Origin: Candidatus Wirthbacteria bacterium
GTDB lineage: Bacteria; Patescibacteriota; CG2-30-54-11
Reading direction: 5' to 3'
DNA: 64,000 nucleotides
Assembly (NCBI GenBank): GCA_903889905.1
Contig: CAISZI010000047.1
Coordinates: 80,096-144,095 of the forward strand
Shown here: positions 1 through 64,000 of the stretch, in pieces
Numbering within the stretch: position 1 is the stretch's first letter
Layout: each line of letters opens with the position of its first letter
Program-made: the position numbers and the translations under genes
The notes under the pieces: model-generated
Seen by the model: only the letters and a program-made list of their open reading frames with translations
Told to the model about the DNA's origin: nothing
The model's database searches: none

Positions 1-1
1 G

Positions 2-448
2 GACACCCGTGGGGAAGGCATTTTCTGCAGCCGCGTACTCGGTTTCAAACCTTATGCCGGCGACATTGAAATGCGCGATTTCGGCTCCATGGTTACGATG
101 ATTACAGGAAAAGCAGCAGCCTATACCATGGCCAATCTGGAAGAACGCGGCAACCTGTACATTGCACCCATGACCGAAGTTTATGAAGGCATGGTTATCG
201 GCAGCGTCACCAAAGGTACCGACATGCGTGTCAACCCGGTCAAAGGCAAACATCTAACCAATATGCGCATGTCCGTCGCCGAAGAAGCGATTCACCTGTC
301 GCCGCCACTCACCCTCAGCATCGAACGTGGCCTGGAAATCATGGCCGAAGATGAACTGCTCGAAATTACACCAAAAAGTATTCGGTTACGCAAAAAATAC
401 CTGACTGATCTGGAATTCAAAAAAGCCAAACAAGCGGGACAGATCTAA
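2..448 (+). CDS. typA: Translational GTPase TypA/BipA, C-terminal fragment (gene starts upstream of window)
   Basis: Translation (...EVYEGMVIGSVTKGTDMRVNPVKGKHLTNMRMSVAEEAIHLSPP...ITPKSIRLRKKYL) matches the conserved BipA C-terminal domain. Frame is open from base 2; stop at 446-448. Confidence 0.9.
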   Translation, partial: DTRGEGIFCSRVLGFKPYAGDIEMRDFGSMVTMITGKAAAYTMANLEERGNLYIAPMTEVYEGMVIGSVTKGTDMRVNPVKGKHLTNMRMSVAEEAIHLSPPLTLSIERGLEIMAEDELLEITPKSIRLRKKYLTDLEFKKAKQAGQI

Positions 449-464
449 ATTCTCCGATCGTATT

Positions 465-500
465 CCCCTAGGGGCGGGTTCATGAACCGCCCTTTTTTGT
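465..500. terminator. GC-rich palindrome followed by a T6 run; likely bidirectional intrinsic terminator between convergent typA and hydrolase genes
   Basis: CCCCTAGGGG overlapping GGGGCGGGTTCATGAACCGCCC (471-492), then TTTTTTGT. It sits between two convergent stop codons. Confidence 0.6.
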
Positions 501-1151
501 GTTCTCCAAAAACTCCCCAATCGCCGTCACTGTCGCGTCATCATGCAAAATCCGCGTATGCCCATTGACTGCCACCTCGACATTCTTTGCCCCCGCCAGT
601 ATCAGGCTCGATTTGGGAATGATGTGATTGTCGAAACGCGGATACAGGTTCAAAAACAGATGATTTAACCCGCTCGCCTGGTTGAGTTCACTTAAGAGAG
701 CACTACCGGGGACCAGTTCCCGCTGCTTTGGCCCCAGCCACTTTGCCCGATGGGAGCCACCGAACGGTGCCGAGATCGACACCACTTTGTCCACCTTGGC
801 GGCAAACAGCGGATACTTGAACAAGGCGTATTTGATGATCAGGCAACCTTTGCTGTGCCCAAGCAAAATGACCGGACCAGCTACACTCTGCAGACGCACG
901 ACCAGTTCATCGGCGAGCTGCGCCACGGGTTCCGTTCCCACTTGTTGCAGGCCAATAACAATGTGGAATCCCATCCGATGCAACGCATTGCCAATTCTGC
1001 CCAAAAACCAAAACGACTCATGCAGCCCTGGCACCAGCACAATCGTCTCGCGGGTATCTGTGTTCCAAGCAAACGGCGGTCGGCGCTGCCAGAGCGCAGC
1101 GATTTTGAGCCAGAGGATTAACCCATATTCCTTTACCATGTCAACCAGCAA
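480..1151 (-). CDS. alpha/beta-hydrolase fold protein (lipase/esterase-like)
   Basis: GHSKG nucleophile-elbow motif (GxSxG); overall alpha/beta hydrolase-like composition; 223-aa ORF. Confidence 0.6.
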   Translation of the reverse strand: MLVDMVKEYGLILWLKIAALWQRRPPFAWNTDTRETIVLVPGLHESFWFLGRIGNALHRMGFHIVIGLQQVGTEPVAQLADELVVRLQSVAGPVILLGHSKGCLIIKYALFKYPLFAAKVDKVVSISAPFGGSHRAKWLGPKQRELVPGSALLSELNQASGLNHLFLNLYPRFDNHIIPKSSLILAGAKNVEVAVNGHTRILHDDATVTAIGEFLENTKKGGS

Positions 1152-1260
1152 CAGTTCCTCCCCATGTCAAAAAAAGTTAGTTGTCGATTAGATTGTAGCG
1201 ACTTTATTTCCATAAGCAAAGCGTGATAAACTCAACTTAAAAGTATCTTAGTTGACTTGT

Positions 1261-1288
1261 TTGTTTATTGCTTCGGCTTTCGTATAAT
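1261..1288 (+). promoter_or_regulatory. putative sigma70-like promoter for the nitroreductase gene
   Basis: TTGTTT (1261-1266), 16-nt spacer, TATAAT (1283-1288), about 35 nt upstream of the ATG at 1322. Confidence 0.3.
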
Positions 1289-1321
1289 CAATGCCAGTGG
1301 TCTATTAAATAAAGACAACCC

Positions 1322-1870
1322 ATGGTCCAAAACGAAGTGCTGCATGCGATCGAAACCCGACGTTCCGTCCGTGATTTCCAGGATCGTCCCGTGGAAGCAG
1401 AAATCATTCAACAACTGCTGCACGCTGCGGTCATGGCACCTTCGGCACGCAACGTCCAGCCCTGGCATTTTTCGCTTGTCCAGGGACGTGAAAACATCCA
1501 GATTTTTGGCGAAATGGCCTATGCTGACCAACATTTTTTGACCAAGGTCGGGTTTAAAATCGCCTCTGTCAAAAATATTTTTTATAATGCGCCGCTGCTG
1601 ATCGCCATTTCCGGTCCGCGTTCCCATCGCTGGCTCCGCGACGATGCCAATCTGGCTGCAGAAAATATTTTACTCGCTGCACACAGTCTCGGGTTAGGTA
1701 GTTGCTGGATCGGTTATGCCGAAGGTTTGAATCACAACGCCCAGGCCAAAGACAAACTCCAGGTCCCACCGGACTTTGATCTGGTCATTTTTCTGATTCT
1801 GGGTTACCCCAGCCAGCCGCTGTCGCCACCGCCGACGCGTACCCCAAAAATATTGAAATGGATCAAATAG
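1322..1870 (+). CDS. nitroreductase family protein
   Basis: N-terminal RRSVRDF and core motifs APSARNVQPW...SCWIG are typical of the NADH oxidase/flavin nitroreductase fold. Confidence 0.8.
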   Translation: MVQNEVLHAIETRRSVRDFQDRPVEAEIIQQLLHAAVMAPSARNVQPWHFSLVQGRENIQIFGEMAYADQHFLTKVGFKIASVKNIFYNAPLLIAISGPRSHRWLRDDANLAAENILLAAHSLGLGSCWIGYAEGLNHNAQAKDKLQVPPDFDLVIFLILGYPSQPLSPPPTRTPKILKWIK

Positions 1871-1956
1871 TAAACGGAAGCAGATAGCCAGCACTACCTT
1901 TTCCTCATCGGTTTCTGCTAATATCTGGCTGACTCATTCATCAGTATAGGATTACC

Positions 1957-2685
1957 ATGCGCAAATTCCTGCTCGGCGCTTTGATCACGCTCGGATCCAT
2001 CTTGGTCGTTGCCTTGCTGGTCCTGGGTTATCTGGGCTTCATTCCGGGACTTTCCAGTGTGTTTGGTGCTGACAAACCCAGAAATCTGGGCGTTACCTAC
2101 ACCGCCGCGGATTATGACAGCGCCCACCGCAAAAGTGGCATACAGCTAAGTAGCCTGCCTGATACCGGCAAGAGCGAAGGGAGCATTGTCATGACCGGGA
2201 AACAGCCTTTGACCAGTACCTTTAGCTCCGCCGAAATCACCGCCGCGGCCAATGAACGCAAGTGGAAATATTGGCCAATCAGCAAAGTGCAGGTCAAATT
2301 CAACAGTGACGGCAGCATGGAATCCTCAGGTGTCCTCAATATCGGCAAACTGGTTAGCTACGCACAGGCTCTGGGCCTGGCACAGGCAGACATCAAACAG
2401 GCCTTGGACGCGCTCAAAAGCATTCCCACCAATCCCGCCTTTTATGTCAAACTCAAAACTACCGTGACCGACAACAAGGTCAGCATGGATGTGCAGCAGG
2501 CCGAACTGGGCCGACTGTCTCTGACACCAGACATTATCAAAAACGCCCAAGGCAAAGTCATCGATGCCTTTAACGCTTACCTTGCCTCAAGCCCCAACAT
2601 CAGCATCAAATCGCTTTCCTTTGCCGATGGCAAAGTTAATTTCGATGGGACTCTGCCCGCTGCGGAAGCCACAGTGAACCGTTAA
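1957..2685 (+). CDS. membrane-anchored hypothetical protein (single N-terminal TM)
   Basis: Hydrophobic N-terminus LLGALITLGSILVVALLVLGYLGFI followed by a hydrophilic domain; clean ORF with a plausible start. Confidence 0.55.
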   Translation: MRKFLLGALITLGSILVVALLVLGYLGFIPGLSSVFGADKPRNLGVTYTAADYDSAHRKSGIQLSSLPDTGKSEGSIVMTGKQPLTSTFSSAEITAAANERKWKYWPISKVQVKFNSDGSMESSGVLNIGKLVSYAQALGLAQADIKQALDALKSIPTNPAFYVKLKTTVTDNKVSMDVQQAELGRLSLTPDIIKNAQGKVIDAFNAYLASSPNISIKSLSFADGKVNFDGTLPAAEATVNR

Positions 2686-2728
2686 AATGGTATAATAAGA
2701 TTGTCCTCTTCCCACCCAAAACAAAAAA

Positions 2729-3574
2729 ATGCCAAAACCTCACAAAAAAATATTGCTGACGATTATCCCGATAGTCTGGGGAATATTTTTTGTGCCCCTC
2801 GTGGTGCAGAATTTTACCCGGCATGGCGCCATCAGCTACTATCCAACCGTGTCCACCACATTGCAACCGGAACTCGGGGACCACTGGTATGCCTTGAGCA
2901 AGGACGGCAAATCCATTGGTTATATCTTTAACCACCTGGATCTCACCGATAGCGAAAGTACGACGCCGTATTTCAGCAGCGAAGAAAGTTATGTGCAAAC
3001 CGCCATTGCCGGGACGACGATTGACTTGATGATCCTGGAACAAAGCCAGCTTAACCGGAATTTGAGCCCTGCCACCCTGTCTGGAGTAATCGACATCGGC
3101 GATCTCAAGCTGGACATGGTCATGACCAAAACCAATAACGATTACAAACTAACCCTGACCGGACTGGGCGAGACCATCAACAAATCCTGGAGCAGTCTCT
3201 CCACCACCTACACACCGCTCAGCATGTACCTGCAACTCACAGCCACCAAAGCCAAACCACACCAGTCCGGCGCTTTCCCGACGCTGAATGCACTCACTCA
3301 GACTCCTGGTGTGACCATTGCCACATTTGTTGGAACAGAAACACTATCCCAAGGCGAACGACAAATCAAAACCAATCACTTCGCCATCACGAGCCAGGGA
3401 CTGACCTCGCAGGTCTGGCTGGATGAACATGGCACTCTGATCCGCGAGGCAAACAGTGGCTACACATCAGAACTGGTCGATGCCAAAGCGGTCCGCGCCA
3501 TGTATCTGAACCAACATCTCAAACAAAATCAACCGATCCCGACGCCGCTCTCGGCACCACTTAATAACCATTAA
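2729..3574 (+). CDS. membrane-anchored hypothetical protein
   Basis: N-terminal TM (ILLTIIPIVWGIFFVPLVV) then a Thr/Ser-rich soluble domain; positioned immediately upstream of an ABC ATPase. Confidence 0.5.
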   Translation: MPKPHKKILLTIIPIVWGIFFVPLVVQNFTRHGAISYYPTVSTTLQPELGDHWYALSKDGKSIGYIFNHLDLTDSESTTPYFSSEESYVQTAIAGTTIDLMILEQSQLNRNLSPATLSGVIDIGDLKLDMVMTKTNNDYKLTLTGLGETINKSWSSLSTTYTPLSMYLQLTATKAKPHQSGAFPTLNALTQTPGVTIATFVGTETLSQGERQIKTNHFAITSQGLTSQVWLDEHGTLIREANSGYTSELVDAKAVRAMYLNQHLKQNQPIPTPLSAPLNNH

Positions 3575-3585
3575 AAACAAAAAAC

Positions 3586-4335
3586 ATGCTGGAAATCAAC
3601 CACCTGAGTAAACGTTTTGGCAAACTGGAAGCCGTGAATGATGTCCATCTGGATGTCAAAGACGGTGAAATTTTTGGCTTCCTGGGCCCCAATGGCGCTG
3701 GCAAAACGACCACCATCAAATGCATTGCCGGTCTGCAGCATCCCAGCGCCGGCTTCATCCGCATCAATGGCCACGACGTGCACCACGACCCACTGCAGGC
3801 CAAAGCGGCGCTCTCATACATTCCCGACGAACCCTATTTGTACGAAAAATTAAGTGGCCGTGAATACCTGGAACTCGTCGGCCAGCTCCACCTGATGCAA
3901 CACGAGGATATCCAGACGCGCATTGACGAACTTCTCAAATTGTTTGGCATCGAAGAATACCAGGCCGAGCTGACCGAAGGCTATTCGCACGGCACTCGCC
4001 AGAAATTCGTCTTTACCGCTGCGCTGCTGCCACGGCCGGAACTGCTCCTGGTCGACGAACCGCTGGTGGGACTTGACCCCCAGAATGCCCATCTGGTCAA
4101 AGAACTGCTTCGACTCATTGCCCGCGACCACCATGTCACCATTTTCATGTCCACACATACACTTTCTCTGGCGCAGGAAATCTGCGACCGCATCGGTATC
4201 ATCCATCGTGGCCGCCTGGTCGCCCTCGGTACGTTAGCTGACTTGCAGCAACAGGCTTCCACCGTCAACCAGAATCTCGAAACCATGTACCTCAAACTAA
4301 CCGGTGAATCCGCCCATGTCCAACTCTCCTGGTAA
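3586..4335 (+). CDS. ABC transporter ATP-binding protein
   Basis: Walker A GPNGAGKTT, signature YSHGTRQK, Walker B LLLVDEP, plus H-loop. Confidence 0.9.
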   Translation: MLEINHLSKRFGKLEAVNDVHLDVKDGEIFGFLGPNGAGKTTTIKCIAGLQHPSAGFIRINGHDVHHDPLQAKAALSYIPDEPYLYEKLSGREYLELVGQLHLMQHEDIQTRIDELLKLFGIEEYQAELTEGYSHGTRQKFVFTAALLPRPELLLVDEPLVGLDPQNAHLVKELLRLIARDHHVTIFMSTHTLSLAQEICDRIGIIHRGRLVALGTLADLQQQASTVNQNLETMYLKLTGESAHVQLSW

Positions 4336-6022
4336 TTTCGATACTTACCTCCGCTTCCCTTTGAAGTTGCTGGGTCTGCGCTTCAAGTCAATTCCACGCG
4401 GGTTCAAAACGCTTGGCATTGGGCGGCAGGTGTTATTTGTCCCATTTGCCTTTGTTGCTCTGGGATTTGTGGCACTGCTTTATATCATCACGCGGCAGGT
4501 GGTGGTTTTTACTCTCGCGCAAGGCGACGCGGGAACGTCTATTTTGATGAATGGATTGGCAACGGTGATGTCCAGCCTGTTTTTCCTGCTTTTGGTCAGT
4601 ACGTTGATCACCGCGACAACCACCCTGTTTCGAAGCCGAGAAACCATCTGGCTGTTTGGTCAGCCGATCAAACCGATCACAATCTACATTTACAAAGCCA
4701 TGGAAACGTCGCTCTACAGCGCCTGGATCATGTTTGTGCTGGCTATTCCCATCCTCGCTGGACTGGTCATAGGCGTAGGCGCCGGAACGCTGAGTGTGCT
4801 GTGGATGGTTTTGCTCGCATTATTGTTGTTTGCCATCAGTTGTGTGCTGGGCTTATTGCTCGCGTTTGTGCTGGTATGGGCGCTCCCTTGGATTCAGCGC
4901 TACGCCCTGGTGCTGCTCACGGTAGTGTTGGGTATTGGCATCTATTCTTTCCTGCAATCCCGCAACAGCACTTCCACCAATTTACTTCCTGACCTCAACA
5001 GTTTCAGCGCCGTGGAACAATATGTAAACGGCCTGCAAACCTCCTCGCCACTCATGCCCGGCAGCTGGTTTTCGCTGGCCTTCTGGAATTTTGTCCACGG
5101 CAATTTATCCCAAGCCCTGTATTGGGCAGCGCTCATGCTGACCAGCCTGCTCATGGGCATTGAAGTGGTACTGCTGGTTGCAAAAAGCTGGTATATGCGC
5201 CTGTGGTGGTATGCCTGGGGCAATGGCTTTGCCACCAAAAAACGTAAACTCGCCCACATGCTGCACTCACCCGTATTCCCACGCATGGTAACGTTGCTCG
5301 AAAAAGACGCCAAAACATTTGTGCGCGACACCCGCCAGTGGTTACAGAGCCTGTCGCTCCTGGGGCTGCTCTCGGTCTTTGTCCTGCTGCTTAGGCAAGT
5401 GCCCTCGCATTTCAAAGTCATGCAGGCGATGTTTGCCACCATGGTAGCCTATTTGTCATTTGCCACAGTTGGCTATTTTTTTACCACCTTTGCCCTGCGC
5501 TACGTATTCCCAGCCATGAGCCTCGAGGGCCGTTCATTCTGGTCGTTGCTGACGTTACCCATGCGCCGGTCAAAAGTATTGCTGCTCAAGCTGATCCCAC
5601 TGCTTGTGGCCATGCTGGTCGTGGCTTTATTGGGCACAGTATTCATCAACTCGCTGCTCGGGTTACCGCAGGAAATCGCTAAGCTGTCGCTGATCGCAAC
5701 CCTCGGTGTCGTGCTCGTGATCGTTTTCCTCACCTTTGGCGTGGGCACGATTTGGATCAACCTCAAGGAAAACGACCCGGCCAAACTCTCCAGCAGCCTG
5801 CCGGCGATCGTTTGTACCATGGTTGTTTTTGGCTATCTCACCCTGATGGTCGTGGCACTCGCAGTGCCGTTTGACCAGTATTTCAAATCGATTTTCGGCA
5901 GCGGCACCTTTGACCAGAGCCTTGCGAACGCTATTTTGACCGGCATCGTTGGCAGCGCGCTTATCCTCAGCGGAACGCTGTGGCTGCTCACGGCAAAACT
6001 ATTTGAGGGGAAGGATTTCTAG
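4304..6022 (+). CDS. polytopic ABC-transporter-associated permease (572 aa, >=10 predicted TM helices)
   Basis: Overlaps the ATPase stop by 32 nt (translational coupling); repeated hydrophobic helices throughout. Confidence 0.65.
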   Translation: MNPPMSNSPGNFDTYLRFPLKLLGLRFKSIPRGFKTLGIGRQVLFVPFAFVALGFVALLYIITRQVVVFTLAQGDAGTSILMNGLATVMSSLFFLLLVSTLITATTTLFRSRETIWLFGQPIKPITIYIYKAMETSLYSAWIMFVLAIPILAGLVIGVGAGTLSVLWMVLLALLLFAISCVLGLLLAFVLVWALPWIQRYALVLLTVVLGIGIYSFLQSRNSTSTNLLPDLNSFSAVEQYVNGLQTSSPLMPGSWFSLAFWNFVHGNLSQALYWAALMLTSLLMGIEVVLLVAKSWYMRLWWYAWGNGFATKKRKLAHMLHSPVFPRMVTLLEKDAKTFVRDTRQWLQSLSLLGLLSVFVLLLRQVPSHFKVMQAMFATMVAYLSFATVGYFFTTFALRYVFPAMSLEGRSFWSLLTLPMRRSKVLLLKLIPLLVAMLVVALLGTVFINSLLGLPQEIAKLSLIATLGVVLVIVFLTFGVGTIWINLKENDPAKLSSSLPAIVCTMVVFGYLTLMVVALAVPFDQYFKSIFGSGTFDQSLANAILTGIVGSALILSGTLWLLTAKLFEGKDF

Positions 6023-6677
6023 GGCTATCGGTAAATTCACTTATGCGCTCAGACAAATCCCTCAGAAAAACATCGGGTACTAAATGATATTGACTCAAAA
6101 CAAAAAAATACTCTTTAACAATGATTAAATGCGCCAGCTGGATATGCCCATTAATAATTGCCTCTCTTTTAATTTTCTCGTTGCCCAATTCCATAATTTT
6201 GAAGATCTGCCGATACATTTCAGGGCTGACACCCGCAACTAATTGCTCCCATGATTGCTGAACTTTGTGGGTATCACTACCTTCAATCACTGCTGATGGT
6301 AACTCACCGGACTGTTGGCCTAGCTGGACATGATGAAACAAAGCGACTAATTTACTCAGGGCGCAAAATTGCTCAAGCTTGTCGCTGGGATAATATTTGC
6401 TGTCAACTAACGCCTTGAGATAATTCTCGATCAAGACAAAATCGTGATCACTCACGTCCCCCAACCCATGTAAGGCATGATTGGCTGTGGTGATGTCTCC
6501 CGCTTGTAACAACAGTTTGACATGATCATGGTTGACGGACTGCCCTTTTTCAAAGGTTTGATTGTATTTAGTAACTCCAACTGTTTGTACCATTTCAAGC
6601 CAGGCGCTTTCTATGGTTTCTCTTGCTTGATCCAAAATTGGCATGCGCGTCGCTTGCTCAGAAAGATCATCCGCCAT
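5988..6677 (-). CDS. hypothetical protein with His/Asp-rich (HD-like) motifs
   Basis: 229-aa ORF convergent with the permease, with 3' ends overlapping by 35 nt. Motifs VNHDHVKLL, HALHGLGD and DHDF suggest a metal-dependent hydrolase, but the assignment is uncertain. Confidence 0.4.
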   Translation of the reverse strand: MADDLSEQATRMPILDQARETIESAWLEMVQTVGVTKYNQTFEKGQSVNHDHVKLLLQAGDITTANHALHGLGDVSDHDFVLIENYLKALVDSKYYPSDKLEQFCALSKLVALFHHVQLGQQSGELPSAVIEGSDTHKVQQSWEQLVAGVSPEMYRQIFKIMELGNEKIKREAIINGHIQLAHLIIVKEYFFVLSQYHLVPDVFLRDLSERISEFTDSPRNPSPQIVLP

Positions 6678-6711
6678 AAATAAACAACATTTAATAGACT
6701 AAGGACAATAA

Positions 6712-7791
6712 TTATATCACCTTTTTCGGACTGGCCAAGCCAAGTCCCCTATCCAACACGGCAGCAATCATCCCCCCCGCCAGCACCGCCACAAAAGGAT
6801 AAACCGGTAGCAGGTACCACGCCAGCTTGGTCCCGGCCAGTGAAATAATGACGAACGTGCCCAATGTCATTCCCAATAGTACAAACTCCTCAAACCGTCT
6901 GCGTTTGACCCAACGCCACGCGCCAAACGCCAGCGCCGCGACAAACAACCCAATACCGGGAAAAAATTCCGGTTTCATCAGCAACCCCAAATAATACCAC
7001 CCCCCCTCGCGATGGCCCTCTAGCGCCCCACCAAGCCTGGCCAAAAGATGATAACCCAGATACTCGTTCCAAAAGCGGCCGCCATAAAAGATTGTCATCA
7101 ATAAATGCCACGGCAAGACCATGAACCCAAAAAGCCCAAAGGCGGTCAAAACTGACTTGCTGGTGAATTTTATACGTTGGCCCAAAACCCAAACAGCAAA
7201 CAAAAGTGTTGGCAGAAATGCGAGCGGCCCCTTTGTCATAAACGCCAATCCAGTAAGCAGCGCGCCCAGATAAAGCCAGCGCTGTGACTGCAAGGCTTTG
7301 GTCAGGGCAAAAACAGTCAGTGTCATGAGCAGCATTTGCAAGGCATCACTGTCTGCTGACCGTAAGTTGTGTGTGGCAAAAACATTGGCTGGATTGTATT
7401 GCCAGAGTTGGCCGATGCTCAGCATGACAAGTCCCGCAACCGATCCCGAAAGTGGCGAATACCACGCCCGCGCCATGCCGTAAACCAGCAGGACAAGCAA
7501 GAATCCCGCCACGGCAGTTACCAGACGGAGGCTGAAAATTGAGTTGCCAAAAAAGGAAACACTCACCAGTCCGGCGTCATACCACAGTGGCGGCTTTTCC
7601 CAAAACGGCCCATCGTTCAACTTCAAAATCCACGGCGACGAACTCTGCAGCGTTTCCGTAACAACCTGCAAGTTCGTGCCTTCGTCCCATCGTTCCACCG
7701 GATGAAAGCTTAGTCCCCAAAAACACTGGACCGCCGCCATCACCACGAGCGCACCAAATAACAATCTGTGAATATTTTTGGTTGACGACAT
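6712..7791 (-). CDS. GT-C fold glycosyltransferase, family 39/83 (ArnT/PMT-like)
   Basis: Polytopic membrane protein with N-proximal RWDEG...FWEKPPL loop motifs characteristic of ArnT/PMT_2 lipid-linked sugar transferases. Confidence 0.7.
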   Translation of the reverse strand: MSSTKNIHRLLFGALVVMAAVQCFWGLSFHPVERWDEGTNLQVVTETLQSSSPWILKLNDGPFWEKPPLWYDAGLVSVSFFGNSIFSLRLVTAVAGFLLVLLVYGMARAWYSPLSGSVAGLVMLSIGQLWQYNPANVFATHNLRSADSDALQMLLMTLTVFALTKALQSQRWLYLGALLTGLAFMTKGPLAFLPTLLFAVWVLGQRIKFTSKSVLTAFGLFGFMVLPWHLLMTIFYGGRFWNEYLGYHLLARLGGALEGHREGGWYYLGLLMKPEFFPGIGLFVAALAFGAWRWVKRRRFEEFVLLGMTLGTFVIISLAGTKLAWYLLPVYPFVAVLAGGMIAAVLDRGLGLASPKKVI

Positions 7792-7806
7792 TGCATTTCA
7801 TCGTAG

Positions 7807-7863
7807 GGGCGATTCACGAATCGCCCTCCTAATCAAGACAGTGGGCGGTTCGTGAACCGCCCC
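7807..7863. repeat. two adjacent 20-bp GC palindromes of the GGGCGnTTCryGAAnCGCCC family
   Basis: GGGCGATTCACGAATCGCCC (7807-7826) and GGGCGGTTCGTGAACCGCCC (about 7843-7863); same family as 471-492; located between two same-strand genes. Confidence 0.55.
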
Positions 7864-7872
7864 TACAAACAA

Positions 7873-10092
7873 TTAATACACCACCATCGCCACCCCAAAC
7901 CAGCTCCACATGCTCTTGAACTGGGCGGGAGACAAGGTGCGGTAACCCAGCCACGGATCATTGACATATATTTTCGTTGGGTTGGTGGGAGTGCCATCGT
8001 AGCCGGTCACCACCACGCTGTGCATACCACTCACACCGAGCACGGACACCCCATCCTTCGCGGTCCAGTTCATGGGCGTGGGTGTCGAAAAACCATTCTG
8101 GCCCCAGGTTTCAACCGGATTGCCATTTTGCACTTCGGTCAGCAGTGCTGTGAGGTCGGTTCCGGTGATCATTTTGGTCGACCGCAAACTGCCGACATAA
8201 GTCGAAATCGGCTCCCAATATGTCCCGTAACCATTAACAAAACCTTTGTGAGGATCCCCGTTGTTGCCTGAACCCGCGTTGTAAGTGCCGGCATCTCCCA
8301 CACCCGCACGTATTTGAGCATTGGAGACATAGACGCCATGATAAGCGAGCAACATTCGTGCTGCCACCAAATTACAATACCAGGCTCCATCGCCGCTGTG
8401 ATCCTGCAGGTAAAGTGGCACACTTAATTTGACCGAGGGCGGCAGTGTCGTGAAACTCGATTGAAAGGCAGTGGTCATGGGTAAGCCATAGGTACTTATC
8501 ACTCCGGCTGCCAACTGATATGTGTAAGTGGTCAGAAAACTCAAATTGGTTGAAGGACTAAACGTCATCGTGTTTCCGTTCCAGCCAAAATTTCCAGCCA
8601 CCGCGGGTGTCAGGCTAAAACTTCCTTGGGCAGATGCATGCTCCATGGGCTGGTCAAACGTGATGACAAGATTGGGTTGCAATCCCACATTACTCACGCC
8701 GCTGGCTGGATTCTGGCCAACAATTTTCGCGGCGCCAATCGTTGTAAACAGATAATCCACTTCCGCCTCAAGTCGGCCGCCGTGACTGTTTTTGGCGCCT
8801 GACGCAATCGCCAGTTTGTAGTCGGTCGCCTTCTGCCAGGCTTGCGGGGTAAAGGTCAACGTTTTGCCATCAGCCTGCCATTGCCAGGTGCCCTGCGTGG
8901 CCGGGGTAAGGGAGATAGCGGACGTCACACTGGTCTGATCCATGGCATCGTCAAAGACGATCGCAAGTCCGTGATCCGCGTGGATATTATTCCCCTGCGG
9001 CGCAAAGGACTGAATGAACGGGGCCCTTACCGTCGTGAAGTGAACTTCGCTGATCATCGCCGGATCGGTCTGGCTGATGGTTTGGCCGGTGGCGATATCA
9101 TAAATAACATCGGAACGCAAAAGTTTGACATCGTAGACAGTCCCCTGGCTCAGCGGTTTGGCAAATTTCAGTATCAGCGCCAGCGCGTTGGTTGGTTCCA
9201 GGCTGAAGTCGACAGGAGGAACTACCTGCGCCTGCCACGCCACCTGTTTGCCATCTTCGGACGACAGGTTAAAAATCAAACTGGCATTGGTGAGTACATT
9301 GTTGGCATTGTCAGGGAGCGAGGTACTGGCCACGGCAGGAACCGGTACAGCCTTAAAATTCAATTCGAATTCGTTGCCTGGTTTGGGATAAACCGGGTTG
9401 GCAATGTAAGCAAGATAAGACATTACCGACCCGCCCGGCGACAGCGTCTGTTCCGGATAAAATTTCACTTTACGGGCAAGGGGCAGCCAGGAAACGTATT
9501 TTTCATACACGACTTTGCCTGGCAAATCTGGTGCAAAGTTCAAGGCCAGTTTGGAGGTGTCGATCGGTACGTTAAATTCGTAGGTAATGGGCTGGTCGTA
9601 GGATTTGAGTGCGGCACCTTCACGAGGATAAGTCGCGATGATCCCAGGCTTGGGCAATAACAACAAATTATATTCCCAGCCACAGACACCAATCACTGCC
9701 AGATTCAGTGCCAGCAGCCAGTGTTTCCATAATCTGGCAAACAGCGTGGGTTTACTTTTGGCCGGAACTCGCGTGGCGGATGCAACCACGGGTGATTTTA
9801 ATTTGCGGGGTTTTGCTTTAATTTTGCTGGCGTGGAAAGGTTCCACTACCATTTGGGCTTCACTTTCAAACAACTCTTTTTGCCGCGTGCGCTTATGCGG
9901 CGGTGGTGTTTTGACATACAGTGATGATTTTTCCAGGTACTGCTTCCGCCCGCCTTCCTGTTTGTGCTCGGGTCCAGCCGCTTCACCCTCATGGCTGGCA
10001 TCACCGAGCTTTTTTTTCACTCTGTCTGACAGCACCAGCGACAGATGTTGCCTGGGCTTATGCCTGTGTTTGGAAAGTATTTTTTTAGACAT
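7873..10092 (-). CDS. membrane protein with Lys-rich N-terminus, TM helix, Ig-like beta-sandwich region and C-terminal C39-like (papain-fold) peptidase domain
   Basis: C-terminus GDGAWYCNLVAARMLLAYHG...GMHSVVVTGYDG carries the Cys/His arrangement of the Peptidase_C39-like family. A TM helix sits near residue 130 (WLLALNLAVIGVCGW). Confidence 0.6.
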   Translation of the reverse strand: MSKKILSKHRHKPRQHLSLVLSDRVKKKLGDASHEGEAAGPEHKQEGGRKQYLEKSSLYVKTPPPHKRTRQKELFESEAQMVVEPFHASKIKAKPRKLKSPVVASATRVPAKSKPTLFARLWKHWLLALNLAVIGVCGWEYNLLLLPKPGIIATYPREGAALKSYDQPITYEFNVPIDTSKLALNFAPDLPGKVVYEKYVSWLPLARKVKFYPEQTLSPGGSVMSYLAYIANPVYPKPGNEFELNFKAVPVPAVASTSLPDNANNVLTNASLIFNLSSEDGKQVAWQAQVVPPVDFSLEPTNALALILKFAKPLSQGTVYDVKLLRSDVIYDIATGQTISQTDPAMISEVHFTTVRAPFIQSFAPQGNNIHADHGLAIVFDDAMDQTSVTSAISLTPATQGTWQWQADGKTLTFTPQAWQKATDYKLAIASGAKNSHGGRLEAEVDYLFTTIGAAKIVGQNPASGVSNVGLQPNLVITFDQPMEHASAQGSFSLTPAVAGNFGWNGNTMTFSPSTNLSFLTTYTYQLAAGVISTYGLPMTTAFQSSFTTLPPSVKLSVPLYLQDHSGDGAWYCNLVAARMLLAYHGVYVSNAQIRAGVGDAGTYNAGSGNNGDPHKGFVNGYGTYWEPISTYVGSLRSTKMITGTDLTALLTEVQNGNPVETWGQNGFSTPTPMNWTAKDGVSVLGVSGMHSVVVTGYDGTPTNPTKIYVNDPWLGYRTLSPAQFKSMWSWFGVAMVVY

Positions 10093-10242
10093 GTTGATCT
10101 CCTGCCGTTTGCTTTTCAGTTTTTTTAATCTGACGGCGTCGATGTACTGTCCTGCCGGTGCGCAGCAACAGGATCAACAAGTCAAAAGCAAGCAGGCATG
10201 CGAGCACCGCCGCCCAGAACAAAAACTTTTGCTCAAATGTCG

Positions 10243-13125
10243 TTAATTGGAAAATGACCATAAATCATAAACCTCTTTAAGCGTCACGTACACCACCGGA
10301 CCGGCGTCTTCGCTGAACAATGACTGATCGGTCGTGCCCAACACCAGGTCCATTTTGGGCAAATCGGTTTGCTCCCAAATCGGATGGCTCAGAAATACGA
10401 TCACTTTCTGGCTGTCTGCCTCACCGCCAGCGTAATTCTGCTGATAACGCGCAAGCATCTGTTCTGCAGTATACGCATAGGCATCCGCCCCGTTGTTGGG
10501 AATTTCCATAAACGTACCCACCGTCGTGGCTGGTTTGTTCTGGTTGCTGGTGGATGGAAAAAAAGGTTGCGTCGTGGCGGTCAGATCCCAGGGGCTCAAG
10601 ACTTTACCATTCCACATTTTTTTCTCGCGCCCCGACGCATCAAACAAGTAGCCCCGCTCACGGAGGACATTCAGTTGCGCAGTATTGATAAACCAGCCAC
10701 CGGCGCGATAGGCACTCGGTTGCGGCAGGCCATGCGCGTTGAATTCGCTTTCGGCCCAATGCAGCATCTGGTTGAATTCGGTGGCCGAGTAAGCGGTCGT
10801 TTTGGTATCGTAGCCACTATCGAGCGGATTGCTGCTTTTGTAACCCCACCTGGGACCGGACCTGGGCGTCACCCCGGCAGCCTGCACCATATTGTCCTGC
10901 ATGTGGAGATGCAACTCGATTTCATCGCCGTAATTCCCGGACCGATCCGTGACCCACTTGGTTAAATAATCCGCACGGGCTTTAGTCATGACATCAGCGA
11001 GGTATATGCGCGGATTAAAAAAATGCGTCAACGGCAAGTCATGGTGACGCTTCACCTGGGCGGTAATCGCATCCAGATTGGCTTGTGGCACATCCCAGCC
11101 TTCCCAGTCCATAGTCCAGGCGACCAGCACCGGCTCCGAGACCATAATCCTGACAATGCGGCTCAATCTTGTACCATCCTGTTGTTTGGCCGTCACCACC
11201 ACGTCCAGATTGCCCGCGGGCAGTGTACTGGGATCGATATCGGCGCTAAACTCACCAGCGGCACCGGCATCCATCACTCCCGTCATGGTCGTATTGCTGA
11301 CGGCATAGGTAGCTGATTGGGCATGCACTGCCGTGGCGATCAAAATAACCGGTGGCGACGACACGCCCATCGGCGCACGGCGCAAAAACCACAGCCGATT
11401 GACACTCACCTGCAAGCCATTGTCCATTTCATCCCCCAGTTTCGTCTCAAAGTGACTGGCTTCGGTTCCACCGCTTAACAACTCCCGGTCAAGCGCACTA
11501 GCACCACCATAATACAAAAAATAACGATTGTCGGTGGTGCCGGGGTAGATGCGTTCCTGGCTCGCGAAAACAATTTCCGCCTTGTCTGTATTGGCATTCG
11601 CCAGAGAAAAGGGAACAGCTTTGTATTGATTTTTGGCAAAGTAAACCAGCTGCAAATCTTTACCATCTGCCAGACTCTTGGACGCTTTGACCAGTGCGCT
11701 GTGGTCAAAATGAAGCATGAGTCGAGCTTTGGCGTCGATTGGCACAAGCAGATCCTGATCCCGCGCACTAAGTTGCCGTGCGTAGGCAAAATTGCCGTCA
11801 TACCAGGGAACAGTCGCTTGATTGGCCCCGTTGATCGCAGGCAAGGGTTCATAATCTGATCCCACGATCTCACTTTTATCAATGCTGCCACCGATCGTGG
11901 AAGCCTGTCCGTTGTAATTAAAAATAATCCACACCAATCCGGAAAACAACACCGCCCCAATCAGCATGCGTTTGGTAAAACGATAACTGGACTGTGGCAC
12001 GACATGGTCGGCATTGAGACGAAAGATGGAATGGTTGGTTTTCCAGTTGAGCGAAGCGATCACCACGGTTGACACAAACAGCCCGGCAAACCAGACCAGC
12101 ACCACCCACGGCTCCCCAAATTGTGTACCCCAGAGGCGTTGGTAACAAAACAGCAGCAACAGATGCACTACGTACAGGTCAAACGCGTCTTTGCCCAGGT
12201 AGTACACCAGCCGCACTTCGGGCATCCACTTCCGGCCAATTTTAATCGTGTGGTAGAAAACGTAAAGCAAAAAAGAAAATGTCAGGCCAAGCATCAGAAA
12301 ACCCACCGACGGCGGCCACCGTAGCAGCGGGTCCAGCACTTGCAGCGGATAATGGTTGCTCAGATACCAGCACACTGCCGTGGCCACCGCAAAAACAATA
12401 CCGGCGATCAGTGCTGCCATACTTTTGCGCCACTGCGGCCGCTCGTGACTGATGAAGCGGCCAAACCACAACCCGATCAGATAAATCGGAAAGTATTGCA
12501 TGAGCGGAAACCGGTTCAGACCTTGCTCTCCCACCAGCAGTGCCTTGTATTCGTTCCATGGCGAGGCGAGCACAATCGGATAGAGCAGACAGGCGACCAG
12601 ATAAACCAGATATGAAACGACCAGGGTCAGCATCAGGTCGTGGCTGCATTTGTGGTAAAAGCGACGCAAAGGAACGGTGAGCAAGGCAAAGATCACAAAC
12701 GGGATGAGAAATTCACTAAAAGGCGGCAGATTCTGCCACAAAACCAGTTTGGCCCAGGACGAGAGGAAACTCTCCAGTGTCAAATTGGCAGTCGAGACCA
12801 AGAGCGAAGCCGTGCCCACCACATAAAATCCAAAAAGCACAGAAATCGCCCGCCGCATCGATGCCCGCCAAAGCACACCGGTTGTTTTGTGTTCATCCCG
12901 GATCGAGGCATAAAAAGCCGCAGCACCAGCGACAAACAAAAACAGGCTAAAACACAGCAGGTTACCGGTCCGGCCCAAAGCGTTTAAAAACCAGTTGGAA
13001 CCACTGTGAAAAAAATACACCGCATGTGCCAGAATCATCAGCAGCACAGCCGTCCCCCGGATGAAATCCAGCGAGGTTTCACGCGGCGGATGCACTGTTG
13101 GAGGGGAGGATGGCGCTGCGTTCAA
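10243..13125 (-). CDS. polytopic membrane fusion protein: N-terminal acyltransferase-3/DUF1624-like domain plus C-terminal extracytoplasmic carbohydrate-esterase/deacetylase-like domain
   Basis: N-terminus DFIRGTAVLLMILAH is typical of the acyltransferase_3/OpgC family, with about 10 TM helices. The C-terminal half (WTMDWEGWDV...HLHMQD) resembles divergent polysaccharide deacetylase-like folds; this second assignment is inferred. Confidence 0.5.
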   Translation of the reverse strand: MNAAPSSPPTVHPPRETSLDFIRGTAVLLMILAHAVYFFHSGSNWFLNALGRTGNLLCFSLFLFVAGAAAFYASIRDEHKTTGVLWRASMRRAISVLFGFYVVGTASLLVSTANLTLESFLSSWAKLVLWQNLPPFSEFLIPFVIFALLTVPLRRFYHKCSHDLMLTLVVSYLVYLVACLLYPIVLASPWNEYKALLVGEQGLNRFPLMQYFPIYLIGLWFGRFISHERPQWRKSMAALIAGIVFAVATAVCWYLSNHYPLQVLDPLLRWPPSVGFLMLGLTFSFLLYVFYHTIKIGRKWMPEVRLVYYLGKDAFDLYVVHLLLLFCYQRLWGTQFGEPWVVLVWFAGLFVSTVVIASLNWKTNHSIFRLNADHVVPQSSYRFTKRMLIGAVLFSGLVWIIFNYNGQASTIGGSIDKSEIVGSDYEPLPAINGANQATVPWYDGNFAYARQLSARDQDLLVPIDAKARLMLHFDHSALVKASKSLADGKDLQLVYFAKNQYKAVPFSLANANTDKAEIVFASQERIYPGTTDNRYFLYYGGASALDRELLSGGTEASHFETKLGDEMDNGLQVSVNRLWFLRRAPMGVSSPPVILIATAVHAQSATYAVSNTTMTGVMDAGAAGEFSADIDPSTLPAGNLDVVVTAKQQDGTRLSRIVRIMVSEPVLVAWTMDWEGWDVPQANLDAITAQVKRHHDLPLTHFFNPRIYLADVMTKARADYLTKWVTDRSGNYGDEIELHLHMQDNMVQAAGVTPRSGPRWGYKSSNPLDSGYDTKTTAYSATEFNQMLHWAESEFNAHGLPQPSAYRAGGWFINTAQLNVLRERGYLFDASGREKKMWNGKVLSPWDLTATTQPFFPSTSNQNKPATTVGTFMEIPNNGADAYAYTAEQMLARYQQNYAGGEADSQKVIVFLSHPIWEQTDLPKMDLVLGTTDQSLFSEDAGPVVYVTLKEVYDLWSFSN

Positions 13126-13194
13126 TTTGGTTCCCGTTGTTGAGAGTCAAGTTGGGCAAAGTATACCAAAAAGTTACGCCGGGCGTCGAACCGA

Positions 13195-13935
13195 TTATCC
13201 GTTCCAAAGTCTTTTTGACACAAGCCCAAAAGACAAAGTGAGCCGCTGCAGCTGATGCCATGCCTGTAACCCAAACCGTAAATATTGGCGGACCGGTAAG
13301 CTCGATTTACCAGCAGTACGCTCAAAATGCTGCACCGACAGCTCAAACAGTACTTGCTCACGACAGGCCAGCAGGGCCATCGCAATGTTGGGCACCAAGG
13401 TTGTCGTTTCGAACAGCGCTAACTTTTTGACCAGCCAATCCCGGCGTATCAGACGAAACGGACTATTGGTGTCGCGCAAGTACGTTTTAAAACGCCAGAG
13501 GAGTCCCGCACGCAAAATCCAACTCCCCAGTCGTCGCACCCAAGGATCATTCCTCTCTCTCCGTACGCCCAAAACCACTATTGCCGCGTCCCTTTTGTTC
13601 CACAACAAAGCAAAATCCGCCAGATCAAACTGCCGGTCGCCATCCACCTGAAACACCCACTTGCCACGCACCGCCGCATAGCCAACAAGTAGCGCACTGC
13701 CATGCCCGCAGTTGATCAGTTGCCGCAGGACTCTGAGCCAAGGGTAGCGTCCCAAAAGCTGTTGCAAAAGTTGCGTGGTTCCATCCGTGCTGGCGTCATC
13801 GACCATCACCACTTCTAGCGCAGGCACCAGGGGGACAACCTGCTGTTGCAGCTCTTCCAGCAGACTTCTTAGGTTTTGCGCTTCGTTGTAGATCGGGATA
13901 ACAACCGAAAGCTCAGGATTTGACGGTGTAGTCAT
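13195..13935 (-). CDS. family 2 glycosyltransferase (DPM1/GtrB-like)
   Basis: LSVVIPIYNE...VVMVDDASTDGT...QVDGD motifs. Start chosen at MTTPSNPELS (ATG 13933-13935) rather than the longer 13195..14175 ORF, because the upstream part overlaps queH. Confidence 0.75.
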   Translation of the reverse strand: MTTPSNPELSVVIPIYNEAQNLRSLLEELQQQVVPLVPALEVVMVDDASTDGTTQLLQQLLGRYPWLRVLRQLINCGHGSALLVGYAAVRGKWVFQVDGDRQFDLADFALLWNKRDAAIVVLGVRRERNDPWVRRLGSWILRAGLLWRFKTYLRDTNSPFRLIRRDWLVKKLALFETTTLVPNIAMALLACREQVLFELSVQHFERTAGKSSLPVRQYLRFGLQAWHQLQRLTLSFGLVSKRLWNG

Positions 13936-14524
13936 TGCCCTCACGCTGTTGCATGGAATACTGACATCCGCAGTAATCCTGACGATAAAACTGCTCCGTG
14001 GCAATGATGCGCAGCATGCGTTCCTGCCCGCCTTGTTTGCGCCAGTTGAAATCCCAGAACTGAATGCCATGCGTTGCGGCTGCCTGCCTGCCGCAGGCGT
14101 ACACCTGTTGCTGGTTTTTCCAGCGTGAAATGCCCAAACTGGTCGCAAAGACATCATAACCAAAAGTTTTGGCATATTCAGCTGACCGTCTCAGGCGTAA
14201 ATCAAAACAGACAGTGCAGCGTTTGCCACGTTCCGGCTCATGTTCCAACCCGATTGTTGCTTTAACCCATAGCTCAGGCTGGTAATCGGCGTCGATAAAC
14301 TCAAGGTTGCGTTTGATGGCAAAGCGTTTGATCTCGGCTTTCCGGCGCTCGTACTCAGCCAACGGATAAATATTGGGATTGAAGAAAAAAACCGTTGGCT
14401 GAATCCCACTTTCCAGCAGCCACTCCAGCATACCTCCGGCGCAGGGCCCGCAGCAGGTATGCAGCAGTAAATGGGACGTTCCAGCAGGAAGTTGTAATTG
14501 CATAGACGTATTGTAACGAATCAA
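13913..14524 (-). CDS. queH: epoxyqueuosine reductase QueH (DUF208)
   Basis: HTCCGPCAG Fe-S cluster motif and overall DUF208/QueH pattern (FFNPNIYP, CFDLRL, CGC). Confidence 0.8.
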   Translation of the reverse strand: MIRYNTSMQLQLPAGTSHLLLHTCCGPCAGGMLEWLLESGIQPTVFFFNPNIYPLAEYERRKAEIKRFAIKRNLEFIDADYQPELWVKATIGLEHEPERGKRCTVCFDLRLRRSAEYAKTFGYDVFATSLGISRWKNQQQVYACGRQAAATHGIQFWDFNWRKQGGQERMLRIIATEQFYRQDYCGCQYSMQQREGNDYTVKS

Positions 14525-14631
14525 CCGCTAACCTCCAAGCCTTATCTGATCATCATCTGGTTGTGCTGATGGTGTTGAATCCATTATCATAGATGCAAAC
14601 AGTTGCCGATTACTTTTCATGGAGCATAGCG

Positions 14632-15528
14632 ATGCGGAAAAAAATTCTCATTATTCTGGGCGTGCTGATCGGTTTAATTGTGATTATCGTGGCGCTGGCC
14701 TTTTTTCTGACCCAGGGCGCTGTCACTGCCGTAACCGATGAGCTTGCCGCGCTCAAAGCCAAAAATACAGACAATGCCTATGCGCTCACAGATGCCGCCT
14801 TTCAATCAGCCACAGCCAAAACCACCTTTCAGTCTTATCTTGATGCCAACCCGTACCTCACCACCTACCAGAGTTATTCGATTCCGGAACGTTCCACCGA
14901 AAACAACTCTGGCAAGGTCGTCGTTGCACTCAAAGACCAAACCGGAACTGTCATCCGTTATAACTTTTACGTCCAAAAAGACGCCAACACCTGGAAAGTC
15001 CACGCCATCGAAGTCTTCCCCGACGACAAGTCCAAAATACCCGCCGTGGCTCTCCCGTCATTCAAAACCTATGAAATCACTTCCCAGGCCTATACCGATC
15101 AAGGCTACACCCTGACACTGCCCAAATCCTTTACCGTCGAGCACCCTGACAAATACAGCACGACGGCATACGGCACCGGTGCCGAAGACAAGGAAGTCAC
15201 CATCGATATCCAAAAAATCATCCTGATTGATCCTGCCGTCGAATTGGACAAACTCAAAAACCAATTCAAACAGATCGACCCCAACAACAAATTCGGCAAC
15301 GAAACTGACTACACCTATACCTTTGCCGATGGCACCAGCGTCCTCAGCAAAAGTGTGCTGGTCACATTCAAACAGGACAACAAAGACTACAAACAATGGG
15401 TTCTGCTTGTTCCCAATACCAAAACCGGCATCCTCTATTTCTGGACTTATACGACACCAGTCTCTCTGTTTGAGAAATACATCACCCTGGCGCAGGACAT
15501 TGCCAAAGCCTGGGATATCGCCCTATAG
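14632..15528 (+). CDS. membrane-anchored hypothetical protein
   Basis: Start at MRKKILIILGVLIGLIVIIVALAFFL (GGAG RBS 8 nt upstream); the rest is hydrophilic and probably extracytoplasmic. Confidence 0.55.
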   Translation: MRKKILIILGVLIGLIVIIVALAFFLTQGAVTAVTDELAALKAKNTDNAYALTDAAFQSATAKTTFQSYLDANPYLTTYQSYSIPERSTENNSGKVVVALKDQTGTVIRYNFYVQKDANTWKVHAIEVFPDDKSKIPAVALPSFKTYEITSQAYTDQGYTLTLPKSFTVEHPDKYSTTAYGTGAEDKEVTIDIQKIILIDPAVELDKLKNQFKQIDPNNKFGNETDYTYTFADGTSVLSKSVLVTFKQDNKDYKQWVLLVPNTKTGILYFWTYTTPVSLFEKYITLAQDIAKAWDIAL

Positions 15529-15542
15529 GAACGCTCTAAAAG

Positions 15543-15703
15543 GTAATTCTCCAACCGCCCCAATGAAACCCATCCTTGGGGCGGGTTTGTTGAGGGCGGC
15601 TTCGTGGGAAGCTGTGACGACACTGCCGCCAGAATTATTCAACAAACAGTACGATCAGCTCGGGCGCGATTTGAAGACGCCCTCAACAAACCCACCCCAA
15701 GGG
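15543..15703. promoter_or_regulatory. structured intergenic element with nested inverted repeats
   Basis: AACCGCCCCAA / TTGGGGCGGGTT hairpin (15543-15577). A 14-bp long-range inverted repeat GTTTGTTGAGGGCG (15575-15588) pairs with CGCCCTCAACAAAC (15679-15692). CCCCAAGGGG at 15694-15703. Confidence 0.35.
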
Positions 15704-15819
15704 GAGACACCCAAAGGGAGACGCTTCCCATCACCGCCCAATTCCCCTTATAATGCCTTCGTTCAACGGGTTGCCTTTTCCCATCTCCCAACCCAATTAC
15801 TCATTACCAAGCACTGCTT

Positions 15820-16737
15820 ATGAGCGTGATCAAAGTTCAAGACCTGCACAAACACTACGGTGACCTGCAGGCTGTGGATGGCATTTCCTTTGACGTGAAC
15901 GAAGGTGAAATCTTCGGGCTCTTAGGCCCCAACGGCGCCGGCAAAACCACCACCATCGAAATCATCGAAGGCCTGCGCCCCAAAGACAACGGCGTGGTCG
16001 AATTGCTCAACCTGGACGTGGCCAAAAAGCTGCAGGACGTCAAGGAAACGATCGGGGTGCAATTGCAGGCAAGCTCGATGATTGACCTGCTTACTGTGCG
16101 GGAAATTCTTAATCTCTTTTCGTCTTTTTACAAACACCGTGCTGATATCAACAAGCTGATGCATGACATGAATCTCACGGAAAAAGCGAAAACTTTGACC
16201 AAAGAATTAAGCGGCGGCCAAAAACAACGACTGGCGATTGCATTGGCGCTAGTCAACGATCCATTGGTAGTATTCCTCGACGAACCAACTACCGGATTAG
16301 ACCCGCAAGCCAGACGATCCCTGTGGGAAGTCATCCGTTCTATTCAAAAGCAAAAGAAAACGGTATTGCTCACGACGCACTATATGGAAGAAGCCGAAGT
16401 GCTGTGCGATCGCATCGCCATCATGGACCACGGCAAAATCCTGGCCATGGACACGCCGCAAAATCTGATCAACACATATTTCAAAGAAAAAACGATTGAA
16501 ATCGAATTCACGGAACAAATTCCGCAGCTCGACTGGTGTAAACAAATCCCCAAAGTCGAAAGCTGCCATGCCGACGGCCAGTTGCTCACCCTCTACACGA
16601 CGCACTCGCAAACCGTGCTCAGCAAAACGCTGGAACTCGCGGCGGCAGAAAAATGGACCTTCAAAGATGTCCGCATCCGCAGTGCCACGCTCGAAGACGT
16701 TTTCCTCAAACTTACCGGCAGCCGCATTCGCGAATAA
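15820..16737 (+). CDS. ABC transporter ATP-binding protein
   Basis: Walker A GPNGAGKTT, signature LSGGQKQR, Walker B VVFLDEPTTGLD. Confidence 0.9.
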   Translation: MSVIKVQDLHKHYGDLQAVDGISFDVNEGEIFGLLGPNGAGKTTTIEIIEGLRPKDNGVVELLNLDVAKKLQDVKETIGVQLQASSMIDLLTVREILNLFSSFYKHRADINKLMHDMNLTEKAKTLTKELSGGQKQRLAIALALVNDPLVVFLDEPTTGLDPQARRSLWEVIRSIQKQKKTVLLTTHYMEEAEVLCDRIAIMDHGKILAMDTPQNLINTYFKEKTIEIEFTEQIPQLDWCKQIPKVESCHADGQLLTLYTTHSQTVLSKTLELAAAEKWTFKDVRIRSATLEDVFLKLTGSRIRE

Positions 16738-16752
16738 CAGGATCAAGCCAAA

Positions 16753-17832
16753 ATGAACAAAACCCTCAAACTGCTTCAAGCCAATCTGCTGGAACTTACC
16801 CGCAACCGCGCCGCCATTTTCTGGACGATCATGTTCCCGATCATGTTCATCCTCATCTTTGGCTTGATTTACACCAACAACGACACCAGCAAACTCAAAG
16901 TCGGCCTGGTGGTAAACGACCCAAGCCCGGTGACCCAGCAAATCAGCGACAGCGTCGCCAAAATCCCGGTATTTGAAATCAAGTCCGGGACGCAGGCTGA
17001 CCTCGAAGACCAGCTTAAAAACGGCAAATTGAGCGCGGTCATCATCTTTGGCCAAACCTTTAGCCAGGATCTGGCCAAACAAAAAGCGGAAATCATCATC
17101 AAGTACGACCCCGGCAGTCAGACCACGGCACAAATCGCAATCTCGGCCTTGCATGCGGCGACCGAACAAATCAACCAAGGCATCACCCAGGTCAAACAAC
17201 CCGTTACGGTTGTCTCCACTTCGGTGCAAGCCCAAAAAACGCGCCAGATCGACTGGCTCGTTGCCGGCATCCTGGGCATGTCGATCATGCAGCTCGGTTT
17301 GTTTTCCTCGGCCGCGCTGGTCACGCTGCGGGAAAAGAAAATCCTGCGGCGCTTTGCCGTGACACCGGTTAGCCGCATCCATATCGTCATCGCCCAGGTT
17401 CTCTTCCGTCTCTGTTTTGGACTGACCCAAAGTACCGTGCTGCTGATCACGGGACGACTCGTTTACCACGTGCAAATTGACGGCAATATCCTGCTCATGT
17501 ACGGCGTCATCATCCTGGGCCTGATGATGTTCCTCGCCATGGGTTACATCATCGCCTCGCTTGCCAAAAACGAGGAAGTCGTGGAACCGCTGGTTCAAGT
17601 CTTCAGCATGCCGATGATGTTCCTGAGTGGCGTATTCTTCCCCATCGACCTAATGCCCAAATTCATCCAGCCCGTGATCAAAATTCTGCCCCTTTCGTAT
17701 CTCAACAACGCCCTGCGTGCCGTCATCAATAACAACCAAAGCCTCTATGCCATCCGCATGGACATTACGGTTATGGCTATCTGGCTGGTTGTGTCGCTGG
17801 TGGTGGCAGTTAGATTATTCAAATGGGAATAG
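16753..17832 (+). CDS. ABC-2 type transporter permease
   Basis: Six TM helices with a large N-terminal extracytoplasmic loop; typical ABC-2 family layout immediately downstream of the ATPase. Confidence 0.85.
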   Translation: MNKTLKLLQANLLELTRNRAAIFWTIMFPIMFILIFGLIYTNNDTSKLKVGLVVNDPSPVTQQISDSVAKIPVFEIKSGTQADLEDQLKNGKLSAVIIFGQTFSQDLAKQKAEIIIKYDPGSQTTAQIAISALHAATEQINQGITQVKQPVTVVSTSVQAQKTRQIDWLVAGILGMSIMQLGLFSSAALVTLREKKILRRFAVTPVSRIHIVIAQVLFRLCFGLTQSTVLLITGRLVYHVQIDGNILLMYGVIILGLMMFLAMGYIIASLAKNEEVVEPLVQVFSMPMMFLSGVFFPIDLMPKFIQPVIKILPLSYLNNALRAVINNNQSLYAIRMDITVMAIWLVVSLVVAVRLFKWE

Positions 17833-17876
17833 ACGTAAAATTCTAAATACGAATAACTAACATCCAAACTAAACCA

Positions 17877-17906
17877 GGGGCAGGCTTCACGCCTGCCTCT
17901 TTTTGT
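17877..17906 (+). terminator. intrinsic terminator after the ABC-2 permease
   Basis: GGCAGGC-TTCAC-GCCTGCC stem-loop followed by TCTTTTTGT. Confidence 0.7.
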
Positions 17907-18290
17907 GTCTGTCTTTATCTCCTGTTTGGTGATTAGTGCATAGAATTTAGTTATTATTTCCCTCTCTATCTCTCCATCAATTCTTCACACAATGGCGCTA
18001 TAGTAAGGATGTTGAAAGGTACACAAAACAAAAAATCCAAAATAGCTACTTATCCATCAGTAGGAGATAAAAGCAAAATGCAAAACAAAAAACTCAAAAA
18101 ATTCTGGTCGTCCGCCTACAATTTGCAAGTTCCCCTCAACACCCGCGGTCACCCTTAATACCCTGTCCCCTATTTCCGGGGTAGCACCCGAACACCAGCC
18201 CCGGCTGCTACCCCAAACCAAAATCCGACTTCCAGCCCCGGATTTAGACCAAGCCTTACATTTATTCATTAAAACAAATACCCAACACCC

Positions 18291-18488
18291 ATGCCGTACC
18301 GCTTCCAACTTATTAATGAAAGTCAAAATTACTCAATCTCCCATGATTATCTCTATACTGCCTTTGTCAAAAAGCGTTTGTCTCCTACCCTCCAGCCCCG
18401 GGAGACATTAACCTCAAACATTCACGACAGGTCGAGACCCAGCTTAGCTTTTAATTTTGAGGAAAACCCCATTCCGTCACCAGTCTAA
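18291..18488 (+). CDS. small hypothetical protein with QNYSISHDYLY motif (paralog A)
   Basis: Shares a 35-nt block with ORF 18659..18895. Differences in that block are mostly synonymous (see findings). No clear RBS. Confidence 0.3.
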   Translation: MPYRFQLINESQNYSISHDYLYTAFVKKRLSPTLQPRETLTSNIHDRSRPSLAFNFEENPIPSPV

Positions 18489-18658
18489 TCCCACTGGTAC
18501 GGTTGATCTTGAACTTCCGCCTCAAGTTTGCCTGATGCTATTCACGGCAAACTTTTCCTTACCAGCCATTTTGTAAGCCTTACCGCCCCCACATGGTTGA
18601 CCTCTACCGCTATTCAGACTATAATAATATGATAATCAAATTTCTATGAACTGCAGCC

Positions 18659-18895
18659 ATGCACAAGCCCCGTTCTCGACATCTTTACCAAAACTACTCC
18701 GTAGCCCATGATTACCTTTACGTTAATCATGGCAAACCAATCCTTTCGGGCAGCCCGAGAATGATTTTTAAATACGACAAACAGACCATCTTTGGCCCAC
18801 CCAAAAGGCAAAATTCAGCAACCATGACCAGAACCAAAGCAACCGCCGATCCGCCACTTTCACTCTTGGGTAAACTGGGCCAAATGTTATTTTAA
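18659..18895 (+). CDS. small hypothetical protein with QNYSVAHDYLY motif (paralog B)
   Basis: Same conserved motif as 18291..18488, with codon-level conservation. Confidence 0.3.
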   Translation: MHKPRSRHLYQNYSVAHDYLYVNHGKPILSGSPRMIFKYDKQTIFGPPKRQNSATMTRTKATADPPLSLLGKLGQMLF

Positions 18896-18961
18896 GCATT
18901 GCTACTCACCTCGCTGCGTGGTATAGACAACCCATCGGCTATTATGTAGAGGCAGGTAGCG

Positions 18962-19357
18962 ATGGACATCTATTTTACGGGCAAGGGCCAGCAGGTTTTT
19001 GCTGATTTCAAAGGCTTTACCATCCAAACCGACCAGAGCGCCGCTGCTGGGGGAACGGGGATAGCCCCCAATCCATTCCAGCTTTTCCTGGTGTCGATAG
19101 GCACTTGCGCTGGCTACTACGTGCTGCAGTTTTGCCAGGAACGTGGGATCGATGTAAGTGACATTCGCCTGCACGCCGACTTTGAACGGGACAGCATCAC
19201 CAACCTGACCACCAAGATCAGCATCAGCATTCAACTTCCATCTTCTTTTCCTGCCAAATACAAAACTGCATTAGAACGTGCCGCAAACCAGTGCACGGTC
19301 AAAAAGCATCTCGTTCATCCACCCGAAATTCTGATCCAGGCCAAACTCGCCGAATAA
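18962..19357 (+). CDS. OsmC/Ohr family peroxiredoxin-like protein
   Basis: PNPFQLFLVSIGTCAG motif typical of OsmC-like proteins. Confidence 0.8.
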   Translation: MDIYFTGKGQQVFADFKGFTIQTDQSAAAGGTGIAPNPFQLFLVSIGTCAGYYVLQFCQERGIDVSDIRLHADFERDSITNLTTKISISIQLPSSFPAKYKTALERAANQCTVKKHLVHPPEILIQAKLAE

Positions 19358-19363
19358 CCGAAA

Positions 19364-19663
19364 CTATTCCACCGACTGCGCATCCGCTTCGTCCAGACCC
19401 CAAAGGTGCGCGAATTCGTGTTTGGTGATGCGGTAAAGTTCGTCATAAGTCACGCTGTGGATATTGCGCAGATAATAGACAATTTTGGTGGGTACGCCAC
19501 CCCCGCGTGTCGTAGTTGCCAGGACGATATGACGGCCACTTACGGGCGCTGCTTCAGTATCCAGCTCGATCACGTAATTGTCGGCACGCTTAAACCAGGA
19601 TTCCTGCTGCAATGCAGCATAAACCTGATCTAACACCAGCTGAAAATCTTCAAGTCTAACCAT
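19364..19663 (-). CDS. small putative zincin-like metalloprotease (HEXXH)
   Basis: HEFAHLWGLDE motif near the C-terminus. Start chosen at MVRLEDF (ATG 19661-19663); the longer ORF extends to 19798 but would overlap the trpS start. Confidence 0.45.
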   Translation of the reverse strand: MVRLEDFQLVLDQVYAALQQESWFKRADNYVIELDTEAAPVSGRHIVLATTTRGGGVPTKIVYYLRNIHSVTYDELYRITKHEFAHLWGLDEADAQSVE

Positions 19664-19791
19664 CGTTGTCCTTTGATGCGTGACGATTGAATTATAGCAG
19701 AAGCATCGTGCAAGGTTTTCACGCTGCCTTGCTTTAAAATTCCATTTGCGGCAAAATTGCACTCGCTTGTTGCTCCACTTGAAAGCTAACC

Positions 19792-20799
19792 ATGTCATTT
19801 ACCAAACGTTATGTCTCTGGCCTCAATCCCAGCTCCGCCAAAGGATTACACCTGGGCAATTACCTGGGCGCCGTCAAACAGCATGTCGAATTCCAGGACC
19901 AGGGTGAAGGCTTTTTCTTTATTGCCAACCTGCACGCTCTCAATTCCATTTTTGACCGTGCAACCTTTGACACCAATACGCACAACACCTACCTCGATTT
20001 CCTGGCGCTCGGGCTGGATCCGGCGAAATGCACGTTCTATATCGAATCCGACATTCCGGCCATACCCTATCTCCAAACAATTTTGAACAACTGTGTCACG
20101 GTTGGCGAAATGAAGCGTATGCACGCCTACAAAGACAAACTCCAAGGTGACACCGATCCCGACACCATCAACATGGGGCTGTTTAACTACCCGATTTTGA
20201 TGGCCGCCGATATTCTGGTCTTCAACCCCGACAGTGTGCCCGTGGGCAAAGACCAGCAGCAGCATGTTGAAATTTGCCGCGAGATGGCCAAGACGTTCAA
20301 TAACCGCTATGGCAAAACGTTTAAAGAACCCGAAGCGTATATCAAAAAAGAAGCCGCTGCCGTGCTTGGCACCGACGGCGAACGCAAAATGTCCAAAACC
20401 CTGGGCAATGACATCACGATTTTTGCCGACGAAAAAGTAATATACAAACAGGTCATGGGCACGATCACCGACCGCAATCGCATTCACCCCACCGACCCGG
20501 GCGACCCGGCCAAAAACGTGCTGTTCAGTTACATGCGCTTTCTCAATTTCGATGCTGCCAAACTTGCTGACTACGAAGCCAAATATCGCGCCGGCACCAT
20601 CGGCGACGTACAGATCAAAAAAGACTTCTACGAACATTTTCTCAATTATTTTGCTGCCCAGCGACAAAAACGTGCCGAACTGGTTGCCAACCCCGACTAT
20701 GTCACCAAAGTGCGCGCTGAAGCCGCCGCCCAAGCCAACGCCATCGCCAACCAGATGCTGGAACGGGTCAAGCTGGCCGTGGGCATAAAGTCGGCATAA
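19792..20799 (+). CDS. trpS: tryptophanyl-tRNA synthetase
   Basis: HIGH-type motif (GLHLGNY), KMSKT motif, class I Trp/Tyr-RS core, about 335 aa. Confidence 0.95.
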   Translation: MSFTKRYVSGLNPSSAKGLHLGNYLGAVKQHVEFQDQGEGFFFIANLHALNSIFDRATFDTNTHNTYLDFLALGLDPAKCTFYIESDIPAIPYLQTILNNCVTVGEMKRMHAYKDKLQGDTDPDTINMGLFNYPILMAADILVFNPDSVPVGKDQQQHVEICREMAKTFNNRYGKTFKEPEAYIKKEAAAVLGTDGERKMSKTLGNDITIFADEKVIYKQVMGTITDRNRIHPTDPGDPAKNVLFSYMRFLNFDAAKLADYEAKYRAGTIGDVQIKKDFYEHFLNYFAAQRQKRAELVANPDYVTKVRAEAAAQANAIANQMLERVKLAVGIKSA

Positions 20800-20822
20800 A
20801 AACGACCAACTGGCTCAATTTT

Positions 20823-20855
20823 CTCCGTCAAGACTGACGGAGTTTGTTTTTTGTG
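20823..20855 (+). terminator. intrinsic terminator after trpS
   Basis: CTCCGTCA-AGAC-TGACGGAG hairpin followed by TTTGTTTTTTGTG. Confidence 0.65.
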
Positions 20856-20894
20856 TTAAAATTATACCCTTTGCTTATTATTTCCAAGGTGCCT

Positions 20895-23800
20895 ATGCAA
20901 CGGTTACGCTGGTTTGTCCTGATGGTTATCGCCACGCTGTTGACGACGACAATGCCCGCAATGACAGTCAAGGCGGCAACTACCCCTAGCCCGATCAATA
21001 TCATCAAACCACTCCCTATTGCCGACACTCCCCTGACCGGTCTGATCGTCAAACTCAAAGACGGCATCGCTGAAAGCTATCTGCAGAACCTGATTACTCC
21101 CCCCAAAACGACTTTGCCCGTGACGACCGCAAAAAAGACACTTGCAACCACGCAACCCATTATCAAAGTAAGCACTGCAAGTTTGACACGCTTGTACAAC
21201 ATTGGTAGTGATGGAACGAAAAACCCCGCCACAATCAGCCCACCCAGACTTTATCTGATCAACACAGACACCACCACGGCAGACGTTCTTAGCAAAACCC
21301 TGCTCAGTGATGGTAAGGTGGATTATGTCGAAAAAAATCTGACTCGCTCCACCTCTGCCGAGCCCAATGACCCTTATTTTAGCCAGCAGTGGGCTCTCAA
21401 CAATTCCGGTCAAAATTTCGGTACTGCGGGCGCAGACATTCAGGCCATCAATGCCTGGACCCTGCAACCCGCAAAAACGCCTATTACCGTGGCAGTGCTC
21501 GATACCGGCGCTGACCTGGCACACGAAGACCTGGTCGGCAATTTCTGGACTAATAACAAAGAAATTCCCGGCAATGGCATCGATGATGATGGCAATGGCT
21601 ATGTCGACGACACGCTGGGATGGAACTTTGTCAGCAACAACAATCAACCCGTCGACGGCAGTGGCCATGGCACCCACGTCAGCGGCATTATCGCAGCCAC
21701 CCGCGACAACAACAAAGGGATTGCCGGCATTTGTGGCAACGACGCAGCGCTTGGTATCAGTGGCTGCAAACTGATGGAACTCAAGGTGTGTAATGACAAC
21801 AATAGCTGCAATTATTGGGACATCATCCGGGGTATTGTGTATGCCGTCGACAATGGCGCTCAAGTCATCAACCTGAGTTTGGGTTCTACGGCTTACTCAC
21901 AATCTGAACAGGACGCCATTACTTATGCCTGGAACCGTGGGGTTGTGGTGGTCGCCGCAGCAGGCAATAACAGCACGAACACCCGCGTTTATCCGGCGGC
22001 CAATGATCATGTACTGGCGGTCGCCGCAACCGACAATGGCGACAATCCGGCTTATTTTTCCAGTTATGGTGACTGGGTGGATCTGGCGGCGCCTGGGGAT
22101 ACCATCCTCAGCACGACGTTAAATAACGGCTACCGGACCTTGAGCGGGACGTCCATGGCCTCGCCGCATGTGGCGGCGGTTGCTGCCCTGGCCAAAATGC
22201 AGCATCCCTCCTGGACCAATGACCAGATCGCGACTTTGCTGCAATCTTCTGCAACTTCCATCGACAATCACTATATGACCTATGCCGGCCTAATCGGAAC
22301 AGGTCGCGTGAGTGCCTATGCAGCACTGGCCAACGACAACCTCATGACCTCACAATTGCTTACGCCACTTCTCTATGGAACTTACAACGGAGCACAGATA
22401 AATATCGTCGGCAGTGTTACCAACTGGAGTGAGACGGGTACAACCTCTCAGCTGCGGTGGAATCTAGAATTCGCCAGCGCCAACTCTCCGGACACATGGA
22501 CCTTCCTCACTCCACTTGCTGTTCCCCGCTTCTACCCCAACGCCGAGTTGCTCGCGACCTGGGACATCCATACGCTGGTGGACGGCAGGTACTACCTTCG
22601 TTTTACTGCCAACACGTACTCCTCGATGAAACGCCCTTTTCCCGCCGGCGAGCTACTCTATCCCTTTCGCCAATTGGTCAAAATCATCCCCATTAACATT
22701 GATCACACCTCGCCCGTGGTCCAACAACCAGGCTGGCCCCAAAACACCACGGGTAGCAGCATCTTTTCATCGCCACTGATCACTGACCTGGACGTTCCCG
22801 GCACCTCTTTCAATGGCCAGGAAGTCATTGCCGGCGACATTGGCGGCAACCTGTATGTCTGGAATGTCGACGGCTCAATACGCAGTGGTTTTCCCAAAAG
22901 AATCAGCTCGCCCGGTGATGGTATTTATGGCGCGATCAGCGCCGCTGACATTGATGGCGACGGCAAACAGGAACTGTTTGGTACCACGTTTAATGGCAAT
23001 GTCTTTGCCATACGCAATGATAGCTCACCCGTTGCTGGCTGGGAAACTCCCAAACAAATGGCCAGAATGTGGGCCGTTGCACCCATCCTGGCCGACATCA
23101 ACAATGACCACAAGCTCGAAGTCATCGTGGTCGATGGCAATGGCACACTTAATGTCTGGAAAACCGACGGCACTCTACTTTGGACCAGAACACTCGCTGG
23201 TGGAGTCATTCATTCTACCCCAGCTGTGGCAGACATCAACCGTGATGGCAACAAGGAAATAGTCATTGGCACGGCTAACAAACAACTGTTTGTGGTTAGT
23301 GGCGACGGCGTTGTGACTCAAATCGCCACAACCGCCGGCAGTGTTAATGGCGAAATTATTCTGGCTGATCTGGACCAAAACAATTCTGACCTGGAAATCA
23401 TCGTGCCTTCCAACAATTCGTCGACTGATGGCAGCGTGCAGGCCTTTGAACCAAACGGTGCTCTGCGCTGGCAAAACAACATTGCTTCTTCTCTCTACGA
23501 TTTGGCGGTAGGCAAATTGGATTCGTCCAAAACCACTTTAAGCGTCGTCACGGGTGACTTAAACGGCAAAGTTGCTGTTTGGGACGCAGCTGGCATTGGC
23601 GGCAATATCGCCACACTGGACAGCGCCATCAAATCCCAACCACTTGTCGCTGATTTCAATGGTGATGGCCAACAGGAAATTCTCGTCACCAGTTCCACCG
23701 GCAAAGTGTATGTGATGAACAAAACTGGAACCCAATTGCTCGCGCAACCCTACCCATTATCGACAGGTGTCGAAAACGCATCTCCCACGATCGGCAGTGT

Positions 23801-24185
23801 CGATCAAAACGGCAATATTGAAGTCGCTTTTGGCAGTACAGATGGCAAAGTTCAACTGCTAAGTTTCAAAGGCGCACTGACCGCAACGTCGGTTGAATGG
23901 GGAACGTACCATGGGAACAATACCCGTACCGGCGAATACAGTCATCTATCCACCCAGGCTGGCGACGCCACGCTCAATGGCACGATCAGCTCGCTCGATG
24001 CCTATTATGTCTCACAATACCTGGCCGGCTCCATGACACTCTCAGCACAAGCCTACGAAAACGGGGCAAAAATGTGGGCACCTTATGACTCCATCACCAG
24101 CGCCGACACCATGGCCATTTTGTATTGCTCAGCCAGCGGTTTGCCATACCCACGCTGTCTGGGTGGATTTGTGGCGCAAAACTAA
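20895..24185 (+). CDS. secreted subtilisin-like serine protease (peptidase S8) with C-terminal FG-GAP/beta-propeller repeats and a dockerin-like tail
   Basis: Signal peptide (start MQRLRWFVLMVIATLL with AAGGTG RBS). S8 catalytic triad motifs VAVLDTGAD, GHGTHVSG, GTSMASPHVA. At least six DxDGDG/DINxDxxxE FG-GAP-like repeats. C-terminal GDATLNGTISSLDAYYVSQYLAG resembles a dockerin Ca-binding segment. Confidence 0.8.
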   Translation: MQRLRWFVLMVIATLLTTTMPAMTVKAATTPSPINIIKPLPIADTPLTGLIVKLKDGIAESYLQNLITPPKTTLPVTTAKKTLATTQPIIKVSTASLTRLYNIGSDGTKNPATISPPRLYLINTDTTTADVLSKTLLSDGKVDYVEKNLTRSTSAEPNDPYFSQQWALNNSGQNFGTAGADIQAINAWTLQPAKTPITVAVLDTGADLAHEDLVGNFWTNNKEIPGNGIDDDGNGYVDDTLGWNFVSNNNQPVDGSGHGTHVSGIIAATRDNNKGIAGICGNDAALGISGCKLMELKVCNDNNSCNYWDIIRGIVYAVDNGAQVINLSLGSTAYSQSEQDAITYAWNRGVVVVAAAGNNSTNTRVYPAANDHVLAVAATDNGDNPAYFSSYGDWVDLAAPGDTILSTTLNNGYRTLSGTSMASPHVAAVAALAKMQHPSWTNDQIATLLQSSATSIDNHYMTYAGLIGTGRVSAYAALANDNLMTSQLLTPLLYGTYNGAQINIVGSVTNWSETGTTSQLRWNLEFASANSPDTWTFLTPLAVPRFYPNAELLATWDIHTLVDGRYYLRFTANTYSSMKRPFPAGELLYPFRQLVKIIPINIDHTSPVVQQPGWPQNTTGSSIFSSPLITDLDVPGTSFNGQEVIAGDIGGNLYVWNVDGSIRSGFPKRISSPGDGIYGAISAADIDGDGKQELFGTTFNGNVFAIRNDSSPVAGWETPKQMARMWAVAPILADINNDHKLEVIVVDGNGTLNVWKTDGTLLWTRTLAGGVIHSTPAVADINRDGNKEIVIGTANKQLFVVSGDGVVTQIATTAGSVNGEIILADLDQNNSDLEIIVPSNNSSTDGSVQAFEPNGALRWQNNIASSLYDLAVGKLDSSKTTLSVVTGDLNGKVAVWDAAGIGGNIATLDSAIKSQPLVADFNGDGQQEILVTSSTGKVYVMNKTGTQLLAQPYPLSTGVENASPTIGSVDQNGNIEVAFGSTDGKVQLLSFKGALTATSVEWGTYHGNNTRTGEYSHLSTQAGDATLNGTISSLDAYYVSQYLAGSMTLSAQAYENGAKMWAPYDSITSADTMAILYCSASGLPYPRCLGGFVAQN

Positions 24186-24197
24186 TCCGTTTCTACT

Positions 24198-24599
24198 TCA
24201 GGGCTCTCCTTGGCTAACTTTACTGATACAAATTGACTGTTTGCTATCAAATTTATAATACCAGTCACCACCACTGTAATTGGTCAGTGATCTTATTTTG
24301 CCACCCAGAACTTGGCAGGCCAATGGATTGGTGATGAAACAGCCTTGTGCATAGCCTGAATCGTGCGGCCCAAAATCTCCAACATCATAGTAATAGTTCC
24401 GTCTTGTTCCACCCAACAAACTGCAGAACATGGAGTTGGTACTGCCGAGTTTGTTTTGATAAACCCCACCTGCTTCATTAATATTTTTCAGCAGCACGAA
24501 GACACAACCGGCGGCAAGAATCAGCACAACAGCAACTATTATAATGATCTTGATATGGCGCTTTATCCAGAAAATCACCATTTTGATTATGGAAAACAA
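24198..24599 (-). CDS. small Cys-rich type-II membrane-anchored protein, paralog 1 (N-terminally truncated relative to its paralogs)
   Basis: TM IKIIIIVAVVLILAAGCVFVLL, then an ectodomain with CSLLGGT and GCFITNPLACQVLGGKI motifs. The ancestral start ATG is followed by TAA, where the paralogs have TCA. Confidence 0.5.
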   Translation of the reverse strand: MFSIIKMVIFWIKRHIKIIIIVAVVLILAAGCVFVLLKNINEAGGVYQNKLGSTNSMFCSLLGGTRRNYYYDVGDFGPHDSGYAQGCFITNPLACQVLGGKIRSLTNYSGGDWYYKFDSKQSICISKVSQGEP

Positions 24600-24660
24600 A
24601 TGGGCAAAAGTTGGAAATGTTTCTTTGATTTACATTGCAAATCACCTTAAACTTATAAGC

Positions 24661-25086
24661 CTAGAATCTAACTCCATTACAAGAATCTGCCGCATTTTGA
24701 GTCTGACAAATTGGTTTATTTGAAGTGCCTTGGAACTCATCGCCGCACGTTTTTGGTACTAATTTTCCACCTGCTATAAAACAAGTATCAGGTGAAGTAA
24801 CAAAACAAGTACTTTTGAAATTGTTGTATTTGTCTTGAGGTGGCAGCAAGATAGTTCTATATTCGCCACCGATAACAGCGCATGTTAATGAATTATTGAT
24901 TAAACTTGAATTATAAGTAAATATTGAGGAATAATTTCCAAGCGTCGTTGATTCCCCAACCAATCCATAACGAAACAAAAAGTACATGCCTAAAACTAAA
25001 ATTATTACAATCCGATTGATCCGTAACTTTCGCCAATTTACGATGAAAGAATGATAGAAACTCGACATCGTTTCTTTGAATGCCAT
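24661..25086 (-). CDS. small Cys-rich type-II membrane-anchored protein, paralog 2
   Basis: N-terminus MAFKET..., TM helix, ectodomain with CAVIGGEY and CFVTSPDTCFIAGGKL motifs. Confidence 0.55.
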   Translation of the reverse strand: MAFKETMSSFYHSFIVNWRKLRINRIVIILVLGMYFLFRYGLVGESTTLGNYSSIFTYNSSLINNSLTCAVIGGEYRTILLPPQDKYNNFKSTCFVTSPDTCFIAGGKLVPKTCGDEFQGTSNKPICQTQNAADSCNGVRF

Positions 25087-25160
25087 GTTTATTTACCTTT
25101 AAAAAAAATTGGCACGACTTTATAATTCAGTTGCAAATCCGTGTAATTCCCACTCGGCTT
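25087..25160 (-). repeat. duplicated copy of the last ~70 nt (C-terminal SGNYTDLQLNYKVVPIF plus stop) of the 1447-aa gene
   Basis: Near-identical to 25797-25870 (4 substitutions); lies immediately upstream of the paralog 2 start. Confidence 0.6.
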
Positions 25161-25163
25161 CAA

Positions 25164-25604
25164 TTAATAATCGGATAAATTTCTAAAAGTGCAGACCGAT
25201 TGCATGCTGTTAAACTTAATAGATGGTCCATCGACACCTTCAGCTCGTGCTGTTATTGTAATGATTTTCCCTCCAATCATGACACAGGCTAAGGGACTTG
25301 ATATAAAACATCCATGGTCGTGAATGCTAGTATCGACGCCAGGTGTCCACCCGCCGTTAGAGGTATACTCCAAATAACTCCCACCCATAACTCCACAAAG
25401 CAACGCGCTGTGGCTGGCGAGCTTGTTGTGATAAACACCAACTAAAATATTGATATTAAGCAAGACGAAAACACAATATACAGCAATTATCAGCGTTATC
25501 TTGACCCAACGTTTCAACTGGGTAAAACTTAATATAATTTTGGTTAACAGGTTTACAAAAGTCGGAAAGATTTCCTTAACAGACATAGTGTTCCCTAAAA
25601 ACAA
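25164..25604 (-). CDS. small Cys-rich type-II membrane-anchored protein, paralog 3
   Basis: Likely start MSVKEIFPTF (25586). TM ITLIIAVYCVFVLL; ectodomain motifs CGVMGGSY and GCFISSPLACVMIGGKI closely match paralog 1. Confidence 0.55.
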   Translation of the reverse strand: MFLGNTMSVKEIFPTFVNLLTKIILSFTQLKRWVKITLIIAVYCVFVLLNINILVGVYHNKLASHSALLCGVMGGSYLEYTSNGGWTPGVDTSIHDHGCFISSPLACVMIGGKIITITARAEGVDGPSIKFNSMQSVCTFRNLSDY

Positions 25605-25653
25605 TGTTAATTCTACAAGCTAACGGTACCACAAGTATTATAAGTTTATCCCC

Positions 25654-25782
25654 ACAAATTCTTGGTAAGAATCCCCCCCGCAACGAGCAGTATCCTCTTG
25701 GACTTTTTGTAACTTGGCTATCAACGACTTAATTCTGGGAATTGGAACGATAAAACTCGGAAAGGCTTCTTTGATTGACATA
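25654..25782 (-). pseudogene. N-terminal fragment (MSIKEAFPSF..., about 45 codons then stop) of the same small-protein family
   Basis: Conserved N-terminal motif MS(I/V)KE(A/I)FP(S/T)F followed by a premature stop; no TM or Cys-rich domain. Confidence 0.4.
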
Positions 25783-25793
25783 GCTTTTTACCT

Positions 25794-28700
25794 TTAAAAA
25801 ATCGGCACGACCTTATAATTCAGCTGCAAATCCGTGTAATTTCCACTCGGCTGCAGGTTGTTGGATTCAAATTTAAACGTGAGATAGGCAAAATCCTTGC
25901 CCTCGATCTCACCTGAGCTTGCGGTTCCGTTATACAGGACTTCATAAAACTGCTTGAGGTCATCAAACCCAGCCCAGGTATCAGGATTGGCAAAACGATT
26001 ATGGGTACCGGTCCCCAGTGACCCATCACTGGTGTGGTAGCCGACAAACGCCGTATCCTCACCCACGGTTGTGCCCAACGGCGAGGCCCAGGCAACGGGC
26101 GCGGCATTGGTACCGACAGTGCCATTTTTGACAAAATCCACCACCACCGACGAATTGGTCTGCAAAGCCATTTTCTGGCTGGCGCTAATGTAGACGCTAT
26201 AACCCGATTGGGCATTGGAAACAATGCTGACTTTCTCTACCGCGGTTTTGGGTACGTTGGGCAAGACCTGGGTGATGGCCACCAAACCGTTTTGCCCACT
26301 CAAATCGATCTCGCCGCGATTCGTGCCTTCCAATACCAGCGAAAGCGAAGGTTGAATCCAGGTCGTAAGCTGCGCGTTGTTGGAAAAGGGCGTTTCCAGC
26401 TCGTCGGTGTTGCGCGCTTTCACTTTGACCGTATAGGTTTCGCCTCCGCTCAAGCCGCTGAGCAAAATCCCGCCTTCGCTGCCGAAGTCAGCGTAGGACT
26501 TCCAGTCCGCAGCATGCAACGTGGTGGCCAGCGTCAAATTGGCCTGCACATAACGTGTGTCGTGCACAAAATTATCTGAGGATATTGCCACCGCGAGCAG
26601 CACGGAAGCGGGATTGCTGCCATTGTCCAAAATCACATGCATTTTGGTGTAGTCACCATTACTGAGTATGGGTGCTCCCGGCGTGTTGGCGGCCGTATAA
26701 CGACTCAAAACGCTGCTGTATGCGGAATTCCCCGCGCCGTTCTGGGCTCGAATTTTGTAAACATGAAACGTATTGGGCAGCAGGCTGGTGTGGGCAAATG
26801 TGGTCACATTGGCGGCGGGTGCGTTGAGTTGAGTAAACATGCTGCCGTCCGTGGAATGTTGCAAATCGAAACTGTCTTCCTGGGATTGGCCACTGGCGTT
26901 GTCGGTCCAGCTGAGGCTGATCGCCGTTGGCGTGATCGACGTTGCAACCAGCAAACTAGGAGCCGCAGGGCTGTCCTGCATACCAAAAGCTGCGGGAGAA
27001 CTCCAGACCCCGGTATTGCCTTCCGCATCCCAAAAGCGAAGACGATAATAATACGTAACATTGCCATCATTGGTCGTCAGGCTTTGCAAAGGTGTGCTGC
27101 CAAAGCTGCCATAGACCAGATTGGAGTTGCGGCTGCCGATGTTGACGGATGCAATTGCTGTGCCACTTGCGCCACTGTCCCAGTGCGTAATTGAACCAAA
27201 AGAATTGTCGGTTGAAACCTGTATTTCGGCTTTGGTCGCGGTGTCACCACTGTCGGCATCCTGGTAGACTGCGCTAAAAGCGGGTGTGCTGCTGGTCAAA
27301 CTGATCGGGTTGGCACGACCGGTTTGAGCCGAAGTATTGTCGACATAGAGCGTTGTCGGCGCTGCTGGCGCGTTTTGGTAATCCAATGTAATCGAACTCA
27401 ATTGTGGCGAAGGACCCGTAAAATAGGTGCGAAAAGCAAAGGCACCGCTGCCGACTTCACTGACAAAACTGCTCACATTACTGTTCACTGTACTGGCATC
27501 ATTGCCAATCAGGCCATTGGGAGCCACCACCCAGGCGTTGCCTTGATGCATGTACCAGGTGCTGCCACCATCATTGGAAAGTTGGTAAGTCAGCAACCCG
27601 TTATGTCCACCACCGGTTACTTCGTCAAAGCCAACCAGTTTGGTAAAAATGGGTCGATATGTGGCATTGGAAATCGTCGGCACAAATTCGCTGCGACTGA
27701 TGTTTTTGGCATTCACCAACGCAGCAATCTGACCGGAATTAAATGGCGCGTCAGCAATGCGGACTTCGGCGATCACGGCATCGGCTTGATTTTGGTCACT
27801 TATATCCGCGCCCACATGAATCGTACTCCCCAACGATGGCGGATTAAAACCACCGCTGACTGCTCCGGCCACCCCATTGACATAAAGCTGCATGTCACCA
27901 CTCCCCCAATTGGCCACCACCTGGTACCATTTCCCTGGCACCCATACCGACACATCAAACGTGGCGTCATGTACTCCGTCGTTCAAGGTCAACTGTCCCG
28001 CGCTGGATTTGAAGAGTTTGAATTGACCGACGCTCGTGTCAAGTGTGAATAACGCATGTTCAACCCCATCAGTGCCACGCCAAAGTGGTTCCACCCACAA
28101 ACTGAGGCTGCCCGCCGCTGCCTGCACATGACCAGTGGTCAAAAAATGCAACACGTCGTCGCTCCGGGTACTGGTACTGTTGTTGGCCGAACCGGTCCAG
28201 GCGTAACCCGTTCCCAGCGAACCATCACAATAACTGGTGCTGGCCTGGTTGGCCTCAACCTGGAAACCATCAAGATAGAGATGCTGCCCGGCTTTGACCG
28301 CCACCCCAAAATCTTTGACGGCAAGGCTGGCACTCACATTTTCGGCTGCCAATCGCCACCAGCCCCCGCCCAAATTTTGATATATTGTCGTGACCGTCGC
28401 ATTATCATAATAAAGTTCGGCTACACTATTCGTCACTGTTCCACCCAGACTACCTGATGTGGCATTGTAAACAAAGGCCGACAGACTGACCGTGCTGGCG
28501 CCAGGATTCAGAGCCGTCGTATAGGTGCCGTCCGCATACAGATAAGTGTTGTCCAATTTGACCGAATGCGCCCCAAAGCGGGCAAAACTGACACTGCTGT
28601 TGTTACTCGCCGAAAGTCCGGATGACGACCAATGACTGTTGTAGGTGCCCGCCTCAAAGGACGGATTTAATACCAGATTGCTGGTGCCGCGCTCAATCAC

Positions 28701-30137
28701 AAGGCCATCGAGTTTCGTCAGGCTACCAGCAGGAACAGGACCACTGTCATTGTTGTTGCCATCCACACCGCTTAACCCTCGTACCAAACCGGGGTTGCCA
28801 TTCACCGTAATGGTCGCACCATGGCCGCTGCCGTCCTGCGTCAGACTACTCCAGTTGTCGGTGACGGAGCCATCCAGGGGAAGCAGCAAAACGGTATAGT
28901 CGTCGTTACTCCAGGGGGCAAGCGCTGGCGTAAACGCCTGACTGTAACGCACGGTGCTCGAAAGCCGTGCTGCACTGAGATAACCGGCAAACCCGCTGTT
29001 GCTGCCATTCCCCGAAACATACAGCGTGGAAGAACTCGCTGGAATCGGTACCGTGGATGTCGCGGCACCGTCCTGGTTACCATTCAACCAGAGTTTGAGC
29101 TGGTTGGTGGAAGTGTGGCGATCAAAAGTCATGGCCACATGGGCAAACGTGTTTAAACTCAATGTTGCGCTCGACGTCGCAATCACCCAGCTGCTACCAT
29201 TCCAAAGCCCACCGGCAAGCTTACCCGTCGCGTTAATTTTGAGAAAATAATTGCCGTTGCGATGCAATAAATACTGATCTGCGGCCGGCATCATTTTGGG
29301 CGACACCCAGGCTTCCAGCGTCAGGTTGTCAGAGATATTGAACGATGTACTACTTGCAACGGCAAGCGCATCATCCGCGCCATTAAAACTCACCGCCGCA
29401 CTTTGCCCGGCAAATCGCCCGGTACCACTGCTAGCGGTCGGTGTGCTGCCATCGACGGCTGCCAGATCGCGGTGCAAATCCACCCCCAGTAACGTGGTGG
29501 CTGCGCCGACATTCAGTGCGTCTGTCGGAGCGGTTTGGGCGCTCGCCGCAGCATAGCCATGATAAAGATAAAACTGGGTATTGCTGCTACTGCCAGCCAA
29601 AGCAACAGGGAGCTGAAACGTGAGGCGCGTAGCCTTGGAATCATTACATCCACTCGCACCTGCGGCAATCGCCACGTCGACCGGCAATTCCTGATTGGCG
29701 CTACCGTTATAATAAACAAGGTGTGCATCGTAGCAATTGTTTAAAAAATTCCCGAGGTCCGCGCTATTCACTGTCACTGTCGATGGCGTCAATGCATCCA
29801 CCGTGTTACCACCCAAATTTTCTAGTTTCATTATTTCTCGGCTACTGTAGTGGCTATCCCACCAAGGAACTTTAAGCTCAGCCATCCCGCTTTGCACCTG
29901 CACGTGGTCAGCATCAAACTGATAATCCGACCCCATGCCAAAATCCCAAGTCTGACTGCCGGCATAGGCATGCAACCAGTTTTGGTAATACTGGATAACA
30001 AGTGCAGTGGTGACAAAAAAGAAAATCGAAACGGACGCGAGTAGCACCAATAAAGCAAAATACCGCGGTCGGGGGGCGGATGATTGCGGATTGTTTTGCG
30101 TTAATTTTTCGTAAACCGCCTTGATCGAATTCAGCAT
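25794..30137 (-). CDS. large secreted/surface protein (1447 aa) with LamG/ConA-like lectin domains, FN3 domain and C-terminal WxL-like domain
   Basis: N-terminal TM/signal; a LamG-like block (LTLEAWVSP...HVAMTFD); an FN3-like block (PAAPSLLVATSITPTAISLSWTD...YKIRAQNGAGNS). The C-terminal ~110 aa are homologous to the C-terminus of ORF 33443..34597 (AAPVAWA...TWAG...NNLQPSGNY...P). Confidence 0.75.
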   Translation of the reverse strand: MLNSIKAVYEKLTQNNPQSSAPRPRYFALLVLLASVSIFFFVTTALVIQYYQNWLHAYAGSQTWDFGMGSDYQFDADHVQVQSGMAELKVPWWDSHYSSREIMKLENLGGNTVDALTPSTVTVNSADLGNFLNNCYDAHLVYYNGSANQELPVDVAIAAGASGCNDSKATRLTFQLPVALAGSSSNTQFYLYHGYAAASAQTAPTDALNVGAATTLLGVDLHRDLAAVDGSTPTASSGTGRFAGQSAAVSFNGADDALAVASSTSFNISDNLTLEAWVSPKMMPAADQYLLHRNGNYFLKINATGKLAGGLWNGSSWVIATSSATLSLNTFAHVAMTFDRHTSTNQLKLWLNGNQDGAATSTVPIPASSSTLYVSGNGSNSGFAGYLSAARLSSTVRYSQAFTPALAPWSNDDYTVLLLPLDGSVTDNWSSLTQDGSGHGATITVNGNPGLVRGLSGVDGNNNDSGPVPAGSLTKLDGLVIERGTSNLVLNPSFEAGTYNSHWSSSGLSASNNSSVSFARFGAHSVKLDNTYLYADGTYTTALNPGASTVSLSAFVYNATSGSLGGTVTNSVAELYYDNATVTTIYQNLGGGWWRLAAENVSASLAVKDFGVAVKAGQHLYLDGFQVEANQASTSYCDGSLGTGYAWTGSANNSTSTRSDDVLHFLTTGHVQAAAGSLSLWVEPLWRGTDGVEHALFTLDTSVGQFKLFKSSAGQLTLNDGVHDATFDVSVWVPGKWYQVVANWGSGDMQLYVNGVAGAVSGGFNPPSLGSTIHVGADISDQNQADAVIAEVRIADAPFNSGQIAALVNAKNISRSEFVPTISNATYRPIFTKLVGFDEVTGGGHNGLLTYQLSNDGGSTWYMHQGNAWVVAPNGLIGNDASTVNSNVSSFVSEVGSGAFAFRTYFTGPSPQLSSITLDYQNAPAAPTTLYVDNTSAQTGRANPISLTSSTPAFSAVYQDADSGDTATKAEIQVSTDNSFGSITHWDSGASGTAIASVNIGSRNSNLVYGSFGSTPLQSLTTNDGNVTYYYRLRFWDAEGNTGVWSSPAAFGMQDSPAAPSLLVATSITPTAISLSWTDNASGQSQEDSFDLQHSTDGSMFTQLNAPAANVTTFAHTSLLPNTFHVYKIRAQNGAGNSAYSSVLSRYTAANTPGAPILSNGDYTKMHVILDNGSNPASVLLAVAISSDNFVHDTRYVQANLTLATTLHAADWKSYADFGSEGGILLSGLSGGETYTVKVKARNTDELETPFSNNAQLTTWIQPSLSLVLEGTNRGEIDLSGQNGLVAITQVLPNVPKTAVEKVSIVSNAQSGYSVYISASQKMALQTNSSVVVDFVKNGTVGTNAAPVAWASPLGTTVGEDTAFVGYHTSDGSLGTGTHNRFANPDTWAGFDDLKQFYEVLYNGTASSGEIEGKDFAYLTFKFESNNLQPSGNYTDLQLNYKVVPIF

Positions 30138-31108
30138 CAGGGCCCTCCGGCGTGTTGTTGCTCAAACACGGCCCGCGCCTTGGCGTCTTCAAACACCAGC
30201 ATGGCTCCCACCGGACGGCTGGCTTTGCCTACGATCGGCTGAATGCTGAGCCGCACTGCAAACGGCAGGGTTTGCGGCGTGGCAAAATGCACCATCAATT
30301 GACTCACACTGCGACTGCGATAAAGCACACCCAGCAGCAGGCCTTCTCCGACTTCAACGTCCGCGTGACGACTGTCGGTAATCGTCAGTATATCGGTGAT
30401 CACCTGACCTTTGACCTCGACCTCACGCAGGCCTGTCATGGTGGCAGCGGCTTTGGAAAATTCTTCAATCCGTAATTCCATGTCCACAAAGCACACCCCT
30501 GCACTGATGGCGTCAATCAGCGCTTCATCGCCCTCTTCTACGGTCTGCAGTAATTGTTGTGTCAGATACAGCTCGCCAAGTTCCTTTTCCGCCAGCTGGT
30601 AACGGTATCCCAGAAAAAGTGAAAGGGGTGCGAACGCCAGCAGAGAGCCTAAACGCGTCAAAGTGAAATACATTTGCTCCCAGGTGATGACACTCATCCC
30701 GTGCTCGAACCAGACCAGCGCGACCAGCATTAACCCCAGTTCTGCCAGTGACACCTCGAGCCGCAGCGCAAAGCTGCCGAGTAACAGCGCGATCAGCAGC
30801 AGAAAAAAATACGCCGATCCAGTCCCACCGGTTAGTTCCACCCAAAGCAAACTAACCATCCAGATCAACCAGACATTAAGATAACGATAGAGCGTCCGCG
30901 AGAGGATTTCGGCACGCAGTCCGATCATGAGGTTAAACATGACAAACAACCCAATCAGACTGATTATCAAATAGTGCTGCCACCCGCTAGGCAGGAACGC
31001 AAGTGGCAGCACCAGTGATAACAAAAGTATTTGGCCAAGCCCAACCAGCGCGCGACTTCCCAGCGTTTTTGTTTTCCATTGTTGCAGTTGTTGTACATAC
31101 AGCACCAT
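30137..31108 (-). CDS. polytopic membrane protein with C-terminal cytoplasmic PAS-like domain and no output domain
   Basis: About 8 TM helices, then DAISAGVCFVDMELRIEEFSKAAATMTGLREVEVKGQVITDIL (PAS-like). Shares base 30137 with the stop of the 1447-aa gene. Confidence 0.5.
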   Translation of the reverse strand: MVLYVQQLQQWKTKTLGSRALVGLGQILLLSLVLPLAFLPSGWQHYLIISLIGLFVMFNLMIGLRAEILSRTLYRYLNVWLIWMVSLLWVELTGGTGSAYFFLLLIALLLGSFALRLEVSLAELGLMLVALVWFEHGMSVITWEQMYFTLTRLGSLLAFAPLSLFLGYRYQLAEKELGELYLTQQLLQTVEEGDEALIDAISAGVCFVDMELRIEEFSKAAATMTGLREVEVKGQVITDILTITDSRHADVEVGEGLLLGVLYRSRSVSQLMVHFATPQTLPFAVRLSIQPIVGKASRPVGAMLVFEDAKARAVFEQQHAGGP

Positions 31109-31120
31109 GGCTTGGCCTTT

Positions 31121-32404
31121 TTATTTTTTCCGCAGACGAAAATTACTTTTGGCAATTTTAACCGTGGCTGGCGCTGCTTGCTTTTCCCAGGGGAATTTCT
31201 CCCAGTCACTGCGTATCATGGAGACCTCCACCGGATGAGTGAGCGCCTCCCCGCGCTGCATCACGACGTGCTGAAGTGCGGAAACTTGTTGGACGACCGG
31301 TGCCACCTGCTTACGATCACCCGGCCAGGCAACGGGTTCAAAGGTGAATTTAGAATGCTGTTTCGTCATTTTTGTGGCAAACAAATGGGTGCGCTGTTTG
31401 ATGGACTTCAACCAACGGAGAGGAATCCCCCTCTGCCACTGACGGCGTTGTTGTTTTTCTTTTTTGGCGTCATCATCCTTACCCAGCAGCGCCATCAGCC
31501 ACCGGCCCAGGTAAATCAGATTAACCAGCGTTTGCATGGTCATCGAGAGCAGCATCACCAACAGCAAAAACAGTATAAACTTGCCGATACCCGTATTAAA
31601 AAAAGCACTTAACGCGTCTGCCGACAGCATGCCCGGCAAATAGCCATAAGCCCCATCAAGGCTGCTGGCCTGCGTTACCGTTAAAATGGCATCTGTACTT
31701 TTCAAACTACTTACGCCGCTGCGTTTGGCTGTCGCCACAATAAAATATTTGCCAGCGGCAATCCCGCTGACGAAATCATATTGCGCCAAACCATACGAAT
31801 CAGTCGTAGCGGTATAAGTCTGCGTGTCACCCTTGTCGCTGCGCATGCCAAATTCCACGCTGCAACTGAGGCAGGCATAGCCAAGCAAACTGACCGCCTC
31901 ATTGCTTTTGACGCTTTTTTTGCTTAAATCCACCAGCGGCGGCAGCACTAAATTCTTGGTCGCGTCGATCTGATAGGCCGAAGGTTTGAAGACAAATGGC
32001 AGATGCGCGCTTTCCAGGCCTTTGTAACTGCTATAAAGGCTGAAATGCTCTTCCATGTCTTTTTTGCGATCCAGCACAAACGGTAGGTTGAAAGTACCAT
32101 CCGTACCGACTTCCTGCTGGATATAGATGCGTTTCGCTGTTTCGTCGTACAAAATAGCTTTGGCATAAGGCACGGTAAAACCGCTGAACTCCACCTGTAC
32201 AAACAAATCCGTGGGTGTCACCACCTGCGCCGACATCTGCACCTGCGCTTCGTCCGCGCGCAGACTGGCTGTTGGTAAAATCATACCAAACACAAAAAAC
32301 CCAAGCAGAATCAGCTGCCTGGGATGCCGCAGTAACCACAACGGAAGATCGATAAAAAATTTTAGCTCACGCTGACGCGTAGCTCTCCTGCCAGGAGTAC
32401 GCAT
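31121..32404 (-). CDS. hypothetical surface protein with C-proximal TM anchor and basic cytoplasmic tail
   Basis: N-terminal hydrophobic segment, a large extracytoplasmic domain, TM (FILFLLLVMLLSMTMQTLVNLIYL), then a K/R-rich tail. Confidence 0.5.
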   Translation of the reverse strand: MRTPGRRATRQRELKFFIDLPLWLLRHPRQLILLGFFVFGMILPTASLRADEAQVQMSAQVVTPTDLFVQVEFSGFTVPYAKAILYDETAKRIYIQQEVGTDGTFNLPFVLDRKKDMEEHFSLYSSYKGLESAHLPFVFKPSAYQIDATKNLVLPPLVDLSKKSVKSNEAVSLLGYACLSCSVEFGMRSDKGDTQTYTATTDSYGLAQYDFVSGIAAGKYFIVATAKRSGVSSLKSTDAILTVTQASSLDGAYGYLPGMLSADALSAFFNTGIGKFILFLLLVMLLSMTMQTLVNLIYLGRWLMALLGKDDDAKKEKQQRRQWQRGIPLRWLKSIKQRTHLFATKMTKQHSKFTFEPVAWPGDRKQVAPVVQQVSALQHVVMQRGEALTHPVEVSMIRSDWEKFPWEKQAAPATVKIAKSNFRLRKK

Positions 32405-32449
32405 GTCGAGTTTGTCTTTTTGATATTTGTTTTTGACGGACGAACAGGG

Positions 32450-33388
32450 TTATTTTTTGCGGACAACCAGGAAAATGCCGACGCCAATCAGGAGCACGCC
32501 GGCGATCACTACGCTGTAAACCAGGATGTCATTGTTTTTGCTGTTCACCACCGTGGCGGTATTTTTGACCGTCACGCTTTGCGCTGAACTGCTCTGCAGT
32601 GTCGATTTGTCCAAGGGCTGGCTCGCAGTCAGGATTTTATTGTCATGACCATAGGCGAGCGAGACGCGGGCGGTATAGGCTTTGGTTTCAAAATCCAAAG
32701 CGTCGATCGCGATGGTTACCCGGCGATCTTTGCCAGGGAAAACATTGACGCTGTCCACGCTGTAGGTTTCGGCGACCGAGCCGTTCAACATCAAATCGAT
32801 TTTGCCGGAAACCGTGGTGTGCACATTGCCGGGGTTATGTAAAACCAAAGTAATGTCTTTGGTTGTTGGCACAATCTGGCTGAGTTCCATTTTTTCGGTT
32901 GGGCTGCCAATGACCACAGAATAGAGCGTCTGCAGTTGTTGCTTAGTCTGGTTGGAGCCACCGCTCTGCTGGCCGGAAATCGTGGTGATCGCCGTCACAT
33001 AATAACCTTGCGCGGTCGTATTTTTGGGAACTGTCACCGTGACTTTGACATCTTTGGAAGCAGCTTTGGCCAAGGTGAACGCCGCGCTGTCAGTACCAAA
33101 CCAAGCCGCTGGATTGGCGGTCGTGGGAGTGGTGAGTTCGGTTGGTGAACCACTGTCATCGACGGTAAATTCCTTGAACGTGACCGTAAAATCCTTAATC
33201 TCGGCGGTGTTGTTCTGAATTTTCAAAATCAAACTTTTGATATCTCCGGCGTTGGCTGTAACCGTTTCCTTGATGGGATCGATCAAAATCGCTTCCGCTG
33301 CAGCCCTTGCCCCGCTCACGACACTCCCCATGGCCACGAACATCGCCACTGCGGTTAGGCCAAGGCTGAGAGGTTTACTCAATTTCAT
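32450..33388 (-). CDS. DUF916-like (CscA-like) cell-surface protein: signal peptide, beta-rich ectodomain, C-terminal TM anchor plus RKK
   Basis: Signal peptide MKLSKPLSLGLTAVAMFVAMGSVVSGARA; C-terminal VYSVVIAGVLLIGVGIFLVVRKK. This topology matches the DUF916 partner proteins of WxL clusters. The DUF916 assignment itself is inferred. Confidence 0.5.
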   Translation of the reverse strand: MKLSKPLSLGLTAVAMFVAMGSVVSGARAAAEAILIDPIKETVTANAGDIKSLILKIQNNTAEIKDFTVTFKEFTVDDSGSPTELTTPTTANPAAWFGTDSAAFTLAKAASKDVKVTVTVPKNTTAQGYYVTAITTISGQQSGGSNQTKQQLQTLYSVVIGSPTEKMELSQIVPTTKDITLVLHNPGNVHTTVSGKIDLMLNGSVAETYSVDSVNVFPGKDRRVTIAIDALDFETKAYTARVSLAYGHDNKILTASQPLDKSTLQSSSAQSVTVKNTATVVNSKNNDILVYSVVIAGVLLIGVGIFLVVRKK

Positions 33389-33442
33389 TTTTGTCTCCAG
33401 GTAGGTGAGATTTGTTTTGGGTGCTGCAGTGCGTCGCCAGGA

Positions 33443-34597
33443 CTAAAAGATTGGCTTGGCGATAAAGGTAATTGTATTGGCATAGTTACCCGAAGGCTGC
33501 AGGTTGTTCGTTTCCAGTTTGAATGTTACATCAGCGCGATCTTGACCGTCAACATCACTCTGTGTGGCATGACCATGATAAAGCACTTCAGATGAAGTAG
33601 CCGTGAGTCCTGCCCAGGTATCCGCATCGGTAAAACGGTCAGCCGTGCCCACACCCAATGTCGCGTCGCTGGTGTGGTAACCAAGGAACCCGGTATCCAC
33701 CCCGATCGTTGTCCCGGCAGGAATCGCCCAGGCAACAGGAGCGGCATTGGTGCCAACCAGAGTGTTTTTGATCGGGTCAATATCAATTGTCGCGTCAGCA
33801 CTGTGCTGCATGTTGTGATCCTGTTTGACGTAAACCGTGAAACCCTGCTTGGCGTCAGTATTGACCTTGAGGCGCATAACAGCGGTTTTGGCAACACCAG
33901 GGGTCACTTCGCGCCATTCAATGAAGTTGGGGCCAATAGTGCCACCCGCAGGAGCGGTCTGCCCAGCCACGGAAAAAGTCATCTGGGGTTTCTGTGAACC
34001 ATAAATGTCAACATGTTCGATGGTGGCGACCAGAATATCAATCGTATCAATGGTGGCACTAGTGCCATCCTGGGAGGTCACATCAACATTCCAAATATCC
34101 GCCGTGCCGGTTGCGGCGACTTTGGCCGGGTTCAAGATCTGATGCGTGCCACCCGCATTGGTTCCAATCTCAATCGTGATAGCTGACGCTGCAATCACCG
34201 TATCTGTGTCATTATTGGTCAGGGTGATGCTGCCGCTTGTGCCAGAAACAATATCCACGCCCCAGGCTGAATCCGCGCCGGTGCCTGGAGTTGCTGCCAG
34301 AGTTTGTGCCGTGACACCGAGTTTCAGACTGATGTCGCCAAACACCAATCCAGCAGGAATGCTGAATTTGGTGGCTTCCGGTGTAATCACCAATTTCCCG
34401 TTTACCGGGATTGTCTGTACCGTCGTGAATTTTAGTGTCCAGTCTGACGCTGTCGACGGATTGGAATCACTGAGCTCGAGGGAAGCCGCGTTGAACTGAT
34501 ACTGCACCGCGTGGGCAATGTTGGTAAATGGGATCATTGCCAGCACGAGGGTGCAGGTCATGGCCCAAGATAGCCATTTTTTGTTTTGCAGGTTCAT
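33443..34597 (-). CDS. secreted protein (384 aa) with C-terminal WxL-like domain
   Basis: Signal peptide. C-terminal ~110 aa are homologous to the 1447-aa protein C-terminus and end GNYANTITFIAKPIF, comparable to the WxL pattern G.Y....W.L...P. Confidence 0.6.
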   Translation of the reverse strand: MNLQNKKWLSWAMTCTLVLAMIPFTNIAHAVQYQFNAASLELSDSNPSTASDWTLKFTTVQTIPVNGKLVITPEATKFSIPAGLVFGDISLKLGVTAQTLAATPGTGADSAWGVDIVSGTSGSITLTNNDTDTVIAASAITIEIGTNAGGTHQILNPAKVAATGTADIWNVDVTSQDGTSATIDTIDILVATIEHVDIYGSQKPQMTFSVAGQTAPAGGTIGPNFIEWREVTPGVAKTAVMRLKVNTDAKQGFTVYVKQDHNMQHSADATIDIDPIKNTLVGTNAAPVAWAIPAGTTIGVDTGFLGYHTSDATLGVGTADRFTDADTWAGLTATSSEVLYHGHATQSDVDGQDRADVTFKLETNNLQPSGNYANTITFIAKPIF

Positions 34598-34820
34598 TTA
34601 ATTTCTCCTTTTTTGTAGGTCTTTTTACAGTTATGTTTTTAAAAATGTATATAAAAATTTGGCTATCAACCGTTGATTTAGTTTACCCAAATCAAATTAT
34701 TATACGCCTTATTCAGGAAATCTGTCTAGTATGCTAACAATACTGCCACTGGTAAGCAAGTTTTGTTATAATGATCGCGCTTTATCAACCATCCATTTTC
34801 TCATGCACGGGACGATGCTT

Positions 34821-35816
34821 ATGAACTGGAACCTGCTTGCGTTGGTGGCCGTCACTTTTGTCGGGACGCTGGTGTTGACACCGGTGGCCGGAGCAATCGC
34901 CAACCGCCTCAACATTGTCGATCGACCCGGAGGGCGGCATCAGCATGCCCGCGTGATACCAAAACTCGGCGGACTCTCCATCTACATAAGCCTGTCTGTG
35001 GTGGCGCTGCTGTCGCTGGGCCGTTCAACCAGACTGCTCGAGATCCTGGGCGTTGGTTTTATTTTTCTGCTGATCGGCATCATTGACGACGCGTTCCATC
35101 TCACACCCTGGACCAAACTGTTTGGCCAGCTTGCCGGCGCAATCGTGCTGGTTATGTGTGGCGTCACCATCAGTTCTTTTGGCAACCCACTGACAACCCA
35201 ACTTTATTCCCTGGGTGGGTTGGCGATGCTGGTGACTGTCCTCTGGATTGTCTCAACCGTCAATATCGTCAATCTTACCGACGGAATTGATGGACTGGTC
35301 AGCGGACTCACCATTATCAGCGGGATTGTTCTGGCAATCTTGAGTTTCAAAACCGGCCATCCCAATACCGGCAAACTGACCTTGATTTTTGTGGGCGCCG
35401 TGGCGGGTTTCTGGGTTTATAACTTTTATCCGGCCAAAATTTTTCTCGGGGATAGTGGCAGTATGCTGATCGGTTTTATGCTGGCAGTGCTGGGGTTCCA
35501 AGGTGGTGCCAAAATCGCCACCGCTTTCCTGGTACTGGGCGTTCCCATTCTGGACGCAGGTTTGATTGTTGCCTATCGTTTCCTCTCGCACCGCCCGATC
35601 TATCAGGGCGACCGCAACCATTTGCATTTTCGGCTGCTCGATAGCGGCATGAGTCAAATCAAAGTTTGCCTGCTACTCTATGGCGTGAGTGCCATCTTAG
35701 GCGCGATTGCACTGCTGGTACCAGGCAAACAAAAAATGCTCACCCTGGCATTGTTTGCCATCACATTTGTGATTGGGTGGGCACTTTTGTGGCGTTACGA
35801 AAAGCGCCTGAAGTAA
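34821..35816 (+). CDS. polyprenyl-phosphate N-acetylhexosamine-1-phosphate transferase (WecA/TagO/MraY family, GT4)
   Basis: Motifs IDDAFHLTP, NIVNLTDGIDGLVSG and FLGDSGS are typical of the MraY/WecA family. Start chosen at MNWNLLALV. Confidence 0.75.
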   Translation: MNWNLLALVAVTFVGTLVLTPVAGAIANRLNIVDRPGGRHQHARVIPKLGGLSIYISLSVVALLSLGRSTRLLEILGVGFIFLLIGIIDDAFHLTPWTKLFGQLAGAIVLVMCGVTISSFGNPLTTQLYSLGGLAMLVTVLWIVSTVNIVNLTDGIDGLVSGLTIISGIVLAILSFKTGHPNTGKLTLIFVGAVAGFWVYNFYPAKIFLGDSGSMLIGFMLAVLGFQGGAKIATAFLVLGVPILDAGLIVAYRFLSHRPIYQGDRNHLHFRLLDSGMSQIKVCLLLYGVSAILGAIALLVPGKQKMLTLALFAITFVIGWALLWRYEKRLK

Positions 35817-35834
35817 TTGACGGGCCAATAACGC

Positions 35835-37235
35835 TTAAACATTGGCAGCAGCTGGTTGGGCAGGCGCGGCAATGGACAGTGGCGGCGCAGCAACCGGGGA
35901 TGATTTGGGCATCGCCTTGGAAGCATCAATACCTTTGACTGTGGGCACGCTGGCGCTGGTGTCCGCGTCGCTTTGGACTTTTTCGGTTTCCTGCATCAGC
36001 TTGCCAATGCGATCAATAATCTGTTCTGGCGTAAGCGGTTCGGGTGGTGTCGCTGACGGCTTGGTTTCCTTGGCTGGCGCGGTGATCTGGAAGCTCGCAT
36101 TCGTAAGATGTTCACGGATTTTGGTGAGCACTGATTGGGAGGCTTCATCCAGGCTAAGGCCCGTTAAAGTGAACCCGGCGGCTGGATCATGTCCGCCACC
36201 ACCAAAGAGAGCGGCGATCTTGGAGGCACTGAATTTGGGGGAAGTACGGATGCTGCCGCGCACCTGTTTCTGGCCGTCTTCGTAGAGTACCATGGCGACT
36301 TTGGTGTCAGGGACATGGGCAATCAAATCATTGAGTGCGACCGAGGCGTCGTCTTCATCGGCCTTGGTTTCTTTGAAATCCTGCTGGCTGACTGTAGCCC
36401 AGACAATGCCATGTTCGCTGTCCTGCTTAATCTTGGAGAGAATGCGGCCCCACAATTTGAGCGTCGCCACGGATTTGCGGCGATAGATATTTTCGATCAC
36501 CAGCTGCAGGTCACCACCGGCTTCCATGAGGCGCGCGGCTGTGGCAAAGGAATCGGCTGTGGTCGAAATATGCTGAAAACTGCCCGTGTCAGTGACAATG
36601 GCTGTCAGCAGCGCAGTTGCCGTGGAGGCTTCGAGGGCATATTGCAAATATTTGGCAAACTGGTAAACGATTTCACCCGTGGAAGGCGATTTGCTATCCA
36701 CCAGATTGAGCTTGCCCGGTACGGAGTTGCTGACGTGGTGGTCAATATTGAGAATGTCCGTGGATTCAAAAAACTGCTGGTTTTTGGCATACAAATCGCC
36801 AAGCAGGGATAAATCCGGGGTGTCGAGCATGATGATCAGGTCGTAATTTGGTTTACCATAATCCAGCGACACTTCCTCAAAATCGAACTCGCCGCTAACA
36901 GGGGTAACGACCAGGTTAAGCACGTCGTCAATGATGTTGTAGCTGACCTTGTCCACGGTCGTTTTTTGACAATTGATGCGGACAATCAGATCGAGTGAAT
37001 CAAACTTGGGCTTGATGCCCACGCTGCCGCCAATAAAATCAAACTTGGCCGGGACGGGATCGCTGCAGAACATATCAAGCTGTTTGCCGCGGCTTTGCAG
37101 GATATTGCGCAAGGCCACCATGCTGCCGATCGCATCGCCATCCGGGCGACGGTGGGTGATCATCAGGATTTTTGCTTTGGTATTAATGAGCTCATCCACA
37201 CTCTTGAATTCGGCAGACGTCAGACTGGAAGCCAT
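35835..37235 (-). CDS. DHH/DHHA1 family phosphoesterase (NrnA-like) with low-complexity C-terminal tail
   Basis: Motifs ITHRRPDGDAIGS, DHH (NIDHHVSN) and GGGGH (DHHA1). Start at MASSLTSAEF with AGGGGG RBS. Confidence 0.8.
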   Translation of the reverse strand: MASSLTSAEFKSVDELINTKAKILMITHRRPDGDAIGSMVALRNILQSRGKQLDMFCSDPVPAKFDFIGGSVGIKPKFDSLDLIVRINCQKTTVDKVSYNIIDDVLNLVVTPVSGEFDFEEVSLDYGKPNYDLIIMLDTPDLSLLGDLYAKNQQFFESTDILNIDHHVSNSVPGKLNLVDSKSPSTGEIVYQFAKYLQYALEASTATALLTAIVTDTGSFQHISTTADSFATAARLMEAGGDLQLVIENIYRRKSVATLKLWGRILSKIKQDSEHGIVWATVSQQDFKETKADEDDASVALNDLIAHVPDTKVAMVLYEDGQKQVRGSIRTSPKFSASKIAALFGGGGHDPAAGFTLTGLSLDEASQSVLTKIREHLTNASFQITAPAKETKPSATPPEPLTPEQIIDRIGKLMQETEKVQSDADTSASVPTVKGIDASKAMPKSSPVAAPPLSIAAPAQPAAANV

Positions 37236-37317
37236 AAAACCCCCTGTATCATTAGACCGGATGAAATAGTACCGACAGATCGGGCCCGCTGCGCCGCGGG
37301 CCCGACCAGCCTGAAAT

Positions 37318-40300
37318 TTACTTGACGGAAGATTTTCGTTTTTTGAGGACGAGGAACAAGCCATAGGCAGCAATCACGGCAAGCACGATCAGGATGACCA
37401 CGCTGAGGTTGGTACCCGTACCAGCCAGGACTGAGACAAAGGGAGCGGTCGTGGTGGCGCTCAGGACCTGAGGTACCGTCACCATGACGGTCGCAGAAGC
37501 ACTCGCCGTCCAGCTGCCAGAAGTCGCCGTGGCAATGTTGGTGTAGTAACCAGCCAGGTTGGCTGACTTGGTCTGATAGGTGACAATGATGTTGTGACCA
37601 GCGGCAAGGTTGAGGCCTGACCAGGTGATGCTACTGGCGGTTGTGTTGACCTGGGGCTCAGCAGCGGTACCGGCGACGTTGGCAGAACCGGCAACATAGG
37701 CAAATCCAGGTGGAAGAATATCTTGCAGAGTGAAAGTAATTGCGGCATTACCATTATTGCTGACAGAAACCGTATAGCTGACATTGTTGCCATGGACAAC
37801 GGTTGTCACATTGGCGGCTTTACTGATCAAGAGCGGATTGGGTGTCGGTTGCGTCGGTGGTGTCACAACGGTCACGGTCGCATGGGCTGTATCGAAGGGA
37901 CTCCCCTGAATGTCGGTGAGCGAAGCCAGGTTGGTATAGGAACCGGCTGCCGCGGGAGCCAAAGTTGTGTATGTAACAATGGCAGTGGTATTGGCGGCCA
38001 GATTAACTCCTTGCCAGACCAGGTAAACTCTACCATTAACGGTTGACTGCTGGGGAACGGCGGCTTGTCCGTTGATCTGCGCCTGACCGGCATAAGTGAA
38101 GCCAGCGGGCAAAAGATCAGTGATGAACAGATTGGTGGCATTTTGGGCAGTGGAATTTTTGAGCGTCAAGGTGTAAGTGATGACCCGGTTGGTGTCGCTA
38201 TCCGTGCTGTTAACCTGGGTTGGGCTGGCCACTTTGGTCAGGGACAGGTTAATCAGTTTGACGGTCGTGGTGTCACCATAAGTGTTGGTCATGGTGAGAT
38301 CACCATTGGCTGGCCAGGTGCTGAAGTCTTTGACAGTAACTTCGAAGCGACGGGTAACCGTGGCATTGGCGGCAAGGTCGGCAGCGGCCCAGCTGATCTT
38401 TTCGATCACACCATCTTGATTGACATCGGTCGTTGTGAAGGCAGGATCGGTGGTGACGACTTTGCTAAAGTTGCCGGCATAACGCGTCAGATTGGAGACA
38501 TCATCGGTAAAGACAAAGCCAGGAGCAACGTTGCTGCTGTGATTGATGGCAGTCAGGGTATAGACGAGCTGATCACCGGCGCGCAGGGCGCGATTCACGG
38601 CTCCCCCATCAACGAATGAGACAGCTTTATGCAATTCAATGGAACCAACTGGAACCTGGGTCTGGTTTCCAAAAACGTTGCTCATGATGAAGTTGCCGGT
38701 GGTGGGCAGCGGATTTTTGACCTGGACCTGGAAGGTGCGAGACGCTGAACTTCCGGCATTGATTGTGCCGATCGTGGGCCAGACCACGGAATTATTGACC
38801 AGAGTACCACCGTCGGAAGCGGTTTTGAAGTCGGCATAGGTCAGCACATTGCTGATCTCATCCATGAATTTGTAATTGACGGCTGTGCCATCACCTGAGT
38901 TGCTGACTTTAAGGGTGTAGGTAACGATATCGCCAGCCTGGGCTGTGCTCGATTGGGCATCTTTGTTCTGTGTGGTGTTGAAAGCGGATTTGGACAGGAC
39001 CAGATTGCTCAGCGGGACATGGATGGTGATGGTTGTTTCACCATGATATTCCTGATTCTGAAAGGTGAAGGAAGCGACGTTTTTGACCAGATCGCCTTCT
39101 TTGAACCCATCGGCTTTGAGCACGGCATCCAGCGTAAAGACTTCGGCATTGTTTTCGGAGGTGCCGGCTTTGACGGTGATTTGCTGAGTCTGATAGTCAG
39201 TGCCAATGTATTTGGTACCATTATTGTCAGCATCCTGATTGAGTACGCCGATTGAAGCATACTGGGTGGCGTCAAGCACATCATTGACTGTAAGCGACAA
39301 GTCGCCGTTGCCCTCGTTCCAGACCAGGACTTTGTATTCAACCGTAGCGCCGGGGATGGCATTGACTTTGTCAAAGAAATTTTTGCCATCGAGGCTGACG
39401 TATTTCTTGATCGCGGGTTTGGGTGACAGGACAACGTTGACTTTGACGATGTTGCTGGGGACATTATTGGCCCAAACCTGGTTGGTGAGGCTCATGGAAT
39501 TGCCGGGGAACGGCGATTTGACCACCGCCTGAATGGTGAAGGATTCAGTCTGACCGACATCGAGGTTGGTGAGGGTCATGTTGTCCCAGCTGCCCACAAA
39601 CGCTTTGCCATCGGCATCGCTGTCGGCGTTATTCACGCCAATGTTGGTGAAGTAGGTGTCGCGGCCCTGCAGGGTGTCGGTGACGTTAACGGAAGGAATG
39701 GCGACATAACCATTGTTGATAACTTCAATTTTGTACTGGAGTTGATCGCCAGGAGCGGCAGTTACATTGTCCACCACCCAACCGGAATTGGTAGTGAGAT
39801 TGCGGACATATTTGGTGACCTGCAGGCTGGGGGTCAGGCTGACTTTGACCACGGCTTTGTCTTCGGCCAGCACATTGAGGGTACGGGTCTGCAAAGCGCG
39901 GGCAATGTTTTCGTTGCTGGTTTCGTTTTGATAGAAACTGGGACGGATCTGTGCTTCGATCAAGTAGGTGCAACCCGTGCACATATTGGCAGGATTGGTG
40001 GCGTCAGAACTACCGGCTGGCACAAGAAGCCCCTGAACAAGCGCGATGGTGCTGTCATGATAGGTGGAAGCAAAGTAGGTGGCAGTCAGCACGTCGCCAG
40101 TATTGGTGTGTTTGTAGACTTTGAGCTGATCATAGATGCGTTGGGGTGAGGTGAAGTCAACCACGTCGGACAGGTTCACGGTTTCGCCCAGCTGGCCGGG
40201 ATTGGAAACCACGACGCGATAGGTGACCCAGGTGTCGTTGGACGTGTGATCCAGAAGCAAAGTTTTGGTCCAGGCATTGCCGGAAGCAATCTTGCCTTCT

Positions 40301-43300
40301 TTGACATCTTTGGTGATCTGGACGTTGGCCGCTTTGACAGCATTGACGTTCACGATCGCGGTCGACGTATCCTGGAGTTCGGCACCGATCAAGACTTGGG
40401 CCGTATTGGTGAACTGCGTGTCAGTTTTGACCGAGGGTGCTTTGGCGCCAATGGAAATGATGATTGATCCACCTTTGACCAATTTGAAGCCGTCATTGTT
40501 GTTGGGCCAGACATAGGTGGTGCTGTTGTAGGAACTGTTGTAACTGCTTACCGGGGTCATCAATAACTGGCTGGTGACATTGCCGCTGCCGTCTTTGATG
40601 GTGATTTCGGCGCGTTTCACTACTTGTGAGTTACCAATCTGTTCCATCATTGCGGTGAAGCCAGGTGGCAGGACATCTTTGACAAAGACGTTGGTCTCGT
40701 CGCGTCCGCCATTGTTATTCACTTTGATTGTCCAATCGGTTTCGCTCAAACTTTCAACGGTCTGGTTGCTGGGCGATTTGAGGATGCTGAGGGAAGTGGT
40801 GGGTAGCGGTTCTACCATAACCGTGGCTTCGGCAATATTGCTTTGTCCGCCAATGAATTTGGCCTGGGCACGATTGATGTAGGACGTTGCGACGGTTGGA
40901 TTGACGTTAACGAGGGCGTTGAAGACGATCTGGATCTGCTGGGACTGATTGGGTGCCAGGTTGATGGCATGGCCATAATTGTCCTTGGTCCACCAGAGTT
41001 CAACGGTCTTGGCGGGATCAAGTGCGGTGCAGCTGTATGACTGGTTGACTTTGTCCCAGGCGCAGGGGCCGGTAGGGTGTTGCTGCGTGATGCCAGAGGT
41101 AACACCTGCATAGGTAAACAAGGGGCCACTCGCGTCCTGTGGCAAGAAGTCGACGATGGCGACGTTATTGGCTGTGTGATTACCGTAGTTGGTGGCGGTG
41201 ATGGTGAATTTGATCTGTTGACCAAAACTGGTGGTCTGGGAATCAACAACTTTGGTAACCCGCACATCAGGTGAAACAATTTTGACCGTGATGGTATCGC
41301 CATAAGTGTTGGTCATAGTGTTGTCATGGTTGGTCTGGATATCGCCAGCTTTGACATAAAAGATGTAGCTGATCGTCTGACCGGGAGCAATATCAGGATT
41401 GTTGCCTTTGACCAGGGTGAGCTCCGAGCCGCTGCCCTGGATTACGCCTTCGCCCAGTTTGACGTTTTCGCTTTCGGTCCAGGGGCTGTTCACGTCATCC
41501 ATGACCTGGGAAATATTGTCGCTGAAGATAAAGCCGTGCATGGGTGCGCTGCCGGTATTGGTGGCGGTCAAGGTGTACTTGATCCAGTCGCCGGGATTGG
41601 CGGGGTTGGTTTCAGGATCCATTTCACGATCGGGTGTTTCGATCCAGGCATATTTGTGGAGCACAATATTGGGATTGGCGTTGATATTGAGCACCGCACT
41701 GGATTGTTTGACTTTGCTGCCATAGGCGACCTGGGCCATGTTGTTGACAATGGTCGTGCCGGACTGGAGCATATCGGCTTTGACTTTGGCCGTCAGGGTA
41801 TAAGTAATGCTGGAACCAGGCGCAAAGTTCACGTTACCCGTGCTGCTCAAAACAATCGGATTCGGGATTGGCTGGGTGTAGGTGTGGGTGTAGTTATTGG
41901 GACCGCTTACGGTGATGGAATCAAACACCGAGACATCGGGGTTGCCATTGATGGACATGAGGTCGGTAACAGCGCCCGTTTCGGGTGCGGTGCCAGAGTT
42001 ACCCACCTTGATCTGGTAGTAAGCGGTGTCGCCAGCTGAGACGAGAGCGCTGCCGCTATTCGTGCTCCAGCTCGGGCTGCTGCTGACGAATTTATTGATC
42101 CACATGTCAGAATCGACAACGATGTCACTGTCCACGGCGTGGTTGTTGGCGGGATTGACATCACGGGGAGAGGCATTGATGACATCGGCCAGATTGTCGA
42201 TGGAAGTTCCGGCCGTGACAGAAGATTTGAGTTTGATCGTGACTTGTGCAGTTGCGGTCTGGCCCAAAGGCAGATCAAAGGCTGACCAGAGGATCTGGCC
42301 GTTGGTATTGCTGACTACAGGATAAGAATGCGTCCCCAATGTAATGCTGGTAGCAGTCGCTGTATCCAGAAGGGAAGCGGCAGGAAGTGTGTCGGTCAGG
42401 ACAACGCCCAGGGCGGTCGTGGTACCATTGGAACCATCGTTGGTGATCGCAAGGGTATAAGTCGTGCTCGCGCCGGGAAGCAATGTCGTGACGCCGTCGT
42501 CTTTGGTGACTTTGACGTCCACGCGGGGCGAACTGACATAAACCACGGCGCTGGAGGAGCCAATCAATTTATCGTTGATCGATGCCGTAGCGGTATTGGT
42601 GTAACCAGTCGTCAAACTTTCGGCAATCGCGGCAGGAACATTAACCGGATAATTAATCGTCAGGGATGAACCAGCGGGCAGAAAGGAAGGAGTGCCGCAA
42701 GTCCAGGTGACGCTCTGGCCGCTCACGTTGGTGGCGCAGATCACGGTGGTGCTGCCGACTTTGGCAACGGTGCTGCCATCCACATAACTAAAGACATGGC
42801 CATTGCTGTCCTGGGGCAGGTTGTCGGTGACGATAACCTTGTCGCCGGCAACGTTGCTGGTGCTGTTGTTGGTCACGGTCACAGAGTAGTTCAAGACTTT
42901 GGCGTGGACGGTATCGGTATCCATCTGATAGCTGCTCGTTCCCTCTACAAGCTTGTTGATCTTGCCGGAAAGGCGAGTACCCACGTCAACCCAGGCACAG
43001 CTGACACCAGGGATCGCGTGAACATCACTGCCGTCTATAACCACCGTCGAGGCACAGTTCTGAAGACCATGACTGCCCGTTCCTGGTGGCTGGCTGGCGC
43101 TTACCTTGGTGCCGAAATAAAAAGTTACATTATGCCCGCTGAAATTGCTCGGTTGCACTACCCATTCCACCGTCGTGTCATGTTTAACCGTTTCCGCTAA
43201 ACTCACACCCGATGTCACAATTTGTCCCAAACCGCCATAGCTTGTGTTGGCTGGTAAAAGATCCGAAATCAATAAGCCGCCGAGTCCGACGGAACCTATT

Positions 43301-46300
43301 TCGGTAACACTAATCTTCCAGATCGCGTTATCACCAGGCATGACCAACGGATTAACTGCTGTTTTGGTAATCACGATATCCCGTACCGGGACATTAACGG
43401 TCTTGCCCTGAAACGAATTGGTCATCACATAGTTTGACGTACAATTCAGGCCGGCGCCAACCCCAGTGCTGATGGAACAAACTGGCCAGGTATCGGATGT
43501 GTTGATCACGACCACGAAGGATTCGGTAATCGTCTGTCCGGCGGGTATGGTTTTGGTTCCCCAACTGATCGTATTGCCATTAACGGTGCCATTATCCGAA
43601 ATTGACAATATGTGCGCGAATTGGAGAACACCGCCAATGTCGTCACTGAAGACAAAATTGGGATAATCTGCTTTACCTGTGGTCTCGGTGACGGTTAAGG
43701 TGTACTGCACCGGATAATAGGGATAAAGCGGATGATCTGCGCCGGCGATAATGGTTGAATTGGGCAGTGTTGCCGTTTTGTTAAAGCTGAGGTTGGGAAC
43801 GAAGTGGCTGACATAAACCACAGCGCTGGCTGAACCAACGGATTTGGTGACAGTGGAAGTACTGATCGTTGCCGTGGCGGTATTGGTGTAGCCAACTGTC
43901 AGGTTATTGGCAATCGCGGCAGGCACGCTGACCTGATAATTAATCGTCAGGGTAGCTCCAGCGGGCAGAAAAGAAGGAGTTCCGCAAGTCCAGGTGACGC
44001 TCTGGCCGCTCACGTTGGTGGCGCAGATCACGGTGGTGCTGCCGACTTTGGCAACGGTGCTGCCATCCACATAACTGAAGACCTGGCCATTGCTGTCCTG
44101 GGGCAGGTTGTCGGTGACGATAACTTTGTCGCCGGCAACGTTGCTGCTGCTGTTGTTGGTCACGGTCACGGCATAGTTCAACACTTTGGCGTGGACAGTG
44201 TCCATTTCTATCTGATCACTGCTCTGGCCTTCAACTTGCTTGGTTATGTTTCCTGTCAATCTGGTGCCAACGCCCACTTTGGCGCAGCTTTGGTTGGAGG
44301 TATAGCCATCGTCCGCAACCACGGCGCAGTTCTGGAGGCCGTTCGTCTGCACCACGGGAGGCTGACTGGCATTCACTTTGGTGGCAAAGAAGAAACTAAC
44401 GCTCTGCCCGCTGTAGGTGCTCGGCGCAACCGTCCAGGTGACGGTGTTGTGGGCGGCATCCAGGGATTCACTCAGTGAAATATTGGGTGTCACAATCTGA
44501 CCGAGCATGGCATAAGTCGTGCCAACGGGGAAAGTATCTTTGATCTGCGCGCCGCCCATGCCCATATTTCCGATTTCTGTGGCGGTGATTTTCCAGATGG
44601 CGTTGTCGCCAGACAGGACCGTGGGGTTGACCACGGTTTTGACAATGACCAGGTCACGCAGTGGCACATTGACTGTGACACCGTGGAAATTATTGGTCAT
44701 GACAAAACTGGAGGTGCAGCTCGTGCCGCAACCAACCCAGGTATTGGAAGGATTGACAACGACTTTGAATGTTTCGGTCATGGTCTGACCAGCCGTAATC
44801 GTGCCGCTGCCCCAGCTGATTGTGGTTCCAGCCACAGTGCCGGTCGGTGAAATGGCGGTTACGTTGGCGTATTTGAGGATATTGCTGATGTCATCGCTAA
44901 AGTCAAAGTTGGAATAATCCGCCTTACCTGTGGTTTCGCTCACGGTCAAGGTATAGAGCACGGTGTCGCCGGGGTAAGCGGGATGCAAGGCATCGGGTGT
45001 ACCGGTTTTGCCACCCGCAAATTGCGCTGTTTTGTTAAAGCTGAGGCTGGGGACGTAGTGATTGACATAAACATTGGCCGAATCCGTGGCGGTTTTGGTG
45101 ATGGAAGCGTAGCTGCCAGTGGCGGTCACAATGTTGTAAATGTCGGCGGTGACATTGAGTTTGACTTTGGTATAAGACTTGAAAGCACCATTGGTCAGAT
45201 TAAAAGTCGGAGCACTGTCAAGGTTGCCCAACTGGTCGTCAATAACGGAAACATTTGTCAGGGGTACGTTCCCGTTATTGGTAACTGTGTAACAATAGGT
45301 GACGGCTGTGCCGGAATCCACATGAACTTGTTTGACGAGTTGGCCATTTGCATCCAGTGGGCAGGAGGAAACACTACCCACGGCCACAGTTTTGACCACT
45401 GTGATCGAGGGTGCCGGGGAAACGGTGACACAGACAAAGGCTTTGTCAGTCGCCGACAAATTGCGGGCATTGCTTGTGCCAGGAATGGTAAAGGTGGTGG
45501 TGGCGGTGACAACGTTTTTGATCACCTGAGGACTCACGTTCATGGTCTGCGATTTGCTCAAGGGCTGGCTGGCACCTGCGGCAAGGGAGGCGATGGTGCC
45601 GATATTGCCCAGTTTGTCATCGTTCACCAGGACGTTGGTCAGGGTGACGTTGCCAGGATTGGTGACCTGATAGCAGTAAGTGACGGTTGAACCTTGAATG
45701 ATATTAAACGGATTATTGACGTCAGTCGCTATGCCAGGGCACTGGCCATTGTTGGAAACGGTTTTGACGATCGAAAGCTGAGGATTATCAACAATGATAC
45801 TGGCCGAAGCAGTCACTGTGCCATTGTTGTCGGCAACAGCAGTCGCGGTATTGGTGTAGGAATCGTTGTGCGTTGCGCCGGCGGTGCTTGCATTACCGGT
45901 TACGGTCACGGTACGGCTGCTATTGGGATTAACGTCGCCGAAGTTGCAGCTGATCGCATTACCCGTGCCCGAACAGGCGCCAGAATAGTTTGTGTTCGTA
46001 AACTGGCTGGGAATCGTGTCGGTCAAAACCACGTTATGGGCCAACCCCAGACCATTATTGGTGAGGGTGATTGTAAACTGGATGGCGTCGTTCAAGAAAA
46101 CTTCAGGAGTCGAAGTCGTTTTGGTAATGGCGAGAATAGGAATCAAGACGTGAACATTGGCGGTAGCTTGAATTTCACTGACCTGGTCAGCATGGGTTCT
46201 GGCAACGTTGGTGGAATCCTGTGCAACGCTGGCTTTACCTGTAACCGTGATGGTATGGCTGGTTCCGGCATTCATACTACCAAAATTGCAAATCACTGAA

Positions 46301-48588
46301 TTTCCGGTGACGGAGCACCCAGTGCCAGTCACAGCCACATTGCTGATCTGGCTGGGCACATCATCATTCAAGACAACATTGTTGGCAGTTACGGTACTGG
46401 TATTGTTAACCGTAATGTTCCAACTGACATTGTCTTTAAAAGTAACCGTTTGGTTGGCGGGTGTTTTGGTAATGCTGAGTGTAGGCAGTACCGGAGTATT
46501 TTTGACCAGAAGAATCAAGGTCTGGGTCTGACCGTTGGCAATTGTCACGCTTGGAATACATCCCCCTGTAGTCCCACAAATACCGGTGATATCGCTGTAG
46601 TTGGCTGCGAGTCCACCCATGTTTTGATAAGTATAAGTACCCAGTGCCACGTTAGCGGCAGTGCCTTTACCATTGACAATGGAAACTGGGGATGAAAGCC
46701 CATTCACGTTCACACTCAAATTGCTAGCCGTGTAAAAGGTATCCCCCTGACTGATCATGTTGTCGTTGTTATCGTCCTGATAGACTTCCACTTTCACGTT
46801 GCCCACCTGGGGAGGTGCGGCATTCACGGTAATATTGGCAGTATCGCTAACTGGTGAAGTCTCGGTGGCTGTAGCAGTTGCGGTATTGGTTGCATTCCCT
46901 GCGGTGTTTGCGGTTCCACTCACAGTGATGGTTTTGGTCTGACCGGCGGTCAGTGTCCCGACCGGAATCGAAATATTGTTATTTGAACCACTATAGTCGC
47001 CGCTGTAGGAAACAGCATTGACAAAGTTGGGTACACTGTCGGTCAAGGTCACATTGGTCAAGGTTCCGGTGCCGGCATTTTTGACGGTGACTGTCCAGGG
47101 ATCAACCGTCTGTCCAACAGTTTTCGTCTGGTTCTTGGCATCGCCGACGCTGTCATTCTTGGTCACAACCAGATTGAACGTTGGTGCTGGGTTGACGCTA
47201 ATGTTAGCCGAATCGCTGACTGGCGAAGTCTCGGTGGCTGTAGCTGTTGCGGTATTGGTTGCATTCCCTGCGGTGTTTGCGGTTCCACTCACGGTGATGG
47301 TTTTGGTCTGACCGGCTGTCAGTGTCCCGACCGGAATCGAAATATTGTTATTTGAACCACTGTAATCGCCGCTGTAGGAAACAGCATTGACAAGGTTGGG
47401 TACGCTGTCGGTCAAGGTCACATTGGTCAAGGTTCCGGTGCCGGCATTTTTGACGGTGACTGTCCAAGGATCAACCGTCTGTCCAACGGTTTTCGTCTGG
47501 TTCTTGGCATCGCCGACGCTGTCGTTCTTGGTTATGGACAAAGAATAAGTCGGTGCAGCCACCACATTCACAATGCCCGTATCGGTATAATACTTCGTTC
47601 CGCCAACCGTTTCTGTGGTCGGGCCGCCCGGGATGTTGTCGATGTTGTAGCAAGTCACGCCGGCTTTATTATTCAGGGTTCCGGTAGCACCAGCGGCAAT
47701 GGTCATGTCAAAATTCTGGTTAACAGTAGCTCCCGGAGCGATATTGCCAATTGTACGAGTTGTGGAACCTTCGACAAACTTGCCGGTCTCGGGCCAGTCG
47801 ACCAATGTGCAGGTGTAAGCGCTGCCCTGTGCTCCGGTCGTATTGTTGGTAATGGAAACGGGGAAACGCACCACATCGCCGGCAGTAATCGTGCCGGTGC
47901 CGTCTTTGTCAGTCAGCAGTGTACCGTCGCCCTTGTTGATGGTCAGATTGGCGGCAAAAAACTGGTATTGTTCACCATCCGTATTGGCGTGTTGATTGGT
48001 GTAACCAGTATAAGAATAGGTCCATTTGGAATAATTACGCAAAATCGTGCCACTAGCCAGATTGGCATTAGGCTGAAAGGTCATACGGACACTCAACACC
48101 TGATTCTTGGCAAGATTTATTGAACCCGATGCTGGCCAGGTTGCCATTGTTCCGGAAAAAGCCCCAGTTCCCATATTTTCAGATCCTGCCGGGCAACGTT
48201 GTGCATACAATACATTATTGCTGTCATAAACATTTTCCAAACTGCCATAGTCGCAACGCAATACTTCCAAAGCCTGGATATTGCGTGCGCCAGTGTTCAA
48301 CGATGCAGTGCCTGCTAGCGCAGTTGCAAGTCCAGTATCAGTCAAATCAACCAAACCTGAGACGCTAGTTAATTCCATACTGGCCGAACTGGGCGAGATC
48401 GCATAATAAGTCGCGGTATTGGCAGCATTGTTGTCCCGTTCCCATTTGGTAGTTTGCACAGCTGCGCTAACCGGGGAAGCGCTGATGTTGATAAAGGGCA
48501 CAATTTGATTGAGAATAACTGCCAACGACAAAACCACGCCCAGTTTTTTGCGTGGATTATGTACGAATCGGCTGAATATGTTAGTCAT
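37318..48588 (-). CDS. giant (about 3756 aa) cell-surface adhesin-like protein with DUF11-type conserved repeat domains and C-terminal LAXTG-type sorting signal
   Basis: Signal peptide (start MTNIFSRF with GGAGG RBS). Dozens of DUF11/TIGR01451-like repeats (TKxVxxxTAxxGDTVTYTITVTNxG...). C-terminus ...VLAGTGTN-LSVVILIVLAVIAAYGLFLV-LKKRKSSVK is a LAXTG motif plus hydrophobic stretch plus basic tail. Confidence 0.85.
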   Translation of the reverse strand: MTNIFSRFVHNPRKKLGVVLSLAVILNQIVPFINISASPVSAAVQTTKWERDNNAANTATYYAISPSSASMELTSVSGLVDLTDTGLATALAGTASLNTGARNIQALEVLRCDYGSLENVYDSNNVLYAQRCPAGSENMGTGAFSGTMATWPASGSINLAKNQVLSVRMTFQPNANLASGTILRNYSKWTYSYTGYTNQHANTDGEQYQFFAANLTINKGDGTLLTDKDGTGTITAGDVVRFPVSITNNTTGAQGSAYTCTLVDWPETGKFVEGSTTRTIGNIAPGATVNQNFDMTIAAGATGTLNNKAGVTCYNIDNIPGGPTTETVGGTKYYTDTGIVNVVAAPTYSLSITKNDSVGDAKNQTKTVGQTVDPWTVTVKNAGTGTLTNVTLTDSVPNLVNAVSYSGDYSGSNNNISIPVGTLTAGQTKTITVSGTANTAGNATNTATATATETSPVSDSANISVNPAPTFNLVVTKNDSVGDAKNQTKTVGQTVDPWTVTVKNAGTGTLTNVTLTDSVPNFVNAVSYSGDYSGSNNNISIPVGTLTAGQTKTITVSGTANTAGNATNTATATATETSPVSDTANITVNAAPPQVGNVKVEVYQDDNNDNMISQGDTFYTASNLSVNVNGLSSPVSIVNGKGTAANVALGTYTYQNMGGLAANYSDITGICGTTGGCIPSVTIANGQTQTLILLVKNTPVLPTLSITKTPANQTVTFKDNVSWNITVNNTSTVTANNVVLNDDVPSQISNVAVTGTGCSVTGNSVICNFGSMNAGTSHTITVTGKASVAQDSTNVARTHADQVSEIQATANVHVLIPILAITKTTSTPEVFLNDAIQFTITLTNNGLGLAHNVVLTDTIPSQFTNTNYSGACSGTGNAISCNFGDVNPNSSRTVTVTGNASTAGATHNDSYTNTATAVADNNGTVTASASIIVDNPQLSIVKTVSNNGQCPGIATDVNNPFNIIQGSTVTYCYQVTNPGNVTLTNVLVNDDKLGNIGTIASLAAGASQPLSKSQTMNVSPQVIKNVVTATTTFTIPGTSNARNLSATDKAFVCVTVSPAPSITVVKTVAVGSVSSCPLDANGQLVKQVHVDSGTAVTYCYTVTNNGNVPLTNVSVIDDQLGNLDSAPTFNLTNGAFKSYTKVKLNVTADIYNIVTATGSYASITKTATDSANVYVNHYVPSLSFNKTAQFAGGKTGTPDALHPAYPGDTVLYTLTVSETTGKADYSNFDFSDDISNILKYANVTAISPTGTVAGTTISWGSGTITAGQTMTETFKVVVNPSNTWVGCGTSCTSSFVMTNNFHGVTVNVPLRDLVIVKTVVNPTVLSGDNAIWKITATEIGNMGMGGAQIKDTFPVGTTYAMLGQIVTPNISLSESLDAAHNTVTWTVAPSTYSGQSVSFFFATKVNASQPPVVQTNGLQNCAVVADDGYTSNQSCAKVGVGTRLTGNITKQVEGQSSDQIEMDTVHAKVLNYAVTVTNNSSSNVAGDKVIVTDNLPQDSNGQVFSYVDGSTVAKVGSTTVICATNVSGQSVTWTCGTPSFLPAGATLTINYQVSVPAAIANNLTVGYTNTATATISTSTVTKSVGSASAVVYVSHFVPNLSFNKTATLPNSTIIAGADHPLYPYYPVQYTLTVTETTGKADYPNFVFSDDIGGVLQFAHILSISDNGTVNGNTISWGTKTIPAGQTITESFVVVINTSDTWPVCSISTGVGAGLNCTSNYVMTNSFQGKTVNVPVRDIVITKTAVNPLVMPGDNAIWKISVTEIGSVGLGGLLISDLLPANTSYGGLGQIVTSGVSLAETVKHDTTVEWVVQPSNFSGHNVTFYFGTKVSASQPPGTGSHGLQNCASTVVIDGSDVHAIPGVSCAWVDVGTRLSGKINKLVEGTSSYQMDTDTVHAKVLNYSVTVTNNSTSNVAGDKVIVTDNLPQDSNGHVFSYVDGSTVAKVGSTTVICATNVSGQSVTWTCGTPSFLPAGSSLTINYPVNVPAAIAESLTTGYTNTATASINDKLIGSSSAVVYVSSPRVDVKVTKDDGVTTLLPGASTTYTLAITNDGSNGTTTALGVVLTDTLPAASLLDTATATSITLGTHSYPVVSNTNGQILWSAFDLPLGQTATAQVTIKLKSSVTAGTSIDNLADVINASPRDVNPANNHAVDSDIVVDSDMWINKFVSSSPSWSTNSGSALVSAGDTAYYQIKVGNSGTAPETGAVTDLMSINGNPDVSVFDSITVSGPNNYTHTYTQPIPNPIVLSSTGNVNFAPGSSITYTLTAKVKADMLQSGTTIVNNMAQVAYGSKVKQSSAVLNINANPNIVLHKYAWIETPDREMDPETNPANPGDWIKYTLTATNTGSAPMHGFIFSDNISQVMDDVNSPWTESENVKLGEGVIQGSGSELTLVKGNNPDIAPGQTISYIFYVKAGDIQTNHDNTMTNTYGDTITVKIVSPDVRVTKVVDSQTTSFGQQIKFTITATNYGNHTANNVAIVDFLPQDASGPLFTYAGVTSGITQQHPTGPCAWDKVNQSYSCTALDPAKTVELWWTKDNYGHAINLAPNQSQQIQIVFNALVNVNPTVATSYINRAQAKFIGGQSNIAEATVMVEPLPTTSLSILKSPSNQTVESLSETDWTIKVNNNGGRDETNVFVKDVLPPGFTAMMEQIGNSQVVKRAEITIKDGSGNVTSQLLMTPVSSYNSSYNSTTYVWPNNNDGFKLVKGGSIIISIGAKAPSVKTDTQFTNTAQVLIGAELQDTSTAIVNVNAVKAANVQITKDVKEGKIASGNAWTKTLLLDHTSNDTWVTYRVVVSNPGQLGETVNLSDVVDFTSPQRIYDQLKVYKHTNTGDVLTATYFASTYHDSTIALVQGLLVPAGSSDATNPANMCTGCTYLIEAQIRPSFYQNETSNENIARALQTRTLNVLAEDKAVVKVSLTPSLQVTKYVRNLTTNSGWVVDNVTAAPGDQLQYKIEVINNGYVAIPSVNVTDTLQGRDTYFTNIGVNNADSDADGKAFVGSWDNMTLTNLDVGQTESFTIQAVVKSPFPGNSMSLTNQVWANNVPSNIVKVNVVLSPKPAIKKYVSLDGKNFFDKVNAIPGATVEYKVLVWNEGNGDLSLTVNDVLDATQYASIGVLNQDADNNGTKYIGTDYQTQQITVKAGTSENNAEVFTLDAVLKADGFKEGDLVKNVASFTFQNQEYHGETTITIHVPLSNLVLSKSAFNTTQNKDAQSSTAQAGDIVTYTLKVSNSGDGTAVNYKFMDEISNVLTYADFKTASDGGTLVNNSVVWPTIGTINAGSSASRTFQVQVKNPLPTTGNFIMSNVFGNQTQVPVGSIELHKAVSFVDGGAVNRALRAGDQLVYTLTAINHSSNVAPGFVFTDDVSNLTRYAGNFSKVVTTDPAFTTTDVNQDGVIEKISWAAADLAANATVTRRFEVTVKDFSTWPANGDLTMTNTYGDTTTVKLINLSLTKVASPTQVNSTDSDTNRVITYTLTLKNSTAQNATNLFITDLLPAGFTYAGQAQINGQAAVPQQSTVNGRVYLVWQGVNLAANTTAIVTYTTLAPAAAGSYTNLASLTDIQGSPFDTAHATVTVVTPPTQPTPNPLLISKAANVTTVVHGNNVSYTVSVSNNGNAAITFTLQDILPPGFAYVAGSANVAGTAAEPQVNTTASSITWSGLNLAAGHNIIVTYQTKSANLAGYYTNIATATSGSWTASASATVMVTVPQVLSATTTAPFVSVLAGTGTNLSVVILIVLAVIAAYGLFLVLKKRKSSVK
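42350..44930 (-). repeat. about 1.29-kb coding repeat unit present twice inside the giant gene (cores about 42600-42960 and about 43890-44250 are nearly identical)
   Basis: Long identical DNA stretches seen directly, e.g. aatcgcggcagg...ccgcaagtccaggtgacgctctggccgctcacgttggtggcgcagatcacggtggtgctgccgactttggcaacggtgctgccatccacataact in both copies. Confidence 0.7.
46842..47579 (-). repeat. tandem direct repeat, 2 x about 369 bp (123 aa), about 97% identical, inside the giant gene
   Basis: Copy A about 46842-47210; copy B about 47211-47579. Encodes duplicated TFNLVVTKNDSVGDAKNQTKTVGQTVDPWTVTVKNAGTGTLTNVTLTDSVPN... modules. Confidence 0.8.
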
Positions 48589-48648
48589 GCAACCTCCCTG
48601 ATAAAGCAGATAAAATCTAGGTAAAAAAGTAGAAAACAACTTTCAGGT

Positions 48649-48672
48649 GCATCAATATGCACCAAGGTTATT
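48649..48672. promoter_or_regulatory. perfect palindrome GGTGCAT-N4-ATGCACC upstream of the giant gene (operator-like)
   Basis: GGTGCATCAATATGCACC lies about 60 nt upstream of the giant-gene start codon in an AT-rich spacer. Confidence 0.4.
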
Positions 48673-48691
48673 TGTTTTTATTTAAGACTAT

Positions 48692-48720
48692 ATTTTAACT
48701 TATTTATACTATTAAATCAA
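48692..48720 (-). promoter_or_regulatory. sigma70-like promoter for the giant gene
   Basis: Minus-strand TTGATT, 17-nt spacer, TAAAAT in the AT-rich 48640-48750 spacer. Confidence 0.35.
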
Positions 48721-48749
48721 ACAACTAATATAATTATTTAAACTATCTG

Positions 48750-51700
48750 TTATCCATTTGGCCTCTGTCCATCACCTGCTGAACGAATAACGGGAGCCGG
48801 TGGCGGCTGACCATCTCCAGGTGGGCGAATATCGGGAGGTGGCAGCTGACCATCGCCAGGTGGGCGAATCACCGGAGAACTACCGCCAACAGGCGTAGAC
48901 GGATGGTTAACAATGCTCTCAAACGGCGCAACTGACTGCAAAGTCTTGGGATCCTGGATATACCACGCCGCTTTGTCCGCTTTCCAGACTAACTGAAATT
49001 GCCACCGGGCACCGTCACGTACTGGAGAAAATTCGCGACCGGCACCCAGTGCAGTTGGCATGCCAAAACTAGGATTGTTAGCATCCTCGCGTAGCAAAAG
49101 CGTTGCTCCATCCTTGATATTACCCGTTCCAGAGTCAATGAATTCTGGCGGAACCGTGGTACGATCCGGGATACCCGAAAGTCGTCCGCCATTGACATCA
49201 AGCGACGCAACCGTCTGGCCGGCGTAGCCACCTTTGAGAATCGCTTCACCCAAATGGTGATTGTATCCCATGTCTACAGGTTTATGTGTGACAGGACTTT
49301 CCATCAGTTTAAAGAAGGCCACTTTCTCGTTTTCCACGAATTGGCCAGCATTCGCACATTTGTTGGCTGCAATTTCTAACACTGTTTCTACCTTACCATT
49401 CTGGCCAACTTTGGCTAGGACAGTAATGACATCGCCTTCCTTCCAGTTGGCATCTGACACAGAGAGACCACCTGCCTGGTCATAGGTAGCATTGTTGGCC
49501 ATCATCCCATGACGCGGAATCTCAAACCCGGGATAATGCTTTGAAAATTCACCAACAGTTAATGTTTCAAAGGAAAATTTAGTGTCCCCAGCATCGTCAA
49601 AGCGACCATTGCCATTCGTGTCCACTGCATAGAATTGTTTACCAGCGATCATCTCAAGCTTCTTAAAATTCCCATTGGCAATGGCTTCAATCATACCTGG
49701 CGCTTTGACACCCGCCGCCGCGCGGAACAACTCTGCCATATAAGCCCAGTCCTGACGGTCTCCAGCACTTGCCTGTGCAATGGTTTCAGGGGTACTGGCA
49801 TGATTCGCCGTAAATGTTCCCGGAGCTGTCTGCCCTTTGGGAAGGTTGCTCAAAACGGCTGTAGCTGCGGCTTTTTCCAGGATTGCTGGATGGTTTGCCG
49901 CTACGGCACTGATATCAACAGACTTTGTTGCAGCAGGTGCTGCCACGACAAGGGGTTCAACTCCCCTACCCACGTCAGCTTTCACAGATACACCCGTCAC
50001 CTCCACTAAATTGCTATTTAATATTATGGGGTCATTGGAAGAATTAAGACTTCGAGAAGGATCTCCAATATCATTGTGAGAAATCGTCAACGCACCGAAT
50101 TGCAATTCAATATTGCCATTGGGATAGATATGGATACAGGTAGGATCGAGGACAAACTTGTCACCCGGATAGACATTGCCTTCGACACGCTGGAACTGCG
50201 TGGTTAATGCGGCGGTCAAGGTATTGACATTCATGTCCTTGAATTCAGGAATATTTTTGACCAGGTCTTTGGCAATGTTGGAGGATTCAGACCAAAAGCT
50301 GTCACCCGGGTGCGCCGTAGATTCAAATGTCTGGAGACTAGACTTGTTCCCAGATGTAATTTGCACTCTTAATGAGTTATCAGCAATTGCCTGACTTAAC
50401 TGGGTATCATTTATCCCGGTACCGTTCGTATGTTTGACCATCACGGTGACTTTGGCAAAATCCACGATGACATGGCCGTCATTACCAACGGTGACGGCAT
50501 CATTAGCAATACTTAAACCAACCTTATCCCCAGCATTAACCGTAATTTTTTGATCAGTAGCCAATCTGACAAGCATGTTCGTCAATTCATCAAGCTGAGC
50601 TATTCGAAGATTCAATTTAGGAAGATCAGGGGTAGATTCATCAAGGAGCTTAGTAATGACATCTCTGATAGTCAGGGTCGCATCACCAGAAGCAGTTGTA
50701 TTGATCTCAATATAACTAAAAATTTTGTCAGGCGGCTGTTGCCCTGCCTGTTCGAAATGGTCAACCTTGATCGGAGAATTCAGCTTGCCGCCGCTGCTGC
50801 TGCGCGCGCGACTGGCCAAATCAGATATTGCTGTGTCGGTTATCGTCGCATGCTGAGCCACTGACTGCTCCACAACCACAGTTCCACTAGGATGGGTTGA
50901 GGTGCTGGCCTGCGCGGTTGCGATCAGGTGTTCGGCTCCGGCGACTACTTTGCCGGCGACAAAATTGGCGCCCATAGCGATTTCGGTCCTGATTCCCTGC
51001 ACCAGCGGTGTATTCATCACCAGGCTTCCGACGGTACGGCTGGCCGCAGTGGCGATACCGGTAATCCCGGCTTTAATCAGGACGTTTTGGAGTATGGACG
51101 AATTCATGCGCTTTTTGGCCTCACTGACATTGTCCTGTGCCGCTGGCATGGCCTCGGCAATTAAATCTCTGGCCGCCACGATAGCCTTGGCCTGATCAAC
51201 GGCTGAATCGCCTCGACGTAATTGATTGATCAATAAATTGCCAAAAAAGGATGCTTTGTCTTCAATGCCCATAATTTGGGCTTCGGCCACAAGTTGAGCC
51301 AATTTTAGCGGGGTTGTTCCGTCATTGTGATCCAAAGCACCGAAACGTTCATCCAAACGGCCGGCAAAAGCCATCTGTTCAATTTGCATGGCCTCTACGC
51401 CACCGGCATTCCCGGCAGTTCCGATCGACGCCACTGCGCGGGCTCCTGAGACCACTCCCCCCACTGCTCCCAGCGCAAAAGAACCGGACATGACAAGGTT
51501 TGATCCTCTCAGCCATTTTTCACTTTTAACGAATTCCATCACCTGTTTGACGCCATCGCTGCTGACAACTCTTTGGGCGATCGCCGCAACTTTGGCCACC
51601 AAGTCCTCTGGTTGAGAATCCTTTTTGTTGTCGGTGACTGCATGCCGCAACATTGTCAACATGACTGCTTCGGCACGCGCCCGGACCATTTTATCTACGT

Positions 51701-53162
51701 TCAGATTAGCGCCCTGCAACTTATCTGACATGCCGTTCATGATATCGGTCAATGCCGTGTTGTAAGCGATAATCAATCGCGGCAGCTGCTCGGCATTATC
51801 CAACCCAGCCCGTAAGTCATGGATGGCCGGCTGCAGTTTACGTTCGATGATTTTGTCGATCATCTTGGCGGCAGCGGCATTGGGGTCACGTTCAAAAGCG
51901 TCATGGGCCTCAGCAGCTTTGTTACGGTCAAGGTTGGTCGCCACGGCCAGCTGCGTGGACACGGTTTCAATACCGATCTTGCGACCGCTAAAGCTGACAC
52001 TTCGTGATGTCCCCATGACCGACGAGACACCGAAATTGAAATTCCGTAAATTCTGTTGAAAACGATCCTTGCTGAACATACCTCTCGGATCAAAGGCATT
52101 TTTGGTGCTGAAATCCGCGGGCACATAAGCCATGACATCTTTATTCGCAAAAAAGCCGGTCAAAGACCCGCCGTGCTGTAAATGCTGTTTCAAATCGGCA
52201 TGTGTTTCCACCATAGCCAGCAGCATCCCCACAAAGTCCAATCCGCCCATTTCCACGGTACGTTTATTGACCGTCATCTCGGCCATGTCAGCCTGACGCC
52301 CCATGATACGGCTGGCAAATTGCACCAGGCGGCTTTTGGGTTGATTACTCTCCACAAGCTCATCGTTGACCAAGGACTTCAGTTCGGCTTGCCATTTGCT
52401 GACCTGTTGCTGGGTGCGAACAGCGGCATCTGCGGCTATGGCCATTTCGACTTGATGTTTGGTGCCGGAATACGACACCATCCGGTCGTAGCGAAGCACA
52501 TCAAGCTTTCCCGCCAGGGTTGTCGCCTGAGGACGGTTTTGCTCGGCGAGTTGCTCTACCACTCTGGCAACATGTTTGCCCGTTTCGCCGATTTCGATTT
52601 CCTGTGCAGCATTTCTGGCACGTTCATCCAGGCGATCATAGGCTTCAAACCTGCGTCGTTCGGAACGAGGCCTCTTACTTTCGTGTGGAGCCTGATTTCC
52701 GTCCAGACCATCGGTATCAGCCGTGAGTGCTGTGTCGTTGATCATGATGTCCCGGCTGCGAATCTGGATACCTTGACGAGGATTTGGATCCAAATTGACA
52801 ACAAAAGTTGTCTCAACTTTAAAATTCCGTTCATGCCTGCTTTGCAAATAAGCAACCAACGCCAAAACTAGGGTTGTCTGGATCTCCTGTTCGGTTCCAG
52901 CTCTGTTCTGCCCGTGGACTTGATCCATGATTGCCTGCGTCAAGACCTCGGCAACGCGTTGCGGGCCGGCTTTTTCACGCAACCTATAGGGTACCTGCAT
53001 TTTTTGAGGTTCATATTCGAATATTTGCTTCCCAATAGATTCATCCCGCCTGCTTCCGCCCCCGACACCTGTGTACATTACCGGTAGGCTTCCCCTGCCG
53101 CGAATTTCGGGAAACACCATAGCCGAGGCGTCATATCTTGAAAGTGTCATATTTCCCACCAT
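48750..53162 (-). CDS. very large (1470 aa) orphan hypothetical protein without N-terminal signal peptide; Gly/Ala-rich amphipathic segments and C-terminal IRPPGDGQ(P)PP repeats
   Basis: Long uninterrupted ORF with no recognisable catalytic motif. Three tandem PPGDGQ repeats at the extreme C-terminus. Central G/A-rich hydrophobic stretches (GSFALGAVGGVVSGARAVASIGTAGNAGG; ITGIATAASRTVGSLV). Confidence 0.7.
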   Translation of the reverse strand: MVGNMTLSRYDASAMVFPEIRGRGSLPVMYTGVGGGSRRDESIGKQIFEYEPQKMQVPYRLREKAGPQRVAEVLTQAIMDQVHGQNRAGTEQEIQTTLVLALVAYLQSRHERNFKVETTFVVNLDPNPRQGIQIRSRDIMINDTALTADTDGLDGNQAPHESKRPRSERRRFEAYDRLDERARNAAQEIEIGETGKHVARVVEQLAEQNRPQATTLAGKLDVLRYDRMVSYSGTKHQVEMAIAADAAVRTQQQVSKWQAELKSLVNDELVESNQPKSRLVQFASRIMGRQADMAEMTVNKRTVEMGGLDFVGMLLAMVETHADLKQHLQHGGSLTGFFANKDVMAYVPADFSTKNAFDPRGMFSKDRFQQNLRNFNFGVSSVMGTSRSVSFSGRKIGIETVSTQLAVATNLDRNKAAEAHDAFERDPNAAAAKMIDKIIERKLQPAIHDLRAGLDNAEQLPRLIIAYNTALTDIMNGMSDKLQGANLNVDKMVRARAEAVMLTMLRHAVTDNKKDSQPEDLVAKVAAIAQRVVSSDGVKQVMEFVKSEKWLRGSNLVMSGSFALGAVGGVVSGARAVASIGTAGNAGGVEAMQIEQMAFAGRLDERFGALDHNDGTTPLKLAQLVAEAQIMGIEDKASFFGNLLINQLRRGDSAVDQAKAIVAARDLIAEAMPAAQDNVSEAKKRMNSSILQNVLIKAGITGIATAASRTVGSLVMNTPLVQGIRTEIAMGANFVAGKVVAGAEHLIATAQASTSTHPSGTVVVEQSVAQHATITDTAISDLASRARSSSGGKLNSPIKVDHFEQAGQQPPDKIFSYIEINTTASGDATLTIRDVITKLLDESTPDLPKLNLRIAQLDELTNMLVRLATDQKITVNAGDKVGLSIANDAVTVGNDGHVIVDFAKVTVMVKHTNGTGINDTQLSQAIADNSLRVQITSGNKSSLQTFESTAHPGDSFWSESSNIAKDLVKNIPEFKDMNVNTLTAALTTQFQRVEGNVYPGDKFVLDPTCIHIYPNGNIELQFGALTISHNDIGDPSRSLNSSNDPIILNSNLVEVTGVSVKADVGRGVEPLVVAAPAATKSVDISAVAANHPAILEKAAATAVLSNLPKGQTAPGTFTANHASTPETIAQASAGDRQDWAYMAELFRAAAGVKAPGMIEAIANGNFKKLEMIAGKQFYAVDTNGNGRFDDAGDTKFSFETLTVGEFSKHYPGFEIPRHGMMANNATYDQAGGLSVSDANWKEGDVITVLAKVGQNGKVETVLEIAANKCANAGQFVENEKVAFFKLMESPVTHKPVDMGYNHHLGEAILKGGYAGQTVASLDVNGGRLSGIPDRTTVPPEFIDSGTGNIKDGATLLLREDANNPSFGMPTALGAGREFSPVRDGARWQFQLVWKADKAAWYIQDPKTLQSVAPFESIVNHPSTPVGGSSPVIRPPGDGQLPPPDIRPPGDGQPPPAPVIRSAGDGQRPNG

Positions 53163-53416
53163 AAAAAAAACTAGCTTAAAGTTCTGTTTTTGTTACTTTT
53201 TTGCTAGTTCTGCTTTTTGGTGGAGACGTATTTTGGTGCTTAGCCAACTCCGATTTGGTTCGGTGGCCAAGGTGATATTATCACTTTTATTCTCAATACT
53301 GTCAATAGTCTAAGACCTTCGCGTTGCTTTTTCAAGGCCCAGTTGATCGTTGCTTTACTTATATCAAATTCATACACAGATTGCAACAGTTGCCAATTCC
53401 TCAACCACTACACCCT

Positions 53417-53459
53417 CTTTCTTCCCCTCTCCTAGTTTAGGAGAGGGCAGGGTGAGGTA
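53417..53459 (+). repeat. 43-bp direct repeat copy 1 (contains hairpin CCCCTCTCCTA-GTT-TAGGAGAGGG)
   Basis: ctttcttcccctctcctagtttaggagagggcagggtgaggta; nearly identical second copy at 54377-54419. Confidence 0.7.
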
Positions 53460-53529
53460 AGCCCCCTCCCCTTCCCATCAAAAAAAAAGTCCCCCCACGG
53501 GACTTTAACGCAAAATCCAGTAAAGCCTG

Positions 53530-53592
53530 AGGAAACAGACGGGAGAAAAGAAACGGAGTGACAGGCAGGCTCAGGGAAGCCTCTGTCACTCC
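53530..53592 (-). terminator. putative intrinsic terminator(s) downstream of the secreted-protein gene
   Basis: 10-bp stem GGAGTGACAG...CTGTCACTCC followed on the minus strand by GTTTCTTTTCTCCC. A second 9-bp hairpin CACCTTTCT...AGAAAGGTG overlaps the stop codon. Confidence 0.45.
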
Positions 53593-53604
53593 ATAAACAC
53601 CTTT

Positions 53605-54140
53605 CTACCGCCACATAGCGGGCAGAAAGGTGTGACGGTCTGCTGCAGCGGGCAGTGAAAACTGCACGCTGTCTACCAGCTGACCATCAAGCTGGTAGAG
53701 CGCCAGGGTCAAGGTCAAACCCTGGCGCCAACTCCCCACTGCGAGAGCGTAGTGATCCTGGGGGAAAATCACTACGGACTGGGTGTACACGGCCCCGGAT
53801 GGGGTCGGTACGAATTGCTCCCAGTCGCTCTGGTCTGCGCCCGTGAGGGCTACCAGACCAGTCTCTGTCATTCTACCCCAACACCGTGGAGTGGTGTTGG
53901 GGCAACCGAACAAGGAAGCGGTGATGGTGTAAACCACCCCGCTCCGTATTTCGGTAGCGTATTGCCCATCGGGGGCCAATACGCCGAATGAAACTCCGCC
54001 GGTCGGGACCAAGGGTCCCTGGCTGGCGGAATTATTTTGCACCGGTCCCTGCACCAGTGCAAAAGCTGGGGTCACCCCCACCAGCAGGGTTGCCGTCGCG
54101 ACTATGGCCGCGACGGCACGAAAAAACTTTCCAAACATTT
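53605..54140 (-). CDS. small secreted hypothetical protein (about 178 aa)
   Basis: Start MFGKFFRAVAAIVATATLLVGVTPAFA (signal peptide) with GGAGGTG RBS. The ORF track's longer N-terminal extension has no RBS. Confidence 0.6.
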
Positions 54141-54376
54141 TAGCACCTCCTAGTGCTAAGGGGTTTGAGGTCCCCCTGCCACCCGTGGAACGCCCGCTAA
54201 CCAGGCTCCTTTTGTATTGCAACCCGACGAATTAATCTCGTTGCAAAACAAACCAGAAAGCCAGGAGCTTTCTAGTCCCTACCGCGCACGGTAGGATTGC
54301 TCACCCAACGGCACGGGTCGGCAGAAAAGAGAGAAGAGCACCTCCCCAACCCCTCCTAATCTAGGTGGGGCAATGC

Positions 54377-54419
54377 ATTTCTTCCCCTCTCCTAAGTTAG
54401 GAGAGGGCAGGGTGAGGTA
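54377..54419 (+). repeat. 43-bp direct repeat copy 2
   Basis: atttcttcccctctcctaagttaggagagggcagggtgaggta; with copy 1 it brackets the secreted-protein gene (about 960-bp spacing). Confidence 0.7.
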
Positions 54420-54757
54420 TTTCCCCCCTTTCTGCCGCCCGCGACATTCGGCACCCGGCGCCGGACTATTCATGGCGGCATCTGATATTGTGTCTGTTTC
54501 CTCAGGCCATGAGCACCACCCATTCCACGTTAGCTGGCCGCCGCAATGGCGGCTGCTCACTGGAAGCGGTGACTCAAAGCCCAAGGGCTCTGAGATTTTT
54601 AAGGTACGCCGCTTCGATTGAAGCGGCAAAGGAAAGCCTTGGCATTGGACAAGACCTTCCGCTGCCACTTCGCAATTGGTTTTAGATTCTATTATAACAT
54701 TGTCCTGAGTTTTTTAGGCTCTCGACATGGTTATCTGGTCGAATTTCCCAACAATTC

Positions 54758-55165
54758 CTATTCTTGCTTATTCACCGCAACAAATTCCGCTGGACTCAAA
54801 ATGCGGGTCTGCTTCCATTTGTGGATTGGTAACAGATGCTTTTTATCTCCAGTAATCAACCATGAGGCTCCACATGTTTCGCACAATGCCAGCAAATAGG
54901 CATCCGCCGGATCAGGATCAAAAACTACGGTTCGCTTTACGTTGTAAACACTTTCCTGGCCAACCCACTGCTTAAAAAACAAAATCGTGTCATCGTCAGC
55001 GGCAAATTTGGTGCGCAATTTACGGATAACTTCAATGATCAACTCTTCCGAAAAGCACCACTCCAGTCCGGCGTCCAAAATTGAGTTAATGGCCTCAAGT
55101 GGCGTACCACCAAACAGCAATGCCGACAGGAGGACATTCGTGTCCACCACCACTTTGTCAGGCAT
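54758..55165 (-). CDS. PIN-domain protein (VapC-like toxin)
   Basis: N-terminal VVDTNVLLSAL (PIN D-box) and later acidic residues. Start could be 55165 (MPDK) or 55180 (MKWSKMPDK). Overlaps the upstream small gene. Confidence 0.7.
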   Translation of the reverse strand: MPDKVVVDTNVLLSALLFGGTPLEAINSILDAGLEWCFSEELIIEVIRKLRTKFAADDDTILFFKQWVGQESVYNVKRTVVFDPDPADAYLLALCETCGASWLITGDKKHLLPIHKWKQTRILSPAEFVAVNKQE

Positions 55166-55439
55166 TTTTGACCATTTCATATAATTCGTCTTCGCTCAAT
55201 TTCGACTTTAACTGCCCCTGCGCCTGGAGCCACTTTTGCCCCAAAGCTTTGCTGGCACGCCGCAGGTCTTTCAATCCCTGTTTGCGGGCCAAGGTGTCGG
55301 TTTTGTTGGTAATCAATAATTTTTCTGACAAAACAACCTTGACGATTTCGGCCTGACTTAAGAGCGGATAGCGCTGCGACTTCAGCGTGGCCAGTGCTTC
55401 CCTGACTTCGGCGGTTAAGGTGATACGCAACTGCTGCAT
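55158..55439 (-). CDS. putative antitoxin partner of the PIN protein
   Basis: 93-aa basic/helical protein immediately upstream, overlapping the PIN start by about 8 nt (classic TA arrangement). Confidence 0.5.
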   Translation of the reverse strand: MQQLRITLTAEVREALATLKSQRYPLLSQAEIVKVVLSEKLLITNKTDTLARKQGLKDLRRASKALGQKWLQAQGQLKSKLSEDELYEMVKNA

Positions 55440-55666
55440 GTTTACTCCTTTGACACTAAATACATCTAACTGTAATTATAAGACAATAAATATCATTGTC
55501 AATTGAAAACCACCTGCTGCAACCTTCCTTTTTCCCTCGCCAACGCCTATAATCAGCACGACTGCAAACCCGAACCAAGATAAAATCTGCCAAGTTAAAA
55601 AACTCGCGTCTCCGTTGGCTTCACGATCGTTTGGATATTCAGATTTAGTTATTAGAATTTAATCGT

Positions 55667-56362
55667 TTGATCTCCATCATCATCCCAACTTATAACGAAA
55701 ATGACCACCTGGCGGCCTTTGTGCAGCATCTGTTTGAGACTCTGGGCCGCTACCATATCCCGTCGGAAGTGATTATTGTGGACGATAACTCACCCGATGG
55801 CAGCGGCGAAACTGCCTACTATCTGCGCAAGCACTTTCCCAACCTGCGCACCCTGCACCGCGAACACCGCCATGGCTCCTCCACCGCGATTCTGGCCGGC
55901 ATCCGCGCCGCCAAAGGCACAGTCATCGGCATCATGTCCGCCAAAATGGGCTATCCCCCCGCTATGATCCCGCAACTTCTCAAACCCATCCAGGCTGGCA
56001 ATATGGATATTACGGTCGCGAGCCGGTTTGTGCCGGAATCCGCACTGCCGGGCTATCCTTTCTGGGACAAATGGCGGGCACGCTGTCAGGCCTGGCTGCT
56101 GCGCCCCGTCACGGCTGTGCGCGACCCCATGAGCAATGGTTTCTTTTTCCGCCGCACGGTGCTGGACAAAACTGTTTTGCGGGGCAATTTTCCCAGGATT
56201 CTTCCTGAACTTCTGGTCAAGGGCCATTTTCGGGCTGTCCAGGAGATTCCATTTCATTATCATTATTACCCCAAAACTCATCCCGATTCCGGATTCCTCT
56301 TGCCATCACCTGGCTTTGTGTGGCATCTTATTCAATTGTATAAGGCCCATTTTTGGTCATAA
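55667..56362 (+). CDS. family 2 glycosyltransferase (dolichyl/polyprenyl-phosphate mannose or glucose synthase-like); apparent TTG start
   Basis: ISIIIPTYNE...VIIVDDNSPDGS... motifs are typical of DPM1-like GT2 enzymes. Confidence 0.7.
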   Translation: MISIIIPTYNENDHLAAFVQHLFETLGRYHIPSEVIIVDDNSPDGSGETAYYLRKHFPNLRTLHREHRHGSSTAILAGIRAAKGTVIGIMSAKMGYPPAMIPQLLKPIQAGNMDITVASRFVPESALPGYPFWDKWRARCQAWLLRPVTAVRDPMSNGFFFRRTVLDKTVLRGNFPRILPELLVKGHFRAVQEIPFHYHYYPKTHPDSGFLLPSPGFVWHLIQLYKAHFWS

Positions 56363-56374
56363 AAAAGGAAAGTC

Positions 56375-57796
56375 ATGGAGATTACCCAAAAGAGCATTGG
56401 CCAGGGTAAAGTTGAACTTACTATTTCAATCCCTGTTGCCGATGTTGCCAAGGCCGAAGAAACCGCTTTCCGCAAGCTTCAACTCAACCTCAAAGTCAAA
56501 GGTTTTCGTAAAGGCAAAGTGCCTGACAGCATTGCACGCGAACAGGTCACGCTGGCCGACATCCGCTCCAAAGCCATCGAAGACAACCTTGGCAAATGGT
56601 ACATCGAAGCCATCGACAAACAGGGCCTCAAAGTCATTACCAACCCCGAACTGCAAATCACCGAAGCCGCCGAAGACAAGCCTTTGGTCTTCACCGCCAT
56701 CATCTCGGTTTATCCTGAAGTTACCATTGGCGACTACAAAGCGATCAAGGTCAAACACAGAGCAGTCAAAGTCGAAGCAGCTGACCTGACCACAGCACTC
56801 GACAATCTGCGCCAGGAACAGGTCCGTTATGAGGATAAAGACAAAGCCGTTGCCGATGGCGATGTGGCTGTCATGGACATTGGTGCCAAACTGGACGGCG
56901 AAGTGGTCAAAGCGTTTACCCGCTCTGGCTACGAACTCTATATTGGTGATGGCTATTTTGCACCCGGATTTGACGACCAGATCAAAGGGCTCAGCAAAGG
57001 TGACGACAAAACGTTCACCCTGCACATGCCAGCCGATTACCCCCTCGAACGCTTCCGCGACAAAGACCTCGTCTTTACCGTCAAAATGCTGGGCACCAAA
57101 GTACGTGTCATGCCTGAGCTGAATGATGAATTTGCCCAGAAACTCCAGGCCAAGGACGTCGCCGACCTGCAGGAAAAAGTCAAAGAATCCCTGGTCAAAA
57201 TGCGCACCGAACAAACCGAACGTGATTTCCAGACCGAAGTGTTGGAAGCAACCGCCAAGCTGGCCGGCGAATTTGAAGTGCCGCACGTGCTGATCGAAGA
57301 AGAAGTGCACAAAATGGAACATGAATTCGAATGGAGACTCAAACAGCAAGGTTTTTCGCTCTCTCAGTTCCTGGAAACCAAAAAGCAAAGCATGGAAGAT
57401 TTGCACAAAGAATGGCATCCCCACGCCGAAAAAGTCTCCCGCCAGGACATGATCATCGATCAAATCTCGGTGATTGAAAAAATTCAGGCAAGCGAAGCAG
57501 AAGTCCAGAACGAAATCGTCGCCTGGCTCCAACCCTATCGCGACAACCAGGGCAAGTTGACCCAAAAAGGCAAAGACAGCCTGCGCAGCCTGATGAGTGA
57601 AAATGGCCAGCTTTACATGCGCCAGCTCATCCGCCGCGAAAAAACGCGTCGCCTGCTGTATGAAATCGCCACCCAAAACGCCGCCCCCAAAACAACGGAC
57701 AAAAAAGCAGAACCGGTATCCGAGACGACTGCCGAAATTGCCAAACCCAAAGCACCCCACAAGTCGACCAAAGCCGACAAAAAAGATAATTCTTAA
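56375..57796 (+). CDS. tig: trigger factor
   Basis: N-terminal ribosome-binding signature (GFRKGKVP), central PPIase-like region and C-terminal arm; 473 aa. Confidence 0.9.
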   Translation: MEITQKSIGQGKVELTISIPVADVAKAEETAFRKLQLNLKVKGFRKGKVPDSIAREQVTLADIRSKAIEDNLGKWYIEAIDKQGLKVITNPELQITEAAEDKPLVFTAIISVYPEVTIGDYKAIKVKHRAVKVEAADLTTALDNLRQEQVRYEDKDKAVADGDVAVMDIGAKLDGEVVKAFTRSGYELYIGDGYFAPGFDDQIKGLSKGDDKTFTLHMPADYPLERFRDKDLVFTVKMLGTKVRVMPELNDEFAQKLQAKDVADLQEKVKESLVKMRTEQTERDFQTEVLEATAKLAGEFEVPHVLIEEEVHKMEHEFEWRLKQQGFSLSQFLETKKQSMEDLHKEWHPHAEKVSRQDMIIDQISVIEKIQASEAEVQNEIVAWLQPYRDNQGKLTQKGKDSLRSLMSENGQLYMRQLIRREKTRRLLYEIATQNAAPKTTDKKAEPVSETTAEIAKPKAPHKSTKADKKDNS

Positions 57797-57828
57797 CGCC
57801 TTCCAAACCATAAACAAAGATTCACGCT

Positions 57829-58503
57829 ATGTATTCATGGCGCGAAGAACAGCTCCGCAAACAACGCCGCCTGCGCATTCTCCTCATCATAGGACTCTGC
57901 CTGCTTGTGCTCGGGAGCGGAGCAACTTTCCTGATGCTACGACGCGGCTTGCCCCAGCAAAAAACTAGCGCCGCCAGCAAAAACACCCCTTTGCAAAACA
58001 CACCGACCGCGGCGTTGGTGAACAAACTTTCCTTTGAAGCGGATCTCGACATCCCTGTGTTGGACGAACTGCTGCACCGCCCCGACGTGCTCAACGTGGC
58101 TGACCAGTTGATTTTATCAACCAGGGAATCTGACCGTTACCTTGGGCTGCTGATTTACAGCCAGGTGCCGGAACTCTCCAAAACGACACTTTCCAGCAAC
58201 CGGCTGGAAAAAATCGCCAGTAAACTCCAGGACGCTTCCCCCAGCATCCGTATGTATGCCGCGGGCAGCCTGGTCCAGAACCACAACATGACCGGCGTCC
58301 CGATCCTGATCGACAATCTCACCAGCGAACTGGCACTTACCTACATGGAACCACCGGTCAGCCAGGGAGAATATGCGCAACAAATTCTGTCTAATTATCT
58401 GACCGCAAGCATCAATTTCGATCCTGTCCACCGTATTGACACCCAAAACGCCTGGCTCAAATGGTGGCAAGAAAATCGCGTCCATTATATGCCAACGCTA
58501 TGA
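57829..58503 (+). CDS. membrane-anchored protein with HEAT/PBS-lyase-like repeats
   Basis: N-terminal TM (LRILLIIGLCLLVLGSGATFLML). Repeated ...A..L....D..VR..A..SL... helical repeats. Confidence 0.5.
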   Translation: MYSWREEQLRKQRRLRILLIIGLCLLVLGSGATFLMLRRGLPQQKTSAASKNTPLQNTPTAALVNKLSFEADLDIPVLDELLHRPDVLNVADQLILSTRESDRYLGLLIYSQVPELSKTTLSSNRLEKIASKLQDASPSIRMYAAGSLVQNHNMTGVPILIDNLTSELALTYMEPPVSQGEYAQQILSNYLTASINFDPVHRIDTQNAWLKWWQENRVHYMPTL

Positions 58504-59588
58504 AACCAGCCCCTAAAATTTTAATCAGCCTGGGCCTGACGCTGCTGCTAGTGGCGTCGGCGGGAACGTCTTCCAAAGCCAATACCACGCTTTCCTTTGC
58601 GGATGCCAAAAACTGTGAGCAGCAGTTCACGATTGGCGTGGTACTGGCGTTTAGCGATGACGGCAGTGCCGCCAAAGCCACGGAGCTCACCACCAACTGG
58701 CAAAAAGAAATCAATAGCTACTGGAACTCCAGCCCCCACATCATTTTGGGTGGACCATGCGCCGTGTATTATCATTTTCAACTCACCACCCTGCCCCAAG
58801 CTGAGGACTGCACCAAATCGCTCAAAACCGGCCACTGTATCACGGTCGTGAGTTCTGCCCTCAACCGCCGCGGCAAAATCGGCGATGTGCTCAAAGCCAA
58901 TCCGCAGGGCAAATCCTGGAGCTATGGCGAATGGACAACCTCCTTAAGTGGCGTGCAGGTCGCCTACCTCGCCGGTCATTTGCTTGGACTCGGCAATGAT
59001 TTCAGTTTCGCGGATGTCAACAAAGACAACATCCTCGAATTTGAGCTCAAAAATCCCGCTCAAACCAATCCCTTCAGCCTCATGGGCAAACCTTTTCCCG
59101 CCAATGTCAACGCCGCAGCCTTACCCGAACATGACGCCCAGATCGCCGCGCTTTACAATTTAACCTGCCCCGCGGCCTGTTTTTGTGGCAACAGCAAAGT
59201 GGACGTCGGTCAAGGTGAAATGTGCGACTCCAAAGCCACCCCCACCGGTTGCAAAGCCGAAGAAACCTGTGACCAGAGTTGCCAGTGCCAGTCCACGCCG
59301 GCACGCTGCGGAGACGGCAAGATCAACCCCGGCGAACAATGTGACCCGCAAGCCTCACCCAAGGGATGCACCCAAAATCAGGTCTGTTCGCCCGCCTGCC
59401 TTTGTATCGACTTGCCTGCCAATCTTCAAACGCAGACGACAACACCGGTATCCTCCCCCACGACACAAGTCGATCTAACGCTGGGCAAACCACACAGTGG
59501 CGATGGTATTTGCGAAGTCGGCGAGACCTGCACCAGTGCTTACGATGATTGCAAAGCAGTTCTAAACTGCCCGCCACGAATTCAATAA
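58500..59588 (+). CDS. secreted protein with C-terminal Cys-rich CxxxGE-CD repeats (Myxococcus-type cysteine-rich repeat-like)
   Basis: Signal peptide. Repeats CGNSKVDVGQGEMCD, CGDGKINPGEQCD and GDGICEVGETC resemble the TIGR02232-type Cys-rich repeat. ATG at 58500 overlaps the previous stop (ATGA). Confidence 0.6.
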   Translation: MKPAPKILISLGLTLLLVASAGTSSKANTTLSFADAKNCEQQFTIGVVLAFSDDGSAAKATELTTNWQKEINSYWNSSPHIILGGPCAVYYHFQLTTLPQAEDCTKSLKTGHCITVVSSALNRRGKIGDVLKANPQGKSWSYGEWTTSLSGVQVAYLAGHLLGLGNDFSFADVNKDNILEFELKNPAQTNPFSLMGKPFPANVNAAALPEHDAQIAALYNLTCPAACFCGNSKVDVGQGEMCDSKATPTGCKAEETCDQSCQCQSTPARCGDGKINPGEQCDPQASPKGCTQNQVCSPACLCIDLPANLQTQTTTPVSSPTTQVDLTLGKPHSGDGICEVGETCTSAYDDCKAVLNCPPRIQ

Positions 59589-59657
59589 AGAGCACCCACC
59601 AAACCCGCGTTTTAGTGGTATATTTTAAGTGTTATTTCTAACCCCCAAGTCAACCCT

Positions 59658-62600
59658 TTGCGCAAGCTATTTGTTTTGCTTTTTTGCCTGGTGGTATCGG
59701 TGACGACGGCGGTGGTCGTTGTGCCTGTGCTTGTGTCCGAAACGGCTAATCCCAAGACCAAAACCAAAGCCACCAGTAATACCAACACCCCGGCCGGCAT
59801 TACCTCGATCACGGTCCCGACGCGCAATGCCAACGAAATCAACCTGCCGATTCCGATCAACTACCGCTATGATGCGCAGGCCAGTCAAAAATACGCCCTC
59901 GGCGGCGCCAGCAGCCCGCACAACATGAATAACGGCACTTTTGTACTGCCGCCACCTGACAGCCAGATGGTGGGTGGCCCGCCCGTAGGTGGCACCACCT
60001 GGGGCTGGACCATTCCCGACAATTATGCCGACTATGGCACGCGCACCGTCATGTTGGATTACAACAATCACCAGTGCTCCAAATCAGGCACGCCCTATGC
60101 TGTTGACCTCTCGGTTTTTAACTCGCCCAATGACTTTATCCCGGTCTATTCGACCCTGAACGGCACCGTCATCGAAGCCCTGGGCTCAGATCCAGCCACA
60201 CAGATCAAGGCCCCCGACTGCACTGCCGGCAGCAGTAAAAACTGCGACGGCTACGGCAACTTTGTCCGCATCCGTAACACGCGCTGGGCCTCGGTCAATG
60301 CGGTGAAATTATTTACCGATACCAATGTTTGTCCGGTCGGCAAAAGACTTCCAACCTATGATTCAGTCAAAGATCAACGCTGCATGACTGGTTTGTATAC
60401 TGACGATAACTGCCCGATTAAATGCATTGAGAACCCTGCACCTCTGACAAAAACTTGCCCAGGTGTTGCTACAAACGACGTCAGCGGATGTCTACCAAAA
60501 GGTTGTCCTGCCAACTCCGAGCCTTATCTTGATGAAGACTCTCTGAATCATTTTTGCACGACCACATGGACAACACCACTACCTCCAATCCCAGCTGTGC
60601 CAACCACCACCTGCACTTTAATGTATTGTTACGAAACCAAGTACAACCCCACCTATTCCAACCAATACACCTCCTGCATGACAGGCATGCAACCGGGAGA
60701 ATTCCGCAACCAGGTAATCAGTGACAAATGCGGTTATGACAGCCAGGGTGCCGCCATCCCGGCCAAGTCCGGCAAGCCAGACCCCACCTGCAATGGTATC
60801 AAAGGTGACAAACAGTACGTCGACATGGCCAACGTCCACATTGCCAACTACGATGTGGTAATCGCGCACCTCACGTCCGGTTCCATGACTGGTTTAACCG
60901 CGGATGCTAAAACTTTCGTCCCTGGCGTTTTTACGCCTGGTTACGGTGATCAGCTCAAGGTCAAAGACATCACCAACTGGAGCCAAATTGGGACAATGGG
61001 CGCAAGCGGTTATTACTGGGACGGTGGCAAAAATCAATATGTCAGCAACACCCAAACCCCCATGGTGCATTACGAAGTCTGGCGCAACAACGCCTGCGAC
61101 GCCAAACTCAGTTCCCCAACCACCAACATGGTGGTGGTTAATCCGGCCACTTTCATTGGCCAAAAAACCTCCTCCTTGGTGCACCAGAATTCCCCACCCG
61201 ACCTGACCCTTGGCTATGACAACAAAGACGCGGCCAAATATCCTACCTGTTCTGACTGGATGACCGCGATCAAGACAAAAGTGCAACAACAAACACCGCA
61301 AATCATTCAATGCCGACATGCCGCGCTGCTATTTCGAGCCATCATCCTGACCCGCGATCTGGCTGCCTACCCGTCCAGCATCAACAAGCAATATGATCCG
61401 CAACTGTACTTTGAACTGGAAACCAAAACAGATGCCAATACCCTTGGAACCGGCACTTTCATCCTTGGTAATCCAGACTTCGGCAAATCGATGCCTGCTT
61501 CGCACAACATGTGGATCACAGTCGAAGGCGACAACAAATTTGGTCCATTTGATGGTGGAGCAGGCCCGGTCGACCTTGTCGGTGGCAAAAAGAACCTACT
61601 CATGAGCTTCGGCATTGATGGCGCCCAAACCCTTCCCGACGGCAAAATAGATTTTATTGACTGCCCTTCTGAAATGCAAACCGTAACCTTTGGCAATATT
61701 CCCACTTACAAAATGGAAGACATTTCAACGCTCAAAACCAACTTTGCCTTCATGCCTGACCTCTGCCTGGGCAAAGACAATGTCGATGCTAATCCCTATG
61801 GCCGCCAGGTGATCCCCAGTGAACAGGAAACCGGCAAAACCGGTGCCGATGCCATCTGCACCCAACCGTCCACTGCCAGTACCTGCCCAGCCGGCCCCAC
61901 CGTGAGCGCCTTTGTCTCGGACAACAACGCCTGCGGACAAACACTCGACCTGCTTCCCTATATGCAGGGAACCTCTGGATTACAAATAACCATGGCGGAC
62001 AAAGAAGTCTTGAGCTACACCCAAGCCACGCCACTGAATGCCAAAAATCGGTTCTTTATGGTCAAAAATACGATTGGTGATAACTTTGAAGAATTCACCT
62101 ACGACAACGACTGGATTTATCACGTACGGGACACCACAGCGACCGAAGGTTTCAATGGTCCTCCGATAAAATGTATCGATGTTGCACATGCCGGTCAGGA
62201 TGCCATTTTTGACAGCATCACGGGTCAATTTGGCAATGGGTGCAGTGCCTTCAACAGTAACTCTGCACTTGAGGGATCGCCATTTCGCCCCCGCAACATG
62301 CAGGTTTGTTCCACCAGCGCAGAAATGGCCAACACCATCATTGGCTTTGGCAAAGACAGTTGCACCTGTTGTGAAACCAAATACAGTGGCGCCAACACCA
62401 ATCAAATCAAGCTGGTGGACAAGGGCACACTCAAGCTCTCTGCTGGCAGCTCATACAGTGATGTCATTGAAGTCGCCAACATCAAAGGCGCCGGTTCCGG
62501 CGAAACCTTCTTTTACCAAAAAAATGTCGGTTTGATTGGTTATGGTACCGGCAATACGGTTGACCCGACCCAAATCGTCCCCCCAACGCAACTGACTTGC

Positions 62601-62690
62601 GTCAACTTCGTCACCAGTACCACCAAGGGCAGTGTTCCTAACGTAGTCGACAAATGCATTGGCAAGCCAGCTGGCAATCCGTTACGCTAA
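59658..62690 (+). CDS. large (1010 aa) secreted Cys-rich hypothetical protein
   Basis: Signal/TM N-terminus, Lys/Thr-rich linker, many paired Cys; no confident catalytic motif. Confidence 0.65.
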   Translation: MRKLFVLLFCLVVSVTTAVVVVPVLVSETANPKTKTKATSNTNTPAGITSITVPTRNANEINLPIPINYRYDAQASQKYALGGASSPHNMNNGTFVLPPPDSQMVGGPPVGGTTWGWTIPDNYADYGTRTVMLDYNNHQCSKSGTPYAVDLSVFNSPNDFIPVYSTLNGTVIEALGSDPATQIKAPDCTAGSSKNCDGYGNFVRIRNTRWASVNAVKLFTDTNVCPVGKRLPTYDSVKDQRCMTGLYTDDNCPIKCIENPAPLTKTCPGVATNDVSGCLPKGCPANSEPYLDEDSLNHFCTTTWTTPLPPIPAVPTTTCTLMYCYETKYNPTYSNQYTSCMTGMQPGEFRNQVISDKCGYDSQGAAIPAKSGKPDPTCNGIKGDKQYVDMANVHIANYDVVIAHLTSGSMTGLTADAKTFVPGVFTPGYGDQLKVKDITNWSQIGTMGASGYYWDGGKNQYVSNTQTPMVHYEVWRNNACDAKLSSPTTNMVVVNPATFIGQKTSSLVHQNSPPDLTLGYDNKDAAKYPTCSDWMTAIKTKVQQQTPQIIQCRHAALLFRAIILTRDLAAYPSSINKQYDPQLYFELETKTDANTLGTGTFILGNPDFGKSMPASHNMWITVEGDNKFGPFDGGAGPVDLVGGKKNLLMSFGIDGAQTLPDGKIDFIDCPSEMQTVTFGNIPTYKMEDISTLKTNFAFMPDLCLGKDNVDANPYGRQVIPSEQETGKTGADAICTQPSTASTCPAGPTVSAFVSDNNACGQTLDLLPYMQGTSGLQITMADKEVLSYTQATPLNAKNRFFMVKNTIGDNFEEFTYDNDWIYHVRDTTATEGFNGPPIKCIDVAHAGQDAIFDSITGQFGNGCSAFNSNSALEGSPFRPRNMQVCSTSAEMANTIIGFGKDSCTCCETKYSGANTNQIKLVDKGTLKLSAGSSYSDVIEVANIKGAGSGETFFYQKNVGLIGYGTGNTVDPTQIVPPTQLTCVNFVTSTTKGSVPNVVDKCIGKPAGNPLR

Positions 62691-63076
62691 AAAACACCAA
62701 CTCCCGCCCAGCACTTCTCCTCTGGAACTGGGCCCGCAGGAAGCGGGTTTTTGGCAAAACTGACACTGATTGATGCAACAACGATAAGTCCTCCTGGGCG
62801 CGATTCGGGCATAGCCCAAGCGAGCCGCGCCGGGCAGTTGAAAATAAAACAACTAGATTGCCCCACTGTGTAGGACGAAGGCTACGTCGAAGATTCCTCG
62901 CAATGACGGGATTACCAACTTGCTTAATTCACCTTTATTCAGTATTATTAACGCCGTTCATCTATTTATCTTGCACCCTCGCGGATTGCGGACGGAGTGG
63001 TCTCGGTCATTAGATCGAGGATACGTCGGCAAGTTGAACCGAGGGGAAGCATTAACTCAATTGGAGGTTTTGTTAT

Positions 63077-64000
63077 GTCTGAAATCATCCCAACACCAGG
63101 AGCCACGGAACCCACTTCCACCGCTCCTGTTTCTGTGTCCGCCCCTGCCGCGACAGTTGCCGCAAAACCCGCCGAGCCCAAAACTCCCCGGGACGCCAGC
63201 ATTGAAGCGCAACTCAAGCTCATGCTCAGCTACGGCGTGCACTTTGGCCACCAGACCAGCCGCTGGAACCCCAAAATGAAAAAGTACATTTTCACCACCC
63301 GCAATGGCATCCACATTATTGACCTGCTGCAGACCGTTGACCTCCTGGCCGAGTCCAAAAGCAAAGTGCGTGAAATTGCCGCCCGCGGTGGCAAAGTTTT
63401 GTTTGTCTGTACCAAACGCCAGGGCCAGCAGAAAACCATGGAAACTGCCCAATCCTGTGGTATGCCCTTCATTGTCAGCCGCTGGGTCGGTGGCATGTTC
63501 ACCAACTTTCGCGTCATCAGCAAACAGATCAAGGAATACATCGAAATCAAGGCCAAAAGTGACAGCGGCGAACTCGATGTCATGCTCAAAAAAGAACGCA
63601 GCGTACTCAACAAAAAACTGGAACGCATGAATGACCTCTATCAGGGTTTGACCGAAGTCACTCGTCTCCCCGACATGATTTTTATCATTGACCCCCATCG
63701 TGAACGCATTGCCATCAAAGAAGCCACGACCCTGCACGTCCCGATCATGGCTTCGGTTGACACCAACTGCAATCCTGATGAAATCACCTTCCCCATCCCG
63801 GCCAACGACGACGCCATCCGTTCCATTAACTTTGTGCTGGACGAAGTTGGCGCTGCCATCAACGAAGGCCGTGCGGAATTCATTGCCAAGGGTGCCAAAG
63901 CGGCAGCCGCAGCGGCTGCTGCCAAACCCGAAACCGTGGTCGAAGAAATCAAGGTCAACCTCAACGATGTCACCGAAGTCGCCGTACTTGAACAACAGGA
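63077..64000 (+). CDS. rpsB: 30S ribosomal protein S2 with about 45-aa Ala/Pro/Thr-rich N-terminal extension and Ala-rich C-terminal extension (runs off the window end)
   Basis: Manual translation of the frame starting at ATG 63077 (strong GGAGG RBS): ...LKLMLSYGVHFGHQTSRWNPKMKKYIFTTRNGIHIIDL...KVLFVCTK...RWVGGMFTN matches the S2 core. This frame is missing from the supplied ORF track because it has no stop in the window. Confidence 0.9.

What the first reader, a model, noticed from the sequence alone, without database searches (positions are those of the whole stretch)
48750..53162. 1470-aa orphan protein with no signal peptide, glycine-rich amphipathic segments and C-terminal PPGDGQ tandem repeats, encoded immediately upstream of the giant adhesin
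No catalytic or known domain motifs were recognisable by eye. The long Gly/Ala-rich hydrophobic stretches flanked by helical regions recall translocator or pore-forming proteins, or large effectors. The proline-rich C-terminal repeats (IRPPGDGQLPPPD/IRPPGDGQPPPAP/VIRSAGDGQ) suggest an extended stalk or binding tail. Co-orientation with the adhesin and a long (about 440 nt) 5' leader suggest a cargo or partner role in host or partner-cell interaction.
Basis: inference. Interest (0 to 1): 0.6.

Follow-up and report, generated by a model that had tools for sequence, protein, structure and literature searches.

The report
Singleton orphan protein beside giant adhesin
A real 1466-1470-residue gene in a bacterium related to Candidatus Wirthbacteria has no detectable relative among about 15 billion public proteins, so its role next to a giant surface adhesin can only be guessed from its composition.

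Summary
The ORF exists as described: 48750-53162, minus strand, 1470 codons, with the likely start at M5 (53150). It is certainly coding. It has no signal peptide, two Gly/Ala-rich apolar stretches, and three 13-residue Pro-rich C-terminal repeats. It lies about 160 nt upstream of a 3756-aa sortase-anchored DUF11 adhesin.

Two details are wrong. The Gly-rich stretches are apolar, not amphipathic. The "440-nt leader" is an intergenic region holding the upstream gene's terminator, a palindromic repeat and a near-consensus promoter, which leaves a structured leader of about 120 nt.

Every homology route found only the protein itself. These were Pfam, NCBIfam, PHROGs, PADLOC, PDB, a 5.8-billion-cluster search, an exhaustive phmmer of residues 1-1200 against 1.84 billion representatives, and genome, metagenome, viral, phage and plasmid scans. 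Single-sequence AlphaFold models were unusable.

The host is a sparsely sampled lineage (trigger factor 41% identical to Candidatus Wirthbacteria). The gene lies in a stretch that is not syntenic with the three relatives available.

Composition suggests a two-part protein: a helical, cytoplasm-like N half and a C half that looks more like the exported proteins and uses different codons.

My low-confidence reading is a membrane-associated envelope protein. The translocator or adhesin-partner idea can be neither supported nor refuted.

The parts
48750..53162 (-). Coding sequence of the orphan protein. It is 1470 codons from the first ATG; the likely real start is ATG at 53150 (M5), giving 1466 aa, identical to database entry P0001.
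   Evidence: The coding log-likelihood is positive only in this frame.
51507..53162 (-). N-terminal region, aa 1-552. It is predicted almost entirely alpha-helical, is rich in charged residues, has pI 8.9 and a cytoplasm-like composition. It has no signal peptide.
   Evidence: DSSP on the AF2 model gives 65% helix, at low confidence except aa ~418-555, where pLDDT is 64-79. Composition score is -0.07 to -0.24, as for the cytoplasmic controls. Hydropathy.
51387..51506 (-). Gly/Ala-rich apolar stretch 1, aa 553-592 (GSNLVMSGSFALGAVGGVVSGARAVASIGTAGNAGGVEAM). It contains small-xxx-small ('glycine zipper'-like) runs.
   Evidence: Kyte-Doolittle 19-residue maximum is 1.58. Hessa dG is +3.8 kcal/mol, which is marginal. 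Hydrophobic moment is 0.14-0.29. Zipper pattern.
50913..51098 (-). Gly/Ala-rich apolar stretch 2, aa 689-750: three short apolar helices broken by R, K, E and H residues.
   Evidence: Kyte-Doolittle maximum is 1.22. It does not reach the Hessa threshold used. Mean H is 0.45 and hydrophobic moment 0.14.
50730..50912 (-). Ser/Thr-rich linker, aa 751-811. The third-position GC change-point falls at its end (aa ~812).
   Evidence: S+T make up 24% of aa 701-800. Change-point: GC3 0.56 before and 0.43 after, chi-square 23.
48873..50729 (-). C-terminal region, aa 812-1430. It is a mixed, strand-containing region with pI about 5.2, a composition between the cytoplasmic and exported controls, and GC3 of 0.43, which is atypical for this window.
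49584..49622 (-). Single DxNxNGxxD motif (DTNGNGRFDDAGD, aa 1181-1193), which resembles a calcium-binding loop of the FG-GAP, dockerin or EF-hand type.
   Evidence: Regular-expression match. There is no Pfam support. The resemblance is recalled from memory, not tested.
48753..48872 (-). Three tandem 13-14-residue Pro-rich repeats at the extreme C-terminus (aa 1431-1470).
   Evidence: Translation. TRF finds period 39, 2.3 copies, 81% matches at 48784-48877. Direct-repeat family D7.
53277..53305 (-). Sigma-70-like promoter TTGACA-17-GATAAT (11 of 12 matches), the best in the 6-kb region scanned.
   Evidence: This is a consensus match only; it has not been shown to be active.
53140..53275 (-). 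Predicted 5' leader of about 120 nt. It forms two hairpins, and in the second UCUCCACC pairs with the SD-like GGUGGGA and the first AUG.
   Evidence: MFE is -39.3 kcal/mol against -21.3 +/- 3.3 for shuffles, z = -5.5. Sequence.
53486..53506 (-). Intrinsic terminator of the upstream small secreted-protein gene. It separates that gene's transcript from the orphan gene.
53418..53466 (-). 49-nt palindromic repeat element. A second copy, 90% identical, lies at 54378-54426.
   Evidence: Repeat family D10. Two exact 21-mer matches against 0 expected.
48589..48749 (-). AT-rich spacer of about 160 nt before the adhesin gene. It has weak promoter-like sites and an 18-nt palindrome (48646-48663) but no canonical terminator on the minus strand.
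37318..48588 (-). Context: the giant adhesin, 3756 aa from ATG 48588. It has a signal peptide, 15 DUF11 repeats, isopeptide-forming domains, and a C-terminal LAGTG + TM + KKRK sorting signal.

Best explanation
This is a genuine protein-coding gene that is so far unique. It belongs to a bacterium related to Candidatus Wirthbacteria (the sister group of the CPR) with a Gram-positive-type, sortase-using envelope. It sits in an accessory, non-syntenic stretch of the chromosome.

The protein is bipartite:
- The N-terminal ~550 residues are all-helical and cytoplasm-like.
- They are followed by two clusters of apolar Gly/Ala-rich helices (553-592 and 689-750).
- After a Ser/Thr-rich linker comes a ~620-residue region whose composition leans towards that of the exported proteins of this genome and whose codon usage differs from the rest of the gene.
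- The protein ends in three Pro-rich 13-residue repeats.

My most likely reading is an envelope-associated protein. It would use the central apolar helices to sit in the cell's own membrane, with the N half inside and the C half outside. That would present the C-terminal region and its extended Pro-rich tail at the surface, where the neighbouring adhesin also acts.

It is transcribed from its own promoter. A structured ~120-nt leader masks the weak ribosome-binding site, so expression is probably low or conditional.

Shown: the ORF, its coding signal, its uniqueness, the segment composition, the codon change-point, the promoter-like and terminator-like sites, and the leader fold. Inferred: localisation, topology, any link with the adhesin, and function.
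For: Real gene:
- 1470 open codons with a frame-specific codon signal.
- The tetranucleotide signature is close to the rest of the window (r = 0.84 against 0.85-0.93).

Bipartite build:
- The N half is predicted 65% helical.
- The composition log-odds (exported versus cytoplasmic proteins of the same window) is -0.07 to -0.24 for aa 1-750 and 0.00 to +0.07 for aa 751-1470.
- pI is 8.9 for the N part and 5.2 for the C part.
- GC3 changes at aa ~812, from 0.56 to 0.43 (chi-square 23). Most genes in the window are at 0.55-0.72.

Central apolar stretches:
- They are the only hydrophobic segments of the protein. Mean H is 0.45-0.53 with a low hydrophobic moment, which is the TM-like rather than the surface-seeking corner of Eisenberg's plot.
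- The N-side flank of stretch 1 is basic and the C-side flank acidic (sequence).

Own transcription unit:
- Terminator at 53506-53486 and an 11/12 promoter at 53305-53277.
- Leader fold z = -5.5, with the SD-like site paired.

Envelope-rich neighbourhood:
- A sortase-substrate adhesin lies downstream and a small secreted protein upstream. At least 13 ORFs in the window have signal peptides or N-terminal anchors.

Accessory position:
- The GT2-trigger factor pair and the two Pfam-less genes after it are conserved in the nearest relative (33-34% identity).
- The DNA upstream of GT2 differs in all three relatives: SpoU methylase in two, and a different toxin-antitoxin pair in the third.
Against: - There is no signal peptide or strong signal-anchor. 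The best apolar window scores +3.8 kcal/mol on the Hessa scale, worse than all but one of the roughly 20 bona fide TM helices tested in the same window. The second stretch does not reach the +4.0 threshold.
- The composition classifier is crude. It was trained on 12 + 11 proteins, the controls were not held out, and one 'exported' control scores -0.09. The C half scores only around zero.
- The structure models are unusable (pLDDT 42 and 34), so helicity and domain limits are soft.
- Nothing ties the gene to the adhesin except position. The AT-rich spacer carries promoter-like sites, so the adhesin may be transcribed independently.
- With a single sequence there is no evidence of purifying selection.
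Confidence: 0.3

Rival explanations
1. It is a soluble cytoplasmic structural or scaffold protein that is never exported. It could be unrelated to the adhesin, or it could organise the cell pole or attachment site from inside, as the signal-peptide-less, Pro-rich HMW-type accessory proteins do for the Mycoplasma adhesins.
For: - No signal peptide.
- The apolar stretches are marginal for membrane insertion.
- The N-terminal 750 residues have cytoplasm-like composition, and the whole protein scores -0.06.
- The N half is long, helical and charged.
- No secretion machinery is encoded nearby.
Against: - The C half has lower charge and more Ser/Thr/Asn than the cytoplasmic controls.
- The Gly/Ala-rich apolar runs of 30-60 residues are unusual for a soluble scaffold.
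- The Mycoplasma analogy is recalled from memory. No sequence similarity to any Pfam family, including cytadherence families, was found.
Confidence: 0.25
2. The protein is released without a Sec signal and acts as an alpha-helical pore-former, translocator or large effector. The Gly/Ala-rich hairpins are buried in a helical bundle until they insert into the membrane of another cell that the adhesin has bound.
For: - A helical bundle predicted with moderate confidence (aa ~418-555, pLDDT 64-79) lies directly before the first apolar hairpin.
- Small-xxx-small zipper runs are present.
- There is no Sec signal.
- The gene is co-oriented with, and next to, a giant adhesin.
- It sits in an accessory island with atypical codon usage in the C half, as seen in modular toxins.
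Against: - No match to any pore-former, translocator, LXG, RHS or polymorphic-toxin family.
- No small immunity-like ORF lies downstream; the spacer is non-coding.
- No dedicated secretion system is present in 64 kb.
- No WxG or RTX motifs.
- The stretches are not amphipathic.
- It is unknown whether this lineage lives attached to other cells.
Confidence: 0.15
3. It is a relic of a mobile element, for example a diverged phage tape-measure-like or conjugation protein. Such proteins are long, helical, lack signal peptides and carry Gly-rich apolar segments.
For: - The general architecture fits.
- It lies in a non-syntenic stretch with a toxin-antitoxin pair and palindromic repeats nearby.
- GC3 is atypical.
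Against: - No PHROG hit beyond a chance-level one (E = 0.006, 'virion structural protein', no stretch passing on its own).
- No match in 50,697 phage records, 72,556 plasmids or IMG/VR.
- No integrase, portal, terminase, tail or conjugation gene was found among the ORFs scanned in the window.
- The tetranucleotide signature is close to the host's.
Confidence: 0.07
4. The ORF is not functional: either a decaying gene or a recently arisen frame that is not translated into a working protein.
For: - It is a singleton with no homologue anywhere.
- The SD-like site is weak compared with the neighbours' AGGAGG or GGGAGG.
- The codon score (0.19) is lower than for housekeeping genes such as trigger factor (0.49).
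- AlphaFold confidence is low.
Against: - A 1470-codon open frame cannot persist by chance or long after inactivation at 51% GC.
- The codon score equals that of other lineage-specific genes that do have orthologues (0.17-0.23).
- The positional GC pattern is typical of coding sequence: 0.585, 0.43 and 0.50 at positions 1, 2 and 3.
- It has a near-consensus promoter.
- Low pLDDT is expected for any single-sequence prediction.
Confidence: 0.05

Closest known systems
Alpha-helical pore-forming or translocator proteins (colicin-type pore domains, type III translocators such as IpaB/YopB, glycine-zipper effectors)
   Same: - No Sec signal.
- A helical region followed by 30-60-residue uncharged Gly/Ala-rich stretches with small-xxx-small spacing.
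   Different: - No sequence match to any such family.
- No secretion system, chaperone or immunity gene nearby.
- The hydrophobicity is marginal.
- The protein is several times larger and has a ~700-residue non-helical C half.
- The resemblance is compositional and recalled from memory.
Phage tape-measure proteins and T5 Pb2-like tail proteins
   Same: - More than 1000 residues and a long helical part.
- Gly-rich apolar segments in the middle.
- No signal peptide.
   Different: - No PHROG or Pfam tape-measure hit.
- No phage, plasmid or viral-contig match.
- No phage genes in the window.
Mycoplasma cytadherence accessory proteins (HMW1/HMW3/P200 type)
   Same: - Large and without a signal peptide.
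- Pro-rich repeats.
- Encoded beside adhesin genes in a wall-poor or reduced lineage.
   Different: - No sequence similarity.
- Only 40 residues here are Pro-rich, and they are not acidic.
- The host is unrelated.
- The comparison is from memory and was not tested beyond the negative Pfam scan.
Sortase-anchored Gram-positive surface proteins with Pro-rich wall-spanning segments
   Same: - A Pro-rich repeat tail near the C-terminus.
- Neighbour of a true sortase substrate (LAGTG + TM + KKRK).
   Different: The orphan has no signal peptide, no LPxTG/LAxTG motif and no C-terminal TM helix or basic tail.

Membership tests
Any curated protein family (Pfam-A, NCBIfam, PHROGs, PADLOC) | A profile-HMM match at or near the family's threshold | tested here: not met
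   - No families matched the whole protein in Pfam, NCBIfam or PADLOC.
- Nine overlapping 300-residue windows at E <= 5 gave only chance-level Pfam hits, the best at E = 0.009.
- One PHROG hit at E = 0.006 had no stretch passing on its own.
Any protein with a solved structure | Sequence or fold similarity to a PDB chain | tested here: inconclusive
   - phmmer of the whole protein and of four segments gave no hit better than E = 0.28.
- Foldseek with the two models gave best E values of 0.007 and 2.2 with TM-scores <= 0.15.
- The models themselves are unreliable (pLDDT 42 and 34), so fold similarity remains untested in practice.
Sec/Tat-exported or sortase-anchored surface proteins | An N-terminal signal peptide, plus (for sortase substrates) a C-terminal LPxTG/LAxTG motif, TM helix and basic tail | tested here: not met
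   - There is no hydrophobic N-terminal region (12-residue Kyte-Doolittle maximum 0.67).
- There is no L[PA]x[TA]G motif.
- There is no C-terminal TM helix.
- The neighbouring adhesin shows all three features.
Integral membrane proteins | At least one segment with a favourable predicted insertion energy, comparable to known TM helices of the same genome | tested here: inconclusive
   - The best window, 556-574, scores +3.8 kcal/mol.
- Control TM helices in the window score -4.7 to +2.8, with one at +3.7.
- Eisenberg mean H is 0.45-0.53 with a low hydrophobic moment.
- No dedicated topology predictor was available.
Alpha-helical pore-formers / secretion-system translocators | Homology to a pore or translocator domain; a cognate secretion system, chaperone or immunity gene; demonstrated membrane permeabilisation | tested here: not met
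   - No homology was found.
- No such genes were found among the window's ORFs.
- Permeabilisation cannot be tested with these tools.
Phage tape-measure proteins | A match to a tape-measure family and a position inside a tail-gene module | tested here: not met
   - PHROGs and Pfam were negative for tape-measure families.
- There was no phage or viral match.
- The neighbours are an adhesin, a small secreted protein and a toxin-antitoxin pair.
Functional partner or operon member of the DUF11 adhesin | Co-conservation of the two genes across genomes, and co-transcription | not testable with these tools
   - No homologue of the orphan exists in any collection searched.
- The three relatives with the conserved GT2-trigger factor pair carry other genes upstream or end too early.
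- There is no terminator between the two genes, but there are promoter-like sites.

The most novel reading that the evidence does not exclude
The orphan is the founding member of a new class of Sec-independent, membrane-inserting proteins. A Wirthbacteria-like bacterium (sister lineage of the CPR) would use it together with its sortase-anchored giant adhesin to open a channel into, or fuse with, the membrane of a partner cell. In other words, it would be a previously unseen cell-contact translocon in the lineage nearest to the episymbiotic CPR.
Probability: 0.06. Interest if true: 0.75.

Novelty: categorically new. Interest (0 to 1): 0.3.

Why it matters
The value here is limited but real.

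- This is a large, clearly coding gene with no detectable relative in about 15 billion predicted proteins, from one of the least sampled bacterial phyla next to the CPR. By contrast, two other Pfam-less genes a few kilobases away do have recognisable orthologues in the nearest relative. The gene is therefore either a strain-level accessory gene or an unusually fast-evolving one.
- "Categorically new" is meant only in the narrow sense that it belongs to no detectable family. No new mechanism has been shown.
- If the membrane-inserting or partner-cell reading were right, it would bear on how CPR-related bacteria contact other cells. As it stands, the finding is a well-documented orphan and a candidate for structure prediction with newer tools and for metaproteomic confirmation.

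Tried and rejected
Homology searches that found nothing but the query itself:
- Pfam and NCBIfam on the whole protein.
- Pfam on nine 300-residue windows at E <= 5.
- PHROGs and PADLOC.
- PDB by sequence, on the whole protein and four segments.
- The word-indexed search of 5.8 billion clusters, with the whole protein and with aa 1101-1470.
- Exhaustive phmmer of aa 1-1200 against 1.84 billion representatives.
- Pattern + tblastn scans of GTDB species genomes, JGI metagenomes and IMG/VR.
- tblastn against phage and plasmid records.
- phmmer against all ORFs of the window and of the loci fetched up to that point.

Structure: two single-sequence AlphaFold2 jobs gave pLDDT 42 and 34. Foldseek against the PDB returned only generic helical-repeat noise. 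I ran no further search on such models.

Internal repeats: self-BLAST and windowed Smith-Waterman with shuffles found none. In particular, the two middle segments that looked alike by eye scored 29 against a shuffle mean of 25.5.

Source contig: exact look-ups of the orphan and of trigger factor found no record.

Synteny: a profile-guided metagenome scan for Wirthbacteria-like trigger factor loci returned only two short or irrelevant loci.

RNA: Rfam found nothing in the window or in the leader.

Rejected ideas:
- Diversity-generating retroelement target: no template/variable repeat pair.
- Sortase substrate: no motif.
- RTX / type I secretion substrate: no GGxGxD.
- Recent horizontal transfer of the whole gene: the tetranucleotide signature is near-native.

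Full report
**1. The observation**

The only database entry for it (P0001; NCBI/ENA; a 160,035-bp contig; a one-member cluster) starts four codons later at ATG 53150. That start has a weak SD-like GGUGGGA in front of it.

Stop to stop, the frame is 1480 codons, so no upstream start could add a signal peptide. At about 51% GC an open frame of this length cannot be chance. A codon log-likelihood trained on 12 domain-bearing genes of the window is positive only in this frame (+0.19). That is lower than trigger factor (0.49) but equal to other lineage-specific genes (0.17-0.23).

Other points that hold:
- The N-terminus has no hydrophobic core.
- The Gly/Ala-rich stretches are at aa 553-592 and 689-750.
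- The C-terminal repeats are real at both the protein and the DNA level: 39-nt period, 2.3-3 copies, at 48757-48877.
- No Walker, HExxH, GxSxG, CxxC, WxG, RTX or LPxTG-like motif is present.

Two details fail:
- The Gly-rich stretches are uniformly apolar, not amphipathic (hydrophobic moment 0.14-0.29; no window in Eisenberg's surface-seeking class).
- The 442-nt gap upstream is not a leader. It holds the intrinsic terminator of the upstream gene (53506-53486), a 49-nt palindromic repeat (53418-53466) and an 11/12 TTGACA-17-GATAAT promoter (53305-53277).

The remaining leader of about 120 nt folds much better than shuffles (z = -5.5). In that fold, UCUCCACC pairs with the SD-like site and the first AUG.

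**2. Surroundings and host**

Downstream, after an AT-rich spacer of about 160 nt, lies the giant adhesin. It is 3756 aa from ATG 48588 and has:
- a signal peptide;
- 15 DUF11 repeats, plus DUF7507 and DUF7927/isopeptide-forming domains;
- a C-terminal LAGTG + TM helix + KKRK sorting signal.

This is a sortase substrate, so the envelope is of the Gram-positive type.

Upstream, in order, are:
- a 177-aa secreted protein with no known domain (53605-54138);
- a 460-nt gene-free structured stretch;
- a PIN toxin with a 93-aa upstream partner.

The window as a whole is rich in exported proteins, with at least 13 ORFs carrying signal peptides or N-terminal anchors. About 15 ORFs lack any Pfam domain.

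The trigger factor at 56375-57796 is 41% identical to that of Candidatus Wirthbacteria bacterium CG2_30_54_11 and 43-47% identical to three unnamed sequences. It is at most 34% identical to everything else, and only about 30% identical to any GTDB species representative reached by the pattern scan. Wirthbacteria is a candidate phylum with one named species, and it has been used as the outgroup to root the CPR tree (PMC6146748). The host is therefore a deep, very sparsely sampled relative of that lineage. This is an inference from one marker.

**3. Homology and structure**

Every route returned only the query. The full list is in the field on what was tried. The strongest tests were:
- the exhaustive phmmer of aa 1-1200 against 1.84 billion representatives;
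- the word-indexed searches of 5.8 billion clusters with the whole protein and with aa 1101-1470.

There is no paralogue in the window and no significant internal repeat.

With no alignment available, AlphaFold2 gave pLDDT 42 for aa 5-770. That model is 65% helix in 29 helices, and only aa ~418-555 reach pLDDT 64-79. For aa 771-1470 it gave pLDDT 34. Foldseek hits had TM-scores of 0.15 or less and are meaningless. The protein is a strict sequence orphan whose fold is unknown.

**4. Is orphan status just sparse sampling?**

Partly. The nearest relative (trigger factor 47% identical) is known only from a 5-kb contig.

On that contig, however, the two Pfam-less genes that follow trigger factor in the window (224 and 375 aa) have syntenic orthologues. 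These are 34% and 33% identical, with E = 4e-22 and 2e-55. Lineage-specific exported proteins are therefore still recognisable at this distance.

The GT2-trigger factor pair is conserved in all three relatives, but the DNA upstream of GT2 differs:
- SpoU methylase in two of them, followed in one by acyl-CoA dehydrogenase and ETF genes;
- a nucleotidyltransferase/HepT toxin-antitoxin pair in the third.

The stretch from the adhesin to the PIN pair (about 37.3-55.5 kb) therefore behaves as a variable, accessory region.

Inside the orphan gene, third-position GC drops from 0.56 to 0.43 at aa ~812 (chi-square 23). Most genes in the window lie at 0.55-0.72. The overall tetranucleotide signature stays near-native (r = 0.84). 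This points to a mosaic gene whose C half has a different history or different constraints, not to recent transfer of the whole gene.

**5. What the sequence itself says**

The protein has two unlike halves.
- *aa 1-552:* charged, helical, basic (pI 8.9).
- *aa 553-750:* two apolar Gly/Ala-rich clusters separated by about 100 helical residues.
- *aa 751-811:* a Ser/Thr-rich linker.
- *aa 812-1430:* acidic (pI 5.2), poorer in Lys/Arg/Glu and richer in Ser/Thr/Asn. It carries one DxNxNGxxD loop (1181-1193).
- *aa 1431-1470:* the Pro-rich repeats.

I built a simple log-odds score contrasting 12 exported and 11 cytoplasmic proteins of the same window. It puts aa 1-750 among the cytoplasmic controls (-0.07 to -0.24) and aa 751-1470 around zero to +0.07, at the low edge of the exported controls. 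This test is crude, with a small training set and controls that were not held out.

On the Hessa scale the best 19-residue window (556-574) is +3.8 kcal/mol. It is marginal next to real TM helices of the same window, which score -4.7 to +2.8 with one at +3.7. The second cluster does not reach the +4.0 threshold used.

**6. Explanation and rivals**

I commit, at about 0.3, to a membrane-associated envelope protein. The N half would be inside, the central apolar helices in the membrane, and the C half and Pro-rich tail outside. It would be expressed from its own promoter under a leader that masks the RBS. Only the anatomy is shown. Topology and function are inferred.

The rivals are:
- a purely cytoplasmic scaffold (0.25);
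- a mobile-element relic (0.07);
- a non-functional ORF (0.05).

The remainder is "something else". The link to the adhesin rests on position alone, in a window where exported neighbours are the norm. It cannot be tested without homologues.

**7. Comparison with known systems**

In build, the protein recalls alpha-helical pore-formers and translocators, phage tape-measure proteins, and the signal-peptide-less Pro-rich accessory proteins of Mycoplasma adhesion. All of these are resemblances from memory. For each, the testable membership criteria (family profile match, gene context) were tested and not met. It is not a sortase substrate.

**8. Verdict**

This is a real and well-delimited orphan gene. 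Its functional idea is neither supported nor refuted.

Novelty is "categorically new" only in the sense of belonging to no detectable family. Interest is modest (0.3), because large orphans are expected in such lineages and nothing here makes an open question testable yet.

Noticed in passing
window 54240-54700 (-): A 461-nt gene-free stretch between the PIN toxin gene and the small secreted-protein gene folds at -228.6 kcal/mol on the minus strand (z = -10 against shuffles). On the plus strand it reaches only -191.7 kcal/mol (z = -6.3). It is preceded by TGTTATAAT (about 54697-54689) and ends in a hairpin plus U-run (about 54275-54245). There is no Rfam match. It could be a novel structured RNA or a cluster of palindromic repeat elements.
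   Followed up: partly
window 53418-53466 and 54378-54426: Two copies, 90% identical, of a 49-nt palindromic element (core CCTCACCCTGCCCTCTCCTAA...GGAGAGGG) bracket the small secreted-protein gene. One copy forms the tip of the long hairpin in the structured stretch above.
   Followed up: partly
window 53140-53275 (-): The predicted leader of the orphan gene folds with z = -5.5. An upstream UCUCCACC pairs with the SD-like GGUGGGA and the first AUG, next to a U8 run. This may be a translational or attenuation control element.
   Followed up: partly
window 24198-25604 (-): Three tandem paralogous small genes (133, 141 and 146 aa) each have an N-terminal TM helix and a Cys-containing domain with no Pfam match. 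They lie in a 40%-GC pocket with GC3 of 0.30-0.45. Their upstream sequences are repeated at 693-nt spacing (60-nt repeat, 92% identical).
   Followed up: no
window 54758-55439 (-): A PIN-domain toxin (140 aa) is preceded by an overlapping 93-aa ORF with no Pfam match, probably its antitoxin. The closest relative carries a different toxin-antitoxin pair (nucleotidyltransferase/HepT) at the same place upstream of GT2-trigger factor, which suggests a variable junction.
   Followed up: partly
window 57829-59588 (+) and L086 3133-4972: The two Pfam-less genes downstream of trigger factor are a 224-aa membrane-anchored protein and a 375-aa Cys-rich secreted protein with repeated CxxxC...GDG motifs. 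Both have syntenic orthologues (34% and 33% identity) in the nearest relative, so they form a conserved lineage-specific pair of unknown function.
   Followed up: partly
window 59658-62690 (+): A 1010-aa Cys-rich secreted protein has no Pfam, PHROG or PADLOC match. It is another large unassigned protein in the same neighbourhood.
   Followed up: no
window 37318-48588 (-): The giant adhesin ends in LAGTG + TM + KKRK. This is an LAxTG-type sorting signal, which from memory is the motif of class E sortases. No sortase gene was found among the window's ORFs that were scanned.
   Followed up: no
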